Part shown: positions 1 through 64,000 of the stretch, one piece after another
How the letters are laid out: each line of letters begins with the position of its first letter
How positions within the stretch are numbered: position 1 is the first letter of the stretch
Virus record (IMG/VR): IMGVR_UViG_3300033121_001133
Location: 64,001 to 128,000 of that record
DNA length: 64,000 bases
Reading direction: 5' to 3' (one strand)
Source: a virus
Lineage: Duplodnaviria > Caudoviricetes
Made by a program: the position numbers and the translations under genes
The notes under the pieces: model-generated
What the model saw: only the letters and a program-made list of their open reading frames with translations
Database searches by the model: none
What the model was told of the DNA's origin: nothing

Positions 1-237
1 GCTGTAATTTTAGCCCTTTCTAGCTCCTTAGCTTTAGATGGTACGGGGCTGAACTTGAGTGGGTCTAGTGGAACAAGACCTCTAAGTTCAGGCTCCATTG
101 GGGTCTACATATCTGCTGCATCTTCATCAGCGCTGGATTTTACCACCGCAGTTTACGATATAGAGCTCGTTTCGGGTAGTAGAGTGGTTCGGTTGCTGGA
201 AGGGTCAGTTAAGTTGAGTAAAGAGGTTACTAGGTAA
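1..237 (+). CDS. Partial (5'-truncated) virion structural protein, beta-rich adaptor-like domain
   Basis: Frame 1 is open from base 1 to TAA at 235-237. The ending YDIELVSG...RLLEGSVKLSKEVTR is typical of phage baseplate/tail adaptor domains. Confidence 0.55.
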   Translation, partial: AVILALSSSLALDGTGLNLSGSSGTRPLSSGSIGVYISAASSSALDFTTAVYDIELVSGSRVVRLLEGSVKLSKEVTR

Positions 238-1151
238 TGAGCCGCAATGTCAACGTAATACAAACTTGTGGTTGTGGTCAAGTGGTTGAGTCTACGACTG
301 TGGTTGTACAAGAGCCTGCGGATAGGGAGATAGTTACTATAGAGCAACCAAACCCCAGTGTGGTTGTGGTCGTTGGAGGCATCTCCCAGCAAGTACCAGC
401 CCACAATCACAACGACTTATATTACACCGAGCCTGAGGTAGATGACATGCTTAGTGGTGTTGCGGCCATTCAAAATGACGTTGCGAATTTACTAGATGAG
501 CGGGCAAAGAGCTTAGTTTGGGTATTTTCCACTTCAACAGAGGACAGTGACCCAGGAGCTGGGGTGTTAAGGTTTGACAACTCAGACATAAGCAGCGTTG
601 GACAGATCTACATCGACAACCGAGACCAGTCTAACTGCGACCAAGCCTCGTGGATTAGTGGATGGGGCGGTCAACTGGTCATACAGGAGCTATACTACCG
701 AGCAAATTCAAGCATTTGGACCACATCGTCAAATACCATTGTGTTCCGAGTTGATTTGGTGAAAAATGCCAGTGGCTATAAGAAGATTAGGGTCAAGCTA
801 ATTCAAGGATCTCTTCCACAACCAGACGCCCTACTCCGGGTTGTTGGGGTGAGTAGCCCTCCTCTAATAGATGATGGTTCTGTGGTTGGAACTGCAAGTG
901 TAGTAGCCATTACGGGGACAACCGACGGCAGTGGTCGTGTGATGGTTGACCTGACAGCGGCAGTAGGCAATCGACCAGCACTCAATTCTGTGCGGTTTTT
1001 GGGAGGGCATGCAGTTGCGGGAGGACCCATAGTAGGTTATCCGACCAATTTAGCGTTATCAACTTTCACCGTCGAGTTCTACGACGTCCAGTCCAGTTCG
1101 TTGGCGTTAAAGCAGCAGGTTGTGCTTGTAGTCGTCGGAGTTGCTGCCTAG
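237..1151 (+). CDS. Tail-fibre-like structural protein
   Basis: HNHNDLYYTEPEVD motif common in fibre proteins, Val/Gly-rich beta composition, located in the structural module. Confidence 0.5.
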   Translation: MSRNVNVIQTCGCGQVVESTTVVVQEPADREIVTIEQPNPSVVVVVGGISQQVPAHNHNDLYYTEPEVDDMLSGVAAIQNDVANLLDERAKSLVWVFSTSTEDSDPGAGVLRFDNSDISSVGQIYIDNRDQSNCDQASWISGWGGQLVIQELYYRANSSIWTTSSNTIVFRVDLVKNASGYKKIRVKLIQGSLPQPDALLRVVGVSSPPLIDDGSVVGTASVVAITGTTDGSGRVMVDLTAAVGNRPALNSVRFLGGHAVAGGPIVGYPTNLALSTFTVEFYDVQSSSLALKQQVVLVVVGVAA

Positions 1152-1227
1152 CATATAGTTATATCGCTTCGGAGGTCCATTATTAGCGCGACTCGTGCTA
1201 CATATATGAGAGTAAATTACACAGCAC

Positions 1228-2367
1228 ATGAACATCCCAATATGGCCAGGTAGCTCATCCTTCTTTCCAGGAGACACGTCATTTGGTTACTATGATAATG
1301 ACCTAGCCTTTCAGCAAGACGCTGACAAGGTAGCAAAGTGGTGTGCTAGGAAGTTGGGATATCCTATGGTGGATGTAGAAATGCAGGCTACTGGATTCTA
1401 TGATGCGTTTGAGGAAGCGGTGACAGAGTTTAGTACGATTGTCAATATGTACAATGCGAAAGACTATATGTCTGTTCTGCTTGGATCATCCACCTCAAAC
1501 GAACTTTCTCAGAGGGTGATTTCTCCCAATATGGGAAGAGTAATTTCAATTGCTCAATCTTATGGCAGTGAGGCTGGATCGGGAGGTAATGTGGATTGGA
1601 AGAAGGGATACATTGACTTGTTGCCCGGAACAGCGAGCTATGATCTAGATGCTTTGTGGGCCGATCCTCAAGAAGCAAGTGCCAGCATCGAGATCAAACG
1701 AGTGTTTCACAATGCGACTCCAGCAATCTCAAGATACTTTGATCCACAAGTTGGTACAGGTGGAGCGACTCAACAGATGTTGGATAGTTTTGGATGGGGA
1801 TCTTACTCACCAGCTGTTAGCTTCTTGGTAATGCCAATGTATGCAGACGTGCTGAGAATGCAGGCAATTGAGCTAAACGATTTGATTCGCAAATCAGGGT
1901 TCAGCTTCACGTTGAGAAACAACAAGCTGCAAATCTCACCAATTCCAACTAGCACATTGAGGATGTGGTTTGAGTATGTGTTGACCGCAGACCGCAACAA
2001 CCCTCTCAAAACACCTTCAGGGTCAATTAGCGATCTAAGCAACGTTCCATACTCGAGGGTTGACTACTCCGATATTAACGACATCGGAAGGCGTTGGATT
2101 CTTCACTACGCTCTGGCTGCCGCAAAGGAGACATTAGGTAACATACGAAACAAGTATGCAACCATTCCTGTTCCGGGAGCAGAGGTGACTCTAAATGGAA
2201 ATGAGCTCATCACTCAAGCTAGAGAGGATAGAGCCAATCTAAGGCAGGAATTAACGGAATTGCTGCAGTCAATGACCAGACAGGGGCAGATGGAGCAGGA
2301 AGCTGCTATTGCAACTGCGGTTCAGGGACAGCTCAAGATGGTACCTACTTACATATACATCGGATAG
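1228..2367 (+). CDS. Neck protein (T4 gp13-like head completion)
   Basis: RKLGYPMVDVE and LG.IR.KY..IP.PG..VTLNG motifs of gp13-like neck proteins; synteny with neck/terminator/sheath genes. Confidence 0.8.
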   Translation: MNIPIWPGSSSFFPGDTSFGYYDNDLAFQQDADKVAKWCARKLGYPMVDVEMQATGFYDAFEEAVTEFSTIVNMYNAKDYMSVLLGSSTSNELSQRVISPNMGRVISIAQSYGSEAGSGGNVDWKKGYIDLLPGTASYDLDALWADPQEASASIEIKRVFHNATPAISRYFDPQVGTGGATQQMLDSFGWGSYSPAVSFLVMPMYADVLRMQAIELNDLIRKSGFSFTLRNNKLQISPIPTSTLRMWFEYVLTADRNNPLKTPSGSISDLSNVPYSRVDYSDINDIGRRWILHYALAAAKETLGNIRNKYATIPVPGAEVTLNGNELITQAREDRANLRQELTELLQSMTRQGQMEQEAAIATAVQGQLKMVPTYIYIG

Positions 2368-2368
2368 C

Positions 2369-2872
2369 ATGGCTCTTTACGGTAGTAGCCGAGATATAAG
2401 TCTGTTCGTCCACCTGAACAAGGAGCTACTGAACAACATTATTCAGCAGGAGGTAGATTATTACCAGGTGTATTTGCCTGAGACTGGGGCAGAGGGGATC
2501 GATGACTTATACGGTGAGGCCAGCGGTCAGAGAGCTTATTATGATCCAGTCAGGATAGCCTGTCTGATTGAGCGGCAAGATCTAAATACAATCGTGGAGG
2601 ATCAGACGGGGATGGATAAGACTCAGATCGTATCCTTTCGATTCCTTCGTCCTATGCTAAGGGAATACAATTTAGTTCCACTGGAAGGAGATATTATCGA
2701 AGTTAGAGGTAATTACTATGAGATCAACGCGATCAATCAGAACCAATTTGTCTTAGGTAAGGATGGAGAGTACCCTAAAAACGTAGGAAATGAGTTTGGT
2801 GAGAACTTTTCAATCATCTGTCAGACACATTTGACACGGGTGTCTAAACTACAAGTTGTACCACGACCATGA
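2369..2872 (+). CDS. Neck/head-closure protein (T4 gp14-like)
   Basis: Start reassigned to ATG 2369, directly after the gp13-like stop. DLYGEA and P.EGDII....YYEI motifs; synteny. Confidence 0.65.
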   Translation: MALYGSSRDISLFVHLNKELLNNIIQQEVDYYQVYLPETGAEGIDDLYGEASGQRAYYDPVRIACLIERQDLNTIVEDQTGMDKTQIVSFRFLRPMLREYNLVPLEGDIIEVRGNYYEINAINQNQFVLGKDGEYPKNVGNEFGENFSIICQTHLTRVSKLQVVPRP

Positions 2873-3681
2873 CACACGATCAAAAGCGAAAGCCAAAGAG
2901 CCAGTATGAGCTGACTAAAGGAGAGCCTGATCCTAGGTTTCCAAAGAGCGATCAGGTTAGAAGGGATCAAGACACTCTCAAGGAGCTTGTTATAGGGCTG
3001 AGAGACATTGACTACACCATCAAATGGTATTTTGACAATGTGATCAGGCCCCAAATAGAGGAAGCTGGTCAAGTTCGCGCTGTACCGACACTCTATGGAT
3101 CGCCTGAGAGATGGGCAAATGCTGAAAGTCGAGGGTTCCTGCGAGATAAGGAGGGCAAGGTGCAGGTACCTTTAATTATGTACAGGCGCACGGAGATTGT
3201 CAAGAACAAAACTCTCGGGTCAAAGGTAGACGCAAACTATCCACAACTCTACTACTCTAGCCAAGTCAGGTTCAATCAGACCAATCGGTATGATCAATTT
3301 AGTGTGCTGACTAACGCCAAACCCTCTCTAGGATTTACTAACACCGTAATACCGGACTTTGTAGACGCCACCTATGAGGTACTAGTCTGGACTGATTCAA
3401 TTAAGGATATGAATGGCATCCTAGAAGCCGTACTATACTCAGAGGGGTCTTATTGGGGGGAGCCTGATCGGTTTAAGTTTCGTGCCAAGATAGACAACTT
3501 CACTAATGTGACCGATCTTCCTCCTGACGGAGATCGAATTGTCAAGTCCAACTTCAACGTTCAGTTATCAGGGTACATCATCACAGATGCACTTGTGCGC
3601 AGCTTGGCCAAGAGGGACCCATTCATATCTCAGCAGCCAGATTCAATCCAGGTGAACACAACACCATCAGGTTCCTTCTAA
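2869..3681 (+). CDS. Tail terminator / sheath stabiliser (T4 gp15-like)
   Basis: VP.LYGSPERW...G.LRD...LP.I motif; position between neck and sheath genes. Confidence 0.65.
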   Translation: MTHDQKRKPKSQYELTKGEPDPRFPKSDQVRRDQDTLKELVIGLRDIDYTIKWYFDNVIRPQIEEAGQVRAVPTLYGSPERWANAESRGFLRDKEGKVQVPLIMYRRTEIVKNKTLGSKVDANYPQLYYSSQVRFNQTNRYDQFSVLTNAKPSLGFTNTVIPDFVDATYEVLVWTDSIKDMNGILEAVLYSEGSYWGEPDRFKFRAKIDNFTNVTDLPPDGDRIVKSNFNVQLSGYIITDALVRSLAKRDPFISQQPDSIQVNTTPSGSF

Positions 3682-3691
3682 CCATTACTAG

Positions 3692-4693
3692 ATGCCAATA
3701 TACTCGTCCTACTATAACGTCGTTGGTGACCAGATTTACCTTAAGGGGATAATCGGATCATCCTCCGTGTTTATATCAGGAACCCTGTTCATAACAGGCT
3801 CTCTACAGGCTCCATCAATTACCGGATCTCTTCTAGGCACCTCTTCATGGGCCCTTTCAGCCTCCTATGTCAATTTACTTGCCGGACCTAACATAACCAT
3901 CAACTATCAGCCCAACGGAATAGCTATATCGGGTTCCGGGGGCTCAGGATCACCAGGAGGTCCAACTAACTCGATCCAGTTTAACAATGCTGGCGCATTT
4001 AGTGGATCTTCAAACTTTACGTTTGACGGTGTATCAAACACGGTGATGCTGCAAGGTAGTGCCCAAATCACAGGCTCTTTGTGGGTTAGTGGAGGAGGAA
4101 TCACCGGATCTCTTCTTGGGACCTCTAGTTGGGCAGTAAGCTCTTCACGAGCTATAACTGCATCGTTTGCACTAACTTCTAGCTTGGCAGTAAGCTCTTC
4201 TTATGCATCAAGTTCACTAAGTGCATCATATGCAGCTACCGCGAGCTTCTATAATGACATAGGGTTAATCATAACCTGCTCTCAAGTTGATACAATAGGA
4301 AATCCCTCAAACACTACCCTCATATCTGTAACCGGTACCACAATGTCCCTTTCTCAAGGTGTGTGGCAGATTGTCTATCGAGGTACCTATCACGTACCAG
4401 CAACCACTGTTGGAGCATTATTCACACTAAGTGCGAGCGTGGCACCTAATCTGGTAGCTGGAATAGTCACATATACCGCGGGTATTGGTGACGATGGATC
4501 GTCCCTATTTGGTGTAATGGGAGGTGGCTTGCCTGTAGTATCTTCAAGGGTTACAACCAACAACGGTTTGAATGTACAGGCTATAGTACACACAACAGCT
4601 AGTTTGCCTATACACCTAGTTTTCCGATCAGAGGTGAATAATAGTGCCGTTACAGCTTCTTCAATAACCGGAATAGCGGTTAAGGTGGGATGA
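3692..4693 (+). CDS. Ser/Thr/Gly-rich fibre-like virion protein
   Basis: Repeated ITGSLLGTSSWA, SASYA repeats and a GG..SIQFN..G.F.G motif typical of fibre proteins. Confidence 0.6.
   Translation: MPIYSSYYNVVGDQIYLKGIIGSSSVFISGTLFITGSLQAPSITGSLLGTSSWALSASYVNLLAGPNITINYQPNGIAISGSGGSGSPGGPTNSIQFNNAGAFSGSSNFTFDGVSNTVMLQGSAQITGSLWVSGGGITGSLLGTSSWAVSSSRAITASFALTSSLAVSSSYASSSLSASYAATASFYNDIGLIITCSQVDTIGNPSNTTLISVTGTTMSLSQGVWQIVYRGTYHVPATTVGALFTLSASVAPNLVAGIVTYTAGIGDDGSSLFGVMGGGLPVVSSRVTTNNGLNVQAIVHTTASLPIHLVFRSEVNNSAVTASSITGIAVKVG
3821..4116 (+). repeat. Intragenic direct repeat ACCGGATCTCTTCT at 3821-3834 and 4103-4116
   Basis: Exact 14-nt repeat underlying the duplicated ITGSLLGTSSWA peptide. 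Confidence 0.8.
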
Positions 4694-4696
4694 GGT

Positions 4697-4706
4697 CTAT
4701 TTATAG
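4697..4706 (+). promoter_or_regulatory. Late-type promoter motif CTATTTATAG
   Basis: Member of the recurring (C/A)TA(T/C)TTAT motif; 16 nt upstream of ATG 4723. Confidence 0.65.
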
Positions 4707-4722
4707 TTAAACCCCCGGTTCC

Positions 4723-5001
4723 ATGAATATCAAGTTTACAGAGGACGAGTTAACGAGTATTAGAACAATCCAGCAGCGGTACAACACTCTAGGGATTCAA
4801 TTGATTCAGCTAGAGGTTAGTCGTAAGGAGATCGAGGATAGGTTGAGTTTGATCAGAGAACAAGAGGCCATACTGCGAGAGCAAATTCACTCAACTAATA
4901 AGGAGGAGAGGGAGTTGGCGAAAACTTTAGATACGAAGTATGGTGTAGGATCTTTAGACTTAGACACCGGGGAATTTACCCCAAAACCTAACCCAAAATA
5001 A
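4723..5001 (+). CDS. Small coiled-coil protein upstream of the sheath gene
   Basis: Heptad-like helix ending KYGVGSLDLDTGEF; preceded by the late motif. Confidence 0.6.
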   Translation: MNIKFTEDELTSIRTIQQRYNTLGIQLIQLEVSRKEIEDRLSLIREQEAILREQIHSTNKEERELAKTLDTKYGVGSLDLDTGEFTPKPNPK

Positions 5002-5020
5002 GGTTTAGGACCAAGATGTG

Positions 5021-5030
5021 ATATTTATTG
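5021..5030 (+). promoter_or_regulatory. Late-type promoter motif ATATTTATTG (sheath)
   Basis: Recurring motif in the intergenic gap before the sheath gene. Confidence 0.6.
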
Positions 5031-5057
5031 GAAACCGATTCTAACACAGGATAAACA

Positions 5058-7460
5058 ATGGCCGACGCGATAATCTCCCCAGGAGTATTCACAAATGTGA
5101 AGGACCTAACCTTCCTTCCTACAGGGATTGCCTCTATTGGGGCTGCAATTATTGGCCCTACCACTAAGGGCCCTGCCTTCGTTCCCACGGTAATTACCAG
5201 TTGGGAAGATTTCAAGGCTCTATATGGTGGAACTAGCGATGATACGTACGTACCTCATGCTGTGAGGTCTTACATTCAATCTGCTGCATCGGTGACAGTG
5301 GTGAGGGTGGTTCAGGAAGGAGGCTATGTGGCTTCCCCTATCATCATCTCCTCTGGTAGCTATGTACTGTCAGTATTGGGATTGACCACAACTGTGGGGC
5401 AGTCAAGTGCTAGCTTGGCCAGTGTTAACTTCCAAGCCATCTCTAGCGTATCGGCCTCATTCAGCGCTTCTGTGGTAATTGCCGGTGATAGCTCTAGCTT
5501 CACAGCCAGCTTGCTACCATCACAACCTAATTCTCTGATCAATCTATTCGGTGCTGGAGTTAATAGCACTAAGGATCTGTATAGCTACATCTGGGCTGGC
5601 GATTACATCACAAGGAATTCCTCAAGCATTACAGGGTTTACTGTTAACAGCAACACTCCTCTATCCTTTACTGGATCGTTTGGACAAGTCCGCGCTGCTG
5701 CAACCCCTTGGATCACCTCTCAGTATATGGAGGGAACCACCGGCACTAACCTATTCAAGGTGCACGCACTATCTGATGGTGATGCTAGCAACAGGTCGGT
5801 TAAAATTAGCATTGTCAATACAGCGTTGCCTGGTCAAATCACCGGTACCGACTACGGCTCATTCAATCTACTAGTCCGCACATTTGACGACACAGACCAG
5901 CGTCCGGTGGTATTGGAGACCTTTGCTAACTTGAACCTCGACCCTAACTCGCCAAATTACATTGCGCGTAGGATTGGAGACAAGCACCGTACAGCTACAA
6001 ACGAGGGACTGGTAACTGCAACCGGGGATTACGACAACGTGTCCAAGTATATCAGAGTGACTGTGCACGCTGACGTTGCTAGTCAGGCAATCACTCCTGC
6101 AGTATATCCTTTCGGATTCCGTGCCGTACTAAATCCTCTGCCAGGTACTTTGTACGTGGTGCCACCTGTAATGGTGACAAACAGCGGATCTGGAGTAGCA
6201 GGCTACATCAGCGCAACTCTGAACAACACTGAGATTAACGGAAGCTATAACAAGAAGGCTTTCTACGGTTGGAGCTACGGTACTGATGACAATGAGAACT
6301 TCCTAAAGGCTATTCCTTCTGCAAGTGCTGCTCACCCATCAGGCGCTTTCAACCTAAGCAGCTGCTACATTCACCCTGACAATACTGCTGTAGGCACAAG
6401 CTCTACCTTCGCAGCTTCGAGAATCATCTCCGCTTCCGTATTCACTGGAGCAGACGTGGCAAATACTCTGAGGTTCACCGTTCCTCTACAGGATGGTTGT
6501 GATGGTATGGATGCAGCTATTCCAAAGAACGTGGGAGCAGACATCACAGGTCAGAATGTATTTGGAATGAACTGCTCTTCAGTAGCAGCTTCAGGATCAG
6601 TGGCATATATCAAGGCGCTGAATGTGTTGAACAATAAGGAGGAGTACGACATCAATCTGATTTCTATGCCAGGTTTGAACGCTAACTCTCACCTTCCAAT
6701 CATTGAGAAGGCAATTGAGGTTGCTGAGGACCGTGGTGATGTGTTCGTAACCATTGATCCAATTGCACTAGGTACCGATAATGGCGTAGCTGATGCAATC
6801 AGCGCAATCGCTAATGGTAATTTTGATGCTAACGTTGCTGCAACTCACTGGCCTTGGATTAAGATCAAGGACGTTGATCGCAATAAGTTCATCTGGGTGC
6901 CCGCATCAGCATGCGCTCCACAGGTATTTGCACAGAATGACACTATTGGATATGAGTGGATGGGTCCTGCTGGTCTGACTCGTGGTGGTATCCTAGGAGC
7001 TGTTGACGTGGAATACAAGCTAACTCAGGCTCAGCGCGATGAACTATATCAAGCACGAATCAATCCAGTGGCAAACTTCCCAGGTCAGGGAGTGACTTTC
7101 TGGGGTCAGAAGACTCTGCAAGCACTTCCATCCGCCTTGGATAGGATCAACGTAGTCCGACTGTTGATTGCTTTGAAGAAGTACATCGCAAGCGCGTCTC
7201 GTTATCTGGTGTTTGAAAACAACACAACTCAGACTCGTGCAAGGTTCGTTAACATTGTAACTCCTTACCTTGAGACTGTTAAAGCTCGCCAAGGTTTGTA
7301 CGCCTACAAGGTTGTAATGGACGAGTCAAACAACCCAGCCAGCGTAATTGATGCTAATGAGTTGAAGGGAGATATCTTCCTGCAACCGGCAAAGGCTGCA
7401 GAATTCATCAGGCTTGACTTCAATGTTCTGCCTACTGGAGCATCTTTTGTTAACGGTTAA
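5058..7460 (+). CDS. Contractile tail sheath protein (gp18-like)
   Basis: N-terminal ISPGVF..E/KD and GP..KGPAFVP; C-terminal PAGLTRG, INPV..FPGQG..WGQKTL, DRINV.RL, VFE.N, P.KAAEFI motifs. Confidence 0.95.
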   Translation: MADAIISPGVFTNVKDLTFLPTGIASIGAAIIGPTTKGPAFVPTVITSWEDFKALYGGTSDDTYVPHAVRSYIQSAASVTVVRVVQEGGYVASPIIISSGSYVLSVLGLTTTVGQSSASLASVNFQAISSVSASFSASVVIAGDSSSFTASLLPSQPNSLINLFGAGVNSTKDLYSYIWAGDYITRNSSSITGFTVNSNTPLSFTGSFGQVRAAATPWITSQYMEGTTGTNLFKVHALSDGDASNRSVKISIVNTALPGQITGTDYGSFNLLVRTFDDTDQRPVVLETFANLNLDPNSPNYIARRIGDKHRTATNEGLVTATGDYDNVSKYIRVTVHADVASQAITPAVYPFGFRAVLNPLPGTLYVVPPVMVTNSGSGVAGYISATLNNTEINGSYNKKAFYGWSYGTDDNENFLKAIPSASAAHPSGAFNLSSCYIHPDNTAVGTSSTFAASRIISASVFTGADVANTLRFTVPLQDGCDGMDAAIPKNVGADITGQNVFGMNCSSVAASGSVAYIKALNVLNNKEEYDINLISMPGLNANSHLPIIEKAIEVAEDRGDVFVTIDPIALGTDNGVADAISAIANGNFDANVAATHWPWIKIKDVDRNKFIWVPASACAPQVFAQNDTIGYEWMGPAGLTRGGILGAVDVEYKLTQAQRDELYQARINPVANFPGQGVTFWGQKTLQALPSALDRINVVRLLIALKKYIASASRYLVFENNTTQTRARFVNIVTPYLETVKARQGLYAYKVVMDESNNPASVIDANELKGDIFLQPAKAAEFIRLDFNVLPTGASFVNG

Positions 7461-7469
7461 TACTTATCC
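7460..7469 (+). promoter_or_regulatory. Late-type promoter motif ATACTTATCC (tube)
   Basis: Recurring motif upstream of the tube gene. Confidence 0.55.
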
Positions 7470-7486
7470 TAAAGAGACCATAACCC

Positions 7487-7975
7487 ATGCCAAACCTAGT
7501 CGATAATAGTGAGATTTTCTTCACTCCCTTTGAACCAAAGGTTCAGAATCGATTCTTCCTCTATCTAGACGGAGTGCCATCCTTCTTGTGTAAGAAAGTG
7601 CAACGTCCAACCATCGATTGTGGTGAGGTTGTTCTGGATCACATCAACGTGCTGCGTAAGCTGAAGGGTAAATGTAAGTGGAGCGACATCAACCTAACCC
7701 TCTACGATGCAATTGTTCCTTCGGGAGCGCAAGCGGTAATGGAGTGGGTGAGAACCTCACATGAGTCTGTAACTGGAAGAGATGGATATGCTGACTTCTA
7801 CAAGAAGAACTTTGACTTGGCAGTATTAGGTCCGGTTGGTGACAAGGTTGAAAATTGGAAGATTGTAGGGGCTTATGTCAAGACTGCAGCGTTCGGTGAT
7901 ATGGATTGGTCAACCGAAACACAGGTGGAGATAGCACTAACCATAGCTATGGACTACTGCATTCTGGAATACTAA
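7487..7975 (+). CDS. Tail tube protein (gp19-like)
   Basis: FEPK..NRF, W.D.TLYD, G.DGY..YKK, E.W...GA motifs; directly follows the sheath gene. Confidence 0.9.
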   Translation: MPNLVDNSEIFFTPFEPKVQNRFFLYLDGVPSFLCKKVQRPTIDCGEVVLDHINVLRKLKGKCKWSDINLTLYDAIVPSGAQAVMEWVRTSHESVTGRDGYADFYKKNFDLAVLGPVGDKVENWKIVGAYVKTAAFGDMDWSTETQVEIALTIAMDYCILEY

Positions 7976-8035
7976 GAGAATCATATCAAATACACGCTGC
8001 TAATTTAACCTCCCCACTGCTGAACCCAGTGGACT

Positions 8036-8065
8036 AGGAAGCCCCCGCAAGGGGGTTTTCTTATT
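8036..8065 (+). terminator. Rho-independent terminator after the tube gene
   Basis: AGGAAGCCCCC-GCAA-GGGGGTTTTCT stem (11 bp including G-U pairs) with a GNRA loop and T-rich tail; preceded by a small CCACTG/CAGTGG hairpin (8014-8032). Confidence 0.85.
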
Positions 8066-8100
8066 ACCCGGCTAGGTACCTAAAGATTCTTTGCAGGAGA

Positions 8101-8110
8101 CTATGTATAG
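8101..8110 (+). promoter_or_regulatory. Late-type promoter variant CTATGTATAG
   Basis: One-mismatch variant of the recurring motif, located after the terminator and before ATG 8128. Confidence 0.55.
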
Positions 8111-8127
8111 GAAATAGGTTACTAATC

Positions 8128-8991
8128 ATGTCTAAAGTTGTATCCGACGGACCTCCACAAGCAAGAGTTCCAATTTCTGACGAAGAGCTAAAGGCTAAGT
8201 TTCTACAGGAGGCTGCCCAGAATCTGAAACCTTCTCCAGCAAGTGTGCCAACTGAAATAATCGAGCTTCCGTCGCGTGGAATGTTTTATCCCGAAGGCCA
8301 TCCCCTAACTAGTGGGAAGATCGAGATGAGGTATATGACTGCGCGAGATGAGGATATCCTCTCTTCCCAGACCCTAATCAAGCAGGGTTTGGTGGTTGAT
8401 AGGCTGCTGCAAAGCCTGATTGTTACTCCAGTCAATTATGATTCGATTCTATCGATCGACAAAGGAGCAATCTTCATCGCAGCAAGGATACTTGCCTACG
8501 GTAAGGATTATGAGGTGGAGATTACCTGTCCTAATTGCGGGGAGAAGGAGAAGAAAGTGATCGATTTGCAGCAGTTTGATGATAAGCAGGTAGATTGGTC
8601 TGCCTTTACTCAAGGTCAAACTACCCACACTTTCACTCTGCCTACTGGCAAACAGGAACTTACGCTGAAGTTTCTTACTCATGGGGATGAGAAGCGCATT
8701 GAAGCGGATCTTTTAGGTCTGCGAAAGCTGTCTAAACTGACTGGAGTGGATCCTGAGTTAACAACTCGACTGAGGCATATCATCGTTGCCGTCAATGGAG
8801 ATAGCTCTCAGGGAGCAATCACCAAGTGTATAGATGAGATGCTGTCTAGAGATTCTCTAGCTCTTCGTCATCACCTGAAGGCGGTTACTCCTGATCTTGA
8901 TACCAGAATCGATTTCACCTGCTCTAGCTGCGGCCATGAGCAACAAATGAACTTGCCTATCGGCATTTCCTTTTTTTGGCCTGGGGCTTGA
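8128..8991 (+). CDS. Tail/baseplate-hub assembly chaperone (gp26-like)
   Basis: LPS.G..Y, MTA.DEDIL, CP.CG and C..CG zinc motifs, ending FFWP; lies between tube and tape measure genes. Confidence 0.75.
   Translation: MSKVVSDGPPQARVPISDEELKAKFLQEAAQNLKPSPASVPTEIIELPSRGMFYPEGHPLTSGKIEMRYMTARDEDILSSQTLIKQGLVVDRLLQSLIVTPVNYDSILSIDKGAIFIAARILAYGKDYEVEITCPNCGEKEKKVIDLQQFDDKQVDWSAFTQGQTTHTFTLPTGKQELTLKFLTHGDEKRIEADLLGLRKLSKLTGVDPELTTRLRHIIVAVNGDSSQGAITKCIDEMLSRDSLALRHHLKAVTPDLDTRIDFTCSSCGHEQQMNLPIGISFFWPGA
8968..8980 (+). other. Candidate programmed frameshift site TCC TTT TTT TGG C
   Basis: Seven-T run at 8971-8977. The +1 frame is open from 8951 through to the stop at 9190. Confidence 0.6.
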
Positions 8992-9001
8992 GCACCGACG
9001 T

Positions 9002-9190
9002 GTGCTCCACGACCAGATATTTGACCTGATGTACTATGGCAACATGGGGTGGACTTACTCCGAGCTGTATGATCTACCAACTTACTTGCGTAAGTACTTC
9101 TTACTGAGGTTGGTTGATACTAGAAATAAGGAAGCCGAGGAGGCTAAGAAGAAGGCTAAGCCAACCTCCTCGAAGAGGGTTGTGAGCTAA
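9002..9190 (+). CDS. Small tail-assembly protein, probably the frameshift extension of 8128-8991
   Basis: GWTYSELYDLP..LR motif resembles the second ORF of chaperone pairs; GTG start with no promoter motif of its own. Confidence 0.6.
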   Translation: MLHDQIFDLMYYGNMGWTYSELYDLPTYLRKYFLLRLVDTRNKEAEEAKKKAKPTSSKRVVS

Positions 9191-9210
9191 CTAGGCTTTC
9201 TAACTGCGGT

Positions 9211-9220
9211 ATATTTATAG
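9211..9220 (+). promoter_or_regulatory. Late-type promoter motif ATATTTATAG
   Basis: Recurring motif upstream of ATG 9234. Confidence 0.65.
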
Positions 9221-9233
9221 GAAACTGAGATCT

Positions 9234-9539
9234 ATGTCTCTGCGCAAAATCATACAGAACATGATTAGGGAGGAGTATGATGAGTTGGTCAAGGACAATC
9301 AGATCAAGGAGGGTATAGTGTCTTGGGCAGGTGGAGTTGCTGATAATGTCTTGTATAGCATTATCAACAACTACAAGAGTATCAGGCAGACGGACATATT
9401 TAAGGACCCTAAGATCCGAGGCCTAGCTAGGACCTTGAAGATTAGTCAGAAGGAGTTAGAAGATAGAGTATCTAAGCTAGTTAAGAAGGATAGAGCCTTT
9501 CTTAAAGCCCTCGCCACTCAACGATATACAAAGCGATGA
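9234..9539 (+). CDS. Hypothetical protein with IREE/IKE leader, putative internal head protein
   Basis: Begins MSLRKIIQNMIREE...IKEG; preceded by the late motif. Confidence 0.55.
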   Translation: MSLRKIIQNMIREEYDELVKDNQIKEGIVSWAGGVADNVLYSIINNYKSIRQTDIFKDPKIRGLARTLKISQKELEDRVSKLVKKDRAFLKALATQRYTKR

Positions 9540-9546
9540 TTGATGG

Positions 9547-12500
9547 ATGGCGGATAAGGAGCAACCACAAGATCCGAATAAGAAGCCGATTCGAGAGGTA
9601 GGGGCTGAGCTGGGTGCGGACTTATCTAGGGCAATGGTCGCTGCCATAAACAAGACCATCGCAGCAACCAAGTTCAACAGCCTCAACAAAGCCCTAATCA
9701 AAGGGCTTGGCACCATTGATGTGTCGAAGGCTCTTGATTTTAGTGGGGTAGAGAAGGCTATGATAGCCGCTCTAAAGGTTGACATGACTGCAGTTGGCGG
9801 TAGCATCAAGGATGCCATCAAGTCTCAGGGACCAATAAACGCTTCGGATCTAATTGATCTATCCGGTCTCCAAGAAGCCGCCCGCAGCGCAGCGAGGGTA
9901 CCCAAGCCACCCACTCCAGATAGGACCTTATCGGGATCTGTGGGGGAGGACTTTAGTGATGCTCTAGTCGATCAGCAACTTCTGGTTCAGCGAGAGTTTT
10001 TAAGCCTGCAGAATGATGTTAAGGCTACCTGGGATCAAATTAGCCAAAAGGTGCAAGCCTATGGTTCCCTATTAGAGGAGTCAGAAGGGCATCAGCTGAA
10101 GACTATCACCAGTTTGAATCGAATTCATGACCTGTCAACCAGGTTAGGTAAGAGTCTGGAGCAGCAGGAGGTTCGTGAGAGGTTGGTAAAACTGAGTCGT
10201 GCCGAACAACTGGCAATATACACTTCAGCGATTAAGCTACAGCGGCAGGAGTGGAGTATGGCTGAGAACTTAGGTGACCTCTACGAGCAAAGGTTGCAGT
10301 TGCAGAATAGGTTTAAGACTGGTCTGACAGGAGCATTTGCTTTACAGGCGACCGAGCTTGGCCTGTTAAAAAGAAAGGGCATCCTAACAGAGGCCGAGTT
10401 TCAAAATGCTCTGAGGCAGCTGAAGACTCAGCAGCAGATCCAGCAGGAGGGGCAGAAGGGATTAGATAAATTGGAGGCTCGAATTGTACGAGAAAGGGAG
10501 CTGAAGGATCTGATTAAGGAGTATAATGCACAGAGTGAGATACGTGAGAAGTTAGGTTCTCATCAGCATCATCTAAGCGAGCAACTTGTTCAGCAGGGTA
10601 TGCAGTATGAGGGTGTACAGAAGGACATTGCAGCTATGCTGGAGCAGGAGGATCAGACTACAGCTGACTTGCTGCTGAAGAAGGTAATGGTTGGTACCGG
10701 GTTAAAGGACCAATATGCTCAGCTACTTACTACCCTAATGCTGGAAAAGCAGATTACTAATCTGCAAGATCCTCGAGTTGCCTCTCTAGTACGGGAGATG
10801 AAGCATAGGCAGCATATCAATGAGCATCTGCAACATCAGGTTGAACTAGAGGAGTCAATGGCTCATTGGCAACTGGAACTGTTGGAAGAACTAGAGGAGT
10901 ATGGTAAGGGTTGGGAGAAGTTGAAGAGTAGGGTGTTAGCGGTCGTTTCTGATCCCAAGTTGCTAAAGAGCTTCCTGACAGTTAAGGGCCTTGAGGCTAT
11001 AAAGGAGAGTCTTGAGGAGACTAAGGAGATTTTCGGTGAGTTCCGCAGCGAAGGTCTGACCTTTGCTCAATCTTTCCATGAAACACAAGTTGCTCTAGGA
11101 TCCATGTTCAGTCTGAGCGGTGCCTCAATGGAGGAGGCCGCTCATATTCAAGGTGCGTTGGTTAAGGAGATGGGTAGCATGGACAACGTGACTAAGGATA
11201 CTGTGGTCAGTGTTGGTAAGCTATCCAAGACTCTAGGGATAAGTGCACAGATGGCAGGACAATTGCAGGGTCAGTTGGCCAGCATGCCATTAGCTACAGC
11301 AGAATCAGCCACAGATACGCTAGAATTTGCAGGTGCCTTGGCCAAAGCAGCTCACGTCGCACCAGGTGCGGTGATGGAGGATATTGCACACAATGCAGAG
11401 GCTACAGCGACCTTCTCTAAAGACGGAAGTAAGAACATCGCAATTGCTGCTGTAGCTGCAAAGAAGCTTGGTGTTGAGTTTGGGTCAATCGTTAAAATGG
11501 CCGATGGACTGTTGAATTTTGAGAACTCGATCAACAAGCAGCTAGAAGCTAGCGTCCTACTAGGCAGAGAGATCAACCTCGATAGAGCTCGCGAACTAGC
11601 CTTGAATGGGGATTTGGTAGGAGCTACTCAAGAAATGCTCGCCAACGTGGGAGGAGAAGCAGAATTCAACCGAATGAATGTGCTTCAAAGAAAGGCTCTG
11701 GCAGATTCAATGGGGGTTTCGGTGCAGGAGCTGTCTAAGATGGTTAAAAACCAGGACAAGCTCAACACATTGACAGAGGATCAGCAGAAGGCCTTGGCCG
11801 AAGGTTCCATGACCTGGGATGAGATCCTAGGTAATGCCCAAGGTGTGGGATCCCGCCTATGGGAGGGAGCCAGTGCCGCTGGAGCTTTGCTGATCAATGT
11901 TCAGGCAATTGGATCTGGTTTGAAAGCATCTGTTGACACAGCCAAGGATATGTGGGCTGGTTTCAAAGAGGGTGCTGGATTGCTTGGTAAGTTGAAGGGC
12001 GCTGTTTCTGGAGCATTTGGCAACACCCCAGAGGTAACCACCCCAGCCAAGAGTATGGAGGGCGTTTCTAAGACAGCCGAGCATACAGCTAAGCTAGGAA
12101 AGGCTGCAGAACAAGGACCAAAAGCTAAATCTGGTCAGGGAGTTAGAGATTTCCTGACCAACCTATCAGCTGGATTGAGGTCTATGGCTGGTGGAGATGT
12201 ACTATTTGGAGCAGCGAACATGATACCAGCTTCTGTAGGTTTGACTGCAATGATCCCAGGTGCTGTTGGAGCTAAGGTATTGGAGATGATTAAGGGGGAG
12301 AAGCTGCAACAAGCCTTGCAAGGATTGGCAACAGGACTGGAGGCAATGAGTAAGGGTAAAGTTGCTCTAGGATCTCTAGTACTACTACCAACCGCACTAG
12401 GATTCGCAGCAATGACTGCAGGAGCTATAGGCTTGGGTGCAGTAGCTCTACTAGGTGCACCAGCTGGATTAGGCCTATCGGCTATATCTACAGGTCTATC

Positions 12501-13362
12501 GGCTCTAGGATCGTCAGGAGCCTTAAAGGGGGTATTGGTATTGGGTTTGATGGGCGCAGCTCTAATTCCAGCTGCATACGCATTCTCACTGTTGAAGGAG
12601 GTGGACGTCGATAAGATGGTTGCTTTCAGCATCGCACTACCTCTGCTAGGATTAGCTGCAGCTGGATTAGGAGCACTTTCCGTTCTAATACTGATGGGCG
12701 CTGTCTCAATAGGAGCGATTGGAGCGTCAATGATTGCGGTTGCTGTTGCGATGATGTTGTTTGAGAAGGCTGAGGGTGGCATCAACGTTCTACGTCAATT
12801 TACCTCCTCCTTGATAGCGGACGCTGCAGCCATACCTCTGATGGGTATGCTAGGAGCTGGTCTGGCTGCGCTTGGAGTTAGTGCGTTATTGGCCGCGCCA
12901 GGCCTTGGATTGCTGAGCTTGGTGCTACCGGGACTTGCCGGATCCGTAGCATTGCTGGGATCCTCCTTCATGGTACTACAGAGTGGTGTAAGTCCGGTCA
13001 TCGATCAGTTGACTTCACTAGTCAGCTTAACTCCAGGCCTGTATGGTGTAGGAGGTGGATTGATGAGCATTGCAGCTGGACTGAGTGCCGTAGCCGCAGC
13101 AGGCTTACTAGCGCTTCCAGCTTTGGTTGGCATTGACAGCATAGCTGATACCTTTATAGGTCTAGGTGGATCAACAGGAGGTGGGTCAAGCACACAATCC
13201 ACCGAAGTTGATACTGAGGCCGTAGAACAGAAGCTAGACCTACTTATCCAGGAGGTACGCACCCTGGTTGAAGTTGCCTCTAAGGGAGGTGTGGTTAATT
13301 TGGATGGCCGAAGAGTGGGTGATGTGCTGCGGTTAGGACTAAACTCTAGTGGAATGAGATAG
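9547..13362 (+). CDS. Tape measure protein
   Basis: 1271 aa helical/coiled-coil protein with an LL.FE.SI..QLEASVLLG.EINL..AR motif and a long hydrophobic Ala/Gly/Leu C-terminal region; located after the chaperones. Confidence 0.85.
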   Translation: MADKEQPQDPNKKPIREVGAELGADLSRAMVAAINKTIAATKFNSLNKALIKGLGTIDVSKALDFSGVEKAMIAALKVDMTAVGGSIKDAIKSQGPINASDLIDLSGLQEAARSAARVPKPPTPDRTLSGSVGEDFSDALVDQQLLVQREFLSLQNDVKATWDQISQKVQAYGSLLEESEGHQLKTITSLNRIHDLSTRLGKSLEQQEVRERLVKLSRAEQLAIYTSAIKLQRQEWSMAENLGDLYEQRLQLQNRFKTGLTGAFALQATELGLLKRKGILTEAEFQNALRQLKTQQQIQQEGQKGLDKLEARIVRERELKDLIKEYNAQSEIREKLGSHQHHLSEQLVQQGMQYEGVQKDIAAMLEQEDQTTADLLLKKVMVGTGLKDQYAQLLTTLMLEKQITNLQDPRVASLVREMKHRQHINEHLQHQVELEESMAHWQLELLEELEEYGKGWEKLKSRVLAVVSDPKLLKSFLTVKGLEAIKESLEETKEIFGEFRSEGLTFAQSFHETQVALGSMFSLSGASMEEAAHIQGALVKEMGSMDNVTKDTVVSVGKLSKTLGISAQMAGQLQGQLASMPLATAESATDTLEFAGALAKAAHVAPGAVMEDIAHNAEATATFSKDGSKNIAIAAVAAKKLGVEFGSIVKMADGLLNFENSINKQLEASVLLGREINLDRARELALNGDLVGATQEMLANVGGEAEFNRMNVLQRKALADSMGVSVQELSKMVKNQDKLNTLTEDQQKALAEGSMTWDEILGNAQGVGSRLWEGASAAGALLINVQAIGSGLKASVDTAKDMWAGFKEGAGLLGKLKGAVSGAFGNTPEVTTPAKSMEGVSKTAEHTAKLGKAAEQGPKAKSGQGVRDFLTNLSAGLRSMAGGDVLFGAANMIPASVGLTAMIPGAVGAKVLEMIKGEKLQQALQGLATGLEAMSKGKVALGSLVLLPTALGFAAMTAGAIGLGAVALLGAPAGLGLSAISTGLSALGSSGALKGVLVLGLMGAALIPAAYAFSLLKEVDVDKMVAFSIALPLLGLAAAGLGALSVLILMGAVSIGAIGASMIAVAVAMMLFEKAEGGINVLRQFTSSLIADAAAIPLMGMLGAGLAALGVSALLAAPGLGLLSLVLPGLAGSVALLGSSFMVLQSGVSPVIDQLTSLVSLTPGLYGVGGGLMSIAAGLSAVAAAGLLALPALVGIDSIADTFIGLGGSTGGGSSTQSTEVDTEAVEQKLDLLIQEVRTLVEVASKGGVVNLDGRRVGDVLRLGLNSSGMR

Positions 13363-13363
13363 A

Positions 13364-14554
13364 ATGCCAGATCAGCAAATACCATATTCACCTCAGCCGT
13401 TCGATTTCCGGCCGGAGTTTACCACCCCAGTACTAAATGTGTTGAGGTATCAGGCTGATGCTTTACTGGCGCTAACCCTTCCTAAGGTTAAACATGGTAC
13501 GGCAGAGCTAATACCGCCTACCTACGCTCAGAATTTCCAATCTGATCAGGGAACAGTGCTAGCATTAAAGCCGTTGATCGGTAGCACAGCATTCTTTCAA
13601 ACGGGTCAGACTCAGATATCTGGTAGAACGTCCTCAATTCAGCTTCTTAGTCCAAAGGCGTCAAAGTCGAGGTGGTCAAGTGCTGGTGGATCTGTCTATC
13701 CGATTGACTACAAGCCTAGCGGTCAGTATGACTCTGAGGGTCGTTCTATTCTCGATAGCTTGAGTGGGGCAGGACGAGGTGGTCAAGATACCAGCCCTCA
13801 GTCAGCAGCGTTGGAAGCCAACACAATAGGTAGATTCAAGCCAATTGGAGATGTAGGCTCTATTGGGCGATATCGCACACTATCCTATGCGGAGCTGCAG
13901 CGCGCCCCCCGTGCAACAGTTAATCCTATAATACACACTGGCACTGTTCAAACTCGTGGAGTTTCTGATGTAGGGCTTGATAAGGACTTTGTTGATCTAG
14001 TCATCAACAACATTCGATTTAGAGCTTACTTAACCAGCTTCACCGACACTTTCAATCCTCAGTGGACTGACTTACAGTATATTGGACGTCAAGACGTTCT
14101 CAAGGTGTTTCGCGGGGTGTCTCGTACAGTGTCTCTAGGCTTTAAGACTGCTGCATTTACTAAGGGGGATCTCAAACTAATGTATAGTAAGATCAACGAT
14201 CTAATCAACACAAGTGTTGTAGGTAAGATTGACCCTCTATTTGTTAGATCCCCATTCAGCCAGATAACTCTAGGCAACTGGTTTATCAAAACCCCTTGTG
14301 CGATCACCAGCATTAAGATAGACAGCCAGCCTTCGGAGTATTCCTGGGATGTAGGGGATGTGCGCAGTAGAGGAGGATCCCTAGGTGAGGCACCCCTACC
14401 AAGCTCAGCCGGCTTAGAGGACGATCAGGCTAATTCCAAACAGATGCCTATGATCTTGGATATAGCGATGGAGTTGGCTATATTAGGGGATGCTAATGGA
14501 AGAGTGTTGGGTGATACCACTAACAATATGTTCAGCGGAATACAACAGCTATGA
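13364..14554 (+). CDS. Baseplate / tail-tube initiator protein
   Basis: FRAYLT.F.DTF...W....YIGR....F.G.SR...L.F tube-like domain; follows the tape measure gene. Confidence 0.65.
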   Translation: MPDQQIPYSPQPFDFRPEFTTPVLNVLRYQADALLALTLPKVKHGTAELIPPTYAQNFQSDQGTVLALKPLIGSTAFFQTGQTQISGRTSSIQLLSPKASKSRWSSAGGSVYPIDYKPSGQYDSEGRSILDSLSGAGRGGQDTSPQSAALEANTIGRFKPIGDVGSIGRYRTLSYAELQRAPRATVNPIIHTGTVQTRGVSDVGLDKDFVDLVINNIRFRAYLTSFTDTFNPQWTDLQYIGRQDVLKVFRGVSRTVSLGFKTAAFTKGDLKLMYSKINDLINTSVVGKIDPLFVRSPFSQITLGNWFIKTPCAITSIKIDSQPSEYSWDVGDVRSRGGSLGEAPLPSSAGLEDDQANSKQMPMILDIAMELAILGDANGRVLGDTTNNMFSGIQQL

Positions 14555-14850
14555 ACCGATATCAGGGAGTAAAAACCAAGCGAGATGGTCAGGGTAGAGT
14601 CCTCCTGAAGACGGTGATTTATCCTGATATCCCAAGGACCTCGGAGGATCTCTGGGTTCAGACTGATTCTGGAGATAGGTTGGACTTGTTAGCTCATCAA
14701 TACTACGGAAACGCTCACTACTGGTGGATATTAGCTCAGGCAAATGGCTTGGGTAAGGGAACCTTAGCAATCGAACCTGGGACCCAACTACGCATTCCCG
14801 CTAACCTTGCTGGGATACTAGAGCAGCATAGAAGGGATAATCAACAATAG
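14551..14850 (+). CDS. LysM-like baseplate wedge protein (gp53 / tail X-like)
   Basis: GDRLDLLA.QYYG....WWI.A.AN...G..LRIP. Confidence 0.85.
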   Translation: MNRYQGVKTKRDGQGRVLLKTVIYPDIPRTSEDLWVQTDSGDRLDLLAHQYYGNAHYWWILAQANGLGKGTLAIEPGTQLRIPANLAGILEQHRRDNQQ

Positions 14851-14852
14851 CC

Positions 14853-16814
14853 GTGAGCAGTTACTTTGATCTTAAGCCCGTACCTGAAGGTACTAGACGA
14901 GAGCTTGCTAATCGGATTGGTGCAGCAGGAACAGCGTGGAATGCCACCAAGTTCCCGTGGGTGCATCTTCAAAGCATGTCTTCGGCTGGTCAATATCGAA
15001 TACTGAAGAGCTACGATACTGGCCCGATCAACTCAGTACTATATGAGGCCAATACTCGCCTTAAGCCTATAATAACTTCCGTTAAGGTTAAGAAGCAGGG
15101 GGAGCTTGGTACTACTCGTAGATTTCAAGTCACTGTATTAGCATTTACAGATGAACAGTTGGGTGAACTGCAGCAGTCGTACTTCATACCTGGAATGTCT
15201 GTAAGAGTGCAGTTTGGATGGTCTCGTTCAGCTACCAACCAACCCGCCCCTGCACCATATGAGGATCAAGGGGCTTCTGAGCCTGTAGCTGCTTGTCAGA
15301 TGTTGGCTAAGGCTCAGGCTAGTCCTATCTACGAGGGTTTGCAGGGTACTGTGGCGAATTTCACATACACCCTAACAGCAGATAACTACTGGGAGTGTAC
15401 GGTTGAGGCAGTTAGTGCAGCTGAACCTGTACTTGGCACAAAGCTAACTAATAGTTGCTGTCCCTGCTCCCGCACTGAGAAGACAGCCGAGGGTGATTCT
15501 GTAGTAGTGCAGAAGCCAGTACTACACACATTCTTCTCAGACATTGCCACCAACTTTGCTAATCTAGACGCCTACAAGAGTCGGATTGATGGTCCTACCT
15601 CATTCTTTGGATTTTACAGCTATGAGGGGGAGATACGTAACCCAAATGGCACAGCTCCTACCATCACCGGTGGATTTGGTCAGGCCTGGAAAGCCCTTGT
15701 CAATAAAGTTGCAGAAGAAGCTCAAGAGACCTTTATATCATTTGGAGCGCTAGAGAAGGCTATTGCCGCATACGCCCTTCCCTCTACAGGAGGTGAAAAC
15801 ACCTTAGGTGTACTCGATAGCAGTAACATCATGATCCGGTACCATCCGGATCTGGAATCTGCTGATCCTCGTGTATGTTTGATTGGAGGTACGAAGAGGG
15901 TTCACAGAATACACAAGCTAGTTAAAGGGTCATCCTTGCCAAATGCCATTGATGGGGATAGAGTTAAGCTCTCTCACATCATGCTTAATACTGTGTTCTT
16001 AGCTACGGCTTTTAACACAGCAGGGGACGATCTGAGATCCTTCCTTCAGTATGTGATAGACGGAGTTAATAACGCGTGTGGTAGTTTATGGGAGTTCTCA
16101 GTAGTCAGTACTACTGAGACGGGTTGTGGAACAGAGGCTAGAAAGCAGGTTCCAACCGTGTCTATAACAGACAGTAAGATTGATACAGTGCCAGCACCTT
16201 ATGTAGTACCTTCAAGGCCCTCCAATTCAGTGGTTCGCGATCTTAGGTTGGAGATGAAGATGACTGATGCCATGAAGACTCAGGCGCTCTATTCCAATAG
16301 AACTGGTACATCAGGCAAGCCCTGCTCCAAAGGAGATCACTGCGCAGGAGTAACTCTGAAACCGTTTGGTCTAACTGATGCCGTTACAATCCGTAATACT
16401 GCAGTTGAACCTGTTAACAAGACCGAGCAAGCCTGCGATTGTGCTCAAGTTAAGGATCCAAGCATTGTGTCTGACAAGAAGCTGACTCTGGATGATGCTT
16501 TTGGGTCAGACGGTCTAGCTGAGATGGTGACTAGCGACACGGTACAGAGTGCAATTACCTTACTGGTAGAAGCCTATCGTGGTCCTCAAGTGGAGGAAAA
16601 GGATAGGTGCAAGTATGTTAGTCTCCCTTTGGAGATGAGCTTTACAGTTGATGGAGTTGGTGGTTTTAGGTTTGGTCAGATAGTTAGTTGTGATAGGTTA
16701 CCACCTAACATATCGGATGAGTTCATATACCAGATTACTGCTGTTGAGCATGAGCTGACTAATCAAGACTGGACAACCACAGTAACTACCATCGCAAGGT
16801 GGAATCCAAGATAG
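14853..16814 (+). CDS. Baseplate hub-like protein
   Basis: PGMS..VQFGWS and C-terminal G..G...G......LP....YQIT.V.H.....W.T motifs; follows the LysM gene. Confidence 0.6.
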   Translation: MSSYFDLKPVPEGTRRELANRIGAAGTAWNATKFPWVHLQSMSSAGQYRILKSYDTGPINSVLYEANTRLKPIITSVKVKKQGELGTTRRFQVTVLAFTDEQLGELQQSYFIPGMSVRVQFGWSRSATNQPAPAPYEDQGASEPVAACQMLAKAQASPIYEGLQGTVANFTYTLTADNYWECTVEAVSAAEPVLGTKLTNSCCPCSRTEKTAEGDSVVVQKPVLHTFFSDIATNFANLDAYKSRIDGPTSFFGFYSYEGEIRNPNGTAPTITGGFGQAWKALVNKVAEEAQETFISFGALEKAIAAYALPSTGGENTLGVLDSSNIMIRYHPDLESADPRVCLIGGTKRVHRIHKLVKGSSLPNAIDGDRVKLSHIMLNTVFLATAFNTAGDDLRSFLQYVIDGVNNACGSLWEFSVVSTTETGCGTEARKQVPTVSITDSKIDTVPAPYVVPSRPSNSVVRDLRLEMKMTDAMKTQALYSNRTGTSGKPCSKGDHCAGVTLKPFGLTDAVTIRNTAVEPVNKTEQACDCAQVKDPSIVSDKKLTLDDAFGSDGLAEMVTSDTVQSAITLLVEAYRGPQVEEKDRCKYVSLPLEMSFTVDGVGGFRFGQIVSCDRLPPNISDEFIYQITAVEHELTNQDWTTTVTTIARWNPR

Positions 16815-16815
16815 T

Positions 16816-17496
16816 ATGGCAACCAATAAGACCCGCATAAATGGCCTATCACCTAGAGCACAGGACGGGCTCTATCTGCATACTAAAGGAGGAGAGTTTA
16901 GTCTTAACGGTGAGAATTACGTCGGAGAGTATCATCGAGTAGGAGACCAAATACAAACCGGACCTACTCCCTCAAAGAGTGCACAAACTCTAAGGCGTCT
17001 ATATACCCACGGCGATCATTTTGTCTACGACGGCTTATTTCAATTTGAGGTTAGGGCGTTAACGTTCAAAGATCCGGTTCCATACGTCCTAGTTCCAGCT
17101 GAGGTAGATTACGTTAGAGGGTTTCGCCAACGCTACTTCGTTCAAAAGCGGCATACCTTAGATGCCTACCCGATTGAGATAGACCTTCCCCAGTATGAGA
17201 GGTTAGGTAGACAGGATGGTATTGATAATGGGCTGTATGCATACTGCAGTGTAGAGTGGAGGTTGGTAGGCACAAGAGACTCAATAGAGCAGTTTAACCG
17301 ATTGCAACTACTTCAAGGATCTAAAGTTGTGGTAGGGCTACCATACGCTGTTCGCAGTTTGTCTGAGTTTGGTCGTTTCACTGACCTCCCCAATCCCCTA
17401 TTGGATTCGGGTACAGTTAAAGTGCAGCTGGATTTACCAAACCTGGAAGACGTTAGGAGGTCAATTAGGCAGCACTACCTGCGAGATGTTGGTTAG
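16816..17496 (+). CDS. Hypothetical structural-module protein
   Basis: L.T.GGEF....Y.G.YH and DY.RG...RYF motifs; last gene of the structural operon. Confidence 0.5.
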   Translation: MATNKTRINGLSPRAQDGLYLHTKGGEFSLNGENYVGEYHRVGDQIQTGPTPSKSAQTLRRLYTHGDHFVYDGLFQFEVRALTFKDPVPYVLVPAEVDYVRGFRQRYFVQKRHTLDAYPIEIDLPQYERLGRQDGIDNGLYAYCSVEWRLVGTRDSIEQFNRLQLLQGSKVVVGLPYAVRSLSEFGRFTDLPNPLLDSGTVKVQLDLPNLEDVRRSIRQHYLRDVG

Positions 17497-17517
17497 AGCT
17501 TGATTTCGCCTTATAGT
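17489..17517 (+). promoter_or_regulatory. Sigma70-like promoter TTGGTT-N17-TATAGT, near-leaderless
   Basis: -35 at 17489-17494, -10 at 17512-17517, ATG at 17523. Confidence 0.65.
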
Positions 17518-17522
17518 AGGGC

Positions 17523-18854
17523 ATGATCTTGGATCACCCTACGCAGTTAACTCAGTTCAGAGGAAGGACTGTATTCTTGTACCCGGTGTATGGGGATCCA
17601 ACGGTGCACCATAGGGAAGTTAGTCTATTAGCGGTAGTCCTCGTCGACGTGAACACCAAAGAGAGCTTCAGCCTAAGTTTCGCCCATCCAGATGGCTTAT
17701 ACCACCATCCGTTAGATCTAAACTTCCTAAACAACAGCGTGGTATACGCCTACGACAAAGACACACTGTGGCATAAGCGACTAGATAAGCCTGAATTGAT
17801 CGACGTGCAGGCTCAGTACTACCTGTACAGTAATCAGGCGTGCAACTTTGAAACTCCACCAATAGTCAGCTATTACGATAGACTATATCCTGCGTGCGGA
17901 TCAATTGGATCCTTGGTTAGTCTGATCAAGCATGAGGAGATCGCTCGCGAGCTGTGTCAGGACACCTTGGTTCGTGATATTCAGCCTGGTCTAAGTTTCT
18001 ATCAAACCACCCTACTACCAGCTTTACGGCAGATTGAGTCAGCTGGCTTGCAAGTGGATCGAGAGTTGTTCAAGCAGCGATTCGATTTGGATTGCCGGCA
18101 AGGAGTCACTTACACTCAATACAATCCGTATACTACCACCGGCCGGCCGAGTAATCGATTCGCTGGAGTTAATTACGCTGCCTTGAACAAGGAGGATGGC
18201 AGTCGTGACTGCTTTATTAGTCGATTCGGAAATCAGGGCAGACTGGTTGAGATTGACTTCAACGCCTACCACCCTAGGTTAATTGGATCACTGGTAGGCT
18301 ACCAGTTTGGAGTAGACAGTGCCTATAGGCAACTGGCTATCAACTACTATGGCAGCAATCCCTCAGCGGATCAGATTGCTGAGATGAAGGAGGCCACCTT
18401 CAGGCAGGTGTATGGGGGAGTGCAGCAGCAGTATCTATCAATTCCGTTTTTCTACGCAGCTGATCAATTATCTAGACACCTATGGGAGCAGTTTGATAGG
18501 TCAGGGTACATAGAGAGTCCAATCTCTGGCCGACATCTACGCAAAAGCTCCTACACAGACATCGACCGAACCCTACTATTCAACTACTTCATTCAGATGT
18601 ATGAGACGGAGGCTAACATGCTCATTCTAAGCAAGCTACTCCCCCTAATACAGCCCATGCAAACCGAGGCTGTATTGTATACCTACGATAGCATACTGTT
18701 TGACGTTCCGAGGCAAGAGCTTCCGGAGCTTGTAGGTAAGATTTTACCACAATGCATTGATCTGCAGACCTTCCCAATCAAAGTCAAGACCGGTGAAAAT
18801 TATGGTAGTATGGAGGTTTACAACCCCAGTACCCTATTTATAGCAAATACATAG
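17523..18854 (+). CDS. Atypical short family-A polymerase-like protein
   Basis: TTTGRPSN, motif A EIDFNAYHPRL, motif B KEATFRQVYG, motif C YTYDSILFD; no recognisable exonuclease catalytic motifs. Confidence 0.75.
   Translation: MILDHPTQLTQFRGRTVFLYPVYGDPTVHHREVSLLAVVLVDVNTKESFSLSFAHPDGLYHHPLDLNFLNNSVVYAYDKDTLWHKRLDKPELIDVQAQYYLYSNQACNFETPPIVSYYDRLYPACGSIGSLVSLIKHEEIARELCQDTLVRDIQPGLSFYQTTLLPALRQIESAGLQVDRELFKQRFDLDCRQGVTYTQYNPYTTTGRPSNRFAGVNYAALNKEDGSRDCFISRFGNQGRLVEIDFNAYHPRLIGSLVGYQFGVDSAYRQLAINYYGSNPSADQIAEMKEATFRQVYGGVQQQYLSIPFFYAADQLSRHLWEQFDRSGYIESPISGRHLRKSSYTDIDRTLLFNYFIQMYETEANMLILSKLLPLIQPMQTEAVLYTYDSILFDVPRQELPELVGKILPQCIDLQTFPIKVKTGENYGSMEVYNPSTLFIANT
18834..18843 (+). promoter_or_regulatory. 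Late-type promoter motif CTATTTATAG
   Basis: Exact match to the 4697 motif; upstream of ATG 18860. Confidence 0.6.
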
Positions 18855-18859
18855 TTCCT

Positions 18860-19072
18860 ATGGGAAAGAGGGATAAGATGCAGTTACTTCGTAAACTCAT
18901 ACGAAAGGAGGTACTGGCATATCTTGAGGAGCAGCAAAAGCTGCAAGAGATGACTGCCGATGAGAAGAAGGCCCAAGTAAAGGCTGATCAAGCTAACCTC
19001 GCAGCTCGCAAAGCTGCTCTAGATGCAGCTCAAAAGAAACTGAGAGACACCCAAGCTGCTACCACAGATTAG
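18860..19072 (+). CDS. Small helical protein with LIRKE/LQE leader, putative internal head protein
   Basis: LLRKLIRKEV...LQEM; preceded by the late motif. Confidence 0.55.
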   Translation: MGKRDKMQLLRKLIRKEVLAYLEEQQKLQEMTADEKKAQVKADQANLAARKAALDAAQKKLRDTQAATTD

Positions 19073-19074
19073 GA

Positions 19075-19452
19075 ATGAGGTCCCAGTTACTCTGTACATT
19101 CACACACGCCGATCGACTGACCCGATGCATCGATGCTATCGCTGCGTTTTATAGTAGCGGTGTTGCAGATATGGAATGTTATGAGTATGTTCATCAACCA
19201 GACAGCATTGTCTGCATCTACAGCATATCACCATCCTCTAAGAGATTTAGAGATACAATATCAATCAACCAAAAAAGAGAAACGAGCACTTTCTACAGCA
19301 TCAATGCACTCAATGGTCTAATTCGACAACTAAACAGTGGTATCCTCGACCGGTCTTACCGTATCAACTGGCACAACTATGAGAATAGTCTCCTGCTGGC
19401 GGACGGCGATTACGGGTATAAAGCCATCCAAATATCTCGATTGACCCAGTAG
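19075..19452 (+). CDS. Hypothetical protein upstream of SSB
   Basis: QLLCTF...TISI..K.ET.T.YSINALN...NSG.LD..Y.I.W; clean ORF in operon. Confidence 0.6.
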   Translation: MRSQLLCTFTHADRLTRCIDAIAAFYSSGVADMECYEYVHQPDSIVCIYSISPSSKRFRDTISINQKRETSTFYSINALNGLIRQLNSGILDRSYRINWHNYENSLLLADGDYGYKAIQISRLTQ

Positions 19453-19454
19453 TG

Positions 19455-19484
19455 TTGCAAAGCTCCGTAGAGAGTTCGTATGTT
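19455..19484 (+). promoter_or_regulatory. Sigma70-like promoter TTGCAA-N18-TATGTT
   Basis: Intergenic, upstream of SSB; same class as 17489. Confidence 0.55.
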
Positions 19485-19515
19485 TAATTCAAGTCAAACA
19501 CAAAAACAGTAAGTC

Positions 19516-20283
19516 ATGCCAATTGATCTAAATGCGTTAAAAGCAAAGTTACAGCAGATGCAACAATCCAGCCAGGGTGGATCCAAAAGTAGCGATTTCA
19601 TCTGGAAACCTCCCGTAGGGAAGTCACAGGTCAGGATTGTTCCCTATGCATTTGATAAGTCTAATCCGTTCATCGAGCTTCATTTCCACTATGAGATTGG
19701 AAAGAGAACGATGCTGTCTCCAATCTCCTTCGGTAAGCCAGATCCAATTGTGGAGTTCGCTGAGAAGTTGAAGCGTACTGGGGATAAGGACGACTGGAAG
19801 ATGGGTAAGAAGATCGAACCTAAGTTCCGAGTGTATGTTCCTGTGATTGTACGAGGACAGGAAAACGAGGGAGTTAAGTTTTGGTCATTTGGTAAGCAGA
19901 TCTACACCGAACTGCTGAGCGTTATTGCTGATCCTGATTATGGTGATATCAGTGATCTGATGTCAGGCCGTGACATCACCATCGAGCACGTTGCTCCAGA
20001 AAAGGAAGGAGCCTATCCCACCTTTACTGTAAGGGTTAAGCCAAACACGACTCCCGCTACAACCGACGAGGCTGTGGCTAAGATGATCACAGACGATCAG
20101 AAGGATGTTAGGACCTTGTTCACCGAATACTCTTATGATGAGCTAAAAGAAGCTCTGACTAAGTGGCTTGAGCCTGGAGCTAGCGATCCTACTCCAACTG
20201 CAGGAGGAGTTGCATCAGCACCAACGGTGTCTAAGACAAGCGACGTCACTGGAGCTTTCGAGCAGCTGTTCAACAAACAGTAA
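19516..20283 (+). CDS. Single-stranded DNA-binding protein (T4 gp32-like)
   Basis: WKP..G...VRIVP, PF.E..FHY, G.K.W.FGK.IY, D.GDI.D...GRD; next to recA. Confidence 0.8.
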   Translation: MPIDLNALKAKLQQMQQSSQGGSKSSDFIWKPPVGKSQVRIVPYAFDKSNPFIELHFHYEIGKRTMLSPISFGKPDPIVEFAEKLKRTGDKDDWKMGKKIEPKFRVYVPVIVRGQENEGVKFWSFGKQIYTELLSVIADPDYGDISDLMSGRDITIEHVAPEKEGAYPTFTVRVKPNTTPATTDEAVAKMITDDQKDVRTLFTEYSYDELKEALTKWLEPGASDPTPTAGGVASAPTVSKTSDVTGAFEQLFNKQ

Positions 20284-20286
20284 GCA

Positions 20287-21429
20287 ATGGGTAAGAAAGG
20301 AGCGACTATTCCCGAAGAGATTTCGGGAAGGGACGAGCTGGCTGCAGCTCTTGCCGAGAACCTGAACAAACAGTTTAAGGACTTCAAGGCAGCTCACTTT
20401 CTGGACGGTACAGAGGACACCCCTTCCGATTTATCGGATTGGGTGTCCTCCGGTTCCAGTAAGTTGGATCTAGCCATATCAAACAGACCAAACGGAGGAT
20501 TCCCGGTAGGCAGGATTGTGGAATTGCAGGGGATGGAGGCCTCAGGTAAGAGTTTGATCATGGCTCACGCTCTAGCCAACACCCAGAAGAAGGGTGGGCT
20601 TGCGGTTTACATTGACACGGAGAATGCGCTAAGTGATGAGTTTCTGACTGCAATTGGCGTTGATCTGAAGAACATGCTCTATCTTCCTCTGGAAACGGTT
20701 GAGGATATTTTCGAGAGCATCGAAAACATCATTGAGACCGTGCGGAAGAGTTCTCGCGATCGGCTAGTTACAATCGTAGTGGATTCCATTTCCGGAGCTT
20801 CAACTAAGATTGAGCAGGAAGCTGACTATGATAAGGATGGTTGGGCAACGTCCAAAGCCATCTTGATGTCTAAGGCGATGCGAAAGATCACTAGCACGAT
20901 TGGTAAACAGCGAGTGCTTCTACTATTTGCCTCTCAGCTGCGTGAGAAGATGGGGGTTATGTTTGGAGACAAATACACGACCTCCGGCGGAAAGGCTCTT
21001 GGATTCCACGCTAGTGTTCGGGTTAGGCTGAAGAGTCTTGGTAAGATCAAGTCTGGTAAGGGTGCTACTGAGCAAGTAATTGGATCTCAAACAGAGGCGT
21101 CGATTATCAAGAATAGGTGTGGACCGCCCTTCCGTAAGGCTGTGTTTAACATCTACTTCAATTCGGGCATTGATGATGCATCTAGTTGGCTAGAAACTCT
21201 CGTTGACTATGGTATAATCAAACAGTCAGGATCGTACTACACACTAATCAATGAGGACACAGCTGAAGAGATTCGCTTTCAATCTAAAGACTGGGTGGAG
21301 ATCCTCCAGCAGCAGCACAACAAAGACTTCTGCTATAAGAAGCTGTGCGATATCTACGTGATGAAGTATAGATCCCAGGATATGGTAGATAGGGATCAGC
21401 TGACTATAGAGGAAGACAGCGAATACTAA
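20287..21429 (+). CDS. recA: RecA/UvsX recombinase
   Basis: GG.P.GRIVEL.G.EASGKS Walker A, YIDTENAL, IVVDS, TTSGGKAL.FHASVR, KNR..PPFR. Confidence 0.95.
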   Translation: MGKKGATIPEEISGRDELAAALAENLNKQFKDFKAAHFLDGTEDTPSDLSDWVSSGSSKLDLAISNRPNGGFPVGRIVELQGMEASGKSLIMAHALANTQKKGGLAVYIDTENALSDEFLTAIGVDLKNMLYLPLETVEDIFESIENIIETVRKSSRDRLVTIVVDSISGASTKIEQEADYDKDGWATSKAILMSKAMRKITSTIGKQRVLLLFASQLREKMGVMFGDKYTTSGGKALGFHASVRVRLKSLGKIKSGKGATEQVIGSQTEASIIKNRCGPPFRKAVFNIYFNSGIDDASSWLETLVDYGIIKQSGSYYTLINEDTAEEIRFQSKDWVEILQQQHNKDFCYKKLCDIYVMKYRSQDMVDRDQLTIEEDSEY

Positions 21430-21437
21430 CATTCTAG

Positions 21438-21466
21438 TAGGAATCTTACGTGAATTTTGCTATGCT
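21438..21466 (+). promoter_or_regulatory. Sigma70-like promoter TAGGAA-N17-TATGCT
   Basis: Degenerate member of the class; ATG lies 8 nt after the -10 box. Confidence 0.4.
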
Positions 21467-21474
21467 GAAGCAGG

Positions 21475-22533
21475 ATGAAGAATTACCTTGACTTATTTAA
21501 CCGGTTACAAGCCGGCGGACCACAACAAGACGAGCACCCTAATTCCAGGGTGCTCGTTGTTGATGGACTCAACACCTTCATTAGATCGTATTCAGTTAGT
21601 CCGGTGACTAATACCAACGGAGAGCATGTGGGCGGCATAGCTGGATTCCTGCTTAGTGTTGGTCACGCAATCAAGACAATCAATCCCACTAGGGTGGTAG
21701 TTGTGTTCGATGGTAAGGATGGATCAGCCAAGAGGAGGGCTTTATACTCTGAGTACAAGGCTCATCGCAAGCTCAAGGTTCGCTTGAATCGGTCAGACTC
21801 CGTAGATAAGGAGGATAATCAACTCAAGCAGCTGATGAGAGTGCTAGACTACCTCAGCGTGCTTCCCACCACCACCCTGATTGTGGATAGATCGGAGGCC
21901 GATGATGTGATAGCTTATATTGCCAGGTCCTACTTTGAAGGTAAAGACAGTCAGGTATTTATTATGTCGTCAGATAAGGACTTCATGCAGCTAGTTGATC
22001 AGAAGACGTTTGTGTGGAGTCCAACCAAGAAGAAGCTCTTCTTTGCTGAAGACGTGTATACGGAGTTCGGTGTGATCCCAGAAAACTTTGCCCTGTATAG
22101 AGCGTTAACTGGAGATGCAAGCGATAACATTCCCGGAGTTCGTGGATTGGGCGCCAAAACCTTACTCCAGAGGTTTCCGGTGATCGCAGAGCGACAGCCT
22201 ATCCACATCGAGCAATTTTTCGACTACGTTACCGTCACATTAGACAGCAACCCCAAGTCCAAGTTACACTGTAAAGTGTTAGACTCTAAGGACGATGTAA
22301 GGACGTTCTATAAGATCACACAACTCTCTGAGAGTATGATCAGCGGGCAGCTTCGATTGGGGATCGTCGCAAGGCTGAATGAGCCAATTCATAGACTGGC
22401 TAGAGTGTCTTTTCACACCATGCTAATTGAAGATGGTATGACGCAGGCACTGAAAAATGCAGACTTCTGGCTAACTGACATAGCACAGAAACTAGATCGA
22501 TTTGCTTTAATGACCCATCAAGATAATACATAA
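21475..22533 (+). CDS. 5'-3' exonuclease / flap endonuclease (T4 RNase H-like)
   Basis: VVDG.N, VVFDG, YKA.R, EADDVI, SSDKDF.QL, GD.SDNIPGV.G.G.KT. Confidence 0.92.
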   Translation: MKNYLDLFNRLQAGGPQQDEHPNSRVLVVDGLNTFIRSYSVSPVTNTNGEHVGGIAGFLLSVGHAIKTINPTRVVVVFDGKDGSAKRRALYSEYKAHRKLKVRLNRSDSVDKEDNQLKQLMRVLDYLSVLPTTTLIVDRSEADDVIAYIARSYFEGKDSQVFIMSSDKDFMQLVDQKTFVWSPTKKKLFFAEDVYTEFGVIPENFALYRALTGDASDNIPGVRGLGAKTLLQRFPVIAERQPIHIEQFFDYVTVTLDSNPKSKLHCKVLDSKDDVRTFYKITQLSESMISGQLRLGIVARLNEPIHRLARVSFHTMLIEDGMTQALKNADFWLTDIAQKLDRFALMTHQDNT

Positions 22534-22534
22534 C

Positions 22535-23905
22535 ATGCAACAACAAGACACCCTCCAGCTTTATGGTACGGGGTTTCAGAATAAGGTTATTGTAGGCCTG
22601 CTTCGCAATAAGCAGTTTCTTCAGCAGATACAAGACGTATTAGATCCAAACTTCTTTTCCTCCGGAGGGTTGAAGTGGATTGTTACAGTGATCATGGAAC
22701 ACTTTGCTAAGTACAAGGTGCCTCCAACAATGGACGTATTCCGGATTAAGTACAACGAGGTGGATCAGGAGGTGTTGAAGACGGTGATCATCGATGCGCT
22801 CAAGGACATCTACAAGCTGGAAGAGGTTGAGGATCTGGAGTACATTCAAGATGAGACTATAAGGTTTTGTAGGAATCAAAAGCTCAAGGCAGCTATCTTG
22901 GAGTCAGTAGATCTGCTGCAACAGGGCGAGTATGATAAGATCAAAATCACCATAGATGCAGCACTTAAAGCTGGATCAGATAAGGCCATTGGGCATGAGT
23001 ATACTGTAGATGTCGAGGCTCGATTCACTGAGAATCAGCGTAATTGTATCCCAACTCCGTGGGACGTTATCAACGAGATTACGGGAGGAGGTTTGGGCGC
23101 AGGAGAGATGGCGGTGTTTGTAGCTCCTGCTGGTATTGGTAAGTCGATGGCACTGGTTAACGTTGCCGCCGATGCCGCCCGCCGAGGGTTGAACGTGATC
23201 TACTATACTCTAGAGCTGTCAGAAGCTTACGTTGGAGCTCGATTTGATTCCCACTTCACAGGAATTCCATCAGGCGATCTAAAATTCCATCAAGACGAGG
23301 TGAGAAAGGCAGTTGGCCAGCTTAAGGGAACTCTCACTATTAAGGGATATCCTACCAAGACTGCGACCGTTAACACTCTATCTGCTCACATTGATAAATG
23401 CATAATGCGAGGAATCAAGCCAGATCTAGTGCTTGTGGATTATGCTGACCTTCTTCGAGATGTTGGAGGCCGTTCACGTGATGTGCGAAACGATATCATG
23501 CTAGGAAACATATACGAGGATCTGCGCGGACTAGCAGGATTGTATAACATTCCATTATACACAGCTTCTCAAGCAAACAGATCGGCTTTGGAACAGGATA
23601 TTATTGAGGCTGATAAGATCGCTGAGGCTTATTCCAAGGTGATGGTGGCCGATGTGGTAATATCTCTCTCACGAAAGGTGTCGGATAAGATTAGTGGCAC
23701 CGGTAGATGGCACGTAATTAAGAACCGATTTGGACCCGATGGATTAACCTTCCCAAGCAAGATGAATATGTCAGCAGCTAGCATTAGCATATTTGCAGAG
23801 ACCTCTGTCCAAGGTAAAGAGGTCAAGGGCATGATGCAGAATAACGCCGAGGTGACTAGACAGGCGCTGGCTAATAAGTTTGCTGAATTAGGTGGTATGA
23901 TTTGA
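22535..23905 (+). CDS. dnaB: Replicative DNA helicase (DnaB / gp41-like)
   Basis: APAGIGKS Walker A, YYTLEL, VLVDYADL, TASQANR, KNRFG. Confidence 0.92.
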   Translation: MQQQDTLQLYGTGFQNKVIVGLLRNKQFLQQIQDVLDPNFFSSGGLKWIVTVIMEHFAKYKVPPTMDVFRIKYNEVDQEVLKTVIIDALKDIYKLEEVEDLEYIQDETIRFCRNQKLKAAILESVDLLQQGEYDKIKITIDAALKAGSDKAIGHEYTVDVEARFTENQRNCIPTPWDVINEITGGGLGAGEMAVFVAPAGIGKSMALVNVAADAARRGLNVIYYTLELSEAYVGARFDSHFTGIPSGDLKFHQDEVRKAVGQLKGTLTIKGYPTKTATVNTLSAHIDKCIMRGIKPDLVLVDYADLLRDVGGRSRDVRNDIMLGNIYEDLRGLAGLYNIPLYTASQANRSALEQDIIEADKIAEAYSKVMVADVVISLSRKVSDKISGTGRWHVIKNRFGPDGLTFPSKMNMSAASISIFAETSVQGKEVKGMMQNNAEVTRQALANKFAELGGMI

Positions 23906-23913
23906 TGCGTAGC

Positions 23914-23923
23914 CTATTTATAA
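23914..23923 (+). promoter_or_regulatory. Late-type promoter motif CTATTTATAA
   Basis: Recurring motif upstream of the nrdJ-endolysin-dUTPase run. Confidence 0.5.
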
Positions 23924-23942
23924 ACACAACAACCCTCTAGAA

Positions 23943-25799
23943 ATGGAATTATCCAGCCGAATTTTAAGCGATATCACTGTCTTTGCTAAGTATGCCCGCT
24001 ACATTCCCGAGCTAAATAGGCGGGAGACGTGGGATGAGATTGTCTCTAGAAACATGGATATGCATATCAAGCGATATCCTCAGCTAGCTGATGAGATTAG
24101 GCAGGTTTACAGGTTTGTGTATGATAGGAAGGTTCTTCCTTCTATGAGGTCTATGCAATTTGCTGGTAAGCCAATTGAGATTGCCCCTAGTAGGATTTTT
24201 AATTGTGCGTTTGCTCCAGTTGACCATATTAGGGCGTTTAGTGAAATCATGTTCCTACTATTGGGAGGAACAGGTGTAGGGTTTTCAGTACAAAAGCACC
24301 ACATAGAAAATCTACCGGACATCCACAAGCCAACTCCAGGCAAGACTCGACGCTATCTAATCGGTGATAGTATTGAGGGCTGGGCTGATGCTGTTAAGGT
24401 GCTAATCAAGAGCTATTTCTCAGGTGGTCCTAAGATCAACTTCGACTTCTCGGACATTCGACCAAAAGGAGCTCGACTGATCACCTCTGGAGGAAAGGCT
24501 CCTGGCCCTCAGCCTCTTAAGGAATGTTTAGTTAAGATCCAGGGTATTCTGGATACTAAGCAGGATGGGGATAAGTTAAAGTCAATTGAGGTGCATGATA
24601 TCATCTGCCATATTGCTGATGCTGTATTAGCTGGGGGTATTCGTCGTGCCGCTTTGATCAGCCTATTCAGTGCCGATGACGAGGAGATGATAGCGTGTAA
24701 GGCAGGAAATTGGTGGGAAACCAATCCTCAAAGGGGGCGAGCTAACAATTCAGCAGTACTCGTCAGACATAGGCTAACTAAGGGCTTTTTTATGAAGCTG
24801 TGGGAGCGAATTGAGCTGTCTGGTGCCGGGGAGCCTGGAATCTACCTAACCAACAATCAGCAATGGGGAACTAACCCCTGCGCGGAGATTGCTCTGAGGC
24901 CCTATCAATTCTGCAATCTATGTGAGGTCAATGTTAGTGATCTAATCTCTCAAGAGGACTTTGAGCAGCGAGTTAGAGCAGCAGCTTTTATTGGAACTTT
25001 GCAGGCAGGATATACCAATTTCCATTACCTGCGTGAGGTGTGGAAACACACTACAGAAAAGGATGCTCTAATCGGAGTGTCAATGACCGGTATTGGGTCT
25101 GGAGTGGTGCTGAATTACGATATGGAAGCGGCCGCTAAGGTCGTGGTGGAAGAGAACGCTCGCGTGGCTGATCTAATTGGTATCAATCGAGCAGCTAGAA
25201 CTACTACAGTTAAGCCGGCCGGCACCACCTCCCTAACTTTAGGCACCTCCTCAGGAATCCACGCGTGGCACAACGATTATTACGTTCGCAGGCTAAGACT
25301 GGGCAAGAATGAGGCAGTCTACACCTACTTGTCCATCTACCACCCTGAACTACTAGAAGATGACTTCTTCCGTCCGCACGATACCGCAATCGCGTCAATT
25401 CCTCAAAAGGCTCCGGAAGGAGCGATTCTGAGATCGGAATCCCCTCTAGATCTCCTGGAACGAGTTAAAACTGTGTATGAGAAGTGGATCGTTCCAGGGC
25501 ATGTCGACGGAAGCAATACTCACAACGTTTCAGCCACAATCAGCTTAAAGCCGGAGGATTGGGAGCCTGTAGGGCAGTGGATGTGGGAGAATCGGGATAA
25601 GTATAATGGTTTGTCGGTATTGCCGTACAGCGATTCGACCTATGTTCAGATGCCCTTTACCGACTGCACAAAGGAGGAGTACGAGAGGTTGAATGCTACT
25701 TTGAAAGAGGTAGATTTATCAAAGGTAGTTGAGATAGATGATAACACAGAGCTCAAGGAAAATCTAGCATGTGCTGGATCGAGCTGCGAGATTAAATGA
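23943..25799 (+). CDS. nrdJ: Class II (adenosylcobalamin-dependent) ribonucleotide reductase
   Basis: FNCAF, GGIRRAALI, TNPCAEI, FCNLCE, TTVKPAGT, C-terminal ACAGSSCEI; no beta-subunit gene nearby. Confidence 0.92.
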   Translation: MELSSRILSDITVFAKYARYIPELNRRETWDEIVSRNMDMHIKRYPQLADEIRQVYRFVYDRKVLPSMRSMQFAGKPIEIAPSRIFNCAFAPVDHIRAFSEIMFLLLGGTGVGFSVQKHHIENLPDIHKPTPGKTRRYLIGDSIEGWADAVKVLIKSYFSGGPKINFDFSDIRPKGARLITSGGKAPGPQPLKECLVKIQGILDTKQDGDKLKSIEVHDIICHIADAVLAGGIRRAALISLFSADDEEMIACKAGNWWETNPQRGRANNSAVLVRHRLTKGFFMKLWERIELSGAGEPGIYLTNNQQWGTNPCAEIALRPYQFCNLCEVNVSDLISQEDFEQRVRAAAFIGTLQAGYTNFHYLREVWKHTTEKDALIGVSMTGIGSGVVLNYDMEAAAKVVVEENARVADLIGINRAARTTTVKPAGTTSLTLGTSSGIHAWHNDYYVRRLRLGKNEAVYTYLSIYHPELLEDDFFRPHDTAIASIPQKAPEGAILRSESPLDLLERVKTVYEKWIVPGHVDGSNTHNVSATISLKPEDWEPVGQWMWENRDKYNGLSVLPYSDSTYVQMPFTDCTKEEYERLNATLKEVDLSKVVEIDDNTELKENLACAGSSCEIK

Positions 25800-25800
25800 T

Positions 25801-26643
25801 ATGGCTATGTTAGTACAAGGATCACAGGGAAGTAAGGTTATTAAGGTCCAGCAGAGGCTTGGCATACGAGCAGATGGGGATTATGGTCCTCAAACTAAGG
25901 CTACGGTCAAGGCCTGGCAGAAAGCTAATGGGCTACCTCCCACAGGAGTGGTGGATTCAGATACCTGGAATAGGATGTTTGATAGTGTTGCGGACGTGGA
26001 GGTTACACCACAAGCAGCGCCTCCAACGCAGCCTGAGGCAGTCCCGCAGACTCGGACCTTTGACATTATTTTCAAGGACCATCTTCCACCATCCGTAATT
26101 GCAGAGTTGTCTACTATTGTGAAGTTAGGAGGTGATACTAATCTCAAAATGGCACACTTCCTTGCTCAATGTGCACACGAGTCAGGAGACTTCAAGCTAG
26201 TTCAGGAGAATCTGAAATACTCGGCTGCTAGATTGCAGCAAATCTTCCCGAAGTACTTCCCTGGAGACCTTGAAGCTGAGTATGCTGGTAAGCCTGAGAA
26301 GATTGCTTCGCGGGTTTATGCTGATCGATTGGGTAATGGTAACGAGGCTTCGGGAGATGGGTGGAAGTACCGAGGTAGGGGCTATATTCAACTGACTGGC
26401 AAGTCAAACTACCAGGCATTCAGCGCGTTTATTGGAGAGGACTGTGTAGCTAATCCTGACTTAGTTGCAACTAAATACCCACTAGCATCGGCAGGATTCT
26501 TCTTTCAGAGGAACGACTTGTGGGATTTGTGTCTAGATAGATCAGACGCGACTGTTGAGAAAATCACACGAAAGGTTAACGGAGGGACTCACGGTCTGGA
26601 GGATAGGATTGCGAAGTTCCGACACTTCAATTCCTTGCTATGA
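25801..26643 (+). CDS. Endolysin: peptidoglycan-binding domain plus GH19 catalytic domain
   Basis: G..V..VQ..LG..ADG.YG..T...V..WQ binding domain; FLAQCAHES, YRGRG.IQLTG..NY, T..VNGG..GL.DR. Start set at ATG 25801. Confidence 0.9.
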   Translation: MAMLVQGSQGSKVIKVQQRLGIRADGDYGPQTKATVKAWQKANGLPPTGVVDSDTWNRMFDSVADVEVTPQAAPPTQPEAVPQTRTFDIIFKDHLPPSVIAELSTIVKLGGDTNLKMAHFLAQCAHESGDFKLVQENLKYSAARLQQIFPKYFPGDLEAEYAGKPEKIASRVYADRLGNGNEASGDGWKYRGRGYIQLTGKSNYQAFSAFIGEDCVANPDLVATKYPLASAGFFFQRNDLWDLCLDRSDATVEKITRKVNGGTHGLEDRIAKFRHFNSLL

Positions 26644-27065
26644 AAGTTCGATTCAAGTTGCTCAGGCCCGATGCGGTTCTTCCCCAGTATGCAAAGCCCG
26701 GTGATGCGGGAATGGATTTAGTGGCAGTTAGTATACCTACGAACACGACTTTTCAGATTACCTATGGGTTAGGACTTGCTTGTGAGATCCCTGAGGGATT
26801 TGTTGGATTGCTTTTTCCCAGATCCTCGATTAGGAATTATGAGCTGCAGTTAGCTAACTCTGTAGGAGTGATTGACTCCGGTTACCGGGGAGAGTTGCAG
26901 GTGACCTTCAATAAAACCAGTGGGTTAGGCTCTCTCTGTTACAACAGAGGAGATAAGGTGGCTCAGCTAATGATTCTACCTTTCCCTTGCATAGAGGTGG
27001 TGGTTGCTGATCAGTTGAGTATTACTGAGCGTGGCGAAGGAGGATTTGGAAGCACTGGAAGGTGA
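26640..27065 (+). CDS. dut: Trimeric dUTPase
   Basis: All five motifs present: AGMDL, PRSS, GVIDSGYRGE, GDKVAQL, RGEGGFGSTG. Confidence 0.95.
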   Translation: MKVRFKLLRPDAVLPQYAKPGDAGMDLVAVSIPTNTTFQITYGLGLACEIPEGFVGLLFPRSSIRNYELQLANSVGVIDSGYRGELQVTFNKTSGLGSLCYNRGDKVAQLMILPFPCIEVVVADQLSITERGEGGFGSTGR

Positions 27066-27075
27066 CTACTTATTA
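27066..27075 (+). promoter_or_regulatory. Late-type promoter motif CTACTTATTA
   Basis: Fills the 12-nt gap between dut and ATG 27078. Confidence 0.55.
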
Positions 27076-27077
27076 CC

Positions 27078-28799
27078 ATGCGTACACTAGATCCAGAGAC
27101 TATTGAGGACATCTTACTGGAGTGGAGTTATAGACTTCCCAATGGAATCCCCACCATTGGTGAGGGTGTGATAGGTACCTTTGAGGAGGTGGAGTTACTA
27201 AACCAGATTCTACAGGAGAGGGGTTTAGACCCGATTCCAAACAGCAATCCACCTCAACCAATCGAAGAGGCTGCAGTTTCACTTGGAAGTGATCCAACCG
27301 ACACTAAGGAGGGCCTGGTATGCCTCTTAGTTGATGCAGGGCTGACAGATCCTCAGCTTTTTCAGAGCTATAGAGCTCTGCTAGACAAGAAGCTAGATCC
27401 AAAGACACGCGCTAAAGGAAGTAAGCAGCTAGTAGATAAGCTGAAGTGGACATATAAGCGATATGGTAGTCACTACAAGTCTCCCGGTCTAGTAAATGCG
27501 GCTAGCTGGATAGAGCACACTTTGAGGGATGTTTCTAAGAAGACTGTGGATCTAGTCACATTGAATAATGCAGTAGCCGCCGCCGATGCAATTTGCCTTC
27601 GATTTGGATCACTGGCGAAGCCAGGGCACGTACATAGAGATTCCCTGTTCGGGTCGATTCGAAAAAAAGCAGTCCAGCTGATTGACTCAAACTACCAAAT
27701 CAAAGGCTACTTGCCTGACAACTGGTGTCCTGGAGATATCTACCTAATACTCAATCCAAGTGGGGTGGATGCATCACTGAAGGCTAGTTCACTAAATATA
27801 GGTGCTAAGTCTCTCAATGCTCAGTTTTACGGATCGGACAATAAGAAGGCTCCGATAGTCGCCCTATCCTTAAAGATGGAGAGTGCGCAGGGTGGAAAGG
27901 GGACTACCTTCCTAAAGACTGTGATAGTGCAGGGAGTCTCCAAAGAGGAGATGGTAGGGGGTGCAGCAGAAACCAAATCGTTAATCCTATTCCGCAACGT
28001 TAAGAGGCACCTAACCAAGTATTATCTGCAGTCTGATGCTTGGAGGAAGAGCGATCTGATACTAGATAAGGTGCGAAAGTCGTTGATTGCACTGAAGTTG
28101 CCAGATGCACCAACCAAACCTACGGAGATAGCGAAGCTTAAGGTATACCTCAAGAATAACAAGGATGCGATTACACAGGCAATTACAAAAATTGACCGTA
28201 AGCTGTCAGGGTCCCTAAACGTGGTCTCCACGTTTCAGCAGGCATACACCAACTTCATTAACAACCTAAAGTCGAAGAACATCACTAAGATCAAGGGTAA
28301 TGCTTTAGACTTCATCAAATCAATCGAGCAGGCTAACCGTCAGGCCAATGGTGGAAAGCTGAACTTGGTGCAGTATAATGAGATGTTAGCACAAAAGGCT
28401 GCCACCTACAAGCTAGCGTCTTCCCTAATGGAGAAGTGGACCGATAAGACCAAGAAAGTCTCTCCTGCATTTGCAGAGCACCTGAAGAAGGTTAAGAATC
28501 CCTTCGTAGCAATCACCTTATATGCTATTGCTCAGCACGGCCTTAATCCTAACTTCTTTAAGGTGGTGGGTAAGGATAGTGGTGCTACAGGTAGCTTGGA
28601 TGAGTTCCCATCAAACTCTCAAGTTGATGAGACTATGTCCGCAGACTCCTTGGAGATTAAAGACTCTCCAAGTAGAGCTGGGTTCAACATTGAGTACATG
28701 CTGAATATCAACAGTCACGTCTACAAGACCACTTTATCTTTCCGATTTGCTAGCTCAACGATCCGCGTAGAGGTTAATCGATTGGAGCGTGTTGGTTGA
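27078..28799 (+). CDS. Putative PD-(D/E)xK restriction-like nuclease with virion-type leader
   Basis: TKEGLVC helix, NWCPGDIY and VALSLK in the order expected for E..PD..(S/E)xK nucleases; N-terminal DILLEWSYR; preceded by the late motif. Confidence 0.45.
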   Translation: MRTLDPETIEDILLEWSYRLPNGIPTIGEGVIGTFEEVELLNQILQERGLDPIPNSNPPQPIEEAAVSLGSDPTDTKEGLVCLLVDAGLTDPQLFQSYRALLDKKLDPKTRAKGSKQLVDKLKWTYKRYGSHYKSPGLVNAASWIEHTLRDVSKKTVDLVTLNNAVAAADAICLRFGSLAKPGHVHRDSLFGSIRKKAVQLIDSNYQIKGYLPDNWCPGDIYLILNPSGVDASLKASSLNIGAKSLNAQFYGSDNKKAPIVALSLKMESAQGGKGTTFLKTVIVQGVSKEEMVGGAAETKSLILFRNVKRHLTKYYLQSDAWRKSDLILDKVRKSLIALKLPDAPTKPTEIAKLKVYLKNNKDAITQAITKIDRKLSGSLNVVSTFQQAYTNFINNLKSKNITKIKGNALDFIKSIEQANRQANGGKLNLVQYNEMLAQKAATYKLASSLMEKWTDKTKKVSPAFAEHLKKVKNPFVAITLYAIAQHGLNPNFFKVVGKDSGATGSLDEFPSNSQVDETMSADSLEIKDSPSRAGFNIEYMLNINSHVYKTTLSFRFASSTIRVEVNRLERVG

Positions 28800-28820
28800 T
28801 TGAAAGGAGATTGTTATATT
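28792..28820 (+). promoter_or_regulatory. Sigma70-like promoter TTGGTT-N17-TATATT, near-leaderless
   Basis: -35 at 28792-28797, -10 at 28815-28820, ATG at 28828. Confidence 0.65.
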
Positions 28821-28827
28821 AGGTGAA

Positions 28828-29118
28828 ATGTATTACCCCACAGTAGCCTTTGAAGGAGGAGTTTACCAGGTGCTTAGAGTATTCCGAGAGCACAAGGACT
28901 TCCCCACTCAGGATATGAGAGAGTACTTAGGAGTATGCGATAAGGTGCTGAGGTTACACGGCAAGTTATACTTCTGCCGCTCGATACCAGAGGTCGAATT
29001 TGAAGAGATTCAGCAAGATGAGCAAGTTCAATTGGTGGAGGAGGGGACACAAGGCCAGACCGAAGTTAACCCCAGCCCAGCTGAAGAAGGGCAGATCCAA
29101 GCTACTGCAGCAGATTGA
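28828..29118 (+). CDS. Hypothetical protein
   Basis: ORF directly behind the promoter; D.VLR..GKLYFC..I.E. Confidence 0.55.
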   Translation: MYYPTVAFEGGVYQVLRVFREHKDFPTQDMREYLGVCDKVLRLHGKLYFCRSIPEVEFEEIQQDEQVQLVEEGTQGQTEVNPSPAEEGQIQATAAD

Positions 29119-29455
29119 GCATGGGGACTTTGAGCTGAGTCCTTATCGCCAGCTAGCTGAGCGCGAGCTTGAAATTGCAGTGCAGCGGAAGGATCAGATA
29201 ACAGCTGGATGGAAGGGAGGTCAGGATAGCTTAAAAGAAAAGCTGTCAGAGGTTGACTTTCTAACTCAGAAGAGGTATAATAGATTGTATGAAGATTTTC
29301 ACACCCAAGAGCAGCGAATGCTAGAGGAGCTTAGGCGTCGATTGATCTCCGAATTCAAGGTTGATATCTGGGATCAAGTCCTACAAGAGCGAGAAGATTT
29401 AAGTACAGTTGAGTTCTATCATAAATACAAGCAATATGCAACACAAGCAGCCTGA
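29018..29455 (+). CDS. Hypothetical protein
   Basis: ATG 29018; F.WWRR...LL..IE.GDFE.SPY; helical. Confidence 0.55.
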   Translation: MSKFNWWRRGHKARPKLTPAQLKKGRSKLLQQIEHGDFELSPYRQLAERELEIAVQRKDQITAGWKGGQDSLKEKLSEVDFLTQKRYNRLYEDFHTQEQRMLEELRRRLISEFKVDIWDQVLQEREDLSTVEFYHKYKQYATQAA

Positions 29456-29600
29456 TCCAAAAGCCCACAAAGTGCTTAGTTTCGTCAAGTCCGGAATTCG
29501 TATTATTGGATGCGCCGTCCTCTCAACGGGAAACCTACCAGCTGCCGCCGGGGCATTCACTCTAGCAGAGGTTGTTGGGATTGTGGAGGAATTGGTGTAA
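29436..29600 (+). CDS. Small membrane protein
   Basis: ATG 29436; H..SFVKS.IRI.G...AE..GI.EELV hydrophobic hairpin. Confidence 0.55.
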   Translation: MQHKQPDPKAHKVLSFVKSGIRIIGCAVLSTGNLPAAAGAFTLAEVVGIVEELV

Positions 29601-29618
29601 GTTTAATATAGTGCATTC

Positions 29619-29849
29619 ATGGATCAGAAAGATATTGACCGGGTACTAGACGTACATAAGGAGTCGCTGAGCAATATGCGGCCAAGTGGTTGCTATGACC
29701 CTGTACTTGGAAATTGTCTGGACATTGCCGGTTTGAGAATCCCTCAGGGGATGTTTCCTACTCAGTACTCTACTATTATGCAAGCGTTTAACGAGATTTT
29801 GGATGAACTCTACGTGCACAAGATCTCACTACAAAAGCCACAGCAGTAA
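29619..29849 (+). CDS. Hypothetical protein
   Basis: ORF abutting queE. Confidence 0.45.
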   Translation: MDQKDIDRVLDVHKESLSNMRPSGCYDPVLGNCLDIAGLRIPQGMFPTQYSTIMQAFNEILDELYVHKISLQKPQQ

Positions 29850-30608
29850 ATGCCCCATACACTAATACAACAATGCCCCACCTTTAGTAAAAAGGTATCA
29901 GGTGAGGATAAGCTAGCAATAGCTGAAATGTTCTGTGATACCATTCAAGGAGAGGGTGTCCATGCCGGGTTGCCAGCAACCTTTGTCAGGCTACAAGGAT
30001 GCACTTTGAAGTGTGTCTGGTGCGATACACTGACAGTGTGGCCGTACGGCAATGAGTACTCGTTTGATGAGATCTTTGCATTGTGGGAGGGAGTGGGGTT
30101 GATCAAGAGGCTGGATGAAGGTCAGCACCTAATCCTAACTGGGGGTTCACCACTCAAACAGGAGCAGCGACTGATTCAGTTCATCAACGCGTTCATCAAG
30201 AGATATCACTTCAAGCCTTATATTGAGGTAGAGAATGAAGCTGTGTTAATGCCATCAGCGGAGCTTGAGAAACTTGTGGATTGGTGGAACAACTCACCGA
30301 AGCTGTCTAACTCGGGAATGAAATCCAGGGTTAGGATCAAGCCTGAGGTGATAGATTACATGGCTGCACTACCTAATAGCTCGTTCAAGTTCGTAGTGTC
30401 AGCTCCTCAGGACTGGGATGAGATTGTTAAGGATTACATTGAGCCCTTCTCAATTAGCAAGGATCAGATCATCCTTATGCCTGAGGGTCAGACTCAGGCT
30501 GAGCTTCAGGTTAGTAGACCAGTAGCAGCTCAGATGGCAATTGAGCATCAGGTTAGATTCACTGACCGTCTACACGTGACCATTTGGGATAAAAAGACAG
30601 GCGTCTGA
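29850..30608 (+). CDS. queE: 7-carboxy-7-deazaguanine synthase (radical SAM)
   Basis: E.F..TIQGEG...G.P..FVRL.GC.L.C.WCDT (CxxxCxxC), LTGG.P, SPKL, LMPEG, RLH..IW. Confidence 0.93.
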   Translation: MPHTLIQQCPTFSKKVSGEDKLAIAEMFCDTIQGEGVHAGLPATFVRLQGCTLKCVWCDTLTVWPYGNEYSFDEIFALWEGVGLIKRLDEGQHLILTGGSPLKQEQRLIQFINAFIKRYHFKPYIEVENEAVLMPSAELEKLVDWWNNSPKLSNSGMKSRVRIKPEVIDYMAALPNSSFKFVVSAPQDWDEIVKDYIEPFSISKDQIILMPEGQTQAELQVSRPVAAQMAIEHQVRFTDRLHVTIWDKKTGV

Positions 30609-30647
30609 TAGTAAGACTGGCGTAGTCAACTTGAGCAATATCACCCT

Positions 30648-30923
30648 ATGAGTAGTACGTATTTTCGAATCAAGGTTGTCTACTATGTAGACGGCTCTGT
30701 TTATGGGTTCAGGATAAAGTACAAGTTGCATCCATTTCAGCTGTTTTGGAGTTACTTTAAGGAGTACCATCCTCATGGCAACGCTCTGTCCCCCAAAACA
30801 TTTGCAAGCCTTAAGACTGCAAATGAGTGGGCATCTAGTATCAAGTCCAGAGCGGACTTGGAGCATTTGATAAACGAGCACTCTAAGTTGGTGATTCGCG
30901 AATACCGAGGAGGTTCAAATTAA
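30648..30923 (+). CDS. Hypothetical protein
   Basis: Co-oriented ORF within the cluster. Confidence 0.45.
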   Translation: MSSTYFRIKVVYYVDGSVYGFRIKYKLHPFQLFWSYFKEYHPHGNALSPKTFASLKTANEWASSIKSRADLEHLINEHSKLVIREYRGGSN

Positions 30924-30931
30924 CTAGGTGA

Positions 30932-31165
30932 ATGAGGATTAAAGTTAAGCACTACTCCACTGAGATTGTAGTCGATGAGGCCGTTGATTCTGGTATGATT
31001 GGTCAGTATGGCTCAAGCTATCCGACTAAAATTAGATTCACAGACGACCATCCCTATGTGATAAAGACATTAGAGAAGATGGTCGAGCAGCTAATCAAAA
31101 TAAGGCAGTCAGATGACAGATCCCAACAACCTCAAGCGCAGCAATCTAGGCAAGACGTTTCTTAG
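30932..31165 (+). CDS. Hypothetical protein
   Basis: Co-oriented ORF within the cluster. Confidence 0.45.
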   Translation: MRIKVKHYSTEIVVDEAVDSGMIGQYGSSYPTKIRFTDDHPYVIKTLEKMVEQLIKIRQSDDRSQQPQAQQSRQDVS

Positions 31166-31238
31166 CTTAGGATGGGATTTTATTCCCAAGAGACTAATCA
31201 CAGTCGATTTTGTAGACAACAACCCAATTAAAAAATGA
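31113..31238 (+). CDS. Possible 41-aa protein not in the ORF track
   Basis: MTDPNNLKRSNLGKTFLSLGWDFIPKRLITVDFVDNNPIKK; its TGA overlaps the queD ATG (ATGA). Confidence 0.35.
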   Translation: MTDPNNLKRSNLGKTFLSLGWDFIPKRLITVDFVDNNPIKK

Positions 31239-31708
31239 GATACATAAGTACCAAAATCTTTGATAACTATTCGGTGGCGATTAGACAGTGGAAGGCACAA
31301 CACTCTCACTGCTCGAAGCTGCATGGCTATGCGTTTAAGTTCAAGGTCTGGTTTGCTTCGGTGGAGCCTGAAATTGACAAGCAGCTGGATGACATGAACT
31401 GGGTTCAGGACTTTGGGGGCTTCAAGACTGCGCCTCAAGGCAACGGTCTAAAAGACTGGATGGACCACATGTGGGATCACACTACTCTAATCCAGAAGGA
31501 CGATCCCTATGCTGACATCTTTGTGCAGATGGAACAGATGGGGTTGTGTAAGCTTCACTTACTAGACAAGATGGGAGCTGAGAGCTGTGCTAAGTTGGTG
31601 TTTGACAAGTTTAACGACGTCTTATCAAAGACTGATGCTGGTCGCTGCAAGGTGATTAAGGTGGAGTGCTTTGAGAATGACAACAACAGCTCAATCTATG
31701 AAGAGTAA
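31235..31708 (+). CDS. queD: 6-carboxy-5,6,7,8-tetrahydropterin synthase
   Basis: SHCSKLHGY, W.QDFG..K, WDHT.L, .AE..A, V..FE...NS. Confidence 0.88.
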   Translation: MRYISTKIFDNYSVAIRQWKAQHSHCSKLHGYAFKFKVWFASVEPEIDKQLDDMNWVQDFGGFKTAPQGNGLKDWMDHMWDHTTLIQKDDPYADIFVQMEQMGLCKLHLLDKMGAESCAKLVFDKFNDVLSKTDAGRCKVIKVECFENDNNSSIYEE

Positions 31709-31777
31709 TTTTTGGACCTACAGCACCTCCTGGGGCGATCTAAGCTTTCAGTACGTGTACACACCAACTGTCCAACT

Positions 31778-31933
31778 ATGTGGTCTGTACTAACAATACT
31801 AGCAATTGTGGTAGCGGTTGCTGCTTTAGAGGTTGCCTTGCCGCTGCTTATAGCCTACTTTACCGGAGGGGGACATTCTGATGAGAGCATGCACACTCTG
31901 GACGATGACCCCGACGATTTAACTACACCATAA
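31778..31933 (+). CDS. Small membrane-anchored protein
   Basis: ATG 31778; hydrophobic N-terminal helix followed by an acidic tail. Confidence 0.4.
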   Translation: MWSVLTILAIVVAVAALEVALPLLIAYFTGGGHSDESMHTLDDDPDDLTTP

Positions 31934-31937
31934 GAAC

Positions 31938-32135
31938 GTGCACGAGTTGTTTCATGTGATAGGAGCTTGTCACGATAGTACAGCTCACGCGGATTTGCTA
32001 GATTTTCTGCTAGCAGATAGTCAGATTACTCACTATATTAACCAAGTTATTCAACGCTATGTTACTCAATTGCGATCAAGTATTCGATCTGTTACAGACA
32101 AACGGGCTAGGAGCAAAGGCTCAGGTAGGCTATGA
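31938..32135 (+). CDS. Hypothetical protein
   Basis: GTG start; overlaps the next gene by 77 nt. Confidence 0.35.
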   Translation: MHELFHVIGACHDSTAHADLLDFLLADSQITHYINQVIQRYVTQLRSSIRSVTDKRARSKGSGRL

Positions 32136-32541
32136 TTTAACTCTGCAGGGAGTTAAGCGAGTCACTGGGGGTGTGATTACACAAGAGAAGACCTCAATTC
32201 ATCCTTATGAGGAGGTGATGCCAATGATCAACCCAGCTGGTAAGCCTATGTTTAGGCTGACTAGAGGGGCATACTCTCTAACCTTCGATCAAGGGATCAA
32301 GCTACCTAACGACAAAACCGCCTTCATAAGACATCGATCTAGTATCGCTCGATGTGGATCAGTGATCACTAGTGGCATATTCGATCCTGGATTTGAAGTT
32401 GACCAGATGGGAGCGATTATGATAGTTCAGGAGGAGATCTTCATAGAGAAGGGAGCTAGGGTGGCTCAGGTATACATATTCGAGAATCACCCAGCTCCTA
32501 GATATGACGGTCAGTTCCAGGCGGGAAGGGATATTAAGTGA
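32059..32541 (+). CDS. dCTP-deaminase-family / dUTPase-fold protein (second dUTPase-fold gene)
   Basis: GYDLTL, RSSIAR, GIFDPGF, GARVAQ, YDGQFQ; the deaminase catalytic Glu after DPGF is not evident. Confidence 0.8.
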   Translation: MLLNCDQVFDLLQTNGLGAKAQVGYDLTLQGVKRVTGGVITQEKTSIHPYEEVMPMINPAGKPMFRLTRGAYSLTFDQGIKLPNDKTAFIRHRSSIARCGSVITSGIFDPGFEVDQMGAIMIVQEEIFIEKGARVAQVYIFENHPAPRYDGQFQAGRDIK

Positions 32542-32551
32542 TACAGGCAAT

Positions 32552-32896
32552 ATGCGTAGGTTTATTGAAGTCAAGTTAGATGTGGAGGGTATTCACTGCT
32601 GGTCTAACTGCAACATCGAGGAGGTGGATTACTTGAAGTATCCCCATCGACATACCTTTCAATTCCTGTGTAGGGCAGAGGTTACTCACGGAGATCGTGA
32701 TATTGAATTCATTGAGTTCAAACACAAGATTAAACACTACCTGGGTACTAAGTACTACGATAAGAAATACAAGTGTTGCAACTTCATTGGACAGTCCTGT
32801 GAGAGTTTGGCGGAGGAATTACTAAATCAGTTTGGACTGGTAAGGTGCTCGGTGTCGGAGGATGGTGAGTTTTTTGGAATCGTTAACGCCAACTGA
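32552..32896 (+). CDS. QueD-paralogous T-fold protein, DpdL-like (putative CDG decarboxylase)
   Basis: EG.H.W, LKYPHRHTF (LxxxHRHxF), DRDIEFI, SCE.LA, VSEDGE; lies inside the deazaguanine cluster. Confidence 0.65.
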   Translation: MRRFIEVKLDVEGIHCWSNCNIEEVDYLKYPHRHTFQFLCRAEVTHGDRDIEFIEFKHKIKHYLGTKYYDKKYKCCNFIGQSCESLAEELLNQFGLVRCSVSEDGEFFGIVNAN

Positions 32897-32899
32897 TAC

Positions 32900-32909
32900 C
32901 TACTTATAG
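32900..32909 (+). promoter_or_regulatory. Late-type promoter motif CTACTTATAG
   Basis: 2 nt upstream of ATG 32912. Confidence 0.55.
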
Positions 32910-32911
32910 TC

Positions 32912-33130
32912 ATGCGAGAGAGGATTCCAGGAGGTTTGGCAGCAGGCAAGACTCTAAAGTCTCTGCAGGCTAGGTATCCAGACTTTGACATCAAGGCAGC
33001 TATCCTGCAAGGAGCTAGAGTTGAGATGGAGCACACGACTGATCCAGCAATTGCCGTAGAGATTGCGATGGATCATCTAATGGAGGATCCTTTATACTAC
33101 AATAAGCTCAAGCGTGCAGAAGCAAACTAA
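32912..33130 (+). CDS. Small phage protein (DUF5661-like)
   Basis: G..VEMEHT.D...A.EIAMDHL.EDP.YY.KLK. Confidence 0.7.
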   Translation: MRERIPGGLAAGKTLKSLQARYPDFDIKAAILQGARVEMEHTTDPAIAVEIAMDHLMEDPLYYNKLKRAEAN

Positions 33131-33131
33131 G

Positions 33132-33611
33132 ATGTCAACCTCGGTTATAGAACTCCCTCCAATCACCCTGTTATTTGGTAAGATTTGCAGTGGCAAAAGT
33201 ACCTTTGCAGAGGCTTTATCGTACGTTACCAAAGCGAAGCATATAACAGTATCGGATATAGTTAAGTCCCTCTCAGGGCTGCATACAAGAAGCGGTTTAC
33301 AACTAACCCAGCATCTTGATGAGGCTATTGCTGCGGAATTGGTACGTCAAATTAAAGCGTATGATAAGGTGATTATTGATGGAATCAGGCAGAAGTCAAT
33401 TGTGGAATGGCTGATCAATGAGTTTGGTGATTCCAAAATCAAGATGATTTGGCTGGAAGTGCCAGATCACACAAGAAAGTATCGGTTTGAGGATAGAGTG
33501 GTTGCAAAGGACGATCTTACATTTGAGATGGCCGATCGCCGCGATGCAGATTTAGGGTTGCTTGAGTTGCAAGCAGCGCTTCAAAATGAGTATACTATAA
33601 TCAACAACTAA
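33132..33611 (+). CDS. P-loop nucleotide kinase (NMP / dephospho-CoA kinase-like)
   Basis: GKICSGKST Walker A, VIIDGIR, R..R lid motif. Confidence 0.75.
   Translation: MSTSVIELPPITLLFGKICSGKSTFAEALSYVTKAKHITVSDIVKSLSGLHTRSGLQLTQHLDEAIAAELVRQIKAYDKVIIDGIRQKSIVEWLINEFGDSKIKMIWLEVPDHTRKYRFEDRVVAKDDLTFEMADRRDADLGLLELQAALQNEYTIINN
33567..33596 (+). promoter_or_regulatory. Sigma70-like promoter TTGCAA-N18-TATACT
   Basis: Lies within the 3' end of the kinase gene, upstream of folE. Confidence 0.45.
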
Positions 33612-33627
33612 CACTCGCACAAGTTAC

Positions 33628-34275
33628 ATGGAGCTTCTAAAGAAAGCTAACGGAAACCTTTATCGCACAGAGGAAGAAAAGCAGCACATGATCGAACAGG
33701 CTGCTCAATACTACGGTCAGTTCCTAACCGCATTAGGGTTTGATTGGGCAGCCGATCCCCATAGCGCAAACACTCCACATCGAGTAGCTAAAGCCTGGGT
33801 TCACGATCTAATTAAAGGGTCTCTAAGTGAGGAGCCTGTAATTACGGCGTTTCCTAACGATGAGGGATATACTGGTTTGATTTGTCAGACCAGAATTCCC
33901 GTGGTTAGTCTCTGCGCACACCACAACCTAACTTTCCACGGCCTATGTCATGTTGCATACATAGCTGGTAAGGAAAAAGCCGACATGGTAATTGGTTTAA
34001 GCAAACTCAACCGTATTGTAGATTTTTATGCTCGTAGACCTAATATACAGGAAAGCCTAACCAAGCAAATACATGACCATATTGCTAGACTGTGCGTGGG
34101 TAATAGGGGAGTGGCGGTTGTAATCGAGTCTCAACATAACTGCGTTAAGTGTAGAGGTATTAAACACGATTCCATCATGAAGACCTCTCAAATGAGCGGT
34201 TATTTCTGGACTAATGAGGTTGGTACTCGCCAGGAGTTTTTTCACCTCATCGACCAGAGTCGATTTGGAGCTTAA
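33628..34275 (+). CDS. folE: GTP cyclohydrolase I
   Basis: TP.RVAKA, SLCAHH..F.G..HVAYI, GLSKLNR, RRP.IQE.LT, H.C..CRG. Confidence 0.95.
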   Translation: MELLKKANGNLYRTEEEKQHMIEQAAQYYGQFLTALGFDWAADPHSANTPHRVAKAWVHDLIKGSLSEEPVITAFPNDEGYTGLICQTRIPVVSLCAHHNLTFHGLCHVAYIAGKEKADMVIGLSKLNRIVDFYARRPNIQESLTKQIHDHIARLCVGNRGVAVVIESQHNCVKCRGIKHDSIMKTSQMSGYFWTNEVGTRQEFFHLIDQSRFGA

Positions 34276-34304
34276 TCGACCAAAGTCGTCATCAATAAAC
34301 TACC

Positions 34305-34664
34305 ATGCTAATCAAAATCGATACCAAGGAAAGGTCAATTTCCATAGAGGAGGTTTTAACTTTTGAGCAGCTAGAGCACACCCTCAAGACCCTGTTTCCA
34401 ACCGACTATAAGGAGTGGAAAATCAACACCAACGTTAAGGTAGAGCTTACCAGCTCTCCAATTATTATTCGTGAACGACCTCGCTATCCGGATTGGTGGA
34501 ATAATCCGTACTGGTACTCTACGGCTGAAGTGAAGAGCGTTCCGAGCTTGCTGTGTGATGGAGTCAGTACCACAACTATGGTAGGTGGCACTAGCACAGT
34601 AACCAACGCTAGCATACCCTCCAGTGTTGTGGTTGATTATGCACCAGACTCCAACGCTAAGTGA
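34305..34664 (+). CDS. Hypothetical protein
   Basis: Co-oriented ORF; P/W-rich centre and T-rich tail. Confidence 0.45.
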   Translation: MLIKIDTKERSISIEEVLTFEQLEHTLKTLFPTDYKEWKINTNVKVELTSSPIIIRERPRYPDWWNNPYWYSTAEVKSVPSLLCDGVSTTTMVGGTSTVTNASIPSSVVVDYAPDSNAK

Positions 34665-35470
34665 TGGACTTCTATGTAATCTCTCCGGTAAGCAACCTGG
34701 AGCCGATGAAGCTCGGCGATCGAATCTTTGTACTAGCTCATCTATGGGTCAAGTACCCACACTACAGGGAATTCATCCTACAGCAGAAGGCCGAGGGTAA
34801 GTTCCTAACACTGGATAACTCAGCTGCTGAGCGAGCTCTTGTTACTGAGGACGTGTTGATTGACATCTGCAGGGAGCTTCTCCCTAACGAGGTGATAGCA
34901 CCCGACGTCCTGTTTAATAAGAACGCTACTATTGCCAACGCTAAGTCGTTTATCAATAGAATGCATCGAGAGGGTCTGACTGAGGGTCTGTATAAGGTTG
35001 ACATTTTCTTCTGTCCTCAGGGTAAGACAAAGCAAGATTGGTTAGAGGCATATCAGTGGGGAGTTGAGTGTAAGTACATCTCCACAATCGGATTCTCAAA
35101 GATTGCTATTCCTCAGGCCTGGCTAGTTGATTGGAAGGATGATCAGGGTATTAAGCAGGCTCGTCATATGGCATATGATTACCTGCGAGATCGTAATATG
35201 CTAGTCAAGCCCATTCACTGCCTTGGCCAAGGCGATCCAACTGAGTTTTCTTACTACAACCACCCCATGATGAGAAGTACAGACTCGGTGTTCCCAATTC
35301 TAGCAGCTGCTCATGGACAGGCCTTCAATCTAGATAGTGCAACTAGGATTCCAACTCCTCACGACTTCTTAGAAACCTACGATATGTCCAAAATCGACAT
35401 GGAGCTGGTGGCAAACAACATAGATTTTCTACGCAGGCAGTGTAAAAGCACTCTTAAAGAGCAACCCTAG
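34664..35470 (+). CDS. TGT-fold 7-deazaguanine DNA transglycosylase (DpdA-like)
   Basis: TGT motifs in order: LDNSA (cf. DSGG), APDV, CPQG, IGFS, IHCLG, RSTDS; closes the folE/queD/queE cluster. Confidence 0.7.
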   Translation: MDFYVISPVSNLEPMKLGDRIFVLAHLWVKYPHYREFILQQKAEGKFLTLDNSAAERALVTEDVLIDICRELLPNEVIAPDVLFNKNATIANAKSFINRMHREGLTEGLYKVDIFFCPQGKTKQDWLEAYQWGVECKYISTIGFSKIAIPQAWLVDWKDDQGIKQARHMAYDYLRDRNMLVKPIHCLGQGDPTEFSYYNHPMMRSTDSVFPILAAAHGQAFNLDSATRIPTPHDFLETYDMSKIDMELVANNIDFLRRQCKSTLKEQP

Positions 35471-35479
35471 GACCGGTTG

Positions 35480-35540
35480 AGTTGCGCAAGCGACTGAGAA
35501 CCCAGACACAGTGTCGCTACCTAGTCTGGGTTTCTCTATT
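35480..35540 (+). terminator. Double-hairpin element (terminator or structured RNA)
   Basis: AGTTGC-GCAA-GCGACT (35480-35495) and GAGAACCCAGAC...GTCTGGGTTTCTC (35496-35536). Confidence 0.55.
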
Positions 35541-35547
35541 AGAGAGA

Positions 35548-35576
35548 TTGGTTGATCGGATTATTTAGCGTAAGGT
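35548..35576 (+). promoter_or_regulatory. Sigma70-like promoter TTGGTT-N17-TAAGGT, near-leaderless
   Basis: ATG of polA lies 7 nt after the -10 box. Confidence 0.55.
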
Positions 35577-35583
35577 TAGCGCT

Positions 35584-37839
35584 ATGTCACATCAGCAGGA
35601 GAAGAACTACGTAATTGTACGTACAAGAGAGCAATTTGATCAACTATTTTCTCATATAGAGAGTAGCAACCTGATTGCGTATGACATCGAGACAGATAGT
35701 CTGAATCCTCGCAAAGGCTCTATCATTGGTTTCTCAGTCTCAGGTAACATAGGAGTAGGATACTACCTGCCAACCAGGGTATGGGACGCTGAGAAGCAGC
35801 AGTTAGTGGATCTGGAGGTAGAAGGCCACAGCTGCCACAACTTAGCACGTGCTTTGATTCGCAAGTTGAAGGGTAAGAAGCTGGTGATGCATAATGGATC
35901 GTTTGATATACGCTTCACTAAGGCCTATTATGGAATAGATCTGAGAGATGATCTGTATTGTGACACTCTCCTACTACGCCACACTCTCGTGGAGGATGGA
36001 CCGTTTGGATTGAAGACCATAGCGATCGAGTTGCAGAACCATCTTGGATTGGATGCTGAAAAGGAAGCTAACGAGGAGCAGGTGCTGATGAAGCAGAGCA
36101 TCAAAGCTAATGGAGGAAGCACCACAAAGGACAACTTCGAGCTATACAAAGCAGAGTTGGAGTTGCTAGGTAGATACGCTTGTGCAGATACCGATCTAAC
36201 TCTGCGAATAATGACCCACTACTTGCCAATCTTAAAGGAGCAGGATCTGTGGGATTTCTTCTTTGAGCAGGAGGTGATGCCTCTGTATAAGACAGTTACC
36301 ATCAAGATGGAGGAGATGGGAACTGAGTTGGACATGGATCTGATCAGAAAGACTAAGAACGATATCACATTAGATCTAACCGCTCTTGAGTCGGAGATTG
36401 TGTCTGAGCTGCTATCGCTCAATCCGGTCAAACAGTGGGTGATCGAGAGAGCTTGTGAAGCATTCCCTCCAAAGAAGAGAGGTAGGTTCCGAGAGGAGCT
36501 ACTCAACCTAAAGAACCCAGTCAATCCAACCGCGATTGATCAATTTTTGAATGGGGATCTTCCAGCTTCGGAACTAGACCCTCAAGACAGCGTGGGAGTC
36601 AGCCTGTCTTTGTGGAGGATCAAGGAGGGTGGCTTCATCAATATCAGTTCAAGGAAGCAGCTGGCTGAGATTTGCTTTAAGTATCTTGGGATCAAGCCTC
36701 TGAGTCAGACTAGAAAAGGGTCTGATCAGTTTGATGATGACCTTATTGAAGAGCTAAGCAATACCCACAGCTGGGCAGCGAAGCTTCGCGACTTTAATAA
36801 GCTAACCAAGATCAGTAGTGCCTATATCGACAGGTTTCTGGAGGGAGCTGAGGAAGGTCGGTATTATTGGTATTTCAAGCAAGCCGGCACCACAAGTGGA
36901 AGATTTAGCTCGGACTGTCAACAGATCCCTCGATATCTGGAACCCGGGGAGGTTAGTGATTTAGTTAGGAGGTACAACAATATCCTGCGTAGCTTCTTAA
37001 AGGCCGAGCAAGGTCGTAAGCTGATCATCTGTGACCAGTCCTCGCTGGAGCCAAGAGTATTCGCCTCGGTCAGCAACGATCCCAATCTAATCAACGTATT
37101 CCGCGATAATGAGGATCTGTATAGCAGAGTAGCCATACAGGCGTTCAAGCTCAGGGGTATGAGTGCAAAGAAGGATGACGACAACTACGTCAAGAAGCTT
37201 AGACCAGAGCTTAGGCAGCGAGCTAAAAGCATTGCTTTGGCTATACCATATGGGGCCGGAGCTTGGCAGATTGGACAATCCCTAGGCATACCGCCGCAGA
37301 AAGCTCAGTTGCTGATTAACGACTACCTTGAAGGCTTTCCTGAGCTAGCTAGATGGATGACTGATACACACCTCAAAGTACAGACAGTGGGCTTTGTCCG
37401 TAGTCGCGCTGGCCGCATAAGGCATCTTGACCGAGCAAAGGAGATATACAACACCTTTCAAGATCATCTACTAGATCCTCGTGCGTTTAAGATGATGAAG
37501 GATATGTGTAAGTCTGCGGAGCAGTTACAAAAGCTGATGCAGCTGCGAGCAGAATACAAAAACGCCCTGAACAACAGCAAGAACTTTCAGATCCAATCCC
37601 TAGCAGCTAGTATTATGAATAGGTCTGCAATAGTGATTCATCGAGATTTTGCAGAGATGGGGTTGGACGCATACATTATGCTGCAAATCCACGACGAGTT
37701 TGTAATCAACTGCGCTGAGCAGGATGCTGAGAAGGTAGCAGCGATTGTTAAGCATCGAATGGAAACTACGGTAGAGATTCCTACAGGATTGGTAGCAGAG
37801 CCGAATGTGGCTGATAACTTCGGAGAGGGACACGCATAG
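35584..37839 (+). CDS. polA: Family A DNA polymerase with 3'-5' exonuclease
   Basis: Exo I YDIETD, Exo II HNGSFD, Exo III YACAD; TTSGRFSS; motif A DQSSLEPR; motif B RQRAKSIALAIPYG (Leu at the 762-equivalent position); motif C QIHDE. Confidence 0.95.
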   Translation: MSHQQEKNYVIVRTREQFDQLFSHIESSNLIAYDIETDSLNPRKGSIIGFSVSGNIGVGYYLPTRVWDAEKQQLVDLEVEGHSCHNLARALIRKLKGKKLVMHNGSFDIRFTKAYYGIDLRDDLYCDTLLLRHTLVEDGPFGLKTIAIELQNHLGLDAEKEANEEQVLMKQSIKANGGSTTKDNFELYKAELELLGRYACADTDLTLRIMTHYLPILKEQDLWDFFFEQEVMPLYKTVTIKMEEMGTELDMDLIRKTKNDITLDLTALESEIVSELLSLNPVKQWVIERACEAFPPKKRGRFREELLNLKNPVNPTAIDQFLNGDLPASELDPQDSVGVSLSLWRIKEGGFINISSRKQLAEICFKYLGIKPLSQTRKGSDQFDDDLIEELSNTHSWAAKLRDFNKLTKISSAYIDRFLEGAEEGRYYWYFKQAGTTSGRFSSDCQQIPRYLEPGEVSDLVRRYNNILRSFLKAEQGRKLIICDQSSLEPRVFASVSNDPNLINVFRDNEDLYSRVAIQAFKLRGMSAKKDDDNYVKKLRPELRQRAKSIALAIPYGAGAWQIGQSLGIPPQKAQLLINDYLEGFPELARWMTDTHLKVQTVGFVRSRAGRIRHLDRAKEIYNTFQDHLLDPRAFKMMKDMCKSAEQLQKLMQLRAEYKNALNNSKNFQIQSLAASIMNRSAIVIHRDFAEMGLDAYIMLQIHDEFVINCAEQDAEKVAAIVKHRMETTVEIPTGLVAEPNVADNFGEGHA

Positions 37840-37868
37840 GCCTCTCCTAGGCTTTCCAGATGGCACTT

Positions 37869-37878
37869 ATATGTATTA
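37869..37878 (+). promoter_or_regulatory. Late-type promoter variant ATATGTATTA in a weak hairpin loop
   Basis: Flanked by CAGATGGC (37857-37864) and GCCACTG (37882-37888). Confidence 0.45.
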
Positions 37879-37890
37879 CTAGCCACTGAG

Positions 37891-38724
37891 ATGAGTCTAC
37901 TAAGCCTATTAGATGAGAAGCTAGGTCCTCCGCTGCGGAAGAAGGTGGGGGATTATCTGATGGCCAACGACGAAGACCTTGCTAGGCTACAAGGACTAAA
38001 CCCAGACAAGCTACCTGAGAAGGATACCCCCTGGGAGCGAGCTTTATACAAGCTGCTACGATCGTGGACTAGTGCGTCCACAGATGGCCACGCCCACAAT
38101 CTCGACAAACTTCGTAGTGACCTGCAACAGCTCAAGTCAGAGTTTCCTGACTTAATGAAGCCGCAAGGCTCACAGCCGGTATACAGGCTAGCACACATAC
38201 ACACCAAGTCCGTAAAGAAGACCCTCTCAAGTAAGAAGGTGTCTAAACAAGTTCAACTAGCCGGTCAGAGTTGGCTTTCAGTAGGAATGTATAATTACAA
38301 GCCTCATCGCCCAGTGCAGTCGTGGACCATAAACCCACGAGTGTTACAAAATTTTATCAACGTAGATGTGCGTGATGCAATTAGGGTGGTTTATATTGGT
38401 AAGCCAACTTCGGAGTTTATCTTCAACCCAAACACCATAGATGTCCTGAGCCAGAACCCAGGAGAATACGAGACGTTGAGGTTTGCAGGTGAGGGAAAGT
38501 TTCAAGCTCTGCTGAACAGTGAAGATTTGATCGATCTTAAGCTTTTACACCATCTTCCTCAATTTAAGAAGCGTTTTGATGAGCAGTATCTTAGAGTTAG
38601 AGATTATACAGATGCCTGGGAAAACCCCAAGATACGCTCTTGGGATGGTGTTGATTTTGATGATGAGTTTGCGGAGAGCTTATACCGAGACACCGCCAAA
38701 CAAGCCCTTCGGAGCTTGAAGTAG
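37891..38724 (+). CDS. Putative ADP-ribosyltransferase (R-S-E clade)
   Basis: PVYRL, VQSWT and GEYET motifs in canonical order; leader MSLLSLLDE. Confidence 0.5.
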   Translation: MSLLSLLDEKLGPPLRKKVGDYLMANDEDLARLQGLNPDKLPEKDTPWERALYKLLRSWTSASTDGHAHNLDKLRSDLQQLKSEFPDLMKPQGSQPVYRLAHIHTKSVKKTLSSKKVSKQVQLAGQSWLSVGMYNYKPHRPVQSWTINPRVLQNFINVDVRDAIRVVYIGKPTSEFIFNPNTIDVLSQNPGEYETLRFAGEGKFQALLNSEDLIDLKLLHHLPQFKKRFDEQYLRVRDYTDAWENPKIRSWDGVDFDDEFAESLYRDTAKQALRSLK

Positions 38725-38753
38725 TTGGATTGCTAGCAAATAAGGAGTATATT
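38725..38753 (+). promoter_or_regulatory. Sigma70-like promoter TTGGAT-N17-TATATT (groES-groEL)
   Basis: Intergenic; matches the class consensus. Confidence 0.65.
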
Positions 38754-38778
38754 TTAACAATTAACAAGTTATACGGTT

Positions 38779-39117
38779 ATGAAAAACCAATTAGATGCCA
38801 AGCCCCGCGCAAATAAGGGAACAGCTTTGTTTGAGCCAGTCTCCGATAAGCTGATATGTGAGTCTGTCGATCAGGAAGATATGAGCTCCGGAGGAATTGC
38901 ACTGGCCGATGTTAGCGAACAGCGAACTCTGAGAGGTAGAGTGCTGTTTGCAGGGCCCGGATTTTGGGCCGCTCCTGAAATGTTCGTTCCCACCACTCTT
39001 AAGCCTGGTGATCAGATCTTGTATCAGAGGTTTGCTGCGCAGACCTTTGAGCACGACGGTAAAGAGTATCAGATTGTGCAGGAACGTGATGTGATAACTA
39101 AAATCAACCCCCAATAA
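38779..39117 (+). CDS. groES: Co-chaperonin GroES
   Basis: P..DK, SGGI.L, G.V...GPG, LKPGD.ILY, GKEY.IV.E.DV. Confidence 0.9.
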   Translation: MKNQLDAKPRANKGTALFEPVSDKLICESVDQEDMSSGGIALADVSEQRTLRGRVLFAGPGFWAAPEMFVPTTLKPGDQILYQRFAAQTFEHDGKEYQIVQERDVITKINPQ

Positions 39118-39120
39118 GTT

Positions 39121-40764
39121 ATGAAGACGAGACCTAAGCTGTTAAAGTATAGTGATGAGGCTAGAGAGAAGATACGCACCGGCGTTGAAAAGCTTTCAGA
39201 GGCAGTTCAAGCTACTCTGGGACCTTGCGGTCGTAACGTGTTGATTGAGAAGGAGGGTAGTGGTCCTGTGATTACTAAGGATGGTGTGTCAGTTGCTAGA
39301 GAGGTGCATTTGAGTGATCCGGTGGAGAACCTAGGAGCTCAGGCGATTAAAGAAGTTTCGATGAGGGCTTCTAGGCAAGCCGGCGACGGCACAACAACAG
39401 CCACAGTACTCGGTGCTCAAATGTACAAAGGAGGTCTTCGAGCTTTAGGGTCCGGAGCCAATCCAGTTGAAGTCAAGAGAGGAATGGACCTTGCAACAGG
39501 TAAGGTGATCGATCAACTTCGCACCCTAAGTCAGGAAGTGAAGACCAACGATGAGATTAGGCAAGTAGCCACCATCAGCGCCAACAACGACCAGAGTGTT
39601 GGAGGAATAATCGCGGAAGCAATGAAGGAGGTGGGTAAGGATGGGGTGATTCAAGTGGATCAGAGTAGGACTTCGGAGACTACCCTAGAGATTGTAGAGG
39701 GAATGCAGATCGAAAGAGGTTACATTTCACCTTACTTTGTGACCAACAACTCCTCAATGACCGCCACTCTGGAGAACCCCTACATCCTAATCTGCGATAA
39801 GAGGATATCAAGCACCAAGGAAATACTCGGTCTGCTGGAGACTTGTAGTAAGGAGGGGAGAGCCCTTTTGATTATTGCCGAGGACGTTGATGGAGAGGCT
39901 CTTGCTACGATTGTGCTGAACAAAGCGCGTGGAATCCTAAACGTGTGTGCGATCAAAGCTCCTGGATACGGCGACAAGAAGGCTCACATGCTGCAGGATG
40001 TGGCTACTCTGACCAAAGCAGAGGTGGTTTCTACCCAGAAGGGTATGAGGCTAGATAAGCTAACCAAGGAGATGCTAGGTAACGCGCGCAGCGTGCTGGT
40101 GTCTCAAACTGAGACGGTAATCGTAGATGGCGCTGGTAATGTTGACACAATCAAAGAGCGAATTGAGCTAATCAAGACCCAATACGAAAAGGCTGATAGC
40201 GACTATGAGAAGCAGAGCCTGAAGGAGCGTATGAGCAAGTTGATTGGTGGAGTTGCTGTACTGAACGTTGGAGCAGCCACCGAGCTTGAGTTGAAGGAGA
40301 AGAAGGACCGCGTGGACGACGCGCTACACGCGACTCGTGCGGCTGTGGAAGAGGGCATCGTGCCTGGTGGTGGCATCGCTCTATTGGTAGCTGCGAGGGT
40401 ACTAGCAGATCTCAAAGGTGAGAATGATGATCAGAACCTAGGTATCCAGATTGTACGCAATGCTTGTGCCGCTCCATTCAAGGCAATAATCCAGAATTCA
40501 GGCAAGAGCCCAGAAGCTATACTAGATAAGGTGATTGTTGCTGTGGTTGAAGCTGGAAATAAAGAAGGTCGTATCGGATATGACGCACGTAATGGTGTTG
40601 TGTGTGATATGATCGACGCTGGGATCATTGATCCAACTAAAGTGACCCGTACCGCACTAGAGCTAGCTAACTCTGTGGCGGGAACCCTACTAACCACTGA
40701 GTGTGTGATTAGCTTTGATCCAGACTTCAAAGAAGACGTCAAACAACCTCAATTTGAGTACTAA
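39121..40764 (+). CDS. groEL: Chaperonin GroEL
   Basis: [58 protein letters not shown]; no GGM tail. Confidence 0.97.
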
Positions 40765-40766
40765 GC

Positions 40767-40982
40767 ATGCAACCACAAACTAGACAGAAACCGGACTTCA
40801 GCCAGGCGTTAGATTATACCTGCGAACAATGTGGTAATAAAGCATTTGTAGCACAGTACTTGATTAAGAAGTTCTCAGCACTCCTCTCCCCAACGGGGGA
40901 GGAAGCGCTAGTTCCAATACAGGTGTTTTCGTGCGCTAAATGTGGCCACATAAATAGTGATTTTGTGCCTGATAGCGAGTAA
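40767..40982 (+). CDS. Small zinc-ribbon protein
   Basis: CEQCG...CAKCGH. Confidence 0.7.
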   Translation: MQPQTRQKPDFSQALDYTCEQCGNKAFVAQYLIKKFSALLSPTGEEALVPIQVFSCAKCGHINSDFVPDSE

Positions 40983-41046
40983 ATCTCGACAATGTGATCT
41001 TTTCATGCTAATGTTTGGGTGGGTGGTGGATGAGAGGGTAGTGGTA

Positions 41047-41094
41047 AATACTATCTTTGGCAGAGTATTAACTACTTATACCAAAGACGGTGTT
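41047..41094 (+). promoter_or_regulatory. Translation-repressing hairpin with the late motif CTACTTATAC (41072-41081) in its loop
   Basis: AATACTATCTTTGG (41047-41060) pairs with CCAAAGACGGTGTT (41081-41094): 14 positions with 2 G-U pairs and 1 mismatch, covering the endonuclease start region. Confidence 0.7.
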
Positions 41095-41806
41095 AATGGT
41101 GATATATAAGACAACAAACACCCTAAATGGAAAGTTCTACGTGGGTAAGGATGTACGTAATAGACCCTCCTACTTAGGAAGTGGATCAGTACTTAAGAAA
41201 GCGATAGCCAAGTATGGTAAGAGCGTATTCAAGAAGGAGATCTTAGAGTACTGTAGCAGCTTAGAGCAGCTAAATGAGCGTGAGAAGTACTGGATTGAAT
41301 GCACTAAAGCTCTTGAGTTGGGATATAACATTGCACATGGAGGGACTGGCGGAAATACCGGTGGAGGTGGGGGTGCACCAAAGGGTAGCATTCCATGGAA
41401 TAAAGGGTTATGTTTACCTCCAAGCTGGAATAAGAACACTAAGGGTGTTATGAAAGCAAACAAGGGAACTTTTCAAGCCGGATCGAGTCACAAGCTCTAT
41501 GGTAGAAAGCAGACTCAAGAGACAATCCAGAAAAGAAAGCGCACCCGTTTAGCTAACGGCAACGGCTATCGAGCGCCCGACACCGGTCCATTTGCCCGAA
41601 AGCCCCTTCTAGCGGTTATGGTTGGTGGTTTGATCTTGGAGTTTTGCTCCCTGCGTGAGGCGTGTGCACACTTTCAGCTCAAATACAATACAGTGCGCCA
41701 TGCAGTCGCTGTGAATGGCAAGGGCCAACGAGAGTTGATAACAAAAACCGCTAACGGTGCTATTAAGTTTATACCTAAACATGAGCGAGCGGACAGTCTC
41801 CTATAG
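41090..41806 (+). CDS. Free-standing GIY-YIG homing endonuclease (Seg-like, NUMOD-type tail)
   Basis: VIYKTTN..NGKFYVG, YLGSG, KYG...F.KEILE, E.YWI, GYNI..GG; PWNKG motifs. Start at GTG 41090 or ATG 41096. Confidence 0.88.
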   Translation: MLMVIYKTTNTLNGKFYVGKDVRNRPSYLGSGSVLKKAIAKYGKSVFKKEILEYCSSLEQLNEREKYWIECTKALELGYNIAHGGTGGNTGGGGGAPKGSIPWNKGLCLPPSWNKNTKGVMKANKGTFQAGSSHKLYGRKQTQETIQKRKRTRLANGNGYRAPDTGPFARKPLLAVMVGGLILEFCSLREACAHFQLKYNTVRHAVAVNGKGQRELITKTANGAIKFIPKHERADSLL

Positions 41807-42659
41807 TCAATTTTCGATCTATCTGAAGTGCCCCAGTAAATGGAAGAGGGATTATGTAGACGGGCTTAGACAGTATGAGAGCACAATCCACACACTCTTC
41901 GGAACATGTCTACATACTACTCTCCAACACTACCTTAGGGTAATGTATGAGGATAGTGTCAAGGCTGCAGATGCTATTGATTTAGTGGCTCATTTGCAGG
42001 CTGAGATGGTAGCAACCTATAAAGCTAGTGTTGATAAGACTGGTCAGCACTTCTCAACTCCACAAGAGCTTCAAGAGTTTCTTGAAGATGGTATTGCCAT
42101 TCTAAACTATATCAAACGACATAGGGGGGTGTTCTTTGCACATAAGCAGCACAAGTTGATTGGCATTGAGATTCCCCTTAAGGTTGTTATCAATCAGAAC
42201 ATTGGATTCAACGGGTATATTGATCTAGTGATCTTAGATGAGAGAACCGGTAGGATTAAGATATGGGACATCAAGACCTCTACGGCGGGTTGGAATAAGT
42301 ACCAGAAGAAGGATCCAGCTAAGACAGCGCAGCTGGTCTTGTACAAGCACTTCTACGCTGAGCAGTTTGGGGTAGATCCTGAGATGATCGATGTAGAGTA
42401 TTTCATTGTCAGGAGAAGAATCAACCATGATGCGGAATTTGTGCCTAAAAGGGTACAAACCTTCGCTCCCGCTAGTGGTAAGGTAACCAGAGGAAAGATC
42501 ACCAAGCTATTGAATGAGTTTATAGAGAGTGCATTTACAGCGGACGGTGAGTATAACACCAACATCAACTATCCTGCAATTCAGAGCAGCTTGTGTGGGT
42601 ATTGTCCCTATAACAAGCCTGAGATCTGCCCTAAGAGGGAGAGGCTATTGTCGAAATGA
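41781..42659 (+). CDS. PD-(D/E)xK RecB/Cas4-like exonuclease
   Basis: SYSQ...CP, FGT..H, GYIDLV, IWDIKTS, QL.LY, C.YCPY...C. Confidence 0.85.
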   Translation: MSERTVSYSQFSIYLKCPSKWKRDYVDGLRQYESTIHTLFGTCLHTTLQHYLRVMYEDSVKAADAIDLVAHLQAEMVATYKASVDKTGQHFSTPQELQEFLEDGIAILNYIKRHRGVFFAHKQHKLIGIEIPLKVVINQNIGFNGYIDLVILDERTGRIKIWDIKTSTAGWNKYQKKDPAKTAQLVLYKHFYAEQFGVDPEMIDVEYFIVRRRINHDAEFVPKRVQTFAPASGKVTRGKITKLLNEFIESAFTADGEYNTNINYPAIQSSLCGYCPYNKPEICPKRERLLSK

Positions 42660-43177
42660 ACGTTCAACAGCGTCAACAACTATCTACCAAGGCAATTAAC
42701 AGCCTGGACCCACGACTAATACCATCTGCCTTCAGGGTGATGGACTTATGTCGGCAGGAGAAGATCCCAATAGTCATAGTTTGGGGTAGGAGAACAGTGC
42801 TAGAGCAGAATCTGCTGTTTAGGCACGGCCGAACCATACCAGGCAGGATCTTAACCAACCATCGTGGAGGATTTAGTGCTCACAACTACGGATTAGCATT
42901 AGACTTCTGCCTCTGCAAGCAGGGGCAGTTGATTGGCTGGGAAGACGTGTTTTCTATCAGCCGATGGCACGCTCAGTGGATGAAGGTGGTCCGGTGGTTT
43001 GAAGCTGAGGGGTGGACTTCAAAGTGGAGAGGTTTTAATTTTGAACCAGGACACGTGGAGAATTTATTCGGTCAAACTATTGGAGAGCTTTATGGACAGA
43101 GAAGACAAGCTGAGGATCGGAATAACTGGGACTCGTACATGGGAGAACCGCACCAAGATCAAGACATTTATCTTTAA
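42656..43177 (+). CDS. M15-family peptidase (L-Ala-D-Glu type endolysin)
   Basis: RT..EQ..L...GRT.PG..TN..GG.SAHNYGLA.D, E.GH.E. Confidence 0.85.
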   Translation: MNVQQRQQLSTKAINSLDPRLIPSAFRVMDLCRQEKIPIVIVWGRRTVLEQNLLFRHGRTIPGRILTNHRGGFSAHNYGLALDFCLCKQGQLIGWEDVFSISRWHAQWMKVVRWFEAEGWTSKWRGFNFEPGHVENLFGQTIGELYGQRRQAEDRNNWDSYMGEPHQDQDIYL

Positions 43178-43511
43178 GCTCAAGGAGCATACCACTAGGC
43201 CAATAGTGATTGTCAGCTTGGGGGAAAAGAATGGTGCTGATCGCTACGCCAAGAAGTACGCTTTGGAGTTGGGTTATGGGTATGAGGAAGTGAATGCACC
43301 CCACACACCTCGCAATCTATACAGCGTCATGTCTGAGTCCTTTCACGATAAGCCATACAGCCCTAAAAACTTCTACCTGCGCAATAAGGTGTTTGCTAGT
43401 ATAGTGGAGAGCTGCGTGGTGTTTGATGATAAAGTGGGGACTGACTCCAACCTGAGTAGGATAATTACTCAATTGAACCGAGCCCATAAGAAAGTGGTTA
43501 CCATCAACTAG
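43092..43511 (+). CDS. SLOG / YspA-like nucleotide-binding protein
   Basis: IGITGTR, IVS.G...GAD.YA..YA, RN; ATG 43092. Confidence 0.65.
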   Translation: MDREDKLRIGITGTRTWENRTKIKTFIFKLKEHTTRPIVIVSLGEKNGADRYAKKYALELGYGYEEVNAPHTPRNLYSVMSESFHDKPYSPKNFYLRNKVFASIVESCVVFDDKVGTDSNLSRIITQLNRAHKKVVTIN

Positions 43512-43535
43512 ATATATTTATCTGAGATGGACCAT
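43494..43535 (+). promoter_or_regulatory. Hairpin with the late motif ATATTTATCT (43514-43523) at its apex, burying ATG 43527
   Basis: TGGT(TA)CCATC pairs with GATGGACCA; inner TAGATA pairs with TATCTG. Confidence 0.6.
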
Positions 43536-43928
43536 AGTCAGCTTAAAAGATGCATAGCCGAGCTCACCAAGTACATGGGTGAGAAGGGGGTAATCATAGA
43601 CCCCCTGCCTCGATTGGTACTGAAAGCTGACCCACAGCTGACCAATCAGATACTCTGTCCTACAGCTCATTACAGTCCCGTTAATCAGTCCATTACCTTG
43701 CATACTGCAGGAAGGCATCCGAAGGACATTCTTCGCAGCTATGCTCACGAGCTATATCACCACCACCAAAACTGCGAAGGTCGAATGCCTAAAGAAGCCT
43801 TAGAAGGCGCTGACAATCCAAAATATGCCCAGAGTAGTAAAACACTTCGTGATCTTGAGGCTGAGGCCTATATGAAGGGCAATCTGCTCTTTCGTGACTG
43901 GACGGACCTAAAAACAAAAGGAGCATGA
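43527..43928 (+). CDS. Zincin-type metallopeptidase-like protein
   Basis: TAHY.P....I.L, RHPKDILRSYAHELYH (HExxH) and downstream EAEA. Confidence 0.65.
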   Translation: MDHSQLKRCIAELTKYMGEKGVIIDPLPRLVLKADPQLTNQILCPTAHYSPVNQSITLHTAGRHPKDILRSYAHELYHHHQNCEGRMPKEALEGADNPKYAQSSKTLRDLEAEAYMKGNLLFRDWTDLKTKGA

Positions 43929-44542
43929 TAGCAGAGAAGCGTTGTAGTGGTTGTAAGGAAACCAAGCCAGCTGAGTTTTTTGCTAGGAACAGATCCTACA
44001 AGGATGGTTTGCATTACAACTGTCGAGAGTGCCACAAGATCTATTACAGGAAGACAAGGGACTATCAAATAGACTACGTGAAGAGGTGGGGAAGGGACAA
44101 TAGAGAGAGGGTGCGGAGGCGAAATAAGGCTTATTGGCAAGAGAATAAGACACGCTTAATGCAGGAGAATCTAAAGTACACTAGTAGAAGGAGATCTGAG
44201 GATCACGTATTTGCTACCGTACATAATCTACGCAGTAGACTAAGCGCCACCCTTACACAAAAGCGCTTCTCGAAGGCTAGCACTTTCCCAACACTATTGG
44301 GATGTACTCCCACACAACTCAAAGAGCACCTGGAGGCTCAATTTGAGCCGTGGATGTCCTGGGACAATAGAGGTAAATACAATGGTCTACCTCAGGTAGG
44401 ATGGGATGTTGACCATATCATACCCCTATCCTCAGCTCAGTCAGTTAAAGAATTGGAACTGTTGGTACACTACACTAACTTGAGACCTTTGTGCAGTTAT
44501 GTTAACAGAGACTTGAAAAAAGCAAAACACCAGTGGAAATGA
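43925..44542 (+). CDS. HNH-type endonuclease (mobile/homing-like)
   Basis: N-terminal C..C...C..C; LGC....LK.HLE.QF...M.W.N.G, W.VDHIIPL, HYTNL.PL...N. Confidence 0.8.
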   Translation: MIAEKRCSGCKETKPAEFFARNRSYKDGLHYNCRECHKIYYRKTRDYQIDYVKRWGRDNRERVRRRNKAYWQENKTRLMQENLKYTSRRRSEDHVFATVHNLRSRLSATLTQKRFSKASTFPTLLGCTPTQLKEHLEAQFEPWMSWDNRGKYNGLPQVGWDVDHIIPLSSAQSVKELELLVHYTNLRPLCSYVNRDLKKAKHQWK

Positions 44543-44988
44543 AGCTTCGCAACATTGCTAGTACTATTCTGGAGCAGGTCCAGGGTGACTTCGCCGTATC
44601 GGGTTGGTTTGAGGTTGAGGGTTTATGGTGGACTGATAGGAAAGGTGGTGAGTGGGGCACGGAGCCTCAATCCCCCACAGACGATTGGAAAATTATCACC
44701 TTCCCAACTAAGCAGGAGGCTGAAAGGTTCGGACGGGCAGTGGTTAAGGTTCCCGCAACCTATAATACAAGCAAGGGAGTGGCTGGCTCAGATGGTAAGG
44801 CGTTAGGTCAATGGAAGGGTAAAGTCCAAGTCAGACCTACAGGATTTGCTGACGGAGCTCCCGATCAAATTGATGTGCATCAGATCAGCGATATCTATGG
44901 TGCACATAGAGTGGATAAGTTGAGTCGTCCAGCCAACGCTAGCGATTATGCTGCGGTTAATCTAACCCCACCAAGTACCAGTAACTAG
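44539..44988 (+). CDS. Hypothetical protein with ILEQ leader
   Basis: MKLRNIASTILEQ; ATGA overlap with the upstream gene. Confidence 0.5.
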   Translation: MKLRNIASTILEQVQGDFAVSGWFEVEGLWWTDRKGGEWGTEPQSPTDDWKIITFPTKQEAERFGRAVVKVPATYNTSKGVAGSDGKALGQWKGKVQVRPTGFADGAPDQIDVHQISDIYGAHRVDKLSRPANASDYAAVNLTPPSTSN

Positions 44989-44993
44989 ACTGT

Positions 44994-45215
44994 ATGATTA
45001 TGAGTTTATTTAGTCGCGTCTCTCAGAAATTGCTTGAGCAGCATACCCAGAATCTGGCATGGGAAATGTTAGGTCACCTAAATGATCCCACCTTCACTAA
45101 GCAATTTGAGCAGTTGGTTGAAGCTCTACCAGAGAGTGAAGGTAAGGCTCTTAGAGACTTATATGATCAGCTACACGCAGGCTTGAAGCGCTATGAGGTG
45201 GGAGATGCTCCTTGA
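44994..45215 (+). CDS. Hypothetical protein with LLEQ leader
   Basis: MSLFSRVSQKLLEQ; helical. Confidence 0.5.
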   Translation: MIMSLFSRVSQKLLEQHTQNLAWEMLGHLNDPTFTKQFEQLVEALPESEGKALRDLYDQLHAGLKRYEVGDAP

Positions 45216-45232
45216 AAATAGCATAATTACCG

Positions 45233-45261
45233 TTGTGATTCAACCCACAAGTTAGTATAGT
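45233..45261 (+). promoter_or_regulatory. Sigma70-like promoter TTGTGA-N17-TATAGT (glycan cluster)
   Basis: Intergenic; matches the class consensus. Confidence 0.6.
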
Positions 45262-45280
45262 TACATAGAATAGCACAAAC

Positions 45281-46762
45281 ATGATAGGTTACATTCCCAA
45301 ACAGGAGAGAAAGACTCTTCTATTTCTTGCTGATGACTGCCGACTGCCTTCAGGAATTGGCACAATGACTAGAGAGCTAATTGTAGGCAATGCTCATATC
45401 TTCAACTTTGTGCACGTAGGTGCTGCAATCAATCACCCAGACGTGGGTAAGATACTAGACCTATCCCAAGAGATTAACAAGGAGGTAGGTATCGATGACG
45501 CTAGTGTGTTGATCTACCCCTATAATGGGTATGGAGATCCGGATCTAATTAGAACTCTTATGTCTAGGCATAAGATCGATGGGATTGTTCACTTCACAGA
45601 TCCTCGATATTGGATCTGGTTGTATCAAATGTCAGCAGAGCTCAGACAGGAGGTTCCCATATTCTACTACCACATCTGGGACGATGCACCCGCTCCACAT
45701 TACAACAAGCCTTTCTATCAGAGTTGCGATCTGCTGATGGGCATCAGTAAACAGTCTGATAATCTAGCTAAGCTAGTGTTAGGGGAGGGTCAGTATATTG
45801 AGTTGACCCCAGATACCCCTTCGGAGAAGGTGGCAGAGCCTCTACCTAAGGTATGCTATGTGCCTCACGGCATCAACACCAAGTACATCTACCCCGTTCC
45901 TAGGGACCATCAATCGGTACGAGAGATTCGCAAGCAGCTGTTTGGTGCCGATGATCCAGAGTTTGTCCTACTGTACAATAACAGGAACATCCGCAGGAAG
46001 ATGACTTCCGACGTAGTATTAGCTTTCAGTCAATTCCACGATCAGCTTCCCCCCGATCAACAACAAGGTGTAAGGCTTGTACTGCATACTCAGCCTGTGG
46101 ATGAGAATGGTACCGATTTGATAGCGTTGATTGAAGATCTATTCCCTCATGTGAAGAGTAAGATCGTATTCACAAACGCTCGATACTCAGCTACGGACTT
46201 AAACTGGCTGTATAATGCTTGCGATGTGGTGATTAACATTGGCTCTAATGAGGGGTGGGGATTGTCAAGTACAGAAGCAATGCTTGCCGGGGTTCCCGTA
46301 ATCAATAATGTCACAGGAGGTCTGCAGGATCAACTGAGATTTGAAGATGATAAGGGTAACTGGATAAACTTCAACGCCAAGTTTACCTCCAACCACTCGG
46401 GTCGAGTAAAAGCTCACGGTAAATGGGGCAAGCCCGTATTCCCAGCTGCCGTTAACCTGCAGGGTAGTATTCCAACCCCGTACATCTTTGATGATCGAGT
46501 TAATGTCCTGGATGTGGTTGAGGCGATTCAGTATTGGCATAATATGCCCAGGCAACAGCGAATTGATTGTGGCCTTGAGGGTAATCGTTGGGCTCACAGT
46601 GAGGAGGCAGGTCTAACTGCGGTAGTAATGTGTGATCGATTCGCCAGAGCAATCAACCAAGTGCTGAGGAATTGGGTACCACCTCCGCGATTTAAGATGT
46701 ACAGTGTGGAGGAGGAGCTAAAGAGTATGAGTAACAAACAATCTGGAATCTGCCTAAAATGA
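45281..46762 (+). CDS. GT-B glycosyltransferase (GT4-like)
   Basis: VPHGI, NRNIRRK, LYNA.DV, NEGWGL...EAM..G.PVI. Confidence 0.85.
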   Translation: MIGYIPKQERKTLLFLADDCRLPSGIGTMTRELIVGNAHIFNFVHVGAAINHPDVGKILDLSQEINKEVGIDDASVLIYPYNGYGDPDLIRTLMSRHKIDGIVHFTDPRYWIWLYQMSAELRQEVPIFYYHIWDDAPAPHYNKPFYQSCDLLMGISKQSDNLAKLVLGEGQYIELTPDTPSEKVAEPLPKVCYVPHGINTKYIYPVPRDHQSVREIRKQLFGADDPEFVLLYNNRNIRRKMTSDVVLAFSQFHDQLPPDQQQGVRLVLHTQPVDENGTDLIALIEDLFPHVKSKIVFTNARYSATDLNWLYNACDVVINIGSNEGWGLSSTEAMLAGVPVINNVTGGLQDQLRFEDDKGNWINFNAKFTSNHSGRVKAHGKWGKPVFPAAVNLQGSIPTPYIFDDRVNVLDVVEAIQYWHNMPRQQRIDCGLEGNRWAHSEEAGLTAVVMCDRFARAINQVLRNWVPPPRFKMYSVEEELKSMSNKQSGICLK

Positions 46763-46806
46763 CTGCTTTTGCTTATACAAGCTCTACCTATAGCAAAGGG
46801 AGTCAT
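46759..46806 (+). promoter_or_regulatory. Translation-repressing hairpin with the late motif CTACCTATAG (46784-46793) in its loop
   Basis: ATGACTGCTTTTGCT (46759-46773) pairs with AGCAAAGGGAGTCAT (46792-46806): 15 positions with 1 mismatch and 1 G-U; ends 1 nt before ATG 46808. Confidence 0.75.
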
Positions 46807-46807
46807 A

Positions 46808-47494
46808 ATGAAATGTGCTAATTCAGCTTGTGGTAATCAAACCAGGACGAGCATCGCTAGATACTGCTCTCGCTCCTGCCACATGATAGTTAGAAACGCA
46901 GAGGCTAGGACAGGGACGAATAAACCTTGCGCATGCTGCGGTACTCCAATCTATGTGGCGAAGTGGGAATCTCCAAGTAAAAGATACTGCAGTCGTGAGT
47001 GCGTAAGAATCTCCTCATTAGTAGATCGTGTAGAGGTGCTATGCTCATTAGAGGGTTGTTGTAATATAGTTCTAAGAACTGAGAGGGAATCCCTTAAAAC
47101 AGAAAAACACTACTGCTCAAGAACGTGTGCGAGTATAGCAGGTAGGGTTGCAGCTCAGGAGAGAGGTAAAAAGACTGGAACTAAGCCTGAACTGGCCTTT
47201 GCGCAGTGGTGTGAGAAAAATGACATCCAATATAAAGCTCAGTTTGCTGTTGCATGGCAGAGGGGGTGGAAAAAGTGGTATGATTTTTATTTACCTGACT
47301 ACCATTTGCTAGTTGAAATTGATGGTGTATATTGGCACGGAAAGGGTTTATCTGACAGCGAGCTTAATGAGCAGCAGAATAATACTAGGAGAAATGATAT
47401 CGAAAAGAATAAATTAGCTTGCGAACGTGGATTTAACCTATTACGTATTTGGGAAGATGAAATAGCTAGCTTCGATTTACGAAAACTAATATGA
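46808..47494 (+). CDS. Zn-finger-repeat plus DUF559/Vsr-like endonuclease (homing-like insertion)
   Basis: Three YCSR.C repeats; T.PE, YDFY, VEIDG.YWH, ND..KN..A...G..LLRIWE; AT-richer than its neighbours; sits between two GT4 genes. Confidence 0.8.
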   Translation: MKCANSACGNQTRTSIARYCSRSCHMIVRNAEARTGTNKPCACCGTPIYVAKWESPSKRYCSRECVRISSLVDRVEVLCSLEGCCNIVLRTERESLKTEKHYCSRTCASIAGRVAAQERGKKTGTKPELAFAQWCEKNDIQYKAQFAVAWQRGWKKWYDFYLPDYHLLVEIDGVYWHGKGLSDSELNEQQNNTRRNDIEKNKLACERGFNLLRIWEDEIASFDLRKLI

Positions 47495-48810
47495 GTATGA
47501 ATAAACCAGTTCTTCTTTTGATGTGTCCGTGTAGTACAGTTTCTGGCTATGGGGCAAGAAGTAGAGATATTGCCTTAGCCCTAATACAATCGGGGACGTA
47601 TGACGTCAAGATCTGGAGTACTCGATGGGGTAATACTCCGATGAATGCTCTAGATCCCTCTAACAGCAAGCATAGGCTGATCATAGACAGACTGCTAACA
47701 GAGCCTACCTTGAAAAGCCAACCTGAGGTGTTCGTCCAGATAACAGTTCCGAACGAGTTTCAGAAGCTAGGTAAGTTCAACATAGGCATAACTGCAGGCA
47801 TAGAGACAACCCTGGCCTCAGCTCCTTGGATCGAGGGGTGTAATAGAATGGACCTAGTGCTAACCTCTTCTGAGCATTCTAAGAAAGTGCTACAAGAGAC
47901 TGTGTGGACGGAGACCAACCAACAACAACAACCTATACGGGATGTTAAGCTGACTACTCCTATAGAGGTGCTGTTTGAGGGTGTGGATTTGGAGGTGTAC
48001 CATAAGACTGCCCAGATACCAGCCTCAGTACAGGAGCAAATGAAGCAAGTCAAAGAGAAGAGTGCCTTCCTATTTGTAGGTCACTGGCTTAATGGTGAGT
48101 TAGGGCAAGATAGAAAGAACGTAGGACTGTTAATTCGCTGCTTCATTGAGGCATTTAAGAACAAGACTTCCTACAATCAGCCAGCGCTAATTCTAAAGAC
48201 TTCGCACGCTGATTTTAGTCCTGTTGATCGTGCCAACCTTCTGAAGAAGATTAAGCGAGTGATTGAAACGGTGCCTGATCTGAAGTTCACTCCACCAATA
48301 TATCTGCTGCACGGTGACTTAACGGATCAGGAGATGAATTCTCTGTATAATCACCCTAAGATCAAGGCTCATATAACCCTAACCAAGGGGGAAGGTTATG
48401 GGAGACCGCTTGCCGAAGCTAGCCTATCCGAGAAAATCGTGATTGCACCAAACTGGTCCGGGCTAATAGACTTCATTAAGCATGGAGTACTGCTACCAGG
48501 TAACCTAACCCAGGTTCATCCGTCCGCGGCATGGGATCAAGTTATCCTGAGAGAGTCTCAGTGGATGTCAGTCGCTCCAGATCAAGCAATCGCGGCGATG
48601 AGGGATGTGATTGATAATCCCGAGAAGTATCAACCTCTTGCCAAGAAGCAGGCTTCCCTAATCAAGGATCAGTTTAGCTATCAAGCAATGGCAGACAGGC
48701 TATCTAGTATACTTAAACAATATGTCCCAGAGTTTGCTCAGCTGGTACCGCTAAAGCTGCCACAACTAGGCAATCAGCTTCCTAAACTACAACCACTGAA
48801 GCCACAATGA
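47491..48810 (+). CDS. GT-B glycosyltransferase (GT4-like)
   Basis: SGYG..SR, FLFVGHW, DRKN, GEGYG.P..EA. Confidence 0.85.
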   Translation: MSMNKPVLLLMCPCSTVSGYGARSRDIALALIQSGTYDVKIWSTRWGNTPMNALDPSNSKHRLIIDRLLTEPTLKSQPEVFVQITVPNEFQKLGKFNIGITAGIETTLASAPWIEGCNRMDLVLTSSEHSKKVLQETVWTETNQQQQPIRDVKLTTPIEVLFEGVDLEVYHKTAQIPASVQEQMKQVKEKSAFLFVGHWLNGELGQDRKNVGLLIRCFIEAFKNKTSYNQPALILKTSHADFSPVDRANLLKKIKRVIETVPDLKFTPPIYLLHGDLTDQEMNSLYNHPKIKAHITLTKGEGYGRPLAEASLSEKIVIAPNWSGLIDFIKHGVLLPGNLTQVHPSAAWDQVILRESQWMSVAPDQAIAAMRDVIDNPEKYQPLAKKQASLIKDQFSYQAMADRLSSILKQYVPEFAQLVPLKLPQLGNQLPKLQPLKPQ

Positions 48811-49028
48811 TCACATTCTTCATAACCACCTACACTAGCTTTTCCCATAACGTGGTAATTGCCTACCTATCGTCCAACGACGCGCAGTACACCTACGACG
48901 TTATTCAAACGGAGCAGTGCTACTCGCGATTCAGAGTGACTGCTTCCAATCAGCTCTTTCTAACTCTTCGGGACCTTAACAATCAAAAAGACGGAGTATC
49001 ATTTACACTTGAGTATGGAGCCAACTAA
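48807..49028 (+). CDS. Hypothetical protein
   Basis: ATGA-coupled small ORF. Confidence 0.4.
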   Translation: MITFFITTYTSFSHNVVIAYLSSNDAQYTYDVIQTEQCYSRFRVTASNQLFLTLRDLNNQKDGVSFTLEYGAN

Positions 49029-49497
49029 GATTACCTGCCCCCACTGTCAGCAGCCAAACTGCTTTAAGGAGACAACTCCCCATCGGGATCAGCATGCTGA
49101 GAGTTTTATGTGCCTAGATTGTGGTTACACTTCTACTTCTCTTAATCTGGAGGATTCGCCGATCGTCAGGCAGTATGAGGAGACTGCTCCAGAGCTGTTC
49201 AAACTTCTGCGTTGGATTGATCCGCAAACTAAGCTAGTCTGGTATCCGATCGTACTAAACTTCCCATCATTTGGTATGATCTTTCCGGACGGTACTAGTG
49301 TGGAGAACTGGCAGTGGATGTCAGCTCCCGCTGTGGACATTCCATTTAACGATCAGAAGAAGTATCCCATTCCAGGAGCTCCGAACAAGTATTACACCAA
49401 GAGAGTGGATTTGAAGAAGGGGAAGTACTTTCCTCCCGATCAATTCTACCAAGCAGCCAAGTTTATTGGATTTGTGCAATCAGACACCAACCCTTAA
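49015..49497 (+). CDS. Zinc-finger hypothetical protein
   Basis: CPHC and CLDCGY motifs. Confidence 0.6.
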   Translation: MEPTKITCPHCQQPNCFKETTPHRDQHAESFMCLDCGYTSTSLNLEDSPIVRQYEETAPELFKLLRWIDPQTKLVWYPIVLNFPSFGMIFPDGTSVENWQWMSAPAVDIPFNDQKKYPIPGAPNKYYTKRVDLKKGKYFPPDQFYQAAKFIGFVQSDTNP

Positions 49498-49500
49498 GCG

Positions 49501-50148
49501 ATGCCTAGTATCAGTTATGCAATTACGGTGTGTGATGAGGTAGAGGAGGTCATAAGGTTGATTAAGCAGTTGCGTGCACATTTAGTTTGGCAGCAACGCC
49601 CCCACGACGAGATAGTTGTGTTGTGGGATTGTGCCAAGGGAGGTAAGCGGATGCAGTCTTTACTTGAGAGATTTGAGAGGAATGGAGCCATCAAACTGGC
49701 TAAGGATAAGTTCCAAGGTCATTTTGGAGACTGGAAGAACAAGCTAACCAGTCACTGTTCGGGAGACTATATTTTTCAGATCGATGCTGACGAATTTCCT
49801 ACGAACACCTTAATTGATTGCCTACCCTCTCTATTAGAGAGTAATCCTGGCATTGAAGTGTACCTTGTCCCTAGAATCAACATGGTTGAGGGCATAACTC
49901 CGCACCACATAGAGAAGTGGGCCTGGAAAGTTAGTCCTGAAGGGTGGGTTAATTTTCCCGACTACCAGTGGCGGATATACAAGAATAAGCCGTATATTAG
50001 GTGGGTCAACAAGGTGCATGAGCGGCTGGATGGATTTAAGACTTTCGCAGTACTTCCACCACAAGAGAGCTACTGCTTACACCACCCCAAGACAATAGAG
50101 AGACAGGAAAGACAAAACGCACTGTATGATACCTACCAAGCTACCTGA
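49501..50148 (+). CDS. GT2-family glycosyltransferase
   Basis: ISYAITV, GDYIFQIDADE, PDYQ.RI, VHE. Confidence 0.85.
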   Translation: MPSISYAITVCDEVEEVIRLIKQLRAHLVWQQRPHDEIVVLWDCAKGGKRMQSLLERFERNGAIKLAKDKFQGHFGDWKNKLTSHCSGDYIFQIDADEFPTNTLIDCLPSLLESNPGIEVYLVPRINMVEGITPHHIEKWAWKVSPEGWVNFPDYQWRIYKNKPYIRWVNKVHERLDGFKTFAVLPPQESYCLHHPKTIERQERQNALYDTYQAT

Positions 50149-51154
50149 GATCTCTGAATCTCCTTCTATACCAGAACTGAAGATAGCCTTCCTTACTGAG
50201 ATGGACTTTGTGGGTCAAGTACCCTATGACCATCCTAATATGCGCACTGAGTTTGCTTGGATGCATGCCCTAGGCGCCGATCACATCCCCATCAGGAAGT
50301 GGACTATGATAGGAGGTTATGATCACGTGTTTGTGATCTTCCCTAAAGGTAAGGTGTTCCTATCTGCAGAAGGTACTCAGCTAGTGGATGACACTAACCC
50401 AGTTAGTGACCTACTTGCAGATCAAATCATACCAAATCTCAAGCAACGTAATAAGAAGGTGCATTATGTGCAGGAAGGCCCCTCGTGGTGGTTCACCAAC
50501 TATAACCTCACCGATCAGGTCAACTTCTACAATATGATCACTCATTGTGATACGATCTTCACGCACAATCGGGCTGATATCCAGTACTTCAAGGGGCTAT
50601 TCCCCGCTCACCCTGTCCATGTGATTTCAACCCTGATGATTGACTCTCTGATTGCAGATGTCAAGCCTCTTAGGTTAGACAAGGCAATCATTGGAGGTAA
50701 TATGTCTAGGTGGTATGGGGGGTTTGAAAGCATGGTAGTGGCTCAAGAGTTTAAGGTGCCAATATCAGTTCAAACTTCTCATGCAACTCGCCCAGGTGAG
50801 GACCAATTGGTGATGCCAATCCCCCGATTGCAGTGGGTGGACTGGATCAAGAAGCTGAGCGAGTTCAAGTACGCAGTGCACATGATGCCTACTGTGGCAG
50901 CTGGTACATTTGCATTGAACTGTGCCTACCTCGGCATTCCTTGCATTGGCAACAAGCTAGTAGATACCCAGGAAGATTGCTTTCCTCGCCTATCCGTAGA
51001 TGTACACGACATACAGAAAGCGTGTACATTGGCTAGGGATCTTAAAGAGGATCCGGACTTCTACGAGGAATGTAGTCAGTACGCTAAGAAGGCCTATCAA
51101 AGGCACTTCTCACTTGAGTTCTTCTTGGAGGCAATGCACTATCAACTAGCATGA
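50126..51154 (+). CDS. Putative glycosyltransferase (GT-B-like)
   Basis: AGTF.LNCAY.GIPCIG resembles a GT-B donor-binding segment; cluster context. Confidence 0.5.
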   Translation: MIPTKLPEISESPSIPELKIAFLTEMDFVGQVPYDHPNMRTEFAWMHALGADHIPIRKWTMIGGYDHVFVIFPKGKVFLSAEGTQLVDDTNPVSDLLADQIIPNLKQRNKKVHYVQEGPSWWFTNYNLTDQVNFYNMITHCDTIFTHNRADIQYFKGLFPAHPVHVISTLMIDSLIADVKPLRLDKAIIGGNMSRWYGGFESMVVAQEFKVPISVQTSHATRPGEDQLVMPIPRLQWVDWIKKLSEFKYAVHMMPTVAAGTFALNCAYLGIPCIGNKLVDTQEDCFPRLSVDVHDIQKACTLARDLKEDPDFYEECSQYAKKAYQRHFSLEFFLEAMHYQLA

Positions 51155-51816
51155 GCAACATCACCGCAGTAATAACTTCCTGTGGTAGGTTTGATTTGCT
51201 GGGTATGACCATCAGCAGTCTAGTGAGACATGCTGATCTGGAATTTGAGCGGATCATTGTGGTTGACAACTCTACCCTTCCAGATTTAGAAGATCAAATT
51301 AGCAAGATAGCAATTCAAGTCAACAAACAGCTCCACCTACTAGCCAACCCCATCAACATAGGACAAGTTGCAGCGATTGATCTTGCCTACTCCTATGTAG
51401 AGACCGACTACATTTTCCACTGTGAGGATGACTGGGAGTTCTTTGATACTGGGTTCCTAACGCAGTCTAAACAACTACTAGAAGATGTTGACAACATAAT
51501 CAACGTCAACCTACGTATTCGCTTCGATGGAGAGAAAGGCAGCATGCATCCAATATCGGAGCTGAGGATGTCTCCTAATGGAGTACCTTATCACCAATAC
51601 CAACTAAACTACCTAGGAGCTTGGCATGGGTTCTCATGGAATCCAGGTCTAAGGCGCAGGAGAGACTACGACCTGATCAAACCATATAAGCAGTATGGTG
51701 AGGAATCCCGAGTAGGGCAGAAGTATAAAGAGTTAGGCTTCGTTGCCGCATGCCTTGAAAAGTCGTATTGTAAGCACATAGGCACTCACAGCTCTACACC
51801 CCTATCCAATCAATAG
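51151..51816 (+). CDS. GT2-family glycosyltransferase
   Basis: TSCGR.DLL, IVVDN, YIFHCEDDW, FS.NP, HIG. Confidence 0.8.
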   Translation: MSNITAVITSCGRFDLLGMTISSLVRHADLEFERIIVVDNSTLPDLEDQISKIAIQVNKQLHLLANPINIGQVAAIDLAYSYVETDYIFHCEDDWEFFDTGFLTQSKQLLEDVDNIINVNLRIRFDGEKGSMHPISELRMSPNGVPYHQYQLNYLGAWHGFSWNPGLRRRRDYDLIKPYKQYGEESRVGQKYKELGFVAACLEKSYCKHIGTHSSTPLSNQ

Positions 51817-51820
51817 AATA

Positions 51821-52774
51821 ATGGCAAAAGACAGAGTACTAATTACTGGCGGAAGCGGCTTCTTGGGAAGGAACTTAGCAATTAAACTCAAGGAGCAGTA
51901 TGATGTATACTTGGGAGCTCGAAACAACAAGCAGAATTTCAATGCTCAGGGACTAACTGGGGTCAGTGTACTTCCTATGGATGTATCCAGTATGGAATCT
52001 ACACGCGATGCTATTAGGTCTATCAGGCCTAATGTTATCATCCATGCTGCAGCTACTAAGTTCGTCGATCTATCAGAGAAGTTTCCACTGGAGACAATCG
52101 ATGTCAACGTTGTTGGCTCTGAGAACGTAGCACGTGCCGCAATGGATTATGGCGTTGATGTTGTGATTGGCATTTCAACTGATAAGGCATGCCCTCCAAT
52201 TCGGAACATCTACGGACTATCTAAGGCAACCATGGAGAGGATGTTCTGCTTGCTTGATGGTAAGACCAGGACCAAGTTTGCTTGTGTGCGTTATGGAAAT
52301 GTAGCATGGTCTACAGGCTCAGTTCTCCCAATCTGGAAGAAGATGCAGCAAGAGGGTAAGGTAATTGGCACTACGGGGCCAGATATGCGTCGATTCTTCT
52401 TCACCGTAGATGATGCAGTACAGCTAGTAGAGACTGCAATCAACAATATCAACACAATCAGGGGTCAGATACTGTCACGCAATATGAAAGCTGCGTTGAT
52501 TAGGGATTTGCTTAATGTCTGGGTAGAGGAGTTTGGTGGTGAATGGGCTTTGATCGAAGGACGTCCAGGTGAGCGGAATGATGAGTACCTGGTGGGGGAG
52601 ACTGAGCTGGAGTACTGTCGTGTACTAGACTTCAAAGGAGTGCAGCACTTCTTGATTAGTCCTAACACCAAGGTAGATAAACCATTTCCTTACGTGTTCA
52701 CCTCTAGGGAGGCTACTAAGCTAACTAGGCAAGAGATGGTTGCTATCATAAAAGCACAACCGGACACTCTATGA
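51821..52774 (+). CDS. NDP-sugar 4,6-dehydratase (CapD/PseB-like SDR)
   Basis: TGGSGFLG, HAAA.K.V, STDKA, YGLSK, RYGNV..S.GSV.P, M.RFF. Confidence 0.88.
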   Translation: MAKDRVLITGGSGFLGRNLAIKLKEQYDVYLGARNNKQNFNAQGLTGVSVLPMDVSSMESTRDAIRSIRPNVIIHAAATKFVDLSEKFPLETIDVNVVGSENVARAAMDYGVDVVIGISTDKACPPIRNIYGLSKATMERMFCLLDGKTRTKFACVRYGNVAWSTGSVLPIWKKMQQEGKVIGTTGPDMRRFFFTVDDAVQLVETAINNINTIRGQILSRNMKAALIRDLLNVWVEEFGGEWALIEGRPGERNDEYLVGETELEYCRVLDFKGVQHFLISPNTKVDKPFPYVFTSREATKLTRQEMVAIIKAQPDTL

Positions 52775-53469
52775 CATTCAGGCACGCTCTAATACTAGCT
52801 GCTGGGCGAGGGGAAAGGATGATGCCTCTAACTGCCAACAAACCAAAGGCTTTGGTGACGTTAGGCAACAAACCCCTAATTCAGTATACCATCGATACCC
52901 TTCGCAAGCAGGGAGTAGAGCGGATCTATGTCACTTATGGGTGGCAGGGTAAGATGCTGGTTGACTATCTACACAATAAGGTAGAGGGTTTGATCAACAC
53001 TACCAATCAAGATAATGCTGGGTTCCTTTCAACTAGTGTGCTGCAGTATGTGGATGCCCCGATGCTGGTTTGTCCTTGTGATTTGACATTCGACATAGAT
53101 CTCGCAGCCCTAAAGTTGGAGCATACCCTAGCTGTTAAGCGTCCAATTTACCTTATACCAGTACAAGCTTCTAAGAACGCTGACTTCATTCACACCGGTG
53201 ACTTTCTCGCAGTCACCGATATCACTAGGGAACGGAAATCCGAGTTATGTGCCAGTGGTATACAGATCATCAACCCCTTGATGCTAAACCAGTGGATTCA
53301 CCCTCCCTCCAACTTCTATGGTGTGTGGACCAACTTAATTAAGCTAGGAGGTTTGGGTGTCACTACTACCACACCTTCTAACTGGAGTTCGTATGACAGT
53401 GAGGAGGATGTATTTAGATGGCACTACCCCACTGATCCCCAGGATGTGTGGCCTTCAACACCTCAGTGA
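52771..53469 (+). CDS. Sugar-phosphate nucleotidyltransferase
   Basis: LAAGRGERM.PLT..KPK.L. Confidence 0.85.
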   Translation: MTFRHALILAAGRGERMMPLTANKPKALVTLGNKPLIQYTIDTLRKQGVERIYVTYGWQGKMLVDYLHNKVEGLINTTNQDNAGFLSTSVLQYVDAPMLVCPCDLTFDIDLAALKLEHTLAVKRPIYLIPVQASKNADFIHTGDFLAVTDITRERKSELCASGIQIINPLMLNQWIHPPSNFYGVWTNLIKLGGLGVTTTTPSNWSSYDSEEDVFRWHYPTDPQDVWPSTPQ

Positions 53470-54296
53470 TGGAAAAGCTATCGATCCGCGATCAACTGTT
53501 CCATCACGCTTATTCCACCAGCAATTGGTTTAAGCCAATAGAGTTTGAGTGGGATTTCGTTAATCTACACAACGACTTCGTGTTCCTAACAGATCAGAAT
53601 GTCTTTCAAGTAAGCGATCCGGAACTCAAGGATTACAGGAAGTACGCTTGGTTAGTTGAGTCTCCGGTGATCACACCCAAGTCTTATCAATTTGTAGCAC
53701 AGAATCCTACCCTATTTGATAAGATCTTTACTCACAGTGAGGAGCTGTTGAAGCATGCTCACGCGCACCTTGTACCAATAGGGGGCTGCCACCTCGATCA
53801 AGCTGATATTAGCCTAGACCACACCAAGACCAAGCTGGTCTCAATGATGTACTCTAACAAGAATTCAGTAGATGGACACAATCTACGTCACCAAATAGCC
53901 AACACACCAGGCATCAATCAACTAGTAGATCTGATGGGTAGTGGGGTGGATGGTAGGCATGTTAAGAAGATTGAGTCTTGCAGAGACTATGCCTTTTCGG
54001 TAGTGATAGAGAACTGCAAGCAAGGATACTACTTCACGGAGAAGATTGTGGATTGCTTCCTAACAGGTACAATTCCAATTTACTGGGGCACTTCCTACAT
54101 TGGTCAGTTCTTCAATGCACGAGGATTTCTAACCTTCAGTACAGCAGACCAGCTTATTAAGGCACTGGGAGATCGCGAGCGGTTAGCTGAGTTCTATAAT
54201 GACCATCACGACGATGTTATTGAGAACTTTCGTTTAGCTCATCAATATAAGGTGGGTGATGACTACCTCTACAAACACTTCAGACAGATACTATGA
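53469..54296 (+). CDS. GT10-like (fucosyltransferase-type) glycosyltransferase
   Basis: Y.FS..IEN....YFTEK..D....GTIPIYWG. Confidence 0.8.
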   Translation: MEKLSIRDQLFHHAYSTSNWFKPIEFEWDFVNLHNDFVFLTDQNVFQVSDPELKDYRKYAWLVESPVITPKSYQFVAQNPTLFDKIFTHSEELLKHAHAHLVPIGGCHLDQADISLDHTKTKLVSMMYSNKNSVDGHNLRHQIANTPGINQLVDLMGSGVDGRHVKKIESCRDYAFSVVIENCKQGYYFTEKIVDCFLTGTIPIYWGTSYIGQFFNARGFLTFSTADQLIKALGDRERLAEFYNDHHDDVIENFRLAHQYKVGDDYLYKHFRQIL

Positions 54297-55045
54297 AGAT
54301 TGCTCTGTGCATATCAGGTCAGCCTAGAGGATTAGATCACAACATTCCTCGCCTACTAGAGGGGTTAGTTTGGCCAAGCAAGATTAAGGACATCTTCATC
54401 CACACCTGGTTTGATCAGAGCTTGGTAGGTGTGCCTTTCTCTTCCGCTCAACCCAACCAAACAGGTAAGGTTGGAGTGTGGGCCGCCGACACCATTGAGT
54501 TACTGAAGAGCCTCAATCCGATTCGATTGGAGGTGGAGTATCCTAAGTTATTTGAGGAGTTCAGTCACCTACCCAATCTCCCATCTGCTATACAGACGCA
54601 ACTTGCCTCTAACACATATTCTGTGTATAGGGCCAACAGACTGAAATGTGAGCATGAGCATGTTACTGGCACTAAGTACGACTTAGTAATACGAGCTCGT
54701 ATAGATTGTGCGTACAGTGAGCCCTATGATATCACTAAGTACTTGGATCCTAAGTGGGATACTGAGGATGTGCTACACGTACCCTACAAATTCCAGCACA
54801 TGAGGATGGATGATTCCTATCCATTGCTAGGAGGCGGTACATATAGCTCGATGTCAGACACGTTTGCTTACGGTCGATCTGAGGTTGTCGATAAGTTCTG
54901 TTCAGTCTACCCTCAATTTGAGAATATACATCACCACATTGTACCCTATCAGTATGGTGAGTGCTTCTTTGGCTACCAGACTAGGTACCGCCACAAGATC
55001 AGGATCAGCATGCAACCCATAGAGTACCAACTAGTGCGAGGATGA
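54293..55045 (+). CDS. Putative glycosyltransferase-like protein
   Basis: KIALCISGQPR, FIHTW, YDLVIRAR.D, D.FAYG; cluster context. Confidence 0.55.
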   Translation: MKIALCISGQPRGLDHNIPRLLEGLVWPSKIKDIFIHTWFDQSLVGVPFSSAQPNQTGKVGVWAADTIELLKSLNPIRLEVEYPKLFEEFSHLPNLPSAIQTQLASNTYSVYRANRLKCEHEHVTGTKYDLVIRARIDCAYSEPYDITKYLDPKWDTEDVLHVPYKFQHMRMDDSYPLLGGGTYSSMSDTFAYGRSEVVDKFCSVYPQFENIHHHIVPYQYGECFFGYQTRYRHKIRISMQPIEYQLVRG

Positions 55046-55782
55046 ACATACTATTTCCTATAGCAGGACAGGGATCTAGATTCAAAGCTGGGGGTTACCA
55101 GGTACCCAAGCCGCTGGTACTGGTTAATGGTACTACCCTACTAGAGCACTCCATAAAGACTTTGGGATTGGATGGACATTACATCTTTGTAACGTTACGA
55201 TATCCCAATGCTCGGTTCAACAATACAATCAGGCAGATCATAGACCGTAGTTGCCCTTCCTATAGCATCGTGGAGCTTGAGGCCCCAACTCAAGGGGCAG
55301 CTCAAACTTGCTTAGCTGCTTCACATCTGATAGATAACGCTACTCCATTAGTAGTCACTAACTGCGATCAGTATCTTAGATGGGACCCCAACCAACTAAT
55401 CAAGGAGATTCAGCTACACGATCCCGATGCATGTGTCAGTTTATACGACCACCAGGATATTGAGCTAGATAAGCCCAGTAAGTATGCTTTTGTGGAGCTA
55501 GATGACAAAGGCTATGCAGTTCGGTTTTGTGAAAAGTACGCTATCTCACCCAATGCGTTAAATGGAATCCACTATTGGAAGTCTGGGGAATTATTCGTAA
55601 GTTACGTAGCGCTGATGATGGCCAATAATATCAGAGTCAATGGAGAGTACTATATTTCACCTTCCCTTAATCTCCTAATCAATGCTGGAGGACGAATCAC
55701 TACTTTCAAGATGGAACCCGGCCAATACTTCTCGTTAGGAAGTCCACAAGAAATAAACAACAACAAACAACACATAAACTAG
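55042..55782 (+). CDS. Nucleotidyltransferase-fold protein (BcbE-like)
   Basis: IAG.GSRF...GY..PKPL, T.GAA.T, NCDQ, EK..IS..A..G..Y, NGEYYI.P. Confidence 0.8.
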   Translation: MNILFPIAGQGSRFKAGGYQVPKPLVLVNGTTLLEHSIKTLGLDGHYIFVTLRYPNARFNNTIRQIIDRSCPSYSIVELEAPTQGAAQTCLAASHLIDNATPLVVTNCDQYLRWDPNQLIKEIQLHDPDACVSLYDHQDIELDKPSKYAFVELDDKGYAVRFCEKYAISPNALNGIHYWKSGELFVSYVALMMANNIRVNGEYYISPSLNLLINAGGRITTFKMEPGQYFSLGSPQEINNNKQHIN

Positions 55783-55790
55783 AGTTCAAT

Positions 55791-56402
55791 ATGGAGAGTG
55801 CTAAGGATAAGTTACAGCGGGTTTGCTATGACATCGTGCAAGGTAAACCTGTGGTAGTTGTAGATGATTACGATAGGGAATATGAGGGAGATATTGTACT
55901 CTCGGCCGAGAAGGCCACAGCTGAGAATCTGATCTTCTGCATGCGTCACGCAAAGGGTCTAATGTGTATACCCTTGCTGCAAGATACTTGCGATCGCTTG
56001 GAGATCCCAATGATGCACTCCAATAAGAACGACAAGTATGGAACCCCCTTTGCGTCCTCTATTGATGCAATTGAAGGAGCTACTACAGGAATGTCTGTGC
56101 ACGACCGCCTCAAGACCATCTCCATCGTGGTAAATGATAAGTCTCAACCTAATGAGCTAGCCCAACCGGGTCATATGTTCCCATTGCGAGCACGACCAGG
56201 ACTTTTGAAAGAGCGAAGAGGCCATACCGAAGCTTCAATCGAGTTGATGAAGGCCAGCAACCTCAAACCAATAGCAGTAATCGTAGAGATTATGAATGAG
56301 GATGGCACTATGATCAAAGGTGAAAAATTGGAGCAATTTGCGAAGATCTACAATCTGAATATGATATCAGTAGAGGAGATCCATGACGCAGTTTATCAAT
56401 AG
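55791..56402 (+). CDS. ribB: 3,4-dihydroxy-2-butanone 4-phosphate synthase
   Basis: DD.DRE.EGD, GL.C, TTG.S..DR, PGH.FPL, RRGHTEA, EI.NEDG. Confidence 0.93.
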   Translation: MESAKDKLQRVCYDIVQGKPVVVVDDYDREYEGDIVLSAEKATAENLIFCMRHAKGLMCIPLLQDTCDRLEIPMMHSNKNDKYGTPFASSIDAIEGATTGMSVHDRLKTISIVVNDKSQPNELAQPGHMFPLRARPGLLKERRGHTEASIELMKASNLKPIAVIVEIMNEDGTMIKGEKLEQFAKIYNLNMISVEEIHDAVYQ

Positions 56403-57342
56403 AGCATACAATACTCTTAAGATCAGGCCTGACAATCCGGCTGTGATTACTAAGAGAAGCTGCGATAGTAGGCTTAGGGATGAGATTGCCTACTATCGCA
56501 GCCTCCCTCCTCAGCAAGCAATCTACTTTCCTAGGATAGTGGAAGGTGGTCAGGGGGAGAGTGTAGAGTTTGAGTTGACAATGGAATACTATGCCTATGA
56601 CAATCTAGGCAACCTAATGATCAACCAACAACCTAACCCCGATCTCTGGGCAAAGGTGTTCAACTTCATAGCATCATTCTCCCACCAGGATGAACAGAGG
56701 CCTCCTGATCCTGCTAGCTGTGGGAAGATGTTCATTCAGAAGACAGAGATCGAGTACCATAAATTGATCAACAACTTCGAGTTTTTCCGTCAGTTTGATC
56801 GGACTGAATCAGTGATCACTCTCAATCAGGAACCTCTCTACAGTTTTGACATGATTTGGCCTACGATTCGGCGGTTCCTACGGGACGAATGTCTGAGCGA
56901 GCCTCTTCGTATCATACACGGAGACCTATGCTTCAGCAACATACTGTATGGTCAGAATCCAATCAGCGGAGATGTAATATTGAAGTTCATCGATCCGCGC
57001 GGGTCTTTTGGTGATCAGACCATATATGGGGATCCTTATTACGATCTCGCAAAGCTACTACACTCTTGTGACGGAGGTTATGAGTACTTCATTACAGATA
57101 ACTTTCAACTTACCCAACGAGGTAGTGACTTCTGGTTGGTTTATGGCAACAACAACGGAGCTCAGATTGCTGATATCTTCACCCAGACCCTTGACCTATC
57201 CTACAACACCAAGAAGATTTTAGCACTGCAGGGACTAATCTTCATCGGTATGTGCGCAAGGCACTACGATTCACTAGAAAGGCAGAAGGCTATGTTTCTG
57301 ACTGGACTACGCATTCTAAACACAGTAGCTTCTACCTTATGA
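56383..57342 (+). CDS. APH/choline-kinase-like phosphotransferase (capsule-locus type)
   Basis: R.YN, L.MEY, HGDLCFSNIL, FIDPRG, GD.YYDLAKL.HS. Confidence 0.8.
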   Translation: MTQFINRAYNTLKIRPDNPAVITKRSCDSRLRDEIAYYRSLPPQQAIYFPRIVEGGQGESVEFELTMEYYAYDNLGNLMINQQPNPDLWAKVFNFIASFSHQDEQRPPDPASCGKMFIQKTEIEYHKLINNFEFFRQFDRTESVITLNQEPLYSFDMIWPTIRRFLRDECLSEPLRIIHGDLCFSNILYGQNPISGDVILKFIDPRGSFGDQTIYGDPYYDLAKLLHSCDGGYEYFITDNFQLTQRGSDFWLVYGNNNGAQIADIFTQTLDLSYNTKKILALQGLIFIGMCARHYDSLERQKAMFLTGLRILNTVASTL

Positions 57343-57686
57343 GATTCTGCTTCGATCTAGACAATACCCTGTGTGAGCTTAAGCAGGAAGGTCAAAGCTA
57401 CAGTCAGCTAGACCCAAAGCCAGGTGCTGTTAGGTATTTGCAGAAACTTGCACAAAAAGGTCACTACATCATTATCTACACAGCCCGTCACATGGCAACC
57501 TGTGGTGGTAACCTAGGTCGAATCACAGCTCTTCAAGCACCAGCTACCATTGCCTGGCTAGCCAAACACCAAATACCGTATGATGAATTGCTATTTGGAA
57601 AACCGCTGGCAGATTACTATATTGACGATAAAGCAATCGCCTTCACTGACTTCTCTACTCTTGAACAACACCTACCTCTAACATGA
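57339..57686 (+). CDS. HAD phosphatase (BcbF/EcbF capsule-type)
   Basis: FDLDNTLC, YTAR, WL..H.IPYDEL.FGKP..D.YIDDKA; ATG 57339. Confidence 0.85.
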   Translation: MRFCFDLDNTLCELKQEGQSYSQLDPKPGAVRYLQKLAQKGHYIIIYTARHMATCGGNLGRITALQAPATIAWLAKHQIPYDELLFGKPLADYYIDDKAIAFTDFSTLEQHLPLT

Positions 57687-58489
57687 GACCATTCTTCATC
57701 GACACCGCCAATACTAAATACATCGAGACTTTGTGGGAGCAACTGCAATCCCATGTAGATCCTCAAAATGTTGTTGGAGTTACAACCAACCCCAATGCAT
57801 TCTTGAAGACCTCGGATCTCACTCTACCACAGTGGTTTAGTCGAACTAAGGAACTATGCAAGCTGGTAACCCAGATTAGAGGAGATGATCGAGGTGTAGT
57901 ATACATACAGGGTCCTAGCTCTAAGATGACGCCACAAGGTACTTTGGATTACGCTAAGAGGGTGAGGGAGCTTGGTGATGGTCAGACCAAAGTAGGTCTG
58001 AAGATACCTCCATACAAGGACATACTGAGGATTGTACCCCAGCTATCGACAATTGTTGATGTCAATGTCACTGGTGTTGCTGACGCAGGAACAGCCCTGA
58101 GGTGTGCATCGTATGGGGTGCGCTATGTTAGCGTTATACCAGGTAGAATGGAGGAAGCTGGAATTGATGCACCACGTCAAATTGACTATATTCGGAGCGC
58201 CAATCTATTTGGTACTGATATTATTGCTGGTAGCATGAGGACCATCGCAGGTCTGAAGTGGACCATTGAATATGGTACAGTTCCCACTATTGGAGAGAGG
58301 GTGTGGAACTTACTGCTGGAGTCTCCAGCAGCTTTGGAGATGATTGCATCTTTGGAAGTTAAGTCAGACTTTCCGGCATCAGAGTTTTGTCCTGTAATCG
58401 ATAGCCGTAGTTTTAAGCTATCACATGCGTTCTTCCAGCAGATGGATCAATGTGGACAACAAGCAGCTGAATCACTATGGACACTGTAG
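57683..58489 (+). CDS. Transaldolase / fructose-6-phosphate-aldolase-family protein
   Basis: FFIDTAN, GVTTNP, KIP (Schiff-base Lys), NVT, Y.S...GR, I.AGS.R. Confidence 0.8.
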
Positions 58490-59568
58490 TAGTTACCGGT
58501 TGTGGGGGTTTGATTGGTCTGGAAGCCGCTGAGTTCTTTCTTTCTAAGGGATTGAGGGTTGTGGGGATCGACAATAACCTCAGAGAGTATTTTTTTGGTC
58601 AAGATGGTTCAGTCGAGTCTAACTTAGACAAGCTCAGACAGCTGCCCAACTTCCACTTACATTATGTGGACATTAGGGATAGAGCCAATTTAGAGTCCAT
58701 ATTCTCAGTAAGGGCTGGAGACATCAAGGCAGTCATTCATACCGCGGCTCAACCATCGCATGATTGGGCAGTCAAGGAGCCTCTAACGGACTTCAACGTT
58801 AACGCTACCGGAACACTTAACCTACTAGAGTTAACTCGCAAGTACGCTCCTAAAGCTACCTTTATCTTCACTTCAACTAACAAGGTGTATGGGGACAGCC
58901 CAAATCAACTACCCCTATTAGAGTTAGAGTCTAGATACGAGATTGACTACAACCACCCATATTTCTGTGGTATACCTGAGACACATACTATTGACCAAAG
59001 CAAGCACAGTCTATTTGGCTGCTCAAAGCTCGCAGCGGACATCTACGTACAAGAGTATGGTAGGTACTTTGGGATGAACACTGTAGTATTCCGTGGGGGA
59101 TGTCTAACAGGATCAAAGCATCGTGGAGCTGAACTTCATGGCTTTCTAAATTACCTAGTCAAGTGTGCCATCGAAGGAAAGACCTACACCATCCATGGCT
59201 ACAAAGGCAAGCAGGTAAGGGATAACATACACTCCAGCGACCTGGTTGCAGCATTTTATGAGGTGTACCAAAGCCCTAGATCTGGAGAAGTCTACAACAT
59301 CGGCGGAGGACGTGATTCTAATTGCTCTGTGTTGGAGGCTATCGAAATGATCGAACAGACCGTGGGAACTACGATGAAGATTGTGTATAGTGATACTAAC
59401 CGGAGCGGGGATCATCAATGGTGGATTAGTGATACAGCTAAGTTCCAACGACACTACCCTAATTGGAGTTGCAAATACAGCATCAAGGGCATTATAGAGG
59501 AGTTAGTAGCAAACTACAAGCATGAGCAACTACCAGTCTCAGTTTCAGCAGGACAGGATTCTGAATGA
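58477..59568 (+). CDS. NAD-dependent epimerase (CDP-paratose 2-epimerase-like)
   Basis: [50 protein letters not shown]. Confidence 0.88.
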
Positions 59569-60169
59569 TCACTTCTTTCATAATAGGAGAGGAGGTGTAT
59601 TTGTAGATATAGGAGCTCACGATGGTAAGACCCTAAGCAATACTTACTTCTTTGAGAAGGAGTTGGGTTGGACAGGGTTGTGTGTAGAGCCCTTGCCATC
59701 AGTATTTGAGCAGCTCAAGGCTAATCGCGATTGCTTAGTGGTTAATGGATGTGCTTGGAATCAAGACACTGTTAAGACTTTTCGATCAATTGAAGGCTAC
59801 TCAGAGATGTTGAGTGGGTTAGTGGATACCTACCCCAATCAACACATTAACAGGATTGATCAAGAGGTTGAAGCTCATGGAGGAAAGGTAGTGGATCTTG
59901 AGGTAACGTGCTACAACATCAACTCTCTATTGCTGAAGCACAAGCTAACTGAGATTGATCTGATCAGTATTGACGTAGAGGGTAGTGAGCTAGAGATTCT
60001 TGCTGCTATCGACTACGATCAGATCAAGGTTAACATAGTGTTGGCTGAGAATAACTACGAAGACGACAACCTACGGAGCTTCATGCAGAGCATGGGTTTT
60101 GATCCAGTCGGTAGGATCGAGATCGATGATGTGTTCGCTAGAATAGGATGGGATCATACCACCAAGTAA
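59522..60169 (+). CDS. FkbM-family methyltransferase
   Basis: [13 protein letters not shown]...[16 protein letters not shown]. Confidence 0.88.
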
Positions 60170-60801
60170 TGGAGATACAGTACATACAGCAAAGGCTTCA
60201 GTCAATCGCCAACCCGATCATCTTTGACATTGGTGCATGCAACTTTGATGATAGTATGGCATTCAAGAGTGCATTTCCAAATGCTACTGTGATTGCCTTC
60301 GAGCCCGATCAGGATAACCTAGACGACTACGCTAGCAAAGCCTATGATGTGGGAATCTCAATCGCTCCAATTGCACTATCCGATCAGGATGGTGCAACTA
60401 CCTTCTTTCCTAGTGACAACCTCAACGGAAAGGTGTGGCGGTACTCAGGTTCTATAATGAAGCCTAGGATGAAGCCCGGTAGTAGAGAGGGTGTTAATCA
60501 CCCTGGACTGCTATTCGATGATAAAGGCTACGAAGTACAGACTGTGCGTCTTGATACTTTCTGTAAGCTGAATTCAATCAACCGAATTGACCATATTCAC
60601 ATCGATGTACAAGGCGCTGAGATGAAGGTTCTCAGTGCAATGGGCGATCTGAGGCCTCAAACCATCTTTGCAGAGACTTGTGAGTTTGATACCTACGAAA
60701 CTGGAGTTACATTAGAGTCATTTGATGCCTTCATGCAACAACTAGGTTATCGAGTGGAGAGGAGGTTTGAGTACGACACACTATACGAGTATGGAAAATA
60801 G
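60169..60801 (+). CDS. FkbM-family methyltransferase
   Basis: FDIGA, AFEP, RLD, HIDVQGAE. Confidence 0.85.
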   Translation: MEIQYIQQRLQSIANPIIFDIGACNFDDSMAFKSAFPNATVIAFEPDQDNLDDYASKAYDVGISIAPIALSDQDGATTFFPSDNLNGKVWRYSGSIMKPRMKPGSREGVNHPGLLFDDKGYEVQTVRLDTFCKLNSINRIDHIHIDVQGAEMKVLSAMGDLRPQTIFAETCEFDTYETGVTLESFDAFMQQLGYRVERRFEYDTLYEYGK

Positions 60802-61588
60802 GTTCAAGATCGTTATACCCTCCTACAATAACCAGGAGTGGGTTGAGTATAACCTAGCAAGCATACTCAATCAAACCTACACCAACTATGAGGTGCTGTA
60901 TATCGATGACGCTTCAACTGACAATACCCTAGACAAGGTCAAGGAGATTGTAGGTAACCTCCCTAACTGGAAGGTGGTAAGCAATCCAGTTAATATGAAG
61001 AGAGGGTTCAATATATCTCCTCAGAACCCTCACATAGTTTCGTTGATGAAGCACGACAGCGATATATTAGTGTTCGTTGATGGTGATGATTGGTTAGCAG
61101 ACAACTACGTACTTGAGAATCTCAACCGATTCTACAACAGAGAGAGCCCATGGATGACTTATGGTCGGTATGTGGATTATCCAGAGTATACCTACCCCTC
61201 AACGCAAAATACCGCCTATCCAGAGCACGTCCACGCTAACAAGCTCTACCGTAAGGATGTGTGGCGAGCCTCTCACCTTAGAACATTCAAATGGTTCCTA
61301 TACCGGCAAATCAAGCCCGAAAGTCAAAGAATCCACCAAGTAGGCAACTACTACTACCATGCAGAGGATCTCGCTACTACCTTCCCTTGCTTAGAGATGT
61401 GCCCTCCGGAAAAGATTGGAGTTCTAGATTTTGTTGCGTATGTTTTCAACAACACTAAGGGCAATAGTGCAAGGTCGCAGGAACGTACACACAAGGCTGA
61501 GAATGAGGGCCTTGAGTGGGAGATCCGATCAGCTACCCCCTATCCAACACTAAATGAGAATCAGCTTCATTATACCCTCCCGCAATAA
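60791..61588 (+). CDS. GT2-family glycosyltransferase
   Basis: IPSYN, IDDASTD, VDGDDW, SHLRTF. Confidence 0.88.
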   Translation: MENRFKIVIPSYNNQEWVEYNLASILNQTYTNYEVLYIDDASTDNTLDKVKEIVGNLPNWKVVSNPVNMKRGFNISPQNPHIVSLMKHDSDILVFVDGDDWLADNYVLENLNRFYNRESPWMTYGRYVDYPEYTYPSTQNTAYPEHVHANKLYRKDVWRASHLRTFKWFLYRQIKPESQRIHQVGNYYYHAEDLATTFPCLEMCPPEKIGVLDFVAYVFNNTKGNSARSQERTHKAENEGLEWEIRSATPYPTLNENQLHYTLPQ

Positions 61589-62795
61589 CCTACGTTACTT
61601 GCAGCAGGCCGTTGCTTCAATACAAGCGTGCTATGGTGATAGCCACGATATAGTGCTACTAGATGATGCTTCCACTGATGGAACCTGGGAGTGGATCAAG
61701 AGCCTTCAAGGGGCCAATATAATCAAGTACGGAAACATAGGTCCAGAGCGAGTTGGTCACACCATCCTGTACGACAAGGGAGTGGAGCTATCGAGGACCA
61801 AAGTGTTCACTATCTTCCATGCAGATATGATCACTACTCCCAACCACATACCCAACATGCTTAAGCATTTGAAGCGATATCATGTGGTTTGTGCAACCAG
61901 GGTGGAGCCACCACTTCACCCCCCAGGCCCAGAGAAACATGTTAAGATGTTTGGTCTAGAGCCTGAGGAGTTCAAGCAGGATCAGTTCATGCAGTTTGTT
62001 GCGCAAGAAGAGATTACTAAGCAAGACCGAGTCACTAAGGGCATCTTCGCTCCATGGTGCATGTACAAGAAGGACTTCGCCGCCATAGGAGGGCATGATC
62101 CTCTATTTGCACCAATGGAGCTGGAAGACTCCGACATCTTTAACAGAATGTATTTAGCTGGCTATAAGCTAATACAATCTTGGGACTCGCTGGTATACCA
62201 CATGACTTGTCGTGGAAGTAGGTTCAAGGGTGGATTGGAGATCGAGGCTGAGATTCCTCTCCCAGATGGTACTACCTGGTATAAGCCTAAAGACTCGGAG
62301 GAATACAAAGCTCTTCGAGCAATTAAGTTTCGAGAGTGGTGGAGAAAATGGGGATCTAATGTACTACACGATCAGTTTATGATGCCGATTGTTGCTCCTA
62401 AGTATGACATCGGATTCTATGTGGAGCACTGCACTGAGGATAAGCTGAGATTACTAGAGCCTTGGTGTTCGACGATCCATACCGATGAGCCATGGTACAA
62501 CTACCGAATCAAAGAGCAGCCAAATACCAAATTCGATCTCTACAAGAGGATACAGTCTACGGCTACTCTGCCAAGTAATGAGATTGTGGTGTATTTTGAT
62601 GCACAGCAATTAGCTGCACGGAGCTGGGAGATCATTCAAAATCTAGGAGCAATTATTGAATCCAGTGGTACGATCGGACTGTTTCAGCTGGATATATTCC
62701 AAGTCGAGATCAAGGGTATGACCCGCCACGAACAAGATCTAATTGTATGCGATACTACATCCTACTACCAGGAGACAGAGAAGAGGACTGTGTGA
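61554..62795 (+). CDS. GT2-family glycosyltransferase
   Basis: IPSRN, DDASTDGT, HADM, GG.D..F...EDSD, VYH...RGSR. Confidence 0.85.
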   Translation: MRISFIIPSRNNLRYLQQAVASIQACYGDSHDIVLLDDASTDGTWEWIKSLQGANIIKYGNIGPERVGHTILYDKGVELSRTKVFTIFHADMITTPNHIPNMLKHLKRYHVVCATRVEPPLHPPGPEKHVKMFGLEPEEFKQDQFMQFVAQEEITKQDRVTKGIFAPWCMYKKDFAAIGGHDPLFAPMELEDSDIFNRMYLAGYKLIQSWDSLVYHMTCRGSRFKGGLEIEAEIPLPDGTTWYKPKDSEEYKALRAIKFREWWRKWGSNVLHDQFMMPIVAPKYDIGFYVEHCTEDKLRLLEPWCSTIHTDEPWYNYRIKEQPNTKFDLYKRIQSTATLPSNEIVVYFDAQQLAARSWEIIQNLGAIIESSGTIGLFQLDIFQVEIKGMTRHEQDLIVCDTTSYYQETEKRTV

Positions 62796-62983
62796 ATGAA
62801 GTCAACCAGCTAGGAGAGTTGAGCCTTGGAACTTTCTATACAAGGCAAGGTATGCAGGTACTAAATAACATAGTCAATTCCGAGCCTGCGCTGCTGAACT
62901 ATATTAGACTGCAGGATGAGTCGGGAAGACAGCTGACTTTGGAGCACTTTTTTGAGAGCATATCTGATGCAAGGATTCGTTAA
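62747..62983 (+). CDS. Hypothetical protein
   Basis: Co-oriented small ORF. Confidence 0.5.
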   Translation: MRYYILLPGDREEDCVNEVNQLGELSLGTFYTRQGMQVLNNIVNSEPALLNYIRLQDESGRQLTLEHFFESISDARIR

Positions 62984-62998
62984 TCCAATACAATATGA

Positions 62999-63008
62999 CT
63001 ATTTATAG
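62999..63008 (+). promoter_or_regulatory. Late-type promoter motif CTATTTATAG
   Basis: Exact match; implies the gene starts at ATG 63022 rather than 62995. Confidence 0.55.
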
Positions 63009-63021
63009 CAAACCTTCTGTG

Positions 63022-63531
63022 ATGAGGATTGTAGTGCTACCGGTTCAAGGTGCCAAACCAGAAACCTACTCCATTCAGGTGGTGGATGGAGATCGGGTGG
63101 TGCACAGTGAGCAAGCCGAGGGCATATCTCAGAGAGATAGGTTGATATGGCAATTGGCTGATCTCTACGATGTGCCTGATGTAGTGTTAGATCCAAGCCT
63201 CAATCCGATCGCTGCTGAGGTGTCATCTGAACTGCAGGAATTCAAGTTCTCTGAGATTCCCTCCATTCCAGTGCTTCAGGAGGATGAAGCCGAGGCTTTC
63301 TTTGAGAGCAATCAAAGAATCATCTACGATAGGATGATTCAAGCCGTTGCGGAGGCAGTTAGTGTCAATCGCAGCTTCATCAGGTTGTTTGAGCTTAATG
63401 GGACCGGAGTATACTTGACCTCTCAACGAGGTGCTTGGAAGGCTGGACTGAATCAGGCTATGGAGTACTTCCTAAGCAAAGAGGACTATGAGCGGTGTGG
63501 TACAATCAAGCAGCTATTAGCTAAGGTGTAA
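63022..63531 (+). CDS. Hypothetical protein with C-terminal UVR-like motif
   Basis: Ends AMEYF...EDYERC..IK.LL. Confidence 0.55.
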   Translation: MRIVVLPVQGAKPETYSIQVVDGDRVVHSEQAEGISQRDRLIWQLADLYDVPDVVLDPSLNPIAAEVSSELQEFKFSEIPSIPVLQEDEAEAFFESNQRIIYDRMIQAVAEAVSVNRSFIRLFELNGTGVYLTSQRGAWKAGLNQAMEYFLSKEDYERCGTIKQLLAKV

Positions 63532-63544
63532 ACTATAAGTCGCT

Positions 63545-64000
63545 ATGTTACGAAGGGGTCGTACTGCAACATTACTTCAGTCTCAGATCGAGCACGCTAT
63601 GAAGGTTACCCGATCCAATCGGAAAGCTGCTGAATATCTGAGAGTGAGCTATCCTCTATACTGCAGGTTTGCTAAGACCTATAGAAACAAGGACGGCGTT
63701 TCTCTTTTCGATGCCCATAAGAACCAAGCGGGCAGGGGGATATCAAAACAAATGCCCTCAACTCGAAGGTATCACTTAGACGACATTCTCAAAGGCAAAC
63801 ATCCCAGCTATCCTACTGAAAAGCTGTTGCGAAGGTTGATTGTTAGTGGGTATATTGTTGAGCAGTGTAACCACTGCGGATACAATCAGAAGCGGCCTAC
63901 AGATCAAGCCACTCCTCTACTACTACACCATGTAGATGGGAACACAAGCAACCACGTGTCTTCTAACCTAGAACTACTATGCTACAACTGCTACTTCATG
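63545..64000 (+). CDS. HNH-domain protein, 3'-truncated (absent from the ORF track)
   Basis: Open from ATG 63545 to the window end: N-terminal HTH-like AAEYLRVSY, C..CGY, LLLHHVDGN..N....NLELLCYNC. Confidence 0.8.
   Translation, partial: MLRRGRTATLLQSQIEHAMKVTRSNRKAAEYLRVSYPLYCRFAKTYRNKDGVSLFDAHKNQAGRGISKQMPSTRRYHLDDILKGKHPSYPTEKLLRRLIVSGYIVEQCNHCGYNQKRPTDQATPLLLHHVDGNTSNHVSSNLELLCYNCYFM

Follow-up and report, generated by a model that had tools for sequence, protein, structure and literature searches.

A further divPolA1 protein, a compact and putatively active Pol I-fold polymerase with an altered nucleotide pocket, in a tailed-virus genome

Flavobacterium phage immuto and other large myoviruses from aquatic environments encode, along with a regular replicase of family A, B or C, a protein of the divPolA1 family, which was defined in 2024 by computer analysis, with 14 phages listed, genomes of about 155-190 kb, and immuto gene 1 as type example (Yutin et al. 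2024, Virol J 21:200, PMC11348598). In a literature search, the name “divPolA1” was found only in that paper and its preprint, and no biochemical report on the family was retrieved. Here we analyse a family member encoded in a 64,000-nucleotide stretch of viral DNA (hereafter “the window”), namely positions 64,001 to 128,000 of the IMG/VR record IMGVR_UViG_3300033121_001133 (Duplodnaviria; Caudoviricetes). The source record spans 137,379 bp at an estimated completeness of 81%, which corresponds to a full genome of ~170 kb.

The gene (17523..18854, +) has an ATG start, is open throughout, and translates into 443 aa; its homologues, 420-447 aa long, align with it from the first residue onwards. 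A tblastn comparison with immuto gene 1 (MW353176.1, 1-1326, annotated as “DNA polymerase family A”) returned 29% identity over 92% of the query (E 3e-39), and on sequence grounds the protein is a further member of the published family. The two proteins share the same size, palm residues, inactivated exonuclease and shortened thumb, with no essential difference between them, and both phages carry single-stranded DNA binding protein (SSB), RecA, flap endonuclease (FEN) and DnaB genes downstream, as well as a regular polymerase near GroEL. In total, 2873 homologues of similar length were collected. Clustering at 50% identity gave 1306 groups for the family, which is present at no fewer than 588 IMG/VR loci, and overall identity among 260 members is only about 30%. 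The gene is real and under strong purifying selection, and a decaying pseudogene was ruled out because the catalytic residues are invariant in these 260 sequences. In the portions of Yutin et al. available to us, the steric-gate His, the loss of the O-helix Arg (Klenow R754), a conserved 125-aa neighbour (s125) and the family size are not mentioned (PMC11348598).

The fold is that of bacterial Pol I. An AF2 model of the protein (pLDDT 89.9) had Klenow as its top Foldseek match (E 1.8e-18) and reached a VIA Z of 22.6 against Klenow residues 331-928, with the Pol I fold covering the whole chain. Klenow, Bst, M. smegmatis Pol1, Pol nu and DpoZ all scored Z 20-23 over 384-420 aligned residues, as compared to Z 7-11 (7.1-11.3) over 254-272 residues for the mitochondrial, T7 and N4 RNA polymerases. 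Likewise, a profile of the family searched against solved structures returned E. coli Klenow first (1.1e-12), followed by Bst and Taq. Bacterial Pol I, and Taq in particular, thus provides the best sequence and structure matches, and Taq shares with divPolA1 a vestigial exonuclease domain. The divPolA1 protein differs from bacterial Pol I by its reduced thumb, and by the replacement of the gate Glu, the O-helix Arg, and both the His and the Glu of motif C.

The N-terminal part of the protein (about aa 1-125; 17523..17897, +) was identified as a vestigial 3'-5' exonuclease domain from hhalign alignments, fold matches (Z 7-8 between residues 1-175 and exonuclease folds) and residue frequencies. 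In the hhalign alignment of the ExoI region, FLYPV..D stands opposite the YDIETD of the same phage's regular PolA, and the ExoI Asp and Glu are replaced (P21 and Y23), the former position being Pro in 210/260 members and the latter a variable hydrophobic residue. Hence, no exonuclease catalytic motif is left, in line with the sequence-only reading of this DNA, although H29, H55 and D94 are nearly invariant across the 260 members. Between this domain and the palm, the model includes only two short helices (134-148 and 157-174) as a truncated thumb, and the Klenow fragment exceeds the whole protein by about 160-180 residues. divPolA1 is among the most compact natural Pol I-fold enzymes, and one that is abundant in aquatic viromes.

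Residue equivalences were derived from a profile of 92 divPolA1 members aligned to the Klenow fragment (E 1.1e-12), and residue frequencies were counted in 260 members. Four motifs can be recognized: a TGR motif (TTTGRPSNRF; 18132..18161, +) aligned with Klenow TATGRLSS, in which R208 corresponds to R668; motif A (E-I-DFNAYHPR; 18249..18278, +), with D245, Y249, H250 and R252 equivalent to D705, I709, E710 and R712, respectively; motif B, or O-helix (IAEMKEATFRQVYGG; 18375..18419, +), in which K289, F293 and Y297 (Klenow K758, F762 and Y766) are retained while the R754 equivalent is Ile; and motif C (LYTYDSILFD; 18675..18704, +), with Y388, D389 and S390 equivalent to H881, D882 and E883. The catalytic D245 and D389, along with K289, R208, Y388 and E361, are invariant (260/260), F293 and Y297 are conserved in >97% of members (257/260 for Y297), and the minor-groove Gln/Asn show little or no variation. 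At the steric-gate position, His is found in 257 of the 260 members and Glu in none; the R754 position is I/Y/V/L in 241, with Arg retained in 8; and the residue following the motif C Asp is Ser in 231 and Ala in 27. These alignments and counts bear out what the sequence-only reading had proposed for the active site, i.e. a His at the Glu710 position of motif A, YDS in place of HDE, and two preserved catalytic Asp residues.

Taken together, these patterns support the view of divPolA1 as an active-looking, specialised nucleotidyl polymerase of the family A fold, as that reading also had it, with alterations of the nucleotide pocket that appear fixed family-wide. Judged from the aligned residues, this pocket (E710 to His, R754 to Ile/Tyr, H881 to Tyr, E883 to Ser/Ala) is unlike that of any characterised Pol I, and divPolA1 breaks three rules of well-studied family A DNA polymerases, namely the gate Glu, the O-helix Arg and the motif C His-Asp-Glu. 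Because of this, neither the choice of substrate nor even catalytic competence is assured, and establishing the former would reveal to what extent the Pol I nucleotide pocket can be dispensed with, and possibly yield a small polymerase for biotechnology.

The genomic context is that of DNA replication. As the sequence-only reading had noted, and as Pfam and PHROGs annotation confirms, divPolA1 heads a block including a gp32-like SSB (19516..20283, +; PF08804 9e-12, phrog_1192), a RecA/UvsX-like recombinase (20287..21429, +; PF00154 2.3e-56, phrog_97), a Pol I-type 5'-3' exonuclease or FEN (21475..22533, +; PF02739 6.8e-32, PF01367) and a DnaB-like replicative helicase (22535..23905, +; phrog_19 2.9e-76, PF03796). 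Neighbourhood clustering further identified s125 (19075..19452, +), which separates the divPolA1 and SSB genes at 76 of the 83 loci compared. Baseplate genes followed by divPolA1, s125, SSB, RecA, FEN and DnaB is the arrangement kept in these 83 loci, with 80 counted for IMG/VR, and in immuto, Mel-JY01 and LR756508.

The window also encodes the complete PolA that had been reported at 35584 (35584..37839, +), a “regular” family A DNA polymerase with both polymerase (PF00476 3.6e-61) and exonuclease (PF01612) domains, an active-looking exonuclease motif (YDIETD), and canonical polymerase motifs (DQSSLEPR, RAKSIALAIPYG and QIHDEF). All five complete or near-complete divPolA1 genomes carry such a regular replicase: the window phage, immuto and one further genome (G001) have a family A enzyme, and Mel-JY01 and G003 have one of family B. 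A search of four genomes for PolC (PF07733) was negative. Describing divPolA1 as a paralogue of this PolA proved too strong: relatives have a family B enzyme instead, and both hhalign (family alignment) and hmmsearch (260-sequence profile) aligned only the N-terminal ExoI region, leaving the polymerase domain unaligned. The two polymerase domains being too divergent, the divPolA1 profile was instead matched to solved structures, and a recent duplication of the phage's own PolA was ruled out because no similarity between the polymerase domains is detectable. Since divPolA1 stays while the replicase is exchanged between families, it must perform some task beyond the reach of the replicase.

We favour, at a probability of roughly 0.6, a role for divPolA1 as a primer-dependent, non-proofreading, low-processivity second DNA polymerase, which would form with FEN a split, Taq-like Pol I dedicated to short-patch synthesis. 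In Taq Pol I, the 3'-5' exonuclease domain is likewise dead, and the 5' nuclease resides in the same chain, whereas the divPolA1 phage encodes a separate Pol I-type 5' nuclease in the same block, three genes downstream. Among solved structures, this FEN comes closest to the 5'-nuclease domain of Taq Pol I (4e-23) and to that of M. smegmatis Pol1, above T5 FEN and T4 RNase H, yet the argument from divPolA1 and FEN both being most Pol I-like is weakened by the bias of the structure database towards Pol I. Such a pair could fill Okazaki-fragment gaps and replace primers at the fork, and/or extend recombination intermediates made by RecA/UvsX, while the regular replicase, which is exchangeable (of family A in this phage and of family B in many related ones), would carry out bulk synthesis. 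Family membership, fold, conserved motifs, synteny and the joint presence of a replicase and a primase are supported directly by the data, whereas the preference for DNA over RNA synthesis, the need for a primer and the short-patch role are inferred. A parallel may be found in Pol theta and Pol nu, which are also specialised second polymerases beside a replicase, with a family A fold and a dead exonuclease domain (Z 20.1 and 22.6 to divPolA1, respectively). Unlike the minimised divPolA1, these carry large insertions, their sequence similarity to it is marginal (E 0.005 for Pol theta), and they keep the usual Glu in motif A and Arg in the O-helix.

Among the alternatives, divPolA1 could itself be the true fork polymerase, the regular A, B or C polymerase then serving repair, late-stage or modification-linked synthesis. 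Its vertical conservation and fixed place beside SSB, RecA, FEN and DnaB would fit this scheme, as would the regular polymerase, which changes family from phage to phage and in the window is surrounded by GroEL and nucleotide-modification genes, with GroEL nearby in immuto as well. Yutin et al. made the same point, suggesting from the conserved replication context that divPolA1 may be central to replication (PMC11348598). However, an enzyme with a truncated thumb and neither a proofreading site nor a recognisable processivity partner would be unusual for a genome of ~170 kb, and the presence of a proofreading replicase in every complete or near-complete genome examined suggests that one is needed. 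We regard this scenario as unlikely. A more speculative reading, which we likewise hold at low odds, is that the rebuilt pocket (a His gate followed by Pro, a lost O-helix Arg, and Tyr-Asp-Ser) confers a relaxed or different sugar selectivity, and that divPolA1 acts with s125 as an RNA-primer extender or hand-off polymerase comparable to B. subtilis DnaE or eukaryotic Pol alpha. If so, these phages would run an obligatory two-polymerase replisome.

The His gate and YDS motif could also be taken as the signature of an enzyme using rNTPs, whether a primase, an RNA polymerase, or a ribonucleotide-tolerant or RNA-primer-extending polymerase. The gate Glu is replaced in all 260 members, the Arg and His contacting the triphosphate are changed too, and T7-type RNA polymerases (T7, mitochondrial and N4) resemble divPolA1 in their related palm and fingers, in lacking the gate Glu, and in the Ser that follows the motif C Asp. 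In T7 RNA polymerase, however, the gate residue is Gly, and family A variants with an opened gate carry Ala or Gly, as in the Bst E658A rCTP complexes found among the fold matches, whereas His is as bulky as Glu. Because His is not small like Ala or Gly and F762 and Y766 are both retained, use of rNTPs cannot be predicted from sequence alone. The kinship with RNA polymerases that had been suggested is not upheld by the predicted structure, which is far nearer to DNA polymerases; the promoter-binding domain and specificity loop of T7-type enzymes cannot fit within 443 aa, and the N-terminus of divPolA1 is instead the remnant of an exonuclease fold, a vestigial proofreading domain being typical of DNA polymerases. 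No promoter-recognition, zinc-binding or Toprim/AEP domain was detected in divPolA1, and the sequence alone had no Pfam family at E <= 1. As for a priming role, the sequence-only reading had argued from the lack of a visible primase, which is correct within the window and incorrect for the genome: a DnaG/gp61-type primase with intact zinc ribbon, Toprim Glu and DxD is encoded about 30 kb upstream of the window (contig G000:C1, 32812-33747), so that this argument fails. Homologues of this primase are found in 4/4 other complete or near-complete divPolA1 genomes, the one of Mel-JY01 being without three zinc-ribbon Cys. The priming and RNA-synthesis parts of the earlier proposal are hence not supported, and rNTP use in general seems to us quite improbable.

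A different comparison, with family B polymerases, offers another view of the gate. The motifs DLTSLYPSII and YIDTDSV of the Mel-JY01 family B enzyme resemble DFN[AS]YHPRLI and LYTYDSI of divPolA1, and motif A has in both cases an aromatic or planar side chain five positions after the Asp, with Pro as the next residue. The Asp+5 residue of family B enzymes is a Tyr that acts as the steric gate, and by analogy the divPolA1 His may still act as one, with the caveat that the fold and remaining motifs of divPolA1 are those of family A and that such a short likeness may be convergent or due to chance.

A specialisation of divPolA1 for modified nucleotides or templates, as also raised in the sequence-only reading, would concern the 7-deazaguanine DNA of these phages. 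QueE-like, QueD, FolE, dCTP-deaminase-like and kinase genes are indeed present in the window (29850-34275), most divPolA1 genomes encode FolE and QueD, and all G in immuto DNA is fdPreQ1 (bioRxiv 10.1101/2023.04.13.536721). This idea is nevertheless weakened by the complete genome of Mel-JY01, which has divPolA1 and neither FolE nor QueD. In addition, the substitutions map to the sugar- and triphosphate-binding site rather than to the major-groove side of the base, and known 7-deazaguanine DNA arises after replication through base exchange by DpdA, all of which leaves us with a very low expectation for this role. Finally, a catalytically inactive fold that binds DNA or acts as a scaffold within the replisome, to which the replacement of four residues whose Pol I counterparts contact the incoming nucleotide might point, is the least credible reading and hardly tenable, since the metal-binding Asp pair, O-helix Lys and Tyr, TGR Arg and minor-groove Gln/Asn form an invariant or near-invariant active-site pattern.

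Several searches around the locus were uninformative. Megablast of a 10-kb portion of the window against phage records returned no match, and in a promoter and terminator scan around the divPolA1 gene promoter-like sites were rarer than in shuffled sequence, with nothing interpretable. No convincing DNA ligase (models PF01068 and PF01653) was detected in five divPolA1 genomes, which leaves a complete phage-encoded set for Okazaki maturation unsupported and weighs neither for nor against that idea. Pfam matches were absent for the genes found in relatives at the variable position separating the polymerase from s125, and for the 226-aa and 653-aa upstream genes. For s125, there was no Pfam match, PHROGs returned only scattered weak matches, the atlas feature search gave unnamed clusters below 0.9, and fold searches yielded nothing more specific than generic matches of ferredoxin-like, ACT or ABM type (Z <= 7.2, TM <= 0.58). 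Its AF2 model has a pLDDT of 93.9, and s125 and divPolA1 were found in the same six phage records.

Longer, fused forms were absent from a word-based search, but this negative carries little weight, as the search missed a protein that a profile search had returned: P0211, a 935-aa fusion protein whose N-terminal half had no Pfam match and only unnamed clusters below 0.9 in the atlas feature search. A further relative, P0248, exceeds the cut-off of PF00476 (37.9 vs 34.3 bits).

The window covers bases 64001-128000 of a 137,379-bp IMG/VR virus record with an estimated completeness of 81%, and nearly all of its genes lie on the + strand. It encodes a tail sheath, a gp32-like SSB, RecA/UvsX, a Pol I-type 5'-3' exonuclease (FEN), DnaB, a class II ribonucleotide reductase (RNR), a full PolA, and GroEL, and this gene content identifies the source phage as a large myovirus. 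The polymerase gene under study (17523-18854, + strand) is an open reading frame with an ATG start encoding 443 aa, whose sequence alone gave no match in Pfam, a weak match to a PHROG 'DNA polymerase' (2e-4), and a marginal one to Taq (E 0.3). The protein is a further member of a known, computationally described family, named divPolA1 by Yutin et al. 2024 (PMC11348598), who report conserved downstream replication genes, conserved palm catalytic residues, a truncated thumb, replaced catalytic aspartates in the exonuclease domain, and a regular polymerase adjoining GroEL/GroES and nucleotide-modification genes. All divPolA1 features listed there were found for the window gene and its product. 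In the literature, the term divPolA1 appears only in that paper and its preprint, and we found no biochemistry of the family. A reclassification of family A polymerases published in 2023, with 19 clusters, places the steric gate among the conserved positions, and we found in it no mention of a cluster without the steric-gate residue, so that divPolA1 was apparently not captured by that survey.

A word-indexed search recovered 2873 relatives, nearly all of 420-447 aa, while an exhaustive profile search (E <= 1e-3) yielded 1306 clusters at 50% identity, 660 of which reach E <= 1e-30; relatives are encoded at 588 or more IMG/VR loci. The blocks TGRPSN, DFN[AS]YHPR, K..TF..LYGG, FNY.IQ..ETE, and LYTYDS are prominent in alignments of 26 closer and 92 distant relatives (the latter at ~30% identity). 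Over 260 members, D245, D389, K289, R208, Y388, and E361 show no variation, and H250 is kept in 257. The gate His, the Tyr of YDS, and both catalytic Asp singled out by the sequence-only reading are thus conserved in homologues, the Ser of YDS being kept in 231 and replaced by Ala in 27, and judging from these alignments divPolA1 is a working, strongly constrained gene; a decaying gene was rejected given its invariant active site.

Residue equivalences were obtained by matching the profile of a 92-sequence alignment to solved structures, which placed the polymerase closest to Pol I of E. coli, Bacillus, and Thermus (Klenow fragment, E 1.1e-12; Bst, 1e-8; Taq, 1e-6), followed by Pol theta (0.005). 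In this alignment TTGRPS corresponds to Klenow TATGRLS, motif A residues D245, Y249, H250, and R252 to D705, I709, E710, and R712, and O-helix residues K289, F293, and Y297 to K758, F762, and Y766. N354 and Q358 correspond to N845 and Q849, and motif C residues Y388, D389, and S390 to H881, D882, and E883; motifs A and C had therefore been placed correctly from the sequence. The position of the O-helix Arg, Klenow R754, is changed too, being Ile in the window protein and I, Y, V, or L in 241 of 260 members, so that the replacements together affect four positions which, in Pol I, contact the sugar or triphosphate of an incoming nucleotide. The exonuclease catalytic motifs are absent, as first noted, with the ExoI Asp replaced by Pro in 210/260 members and the ExoI Glu by a variable hydrophobic residue. 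Within the N-terminal domain (aa 1-125, 17523-17897), three residues, H29, H55, and D94, are conserved in 94-97% of 260 members and lie close to where Exo motifs I, II, and III would fall, a pattern that could reflect a remodelled metal site rather than plain decay.

The AlphaFold2 model of the protein is confident (pLDDT 89.9, pTM 0.87), with Klenow as the top Foldseek match (E 1.8e-18). In an exhaustive structural comparison, M. smegmatis Pol1, a Taq variant, Pol nu, Klenow, DpoZ, phage G20c Pol I, T7 DNA polymerase, and Pol theta scored Z 20-23 over 384-420 aligned residues, model residues 1-431 aligning with Klenow 331-928, whereas yeast and human mitochondrial, T7, and N4 RNA polymerases reached only Z 7-11 over 254-272 residues. 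On these scores an RNA-polymerase-like core was rejected, and the suggestion of an RNA polymerase found no support in comparison of the predicted structure with Klenow and T7 RNA polymerase, which favours the Klenow type. Residues 1-175 also match stand-alone DEDD exonucleases (Z 7-8). Structural scores and exonuclease-fold matches together therefore describe a whole, miniaturised Klenow-type enzyme, whose predicted parts are the remnant of an exonuclease domain, a thumb reduced to two short helices, palm, and fingers.

The main argument for a priming role had been that no primase was visible, but a DnaG/gp61-like primase lies ~30 kb before the window. This 311-aa ORF (genome record positions 32812-33747) matches PHROG 'DNA primase' (1.3e-25) and, weakly, Pfam zinc-ribbon and Toprim families (Toprim at 33424-33654), and contains a CxxC...CxxC ribbon, the Toprim Glu, and a DxD motif. 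Homologues occur in Flavobacterium phage immuto (38% identity), Microcystis phage Mel-JY01 (36%), and two IMG/VR genomes (G001 and G003, 98%- and 100%-complete), placing a primase in all five complete or near-complete divPolA1 genomes. The zinc ribbon is intact in the window phage and immuto, and three of its four Cys are replaced in Mel-JY01 (L014:1501-2400). The same five genomes encode a regular replicase, of family A in the window genome, immuto, and G001 and of family B in Mel-JY01 and G003; family B enzymes occur in 8/11 long contigs, an example of replicase swapping in the role filled here by the regular PolA. The latter (35584-37839) has canonical motifs YDIETD, DQSSLEPR (gate Glu), RAKSIALAIPYG (O-helix Arg), and QIHDEF, and its polymerase domain has no detectable similarity to divPolA1, on which basis a recent duplication was rejected. 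It carries Leu at the Klenow F762 position (KSIALAIPYG), the 'Leu762' type known from marine virioplankton.

We called and clustered ORFs from the window, immuto, Mel-JY01, and 80 IMG/VR loci, 83 loci in total. Gene order is fixed, running from a tape-measure-like gene through four baseplate-region genes (396, 99, 653, and 226 aa in the window), divPolA1, a variable slot, a conserved gene of ~125 aa (s125), SSB, RecA, and FEN to DnaB, often followed by RNR; divPolA1 indeed heads the SSB-RecA-exonuclease-DnaB block, as originally described. Some loci lack any gene in the slot, and others have one or two unrelated ones, often disorder-rich, none with a Pfam family. In the window it contains a 70-aa singleton (18860-19072), and in relatives genes of 70-790 aa, many low-complexity or charged (e.g. 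L058:2016-4346, L050:5291-6691, L055:12126-12995). The s125 gene (19075-19452, + strand) lies between divPolA1 and SSB in 76/83 loci, and its confident model (pLDDT 93.9) has a tandem ferredoxin-like fold, for which searches returned only generic ferredoxin-like matches. Within the phage collection it is confined to exactly the six records carrying divPolA1; since these phages all belong to a single lineage, the shared occurrence does not independently argue for a physical partnership. We regard s125 as a candidate for an accessory subunit or a mediator of recombination.

The divPolA1 palm retains an intact two-metal site and the primer-terminus and minor-groove contacts R208, N354, and Q358, while the enzyme lacks a proofreading site, has a thumb of minimal size, and is encoded alongside a DnaG-type primase and a proofreading replicase that is exchangeable. 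We infer that it is probably a primer-dependent, distributive DNA polymerase performing short-patch synthesis (probability about 0.6). The sequence-only reading thus stands as to a specialised polymerase, with neither a primase nor an RNA polymerase supported. In the most economical model, divPolA1 would pair with the FEN of the same block to form a split, Taq-type Pol I whose 3'-5' exonuclease is dead, replacing RNA primers and filling gaps. Because this would suit any replicase family, it would account for the retention of divPolA1 where the replicase is swapped. The FEN, searched against solved structures, matches best with the Taq Pol I 5'-nuclease domain (4e-23) and with M. smegmatis Pol1, T5 FEN and T4 RNase H ranking behind. 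Extending D-loops made by RecA/UvsX would be an equally compatible short-patch role. A true fork polymerase would fit the conserved gene context, but is unlikely given the missing proofreading and reduced thumb.

Slightly less probable still is a reading in terms of rNTPs, primers, or RNA. The gate substitution is real and family-wide across the aligned members, and alone does not predict rNTP use. The His side chain matches Glu in size, and rNTP-permissive variants have Ala or Gly at the gate, as in Bst E658A, whose rCTP complexes are among the fold matches of divPolA1. In family B polymerases the gate is an aromatic residue that has the same spacing from the Asp and precedes a Pro; DFN[AS]YHP resembles this motif A (DLTSLYPS in the Mel-JY01 enzyme), and therefore the His may, by analogy, still act as a gate. 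The equivalents of F762 and Y766 are also retained. The joint loss of R754, H881, and E883, on the other side, shows that the whole nucleotide pocket was rebuilt, so that unusual substrates are conceivable.

A link to 7-deazaguanine DNA appears improbable. A stretch directly upstream of the regular PolA (29850-35470) encodes a QueE-like radical SAM enzyme, QueD/PTPS, a dCTP-deaminase/dUTPase-like protein, a P-loop kinase, and FolE, and looks like a 7-deazaguanine pathway plus extra nucleotide-level enzymes; a 269-aa gene at 34661-35470 has no Pfam match. Most divPolA1 relatives carry FolE and QueD, and fdPreQ1 replaces all G in immuto DNA (bioRxiv 10.1101/2023.04.13.536721), but Mel-JY01, whose genome is complete, carries divPolA1 and lacks both FolE and QueD. 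An inactive scaffold is the least credible reading, given the invariant active-site residues.

A 484-kb uncultured phage record (LR756508.1, 230997-252262) keeps the order baseplate-divPolA1-s125-SSB-RecA-FEN-DnaB, and is far larger than the 155-190 kb given for the group by Yutin et al. (PMC11348598); either a genuine large relative or an artefact of assembly could explain this. In P0211 (935 aa; L009:2680-5487), a divPolA1 relative carries an additional fused N-terminal region of 495 aa. This region, which has no match in Pfam, PDB, or Atlas, contains PolA-like strings of its own (FDIVAAQPSLL, QNTEADII, VHDS) and might represent another palm of PolA- or RNAP-like type.

Follow-up and report, generated by a model that had tools for sequence, protein, structure and literature searches.

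The dDG (2′-deoxy-7-deazaguanosine) system of Cellulophaga phage phiST consists of FolE, QueD, QueE, DpdL and DpdA3 and has no QueC (PMC10516641). In phages carrying DpdA3 100% replacement occurs, DpdL and DpdA3 alone yielded no dDG in E. coli, and every DpdA protein assayed to date acts on DNA (PMC10516641). The modified base of Campylobacter phage CP220 is 7-amido-7-deazaguanine (ADG), and a passage of the same paper describes the detection of its nucleoside form in the cytoplasm of CP220-infected cells (PMC10516641). That modification might precede replication had earlier been put forward for Campylobacter phages, as cited in a passage of PMC6884629; the idea was later set aside, and those who described the DpdA3 family favour modification after replication (PMC10516641). 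In the DpdA1 preQ0 system of Escherichia phage CAjan and of phage 9g, FolE, QueD, QueE and a DpdA-family transglycosylase are located beside replication genes, and QueC as well as a YhhQ-like transporter is encoded; replacement remains partial, at about 30%, and the CAjan DpdA1 was experimentally required for it (PMC6884629). A common logic applies to T4, with the dCTPase gp56, the dCMP hydroxymethylase gp42 and the dNMP kinase gp1, and to the Z-genome of cyanophage S-2L with MazZ, DatZ and PurZ (PMC8342488): a hydrolase of the canonical dNTP, an enzyme making the modified dNMP, a kinase and a phage polymerase act together and replacement is complete.

Gene content of the locus

The window, i.e. 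the whole 64-kb stretch of phage DNA analyzed here, is part of a 137-kb record with an estimated completeness of 81%. Since a megablast search with 9 kb against 50 697 phage records gave zero matches, the phage is uncultured. The following genes are all encoded on the plus strand: a canonical trimeric dUTPase (dut; 26640–27065, Pfam dUTPase 65.7 bits), the radical SAM enzyme QueE (7-carboxy-7-deazaguanine synthase; 29850–30608, Pfam Fer4_12 and Radical_SAM), QueD (CPH4 synthase; 31235–31708, Pfam PTPS 49 bits), a DCD/dUTPase-fold protein of 160 aa (32059–32541), DpdL (32552–32896, phrog_17812), an NMP-kinase-like P-loop protein (33132–33611), FolE (GTP cyclohydrolase I; 33628–34275, Pfam GTP_cyclohydroI 143 bits) and DpdA3, a short TGT-like transglycosylase (34661–35470, phrog_20335). 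Directly 3′ of this deazaguanine cluster lies a family A DNA polymerase with 3′–5′ exonuclease (PolA; 35584–37839, DNA_pol_A 207.6 bits, DNA_pol_A_exo1 40 bits), and the DpdA3–PolA neighbourhood is retained in more than 20 related contigs. No QueC was found in the whole record. As FolE, QueD, QueE, DpdL and DpdA3 occur without QueC, the enzyme set equals that of phiST, and the locus is probably a phiST-type module that replaces dG by dDG. The order hydrolase–DpdL–kinase–DpdA3 is also common to both phages. However, FolE is inserted between kinase and DpdA3 in the window, PolA follows directly, and the hydrolase slot, filled in phiST by the MazG/dimeric-dUTPase-like CGPG_00068, is occupied by the DCD/dUTPase fold. 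Neither a purine phosphoribosyltransferase (PRTase) nor MazG was found in the record; an HD match stayed below threshold.

The individual assignments were examined by motif, profile and structure comparison. The first-pass annotation of this DNA had noticed a DpdL-like gene between the DCD-fold gene and the kinase, a ‘TGT-like’ gene and a full PolA after the cluster, and all three observations were borne out. The DpdL reading frame is open from 32504 to 32896, but translation probably begins at the ATG at 32552, which yields the 114 aa also seen in relatives. This QueD paralogue and putative CDG decarboxylase carries L-KYP-HRH-T-F and thereby the signature LxxxHRHxF, which is found in 73 of 73 DpdL family members in place of the CxxxHGH of QueD; it is 32% identical to phiST CGPG_00067 (BLASTP E 2e-18) and co-occurs with FolE, QueD, QueE and a DpdA in a QueC-free cluster, as expected of DpdL. 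DpdA3 is 39% identical to phiST CGPG_00065 (E 5e-63) and 27% identical to gp056 of CP220; its AF2 model (pLDDT 94) matched the TGT barrel in Foldseek (E 1e-6, probability 1.0), with a length of 269 aa compared to 360–380 aa for TGT. The DpdA3 family is acidic (median pI 5.0), but an argument built on charge was dropped because the DNA-acting DpdA1 of CAjan is likewise acidic (pI 6.3, net −4). QueE shares 53% identity with the product annotated as queE in phage MA9V-3 and matched the NCBIfam QueE models with E values of 5e-19 to 1e-17, scoring under their cut-offs. QueD is 42% identical to phiST QueD and shows the motif CxxxHGY, not CxxxHGH; this HGY variant is present in 128 of the 137 QueD proteins of these phages, phiST included.

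The DCD/dUTPase-fold protein and its genomic niche

The protein encoded at 32059–32541 matched Pfam DCD (PF22769) with 51.8 bits (cut-off 27, E 1.3e-13) and dUTPase (PF00692) with 24.5 bits (cut-off 22). Among solved structures the closest relative is 9w59, a ‘probable dUTPase’ (profile E 4e-14), and its best family model is the archaeal dUTPase PRK02253 (76.2 bits, cut-off 130); TIGR02274 (dCTP deaminase) gave 35.6 bits at a cut-off of 92.8, so that both curated cut-offs were missed. With archaeal-type (DCD-family) dUTPases (PRK02253, 9w59) and with Dcd (4xjc) it has in common the fold, RSSxxR, the aspartate of DPGF, R-x-A-Q and the C-terminal Y-x-G-Q-x-Q. Unlike Dcd, however, it lacks the deaminase glutamate: the catalytic Glu of ITLELFN in 4xjc aligns with Ile or Val, and none of 141 aligned family members has a Glu in this column. 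Conserved positions are R93, S94, S95, R98, D109-P-G-F112, R134, Q137 and Y149-x-G-Q. Among these the phosphate- and water-activating R93, S94, S95, D109 and Q137, corresponding to the RSS motif, the motif III Asp and the motif IV Gln of dUTPases, are invariant in 29 cluster-linked members and nearly invariant across the 141. The uracil hairpin D-x-G-Y-R-G-E is missing, the sequence at this place being DPGFEVDQMG, as is motif V (RGxxGFGSTG), where the C-terminus reads Y-D-G-Q-F-Q as in the DCD type. Furthermore, the hairpin following DPGF is one residue longer in this clade than in archaeal-type dUTPases and Dcd and contains an invariant Gly-Ala/Thr. Judged by these residues, the protein is a predicted non-deaminating (d)NTP pyrophosphatase.

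A second dUTPase-fold protein of the DCD type, with no obvious catalytic Glu and redundant with dut, is what the first-pass annotation had described, and the alignments agree. The redundancy is real because the translation of dut at 26640–27065 contains all five trimeric dUTPase motifs (AGMDL, PRSS, GVIDSGYRGE, KVAQL and RGEGGFGSTG); this protein matches PDB dUTPases down to E 8e-24. The DCD-fold protein also exists in longer, fused forms (P0147, P0150, P0157 and others), whose partner domains turned out to be GIY-YIG, a crAss001_48-like piece or nothing and were uninformative.

Conserved linkage across phages had been named as a check on the original idea. Three independent IMG/VR scans returned 125 distinct relatives with 33–69% identity to the DCD-fold protein, and 120 of them have FolE, QueD, QueE or DpdL within 7.5 kb. 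When only the 77 loci with enough flank (at least 5 kb upstream and at least 3 kb downstream) were counted, que genes were near in 76 and DpdA3 was in range in 55. The gene occurs in at least seven distinct arrangements: its neighbours may be DpdL, FolE, FolE2, a YhhQ-like transporter or an upstream purine PRTase, and the clusters carry PolA or PolB, and DpdL or QueC. The clade is almost confined to deazaguanine clusters, a niche that sets it apart from archaeal-type dUTPases and Dcd; 122 of 150 family representatives share under 50% identity with every locus examined, and two sub-groups of these 150 are nearly absent from IMG/VR. The linkage may largely reflect inheritance inside one large Bacteroidota-type phage group. 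A canonical dut accompanies the DCD-fold gene in the window as well as in 10 or more relatives. Among cultured phages, those of Bacteroides carry the closest homologue (41% identity), which adjoins a GMP-reductase-like gene; they encode a normal dut as well. In two complete relatives (G002 and G003) no dUTPase-fold gene was found besides the one in the cluster, and phiST and MA9V-3 likewise gave no dUTPase-like gene other than their cluster hydrolase, so in these four phages it could simply be their dUTPase. In DpdA3 lineages of the L044 type no hydrolase was seen near DpdA3.

The P-loop kinase

The kinase reading frame is open from 33114 (GTG) to 33611, with a probable start at 33132. It had been called NMP-kinase-like before, which fits its Walker A motif GKICSGKST and its scores with Pfam AAA_18 (41.5 bits) and AAA_33 (32.6 bits). 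The phiST counterpart is CGPG_00066 (30% identity, BLASTP E 1e-13). Residues G22, C25, G27, K28, R59, G90, R92, Q93, R124 and R128 are invariant; in 35 sequences GxxCSGKS, R59, D-G-I-R92-Q, R121/K122, R124 and R128 are invariant or nearly so, and the Walker A, NMP-site arginines and LID arginines of NMP kinases are all in place. The best PDB match of the AF2 model (pLDDT 86) is 3lw7, an AMP-bound adenylate-kinase-related protein (TM 0.73, 28% identity), followed by AK1, AK5 and UMP/CMP kinases. None of the named equivalogs (adk, gmk, tmk, cmk) was reached, the best being adk TIGR01351 with 22.6 bits at a cut-off of 168; the sequence points to no particular substrate.

Of 37 lineages whose DpdA3 is at least 38% identical to that of the window, 36 carry the kinase together with DpdL and DpdA3, and in six contigs (L038, L041-43, L049 and L052) the kinase is fused to the C-terminus of DpdL (domain E ∼1e-40). 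Among the 50 697 cultured phages homologues were found only in those with DpdL and DpdA3 (phiST-like phages and MA9V-3). The absence of homologues of CGPG_00066 from other deazaguanine phages had been stated before (PMC10516641); the homologues found here contradict this. In the QueC/PolB lineage no kinase was seen within 4–7 kb. By tblastn this kinase is also missing from T4-like phages with DpdL (ACP17, RHph_I1_18, PA5oct and others), so the kinase is tied to the combination of DpdL and DpdA3 and not to DpdL as such.

In CP220 the genes on either side of DpdA3 encode an HD+AAA_33 fusion and a second P-loop kinase. Homology of the window kinase to the P-loop domains of gp055 and gp057 was only marginal (E 0.002 to 0.5); the term analogous, within shared Pfam families, suits them better. 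The hydrolase slot of phiST and CP220 is filled by unrelated phosphohydrolase folds, a case of non-orthologous displacement. In contrast, the DpdA1 cluster of CAjan contains no kinase or hydrolase, and its dUTPase is 14 kb away. The enzyme module itself was already known as the phiST-type dDG module; new here is the linkage, including a dedicated dUTPase-fold clade and the fusion of DpdL with the kinase.

A possible nucleotide-level route and its alternatives

The linkage of both enzymes to DpdA3 suggests that replacement takes place partly on free nucleotides before DNA is copied, and it favours a route in which dGTP is cleaved to dGMP, the base is exchanged and the product is re-phosphorylated. 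FolE, QueD and QueE would convert GTP into 7-carboxy-7-deazaguanine, DpdL would strip the carboxyl group and DpdA3 would swap the base. By analogy with gp56, gp42 and gp1 of T4 and with MazZ, DatZ and PurZ of the 2-aminoadenine phages, four steps can be envisaged. First, the DCD-fold enzyme, which has lost deamination but kept the residues for cleavage between the α and β phosphates, would hydrolyse dGTP to dGMP, thus depleting the canonical nucleotide and supplying a mononucleotide substrate. Second, DpdA3 together with DpdL would turn dGMP into 7-deaza-dGMP; the guanine set free could be recycled in relatives by their cluster-encoded PRTase. Third, the NMP-kinase-like protein would form the diphosphate and the host NDP kinase the triphosphate, which, fourth, PolA would incorporate. 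Candidates for the hydrolase, the enzyme forming the modified dNMP and the kinase are all present and linked. The T4 and S-2L enzymes are non-homologous to those of the window, and unlike in these systems the dNMP-modifying step would be a transglycosylation by a TGT-fold protein. To our knowledge such a reaction has never been shown on a mononucleotide. That the DCD-fold enzyme and the kinase are dedicated parts of a phiST-type dDG module working by this four-step route appears to us nearly as probable as its opposite. The first-pass suggestion of a pre-replicative route finds partial support in the conserved linkage, the DpdL–kinase fusion, the replacement within the hydrolase slot and the contrast to CAjan. 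The homologue in Bacteroides phages, the complete replacement in DpdA3 phages and the ADG nucleoside in the cytoplasm of CP220-infected cells (PMC10516641) also count in favour of the four-step route, whereas the lineages seen without a nearby hydrolase or kinase, the four phages with a single dUTPase-like gene, the possible shared inheritance of the linkage and the action of assayed DpdA proteins on DNA count against it. Folds, motifs and linkage are observed, while the substrates given to each enzyme are inferred.

A more far-reaching version is conceivable, though we lean against it: DpdA3 would be a nucleotide-level transglycosylase acting on dGMP or dGTP, the que-linked DCD-fold clade, being specific for dGTP, would be the first in the trimeric dUTPase superfamily to act specifically on a purine, and with the kinase a full route to 7-deaza-dGTP would result. 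We know of no trimeric dUTPase or DCD-fold enzyme that acts on a purine nucleotide, and of no complete base replacement other than that of the DpdA3 phages that has been ascribed to a post-replicative enzyme. If this version were true, phages of the phiST, immuto and CP220 types would replace G completely by the logic of T4 hydroxymethylcytosine and of the Z-genome, and the post-replicative model would be limited to the partial DpdA1, DpdA2 and DpdA4 systems. The data raise the question whether the pathway runs through dGMP and 7-deaza-dGTP; such a route would add a new substrate class for both the TGT fold and the dUTPase fold and provide an enzymatic source of 7-deaza-dGTP, which is in wide use as a PCR and sequencing reagent. 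The que-linked hydrolase clade and the kinase sometimes fused to DpdL are two further conserved components and provide a concrete gene set for reconstitution beyond DpdL and DpdA3.

It is rather unlikely, in our estimation, that DpdA3 exchanges G for 7-deazaguanine in finished DNA, that the DCD-fold protein serves the replication or nucleotide module as an ordinary dUTPase or dCTPase, and that the kinase, together with the PRTase of relatives, does no more than return the released guanine to GMP, GDP and GTP for FolE. Such a scheme leaves unexplained why one clade of the fold keeps to que clusters although these come in seven or more arrangements, why its gene persists next to a complete canonical dut in many relatives as well as in the window, and why the kinase is fused to DpdL and not to a salvage enzyme. 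The best matches of the DCD-fold protein, PRK02253 (76 bits) and 9w59, do agree with a dUTPase, but the equivalog cut-off of 130 is missed and the YRG hairpin motif is replaced. The scheme is in line with the single dUTPase-like gene found in G002, G003, phiST and MA9V-3, with the HGPRT/XPRT-like cluster genes, which suit guanine recycling, with the post-replicative insertion argued for DpdA3 (PMC10516641) and with the need for DpdA1 in CAjan DNA modification (PMC6884629).

We consider it improbable that the P-loop protein works with DpdL in 7-deazaguanine synthesis, perhaps by carrying out an ATP-dependent step on CDG or a CDG nucleotide, and that the DCD-fold enzyme, instead of removing dGTP, acts in house-cleaning and hydrolyses unwanted deaza-(d)NTPs formed by host salvage. 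The fusion and strict pairing of kinase and DpdL would fit, as would the failure of DpdL and DpdA3 alone to make dDG in E. coli (PMC10516641) and the absence of QueC, the ATP-using enzyme of the alternative branch. However, a simple decarboxylation needs no ATP, and the kinase model with its NMP site and LID arginines resembles NMP kinases, not carboxylate-activating enzymes. In several lineages the hydrolase gene is directly preceded by a PRTase gene, whose product would generate deaza-nucleotides in need of removal, but QueC-type clusters that lack DpdL also contain members of the DCD-fold clade.

Very improbable is a polynucleotide 5′-kinase that acts with a ligase to repair nicks, or breaks at abasic sites, left by base exchange in DNA: AAA_33 is the Pfam polynucleotide kinase family, the PNK structures 4jt2 and 4gp7 are among the fold matches, L041-type contigs carry an ATP-dependent DNA ligase between the DpdL–kinase fusion and DpdA3, and CP220 has its HD+AAA_33 fusion, but the adenylate-kinase-like 3lw7 (TM 0.73, 28% identity) clearly outranks the PNKs (TM 0.57–0.61), the window cluster has no ligase and fusion to a small-molecule T-fold enzyme ill suits an enzyme of DNA ends.

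Between DpdL and the kinase the window also contains a small ORF of 72 aa (32912–33130, plus strand; Pfam DUF5661, 41.3 bits). A homologue is present in one contig (L007) among the first four relatives compared, and the ORF is an accessory gene outside the conserved module.

Gene map and identity of the deazaguanine module

Every gene in the window lies on the + strand, and the IMG/VR virus record containing it comprises 137 kb with an estimated completeness of 81%. A 5′-3′ exonuclease, a DnaB-like helicase, a class II RNR and an endolysin-like protein precede, in this order, the canonical dut gene (26640–27065). It is followed by a 573-aa protein without assigned function, QueE (29850–30608), QueD (31235–31708), the DCD-fold gene (32059–32541), DpdL (32552–32896), DUF5661 (32912–33130), the P-loop kinase (33132–33611), FolE (33628–34275), a 119-aa protein, again without assigned function, a 269-aa protein (34661–35470), PolA (35584–37839) and a 277-aa protein of unassigned function (37891–38724). 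A 112-aa ORF (38779–39117) and a GroEL-like chaperonin (39121–40764; Pfam Cpn60_TCP1, 237 bits) come next; both are kept in two relatives, L005 and L007.

The founding DpdA3, CGPG_00065 of Cellulophaga phage phiST, matches the 269-aa protein at 39% identity (E 5e-63). An AF2 model of the window's protein (pLDDT 94) shows just the TGT-type barrel and falls some 100 residues short of bacterial TGT. DpdL shares 32% identity with phiST DpdL, and the published signature LxxxHRHxF (PMC10516641) is present in all 73 of the 73 family members collected. QueC was not found across the whole 137-kb record. Judged by these sequence features together, the module is of the phiST type, which in phiST itself yields 2′-deoxy-7-deazaguanosine (dDG) in place of all dG (PMC10516641). 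QueD carries CxxxHGY where the zinc-binding CxxxHGH is canonical, as do 128 of the 137 QueD proteins of related loci; the variant is presumably functional, since phiST has it too.

Two small genes were also observed. A conserved 65-aa ORF starting MHELFH (31938–32135; HExxH-like motif) runs into the DCD-fold gene, whose first 77 nt it covers in a different frame, and has homologues in L004, L006, L007, L015 and L035. A basic protein of 150–160 aa without assigned function (29000–29455, and L060:7477–7965) turns up repeatedly next to deazaguanine clusters, whether of DpdL or of QueC type, and its copies have the motif G-D-F-x-x-S-P-Y in common; in the QueC-type clusters it lies directly upstream of DpdA3.

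Features of the DCD-fold protein and the kinase

The first-pass annotation had described a DCD-like dUTPase-fold protein that has no obvious catalytic Glu and is redundant with dut, and an NMP-kinase-like protein, the two flanking DpdL ahead of PolA; this description holds in all points. The DCD/dUTPase fold is borne out, the deaminase glutamate is missing when the protein is aligned with Dcd 4xjc, as it is from 141 aligned relatives, and dut at 26640 has five of five canonical motifs. The DCD-fold protein retains R93-S94-S95, R98, D109-P-G-F, R134, Q137 and a C-terminal Y-x-G-Q-x-Q, the triphosphate-binding and water-activating residues of the superfamily. Against the archaeal dUTPase model it scores 76 bits (curated cut-off 130) and against the Dcd model 36 bits (curated cut-off 93), too low in either case. 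The hairpin following DPGF reads E-V-D-Q-M-G-A, compared to Y-R-G-E in dUTPases and N-G-Q-I-T-L-E in Dcd; it is longer by one residue and has a nearly invariant Gly.

In the kinase, Walker A, the NMP-site arginine, D-G-I-R-Q and three LID-region arginines are conserved (35 sequences). Its model (pLDDT 86) is nearest to 3lw7, an AMP-bound adenylate-kinase-related protein (TM 0.73, 28% identity), followed by AK and then UMP/CMP kinases, with polynucleotide kinases scoring lower.

Linkage across phages

The family close to the DCD-fold protein comprises 363 clusters at 90% identity and 138 at 50% identity (E < 1e-30), about one fifth of the latter's representatives being placed in genomic context. 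Three IMG/VR scans with different alignments and two small scans yielded 125 distinct sequences with 33–69% identity to the window protein, and FolE, QueD, QueE or DpdL lies within 7.5 kb in 120 of them. Four of the five other loci lie about 2 kb or less from a contig end; the fifth, L171, lacks que genes in range despite flanks of about 7 kb on each side and shows just a P-loop kinase-like gene, some 5 kb upstream. Where a locus has 5 kb or more of upstream and 3 kb or more of downstream sequence, the DCD-fold gene is que-linked in 76 of 77 cases and has DpdA3 in range in 55 of 77, counts that are inflated by shared ancestry.

For the kinase, an IMG/VR pattern scan with a DpdA3 alignment yielded 80 loci, which were annotated by profiles from the window, phiST and CP220. 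Their DpdA3 proteins form 56 clusters at 90% identity, of which 37 share 38% identity or more with the window DpdA3; DpdL accompanies all 37 of these and the kinase 36. The linkage is thus conserved across phages for both genes, a check that the first-pass annotation had called for. Six contigs (L038, L041-43, L049 and L052) carry a fusion with DpdL N-terminal and the kinase (AAA_18) C-terminal; downstream of the fusion at L041:5492–6460, an ATP-dependent DNA ligase comes before DpdA3. Among 50,697 cultured phages, kinase homologues occur only in phiST-like phages and MA9V-3. DpdL is more widespread, as ACP17, RHph_I1_18, PA5oct and others have it without this kinase. No recognisable kinase was found close to DpdA3 in the QueC/PolB lineage, and no recognisable hydrolase in L044-type lineages.

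The arrangements vary and include QueD-DCD-DpdL-kinase-FolE-DpdA3-PolA (the window's group), FolE-QueE-QueD-PRTase-DCD-DpdL-kinase-DpdA3, FolE-HGPRT-DCD-DpdL::kinase-ligase-DpdA3, FolE-DCD-YhhQ-like-DpdA3-kinase-QueC-PolA, QueE-DCD-FolE2-DpdA3-kinase and QueD-DpdA3-QueC-...-QueE-FolE-XPRT-like-DCD-PolB. They include PolA and PolB lineages, with DpdA3 identity to the window down to about 25%. HGPRT-/XPRT-like purine phosphoribosyltransferases, often as the gene just before the DCD-fold one, lie within DpdA3 clusters at L041:4419–4952, L112:6308–6847, L139:6438–6851 and L013:416–811; none was found in the window's own record. In a complete 147-kb phage genome, a YhhQ/Vut_1-type queuosine-precursor transporter (L116:7501–8127) lies between the DCD-fold gene and DpdA3.

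Chryseobacterium phage MA9V-3 has the DCD-fold gene, DpdL, kinase and DpdA3 in the same order as the window. The phiST order is QueD-QueE-FolE-[MazG/dimeric-dUTPase-like CGPG_00068]-DpdL-[CGPG_00066]-DpdA3, with CGPG_00066 a homologue of the window kinase (E 1e-13). This gene was dismissed in 2023 on the ground that other deazaguanine phages had no known homologue at the time (PMC10516641), which no longer holds. In Campylobacter phage CP220, with dADG at 100% (PMC10516641), DpdA3 gp056 lies between the HD+AAA_33 fusion gp055 and a second small P-loop kinase, gp057 (‘thymidylate kinase’). The three genes occupy L008:7847–10340, with a homing endonuclease just upstream, and relatives of gp057 are neighbours of distant DpdA3 genes in nine more lineages. 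In contrast, the cluster of Escherichia phage CAjan has neither kinase nor hydrolase, its dUTPase being 14 kb off; CAjan uses DpdA1, replaces about 30%, and has been shown genetically to require DpdA (PMC6884629). That the DCD-fold gene and the kinase are both dedicated parts of the DpdA3-type module is well supported and, in our view, highly probable.

A possible nucleotide-level route

As far as is known, every well-studied phage with complete replacement (T4, SPO1, PBS1/2, S-2L) brings in the modified base as a dNTP and uses a hydrolase of its own to clear the canonical one. Both steps are described for S-2L (PMC8342488), and DpdA3 phages are the proposed exception, with a post-replicative model (PMC10516641). 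That model replaced a pre-replicative idea put forward for Campylobacter phages (cited in PMC6884629). The first-pass annotation had likewise taken the two enzymes as a hint of pre-replicative replacement. Mononucleotide intermediates would most simply explain the gene content, because dNTP-type hydrolases of three unrelated folds occur in the same neighbourhood, the NMP-kinase-like protein is tied or fused to DpdL, several relatives have purine PRTases and a polymerase is adjacent. Tentatively, and with slightly less than even confidence, dGTP would first be converted to dGMP; DpdA3 would exchange the base, with DpdL removing the carboxyl group either from the base or from the nucleotide; phosphorylation and incorporation would follow, and released guanine could be recycled towards GTP for FolE. 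Such a route would account for the lack of dDG from DpdL plus DpdA3 in E. coli (PMC10516641), and the modified nucleoside reported from the cytoplasm of CP220-infected cells (cited in PMC10516641) fits it.

Alternatively, the cluster hydrolase may act as an ordinary dUTPase in two complete relatives and also in phiST and MA9V-3, since it is the sole dUTPase-like gene detected in those four genomes. The dUTPase/DCD fold is not known to act on a purine, and dGTP would be its first such substrate. In our literature search, no paper connected deazaguanine DNA with this kinase or with a DCD-fold enzyme; new here are the que-dedicated DCD-fold clade, the DpdL–kinase fusion, the presence of the kinase in 36 of 37 DpdL-type clusters and the contrast with CAjan.

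The Bacteroides phages SJC03/DAC, where no DpdA3 was found, are the sole cultured-phage lineage with a close DCD-fold homologue (41% identity) outside a que cluster, and they also encode a normal dut. The homologue lies between a phosphatidylserine-decarboxylase-like gene and, directly after it, a diverged GMP-reductase-like gene (L002:7095–9483 in SJC03, the same in DAC16-23; best NCBIfam matches GMP reductases, 89 bits, below cut-off), with an amidinotransferase-like gene upstream. By its gene neighbours, this context may represent another guanine-nucleotide pathway.

Follow-up and report, generated by a model that had tools for sequence, protein, structure and literature searches.

The nearest characterised relative of the locus described here is the UDP-D-arabinofuranose pathway of E. 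coli phage HY126, with homologues in RB69 and DLP3, which consists of an arabinose-5-phosphate isomerase, AfhE (a nucleotidyltransferase (NT)/arabinose-5-phosphate 1-kinase) and AfhF (a HAD phosphatase); AfhE and AfhF have been reported to convert arabinose-5-phosphate to UDP-arabinose via the 1,5-bisphosphate (PMC13326640). The same layout is found in Serratia phage X20, where the isomerase, an NT-kinase fusion (gp042) and the HAD protein (gp041) adjoin, and AfhE-type kinases gave tblastn matches in 320 phage records, mostly of Straboviridae. More distant parallels are the pathways to GDP-octose in lincomycin biosynthesis (LmbR/LmbN/LmbP/LmbK/LmbO) and to GDP- and ADP-heptose (GmhA/HddA or HldE/GmhB/HddC), in which a sugar phosphate is built, by the transaldolase LmbR in the former, and then handled by an anomeric kinase, a HAD phosphatase and an NT. 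BcbE, BcbF and BcbG serve the fructose side chain in the type B capsule of Pasteurella multocida (PMC13552107). In bacteria, the kinase family of the present locus is found in 591 or more species genomes, nearly always with a HAD protein and an NT as neighbours in polysaccharide loci, and 78 of 80 such cassettes, of the order [NT-like-kinase]-HAD-NT, have neither RibB nor the aldolase described below. No paper describing a module of RibB and this aldolase was found in the literature.

The module lies on the plus strand of a window of 64,000 nucleotides, which is the whole stretch analysed (positions 64,001 to 128,000 of the IMG/VR record IMGVR_UViG_3300033121_001133); the 137-kb source record is that of a myophage, probably one of Flavobacteriia. 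It comprises six translationally coupled genes (54293-58489) encoding a DUF7796-family protein (54293-55045; PF25072), a sugar-phosphate NT (55042-55782; PF00483, E 2e-10), RibB, the 3,4-dihydroxy-2-butanone 4-phosphate (DHBP) synthase (55791-56402; PF00926, E 6e-68), an APH-fold small-molecule, presumably sugar, kinase (56383-57342; PF01636, E 2e-7), a small AfhF/BcbF-like HAD phosphatase (57339-57686) and a Schiff-base aldolase of the transaldolase (TAL)/fructose-6-phosphate aldolase (FSA) fold (57683-58489; PF00923, E 1e-11). Pfam and NCBIfam searches returned, at the coordinates given and on the plus strand, the five genes from NT to aldolase that a first-pass annotation had named, and its description of them as contiguous or overlapping holds; the probable HAD start, for instance, shares an ATGA with the kinase stop. 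The sixth gene, that of the DUF7796 protein, had been omitted and belongs to the module. An SDR epimerase/dehydratase gene (58477-59568, plus strand; PF01370, PF16363) follows as an accessory outside the conserved core, close homologues (50-67% identity) being neighbours of the module in few lineages (L003, L009, L021 and L050). The surroundings are a multi-glycosyltransferase locus of about 17 kb. A second NT is encoded in the window at 52771-53469, and several other loci likewise have one.

Kinase, HAD protein and NT form an activation triad comparable to that of the AfhE/AfhF pathway, with which the module shares ribulose-5-phosphate as the starting compound and the combination of APH-fold kinase, small HAD protein and NT, corresponding to the conversion of an omega-phosphate to a bisphosphate and then to an NDP-sugar. 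Sequence comparison to this type was made through the X20 homologues: the kinase aligns with gp042 residues 209-431 (hhalign probability 97.9%, E 6e-13) and the HAD protein with gp041 (36% identity, E 5e-21), while the NT resembles the N-terminal domain of AfhE-type proteins at the fold level only (BLASTP E 0.057). The kinase has the invariant residues K24, E34, HGDxxxxN and D204, and its AF2 model (pLDDT 90) matches APH, MTR kinase, NahK, maltokinase and FN3K. The NT finds its best NCBIfam matches, all below cut-off, among the sugar-1-phosphate nucleotidyltransferases AglF, archaeal GlmU, HddC and RmlA, and its best PDB match in the NDP-sugar pyrophosphorylase 4evw. The HAD gene was called inside an open reading frame at 57252-57686; its translation most likely begins at the ATG at 57339, where start codon and kinase stop overlap and the DxDxT motif (FDLDNTL) directly follows. 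The best NCBIfam match of the HAD protein is TIGR01689 (EcbF-BcbF), at 78.5 bits against a cut-off of 162, similar to the 70-79 bits of the HAD proteins of the bacterial cassettes. The BcbE/BcbF-like label originally given to the locus is thus backed by a sub-threshold match of the HAD protein, which is no BcbF equivalog by this score; the analogy with the fructose genes is weaker than was assumed, and the better characterised AfhE/AfhF, which activates an aldose, is the closest described system.

In contrast to the AfhE/AfhF pathway, the module has RibB and a novel aldolase in the place of the isomerase, so that its sugar cannot be arabinose; a SIS isomerase was found neither among the co-conserved families nor in Pfam scans of the window genes between 47491 and 62795. 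NT and kinase, which are one protein in AfhE, are separate genes in the window, although they are fused in the lineage L003 and in bacteria (NT-like-kinase, about 550 aa). The genomic context also differs, being a DNA-modification cluster with a thymidylate-synthase homologue for AfhE/AfhF and a multi-glycosyltransferase locus for the module, as does the transferase candidate, a GT-B arabinosyltransferase in the former and the DUF7796 protein in the latter. The DUF7796 gene overlaps that of the NT by 4 nt; 48 of 54 loci carry members of its family, as one to three tandem copies directly flanking the module, and PF25072 is matched by 11 of 20 family members. Its Atlas neighbours are viral clusters automatically named "capsular polysaccharide biosynthesis" or "glycosyltransferase family"; together with its position, these names point to a putative dedicated glycosyltransferase for the module product. 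The octose and heptose pathways differ from the module in their SIS isomerase and GHMP kinase, in having no RibB and in using an ordinary transaldolase that keeps the catalytic Glu.

RibB converts ribulose-5-phosphate to DHBP, a four-carbon 1-deoxy-ketose phosphate, and formate. The protein of the module is canonical in sequence and is a predicted DHBP synthase: it scores 199.8 bits with TIGR00506, above the equivalog cut-off of 177.45, is about 40% identical to RibBs of solved structure (aligned to those of E. coli and Candida) and keeps all the catalytic and metal-binding motifs, namely the DRExEGD acidic loop, the Cys, the His of PGH-FPLRA, the His and Glu of GHTEA and the distal Glu, the catalytic residues being invariant across 16 phage homologues. 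The window had been noted to contain no other riboflavin gene, and this absence extends to the whole 137-kb record, where the domains of ribA (GTP_cyclohydro2), ribH (DMRL_synthase), ribE (Lum_binding) and ribD (RibD_C) were sought and not found; ribH and ribA were likewise not found in three complete or nearly complete related genomes, namely that of the cultured Synechococcus phage S-SKS1, one of 218 kb that has terminal repeats and one of 159 kb that is 90% complete. With no partner gene found and all its catalytic motifs kept, RibB very probably does not serve riboflavin synthesis in the module.

The aldolase has, as judged from alignments, a third catalytic configuration of its fold, invariant across a distinct subfamily. 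A search of 1.84 billion proteins gave 116 representatives (clustered at 50% identity) with E<=1e-30. Its AF2 model (pLDDT 95) has transaldolases and their FSA-mimic mutants as best fold matches, and its score with the FSA family TIGR00875 is 45 bits, below the cut-off of 246. With TalB, the Thermoplasma transaldolase (TacTAL) and FSA it shares the fold, the Schiff-base Lys (K107 by alignment to TacTAL), the Asp, Asn and Thr, the Ser of the S-P-F/Y-V-G-R motif and the phosphate-binding Arg/Ser/Arg, in which R155, S184 and R186 align with TacTAL R135, S167 and R169. Unlike TAL, it has Gln76 (in YIQG) at the position of the catalytic Glu (TalB E96, TacTAL E60), equivalent to Gln59 of FSA; unlike FSA, it has Ile152 (in SVIPGR) at the position of the Tyr (Y131), which is Phe132 in TAL. 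Both residues are invariant in the 64 unique members, as are D7, N36, K107, N128, T130, S150, R155 and R186, and S184 is found in 63 of them. Differing from both known types, the subfamily adds a Tyr or His at position 74, a TAL Ser position two residues before Gln76 (63/64), which gives the signature (Y/H)-x-Q ... S-x-I-P-G-R, and a conserved C-terminal extension. The early assignment of the kept Lys and of the two substitutions, matching neither type, was accordingly confirmed. Lacking both the Glu of TAL and the Tyr of FSA as acid-base residues, the enzyme may catalyse a reaction other than an aldol one. S150 aligns with TalB Ser176, a position that, as in FSA A129S, binds the C1 hydroxyl of the donor and that is Ala in hydroxyacetone-preferring FSA.

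More than 50 independent loci share the gene set, which is far beyond chance. The aldolase is accompanied by RibB, kinase, HAD protein and NT in essentially all of 53 loci; grouped at 80% aldolase identity, these loci make up 27 phage lineages, S-SKS1 among them, whose genes stand in several different orders. Of 49 viral loci examined in a reciprocal scan centred on RibB, 47 have the aldolase and the other two end at a contig edge; wherever flanking sequence was present, the aldolase subfamily occurred with RibB and vice versa. Gene fusions are also found: NT-RibB in S-SKS1 and many uncultured phages, kinase-NT in L003 (570 aa), NT-HAD in L051 and RibB-NT'-kinase in L055. The linkage of ribB to the genes of aldolase, kinase, HAD protein and NT within glycan loci, for which a neighbourhood analysis had been suggested, is thus near-obligate and reciprocal and is reinforced by the NT-RibB fusions, even if such a fusion does not prove that the two enzymes carry out consecutive steps.

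Together with the absence of other riboflavin genes, this linkage and these fusions make a repurposed RibB feeding an unusual activated sugar the best reading of the locus, and we assign a probability of about 0.7 to the cassette being a RibB-fed NDP-sugar pathway that leads from ribulose-5-phosphate to such a compound. In this respect the original proposal stands, the ketose nature and the structure of the product remaining conjectural. In the proposed scheme, DHBP made by RibB would be extended by the Schiff-base aldolase to a sugar phosphate able to cyclise, whose anomeric hydroxyl would be phosphorylated by the kinase and whose terminal phosphate would be removed by the HAD phosphatase before the NT forms the NDP-sugar, these last three steps being modelled on the AfhE/AfhF route; the DUF7796 protein and the neighbouring glycosyltransferases and methyltransferases would build the sugar into a phage-directed glycan. 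For the aldolase step, the kept phosphate site and S150 suggest a dihydroxyacetone-type donor and a phosphorylated acceptor whose length is like that in fructose-6-phosphate. We therefore favour DHBP as a methyl-ketone analogue of glyceraldehyde-3-phosphate, that is, as the electrophile for a dihydroxyacetone-type enamine; the product would be 4-C-methyl-hex-2-ulose 6-phosphate, a C-methyl-branched analogue of fructose-6-phosphate, or a 3-C-methyl-pentose 5-phosphate if glycolaldehyde were the donor. The additional methyl group might be accommodated by the invariant change from Phe/Tyr to Ile. Against this step, ketones are thermodynamically poor acceptors in aldol additions, and no such activity is known for TAL or FSA enzymes; a C-methyl-branched product is put forward only tentatively.

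DHBP could also act in the opposite sense, forming the Schiff base at its C2 ketone and adding as a nucleophile to glycolaldehyde or glyceraldehyde-3-phosphate. Being a 3-substituted hydroxyacetone, it would then yield a 1-deoxy ketose with a 3-C-(phospho)hydroxymethyl branch, activated at C2. FSA-type enzymes accept hydroxyacetone, a 1-deoxy donor, which fits this scheme; the loss of both acid-base residues and the new Tyr/His74 could mean a different proton abstraction, and all the linkage evidence fits equally well. However, S150 at the TalB Ser176 position argues for a donor with a C1 hydroxyl, a quaternary carbon would need to form at the nucleophile, and the kept distal phosphate site would need a second phosphorylated substrate, so that this course appears improbable. 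Somewhat less probable still is that the reactions of RibB and the aldolase are not consecutive, the triad activating an ordinary or higher sugar phosphate made by the aldolase (arabinose-5-phosphate from glycolaldehyde and glyceraldehyde-3-phosphate, or a heptulose or octulose, cf. LmbR) and DHBP serving either as a substituent that is not a sugar or as a C4 head group linked to an NDP, cf. CDP-glycerol. RibB-free modules of transaldolase, kinase, HAD protein and NT do exist for GDP-octose, NT-RibB fusions would suit direct nucleotidylation of DHBP, and a second NT is present here and in several other loci; against this, aldolase and RibB are never apart where flanking sequence is present, invariant altered catalytic residues would be unexpected for an ordinary TAL reaction, the module has no conserved isomerase, and an acyclic C4 phosphate leaves kinase and phosphatase without an obvious role.

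The canonical character of RibB and its score above the equivalog cut-off would also suit the view that it is an ordinary auxiliary metabolic gene, raising riboflavin synthesis in the host and placed beside glycan genes by accident. This explanation is very improbable in view of the near-obligate reciprocal linkage over 27 lineages in several gene orders, of the fusion of RibB to NT or to NT and kinase and its translational coupling to the module, and of the partner riboflavin genes not found in four phage genomes (in three of them, ribH and ribA were the genes looked for).

If the RibB-fed pathway is correct, DHBP synthase would for the first time have a use outside flavin biosynthesis, and there would be a new natural route to branched or deoxy sugars, based on aldol chemistry on a C4 methyl ketone as opposed to methyl transfer or ring contraction. 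The well-studied transaldolase/FSA fold would gain a third catalytic solution, which would be of interest to biocatalysis where ketones are the electrophiles. The genes of the cultured phage S-SKS1 allow the pathway to be tested directly. In its full form, which we regard as possible and not as probable, RibB would have a second natural role, in which DHBP is the electrophile for a new class of TAL/FSA-fold aldolases and a C-methyl-branched sugar, made without SAM or radical chemistry and activated as an NDP-sugar, is built into the glycans of many aquatic phages. The RibB-fed pathway, if correct, would also define the signature sugar of the large, unexplained glycan loci of cyanophages and flavobacterial phages.

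The genes that the first-pass annotation had grouped into a sugar-activation module were all recovered inside a glycan locus of about 17 kb with co-oriented genes (window ~45281–62795), where they are translationally coupled on the plus strand. They encode a nucleotidyltransferase (NT, 55042–55782), RibB (55791–56402), an APH-fold kinase (56383–57342), a small HAD phosphatase and an aldolase of the transaldolase (TAL)/fructose-6-phosphate aldolase (FSA) fold (57683–58489), and a DUF7796 protein (54293–55045) is the sixth family of the module. The HAD gene most likely starts at the ATG at 57339, which overlaps the kinase stop codon and is directly followed by the DxDxT motif. The locus also contains GT2, GT4 and GT10-like transferases, a PseB-like dehydratase, SDRs, two FkbM methyltransferases and two nucleotidyltransferases, the second of which is MurU-like; no flippase, polymerase or ABC exporter was detected in the Pfam scans run. 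The virus (IMG/VR record of 137 kb, 81% complete, of which the window covers bases 64001–128000) is a large myophage, probably with a Flavobacteriia host, since it encodes a tail sheath, a ribonucleotide reductase, GroEL (39121–40764; phrog_5725, E 3e-163) and a family-A DNA polymerase with 45% identity to that of the Flavobacterium myophage vB_FspM_immuto; the polymerase and tail sheath genes occupy 35584–37839 and 5058–7460.

RibB scores 199.8 bits against the TIGR00506 equivalog cut-off of 177.45, and the catalytic motifs of solved RibBs are all kept in the window protein and invariant across 16 phage homologues. An N-to-Y change in its acidic loop (REYEGD) was considered as a specificity marker and dropped because the family consensus, RENEGD, does not share it. 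The reported lack of any other riboflavin gene extends to the whole 137-kb record, in which GTP cyclohydrolase II, lumazine synthase, riboflavin synthase and RibD domains are absent; ribH and ribA are likewise absent from three module-bearing relatives, i.e., the complete Synechococcus phage S-SKS1, a 218-kb genome with terminal repeats and a 159-kb genome (90% complete). That RibB is not in the service of riboflavin synthesis is strongly supported.

Relatives of the aldolase number more than 180 in a collection of 5.8 billion proteins, and in the first four genomic contexts inspected (4/4) NT, RibB, a kinase of ~320 aa, a small HAD and the aldolase occur together. An aldolase-profile scan of viral contigs gave 46 loci, and tblastn with the window proteins located RibB, kinase, HAD and NT in nearly every one of 53 loci, with absences mostly at truncated ends. 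Clustered by aldolase identity, these loci make up 27 lineages at 80% (18 at 60%), and at least four gene orders occur among them. The recurring linkage of ribB also holds in the opposite direction, in which a scan from RibB gave 49 loci, 47 of them with the aldolase and two that end at or just after RibB. All the activation parts are interconnected by gene fusions: NT-RibB in S-SKS1 (SWZG_00042) and many uncultured phages, kinase-NT in locus L003 and NT-HAD in locus L051. In 48 of 54 loci the module has DUF7796 genes at its flank, as a single copy or as two or three in tandem. The Atlas neighbours of this family are viral clusters automatically named capsular-polysaccharide or glycosyltransferase proteins, and it is the putative dedicated transferase of the module. 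A PDB sequence search with DUF7796 gave no match, and its profile match to the WavE proteins flanking bacterial cassettes was not significant. That the six genes function together is strongly supported.

Some public annotations of these genes look misleading. In S-SKS1 (NC_020851), the 475-aa SWZG_00042 annotated as 'DHBP synthase' is the NT-RibB fusion, and the 'phosphoheptose isomerase' genes of 118–121 aa (S-SKS1 SWZG_00040 and gp041 of Serratia phage X20) encode AfhF/BcbF-type HAD phosphatases; the S-SKS1 kinase, SWZG_00041, is annotated as hypothetical. Locus L003 (GCA_902730705.1, contig CACVGE010000001.1, 252.8 kb) encodes a RuBisCO-large-subunit-like protein (L003:3137-4327; PF00016, E 4e-37) between an NT gene and the genes for RibB, kinase-NT, HAD and aldolase; a Methyltransf_24 gene accompanies it, and the locus may be an elaborated pathway variant acting on diketo or enediol phosphates.

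The AlphaFold model of the aldolase (pLDDT 95) has as its closest structural matches transaldolases and their engineered FSA-mimic mutants. Residue positions were assigned by alignment to the Thermoplasma transaldolase and by conservation in 64 unique sequences, and the residue pattern described in the first-pass annotation was borne out: the Schiff-base Lys107 is kept, while Gln76 at the position of the TAL acid-base Glu and Ile152 at that of the TAL Phe/FSA Tyr are both invariant. D7, N36, N128 and T130 are also kept, as are S150, the Ser of the S-x-x-x-G-R motif, and the phosphate site (R155, S184, R186). Position 74 corresponds to the TAL Ser that precedes the Glu by two residues on the same strand; it is Tyr in 46/64 sequences, His in 17/64 and Phe in 1/64, and is a candidate for a relocated acid-base residue. 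The subfamily is sharply delimited, with 116 representatives at 50% identity and E ≤ 1e-30 and only 355 matches at E ≤ 0.001 among 1.84 billion proteins. Since S-SKS1 has a normal talC besides the module aldolase, the latter is not the usual cyanophage transaldolase; judged from its residues, it appears to be a new catalytic variant.

The motifs that mark active APH-fold kinases (Lys, Glu, HGDxxxxN, Asp) are present in the kinase, and its model matches aminoglycoside, methylthioribose (MTR), N-acetylhexosamine-1 (NahK) and malto-kinases, a generic result without a substrate clue. It matches 320 phage records, mostly Straboviridae. In phage X20 the match (97.9% probability with the kinase profile) lies within a 564-aa NT-kinase protein flanked by an arabinose-5-phosphate isomerase and the mis-annotated 121-aa HAD, to which the window HAD is 36% identical (E 5e-21). 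This layout is that of AfhE/AfhF, the UDP-arabinofuranose pathway proteins of phage HY126: according to a paper that cites work on this phage, AfhE converts arabinofuranose-5-phosphate to the 1,5-bisphosphate and later yields UDP-arabinose, and AfhF takes off the 5-phosphate between the two AfhE steps (PMC13326640). The homology to X20 and the AfhE/AfhF route indicate that the kinase/HAD/NT triad is a general device for converting a sugar omega-phosphate to an NDP-sugar, and anomeric phosphorylation, removal of the distal phosphate and nucleotidyl transfer are strongly supported as the last three steps. The difference is in the feeder from ribulose-5-phosphate, which is an isomerase for arabinose and RibB plus aldolase in the window module. 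The proposed analogy to BcbE/BcbF is weaker than supposed: EcbF-BcbF is the best curated family of the HAD, but with 78.5 vs 162 bits. [quoted passage not shown] A blastn search of E. coli genomes with an Enterobacterales cassette, aimed at a comparison with BcbE/F/G or the E. coli K4 genes, gave no match, and no member of TIGR01689 above threshold was found in 400 sampled genomes.

In the proposed pathway, to which we assign a probability of about 70% as a whole, RibB would make 3,4-dihydroxy-2-butanone 4-phosphate (DHBP) and the aldolase would extend it. DHBP alone cannot cyclise, so that no anomeric phosphate is possible and a chain-building role of the aldolase becomes obligatory; the use of RibB and aldolase in parallel rather than sequentially is improbable. 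Still more remote, given the missing riboflavin partners and the recurring linkage, is that RibB is a coincidental riboflavin gene, which we consider very improbable indeed.

As to the chemistry, DHBP has the structure of glyceraldehyde-3-phosphate with a methyl group in place of the aldehyde hydrogen, and the TalB counterpart of S150, which is Ala in FSA, contacts the donor C1 hydroxyl. The likeness of DHBP to glyceraldehyde-3-phosphate, the kept distal phosphate site and donor Ser, and the change of Phe/Tyr to Ile favour an enamine of the dihydroxyacetone type, derived from fructose-6-phosphate or free dihydroxyacetone, that would attack the DHBP carbonyl; DHBP acting instead as the nucleophile is unlikely. 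The product would be a 4-C-methyl-hex-2-ulose 6-phosphate, a fructose-6-phosphate analogue that is then activated or, with glycolaldehyde as donor, a 3-C-methyl-pentose 5-phosphate, an analogue of arabinose-5-phosphate. RhuA, another aldolase, can add aldolase donors to alpha-hydroxy ketones in vitro. A C-methyl-branched product is put forward tentatively.

In bacteria, the kinase family occurs in at least 591 species genomes, nearly always in a polysaccharide-locus cassette of an NT-like-kinase fusion (~550 aa), a small HAD and a second NT; RibB and aldolase are both missing from 78 of 80 loci of this kind. In 18 of the 80 the cassette has a WavE-family protein nearby, directly after NT in L083 and L130, and AfhE/F and BcbE/F provide substrate leads for this cassette. 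Aldolase patterns scanned against 185k bacterial and archaeal species genomes gave zero matches and were judged too narrow, because two loci with RibB and aldolase surfaced through the kinase; owing to these MAG contigs the module is not claimed as virus-only. The Planctomycetota MAG contig JACQVS010000240.1 encodes an 817-aa RibB-NT'-kinase triple fusion (L055:6483-8936) followed by NT, HAD and aldolase, adjoining an RmlD-like reductase and a Zn-dependent dehydrogenase at the end of the 63-kb contig, and may be a genuine bacterial version. In a 7-kb Saprospiraceae MAG contig (L059, G002:C73:3222-4051) the aldolase homologue is in two frames (residues 3–185 and 182–266), the result of a frameshift in this copy or of an assembly error, and the contig is possibly phage-derived DNA. 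Samples of 400 Planctomycetota and 400 Bacteroidota yielded no additional genome with the module, which is very rare in cellular genomes.

The closest cultured carrier, S-SKS1, is a cyanobacterial siphophage, in contrast to the window myophage of a probable Flavobacteriia host, which suggests horizontal movement of the module among aquatic phages that are unrelated to each other. The literature search found no paper on this aldolase subfamily or on a role of RibB in a pathway to glycans or nucleotide sugars, and the module is not discussed in the papers that mention S-SKS1. Systems in which kinase, phosphatase and NT follow a feeder enzyme are known; the RibB and aldolase feeder pair and the proposed chemistry of the aldolase are new.
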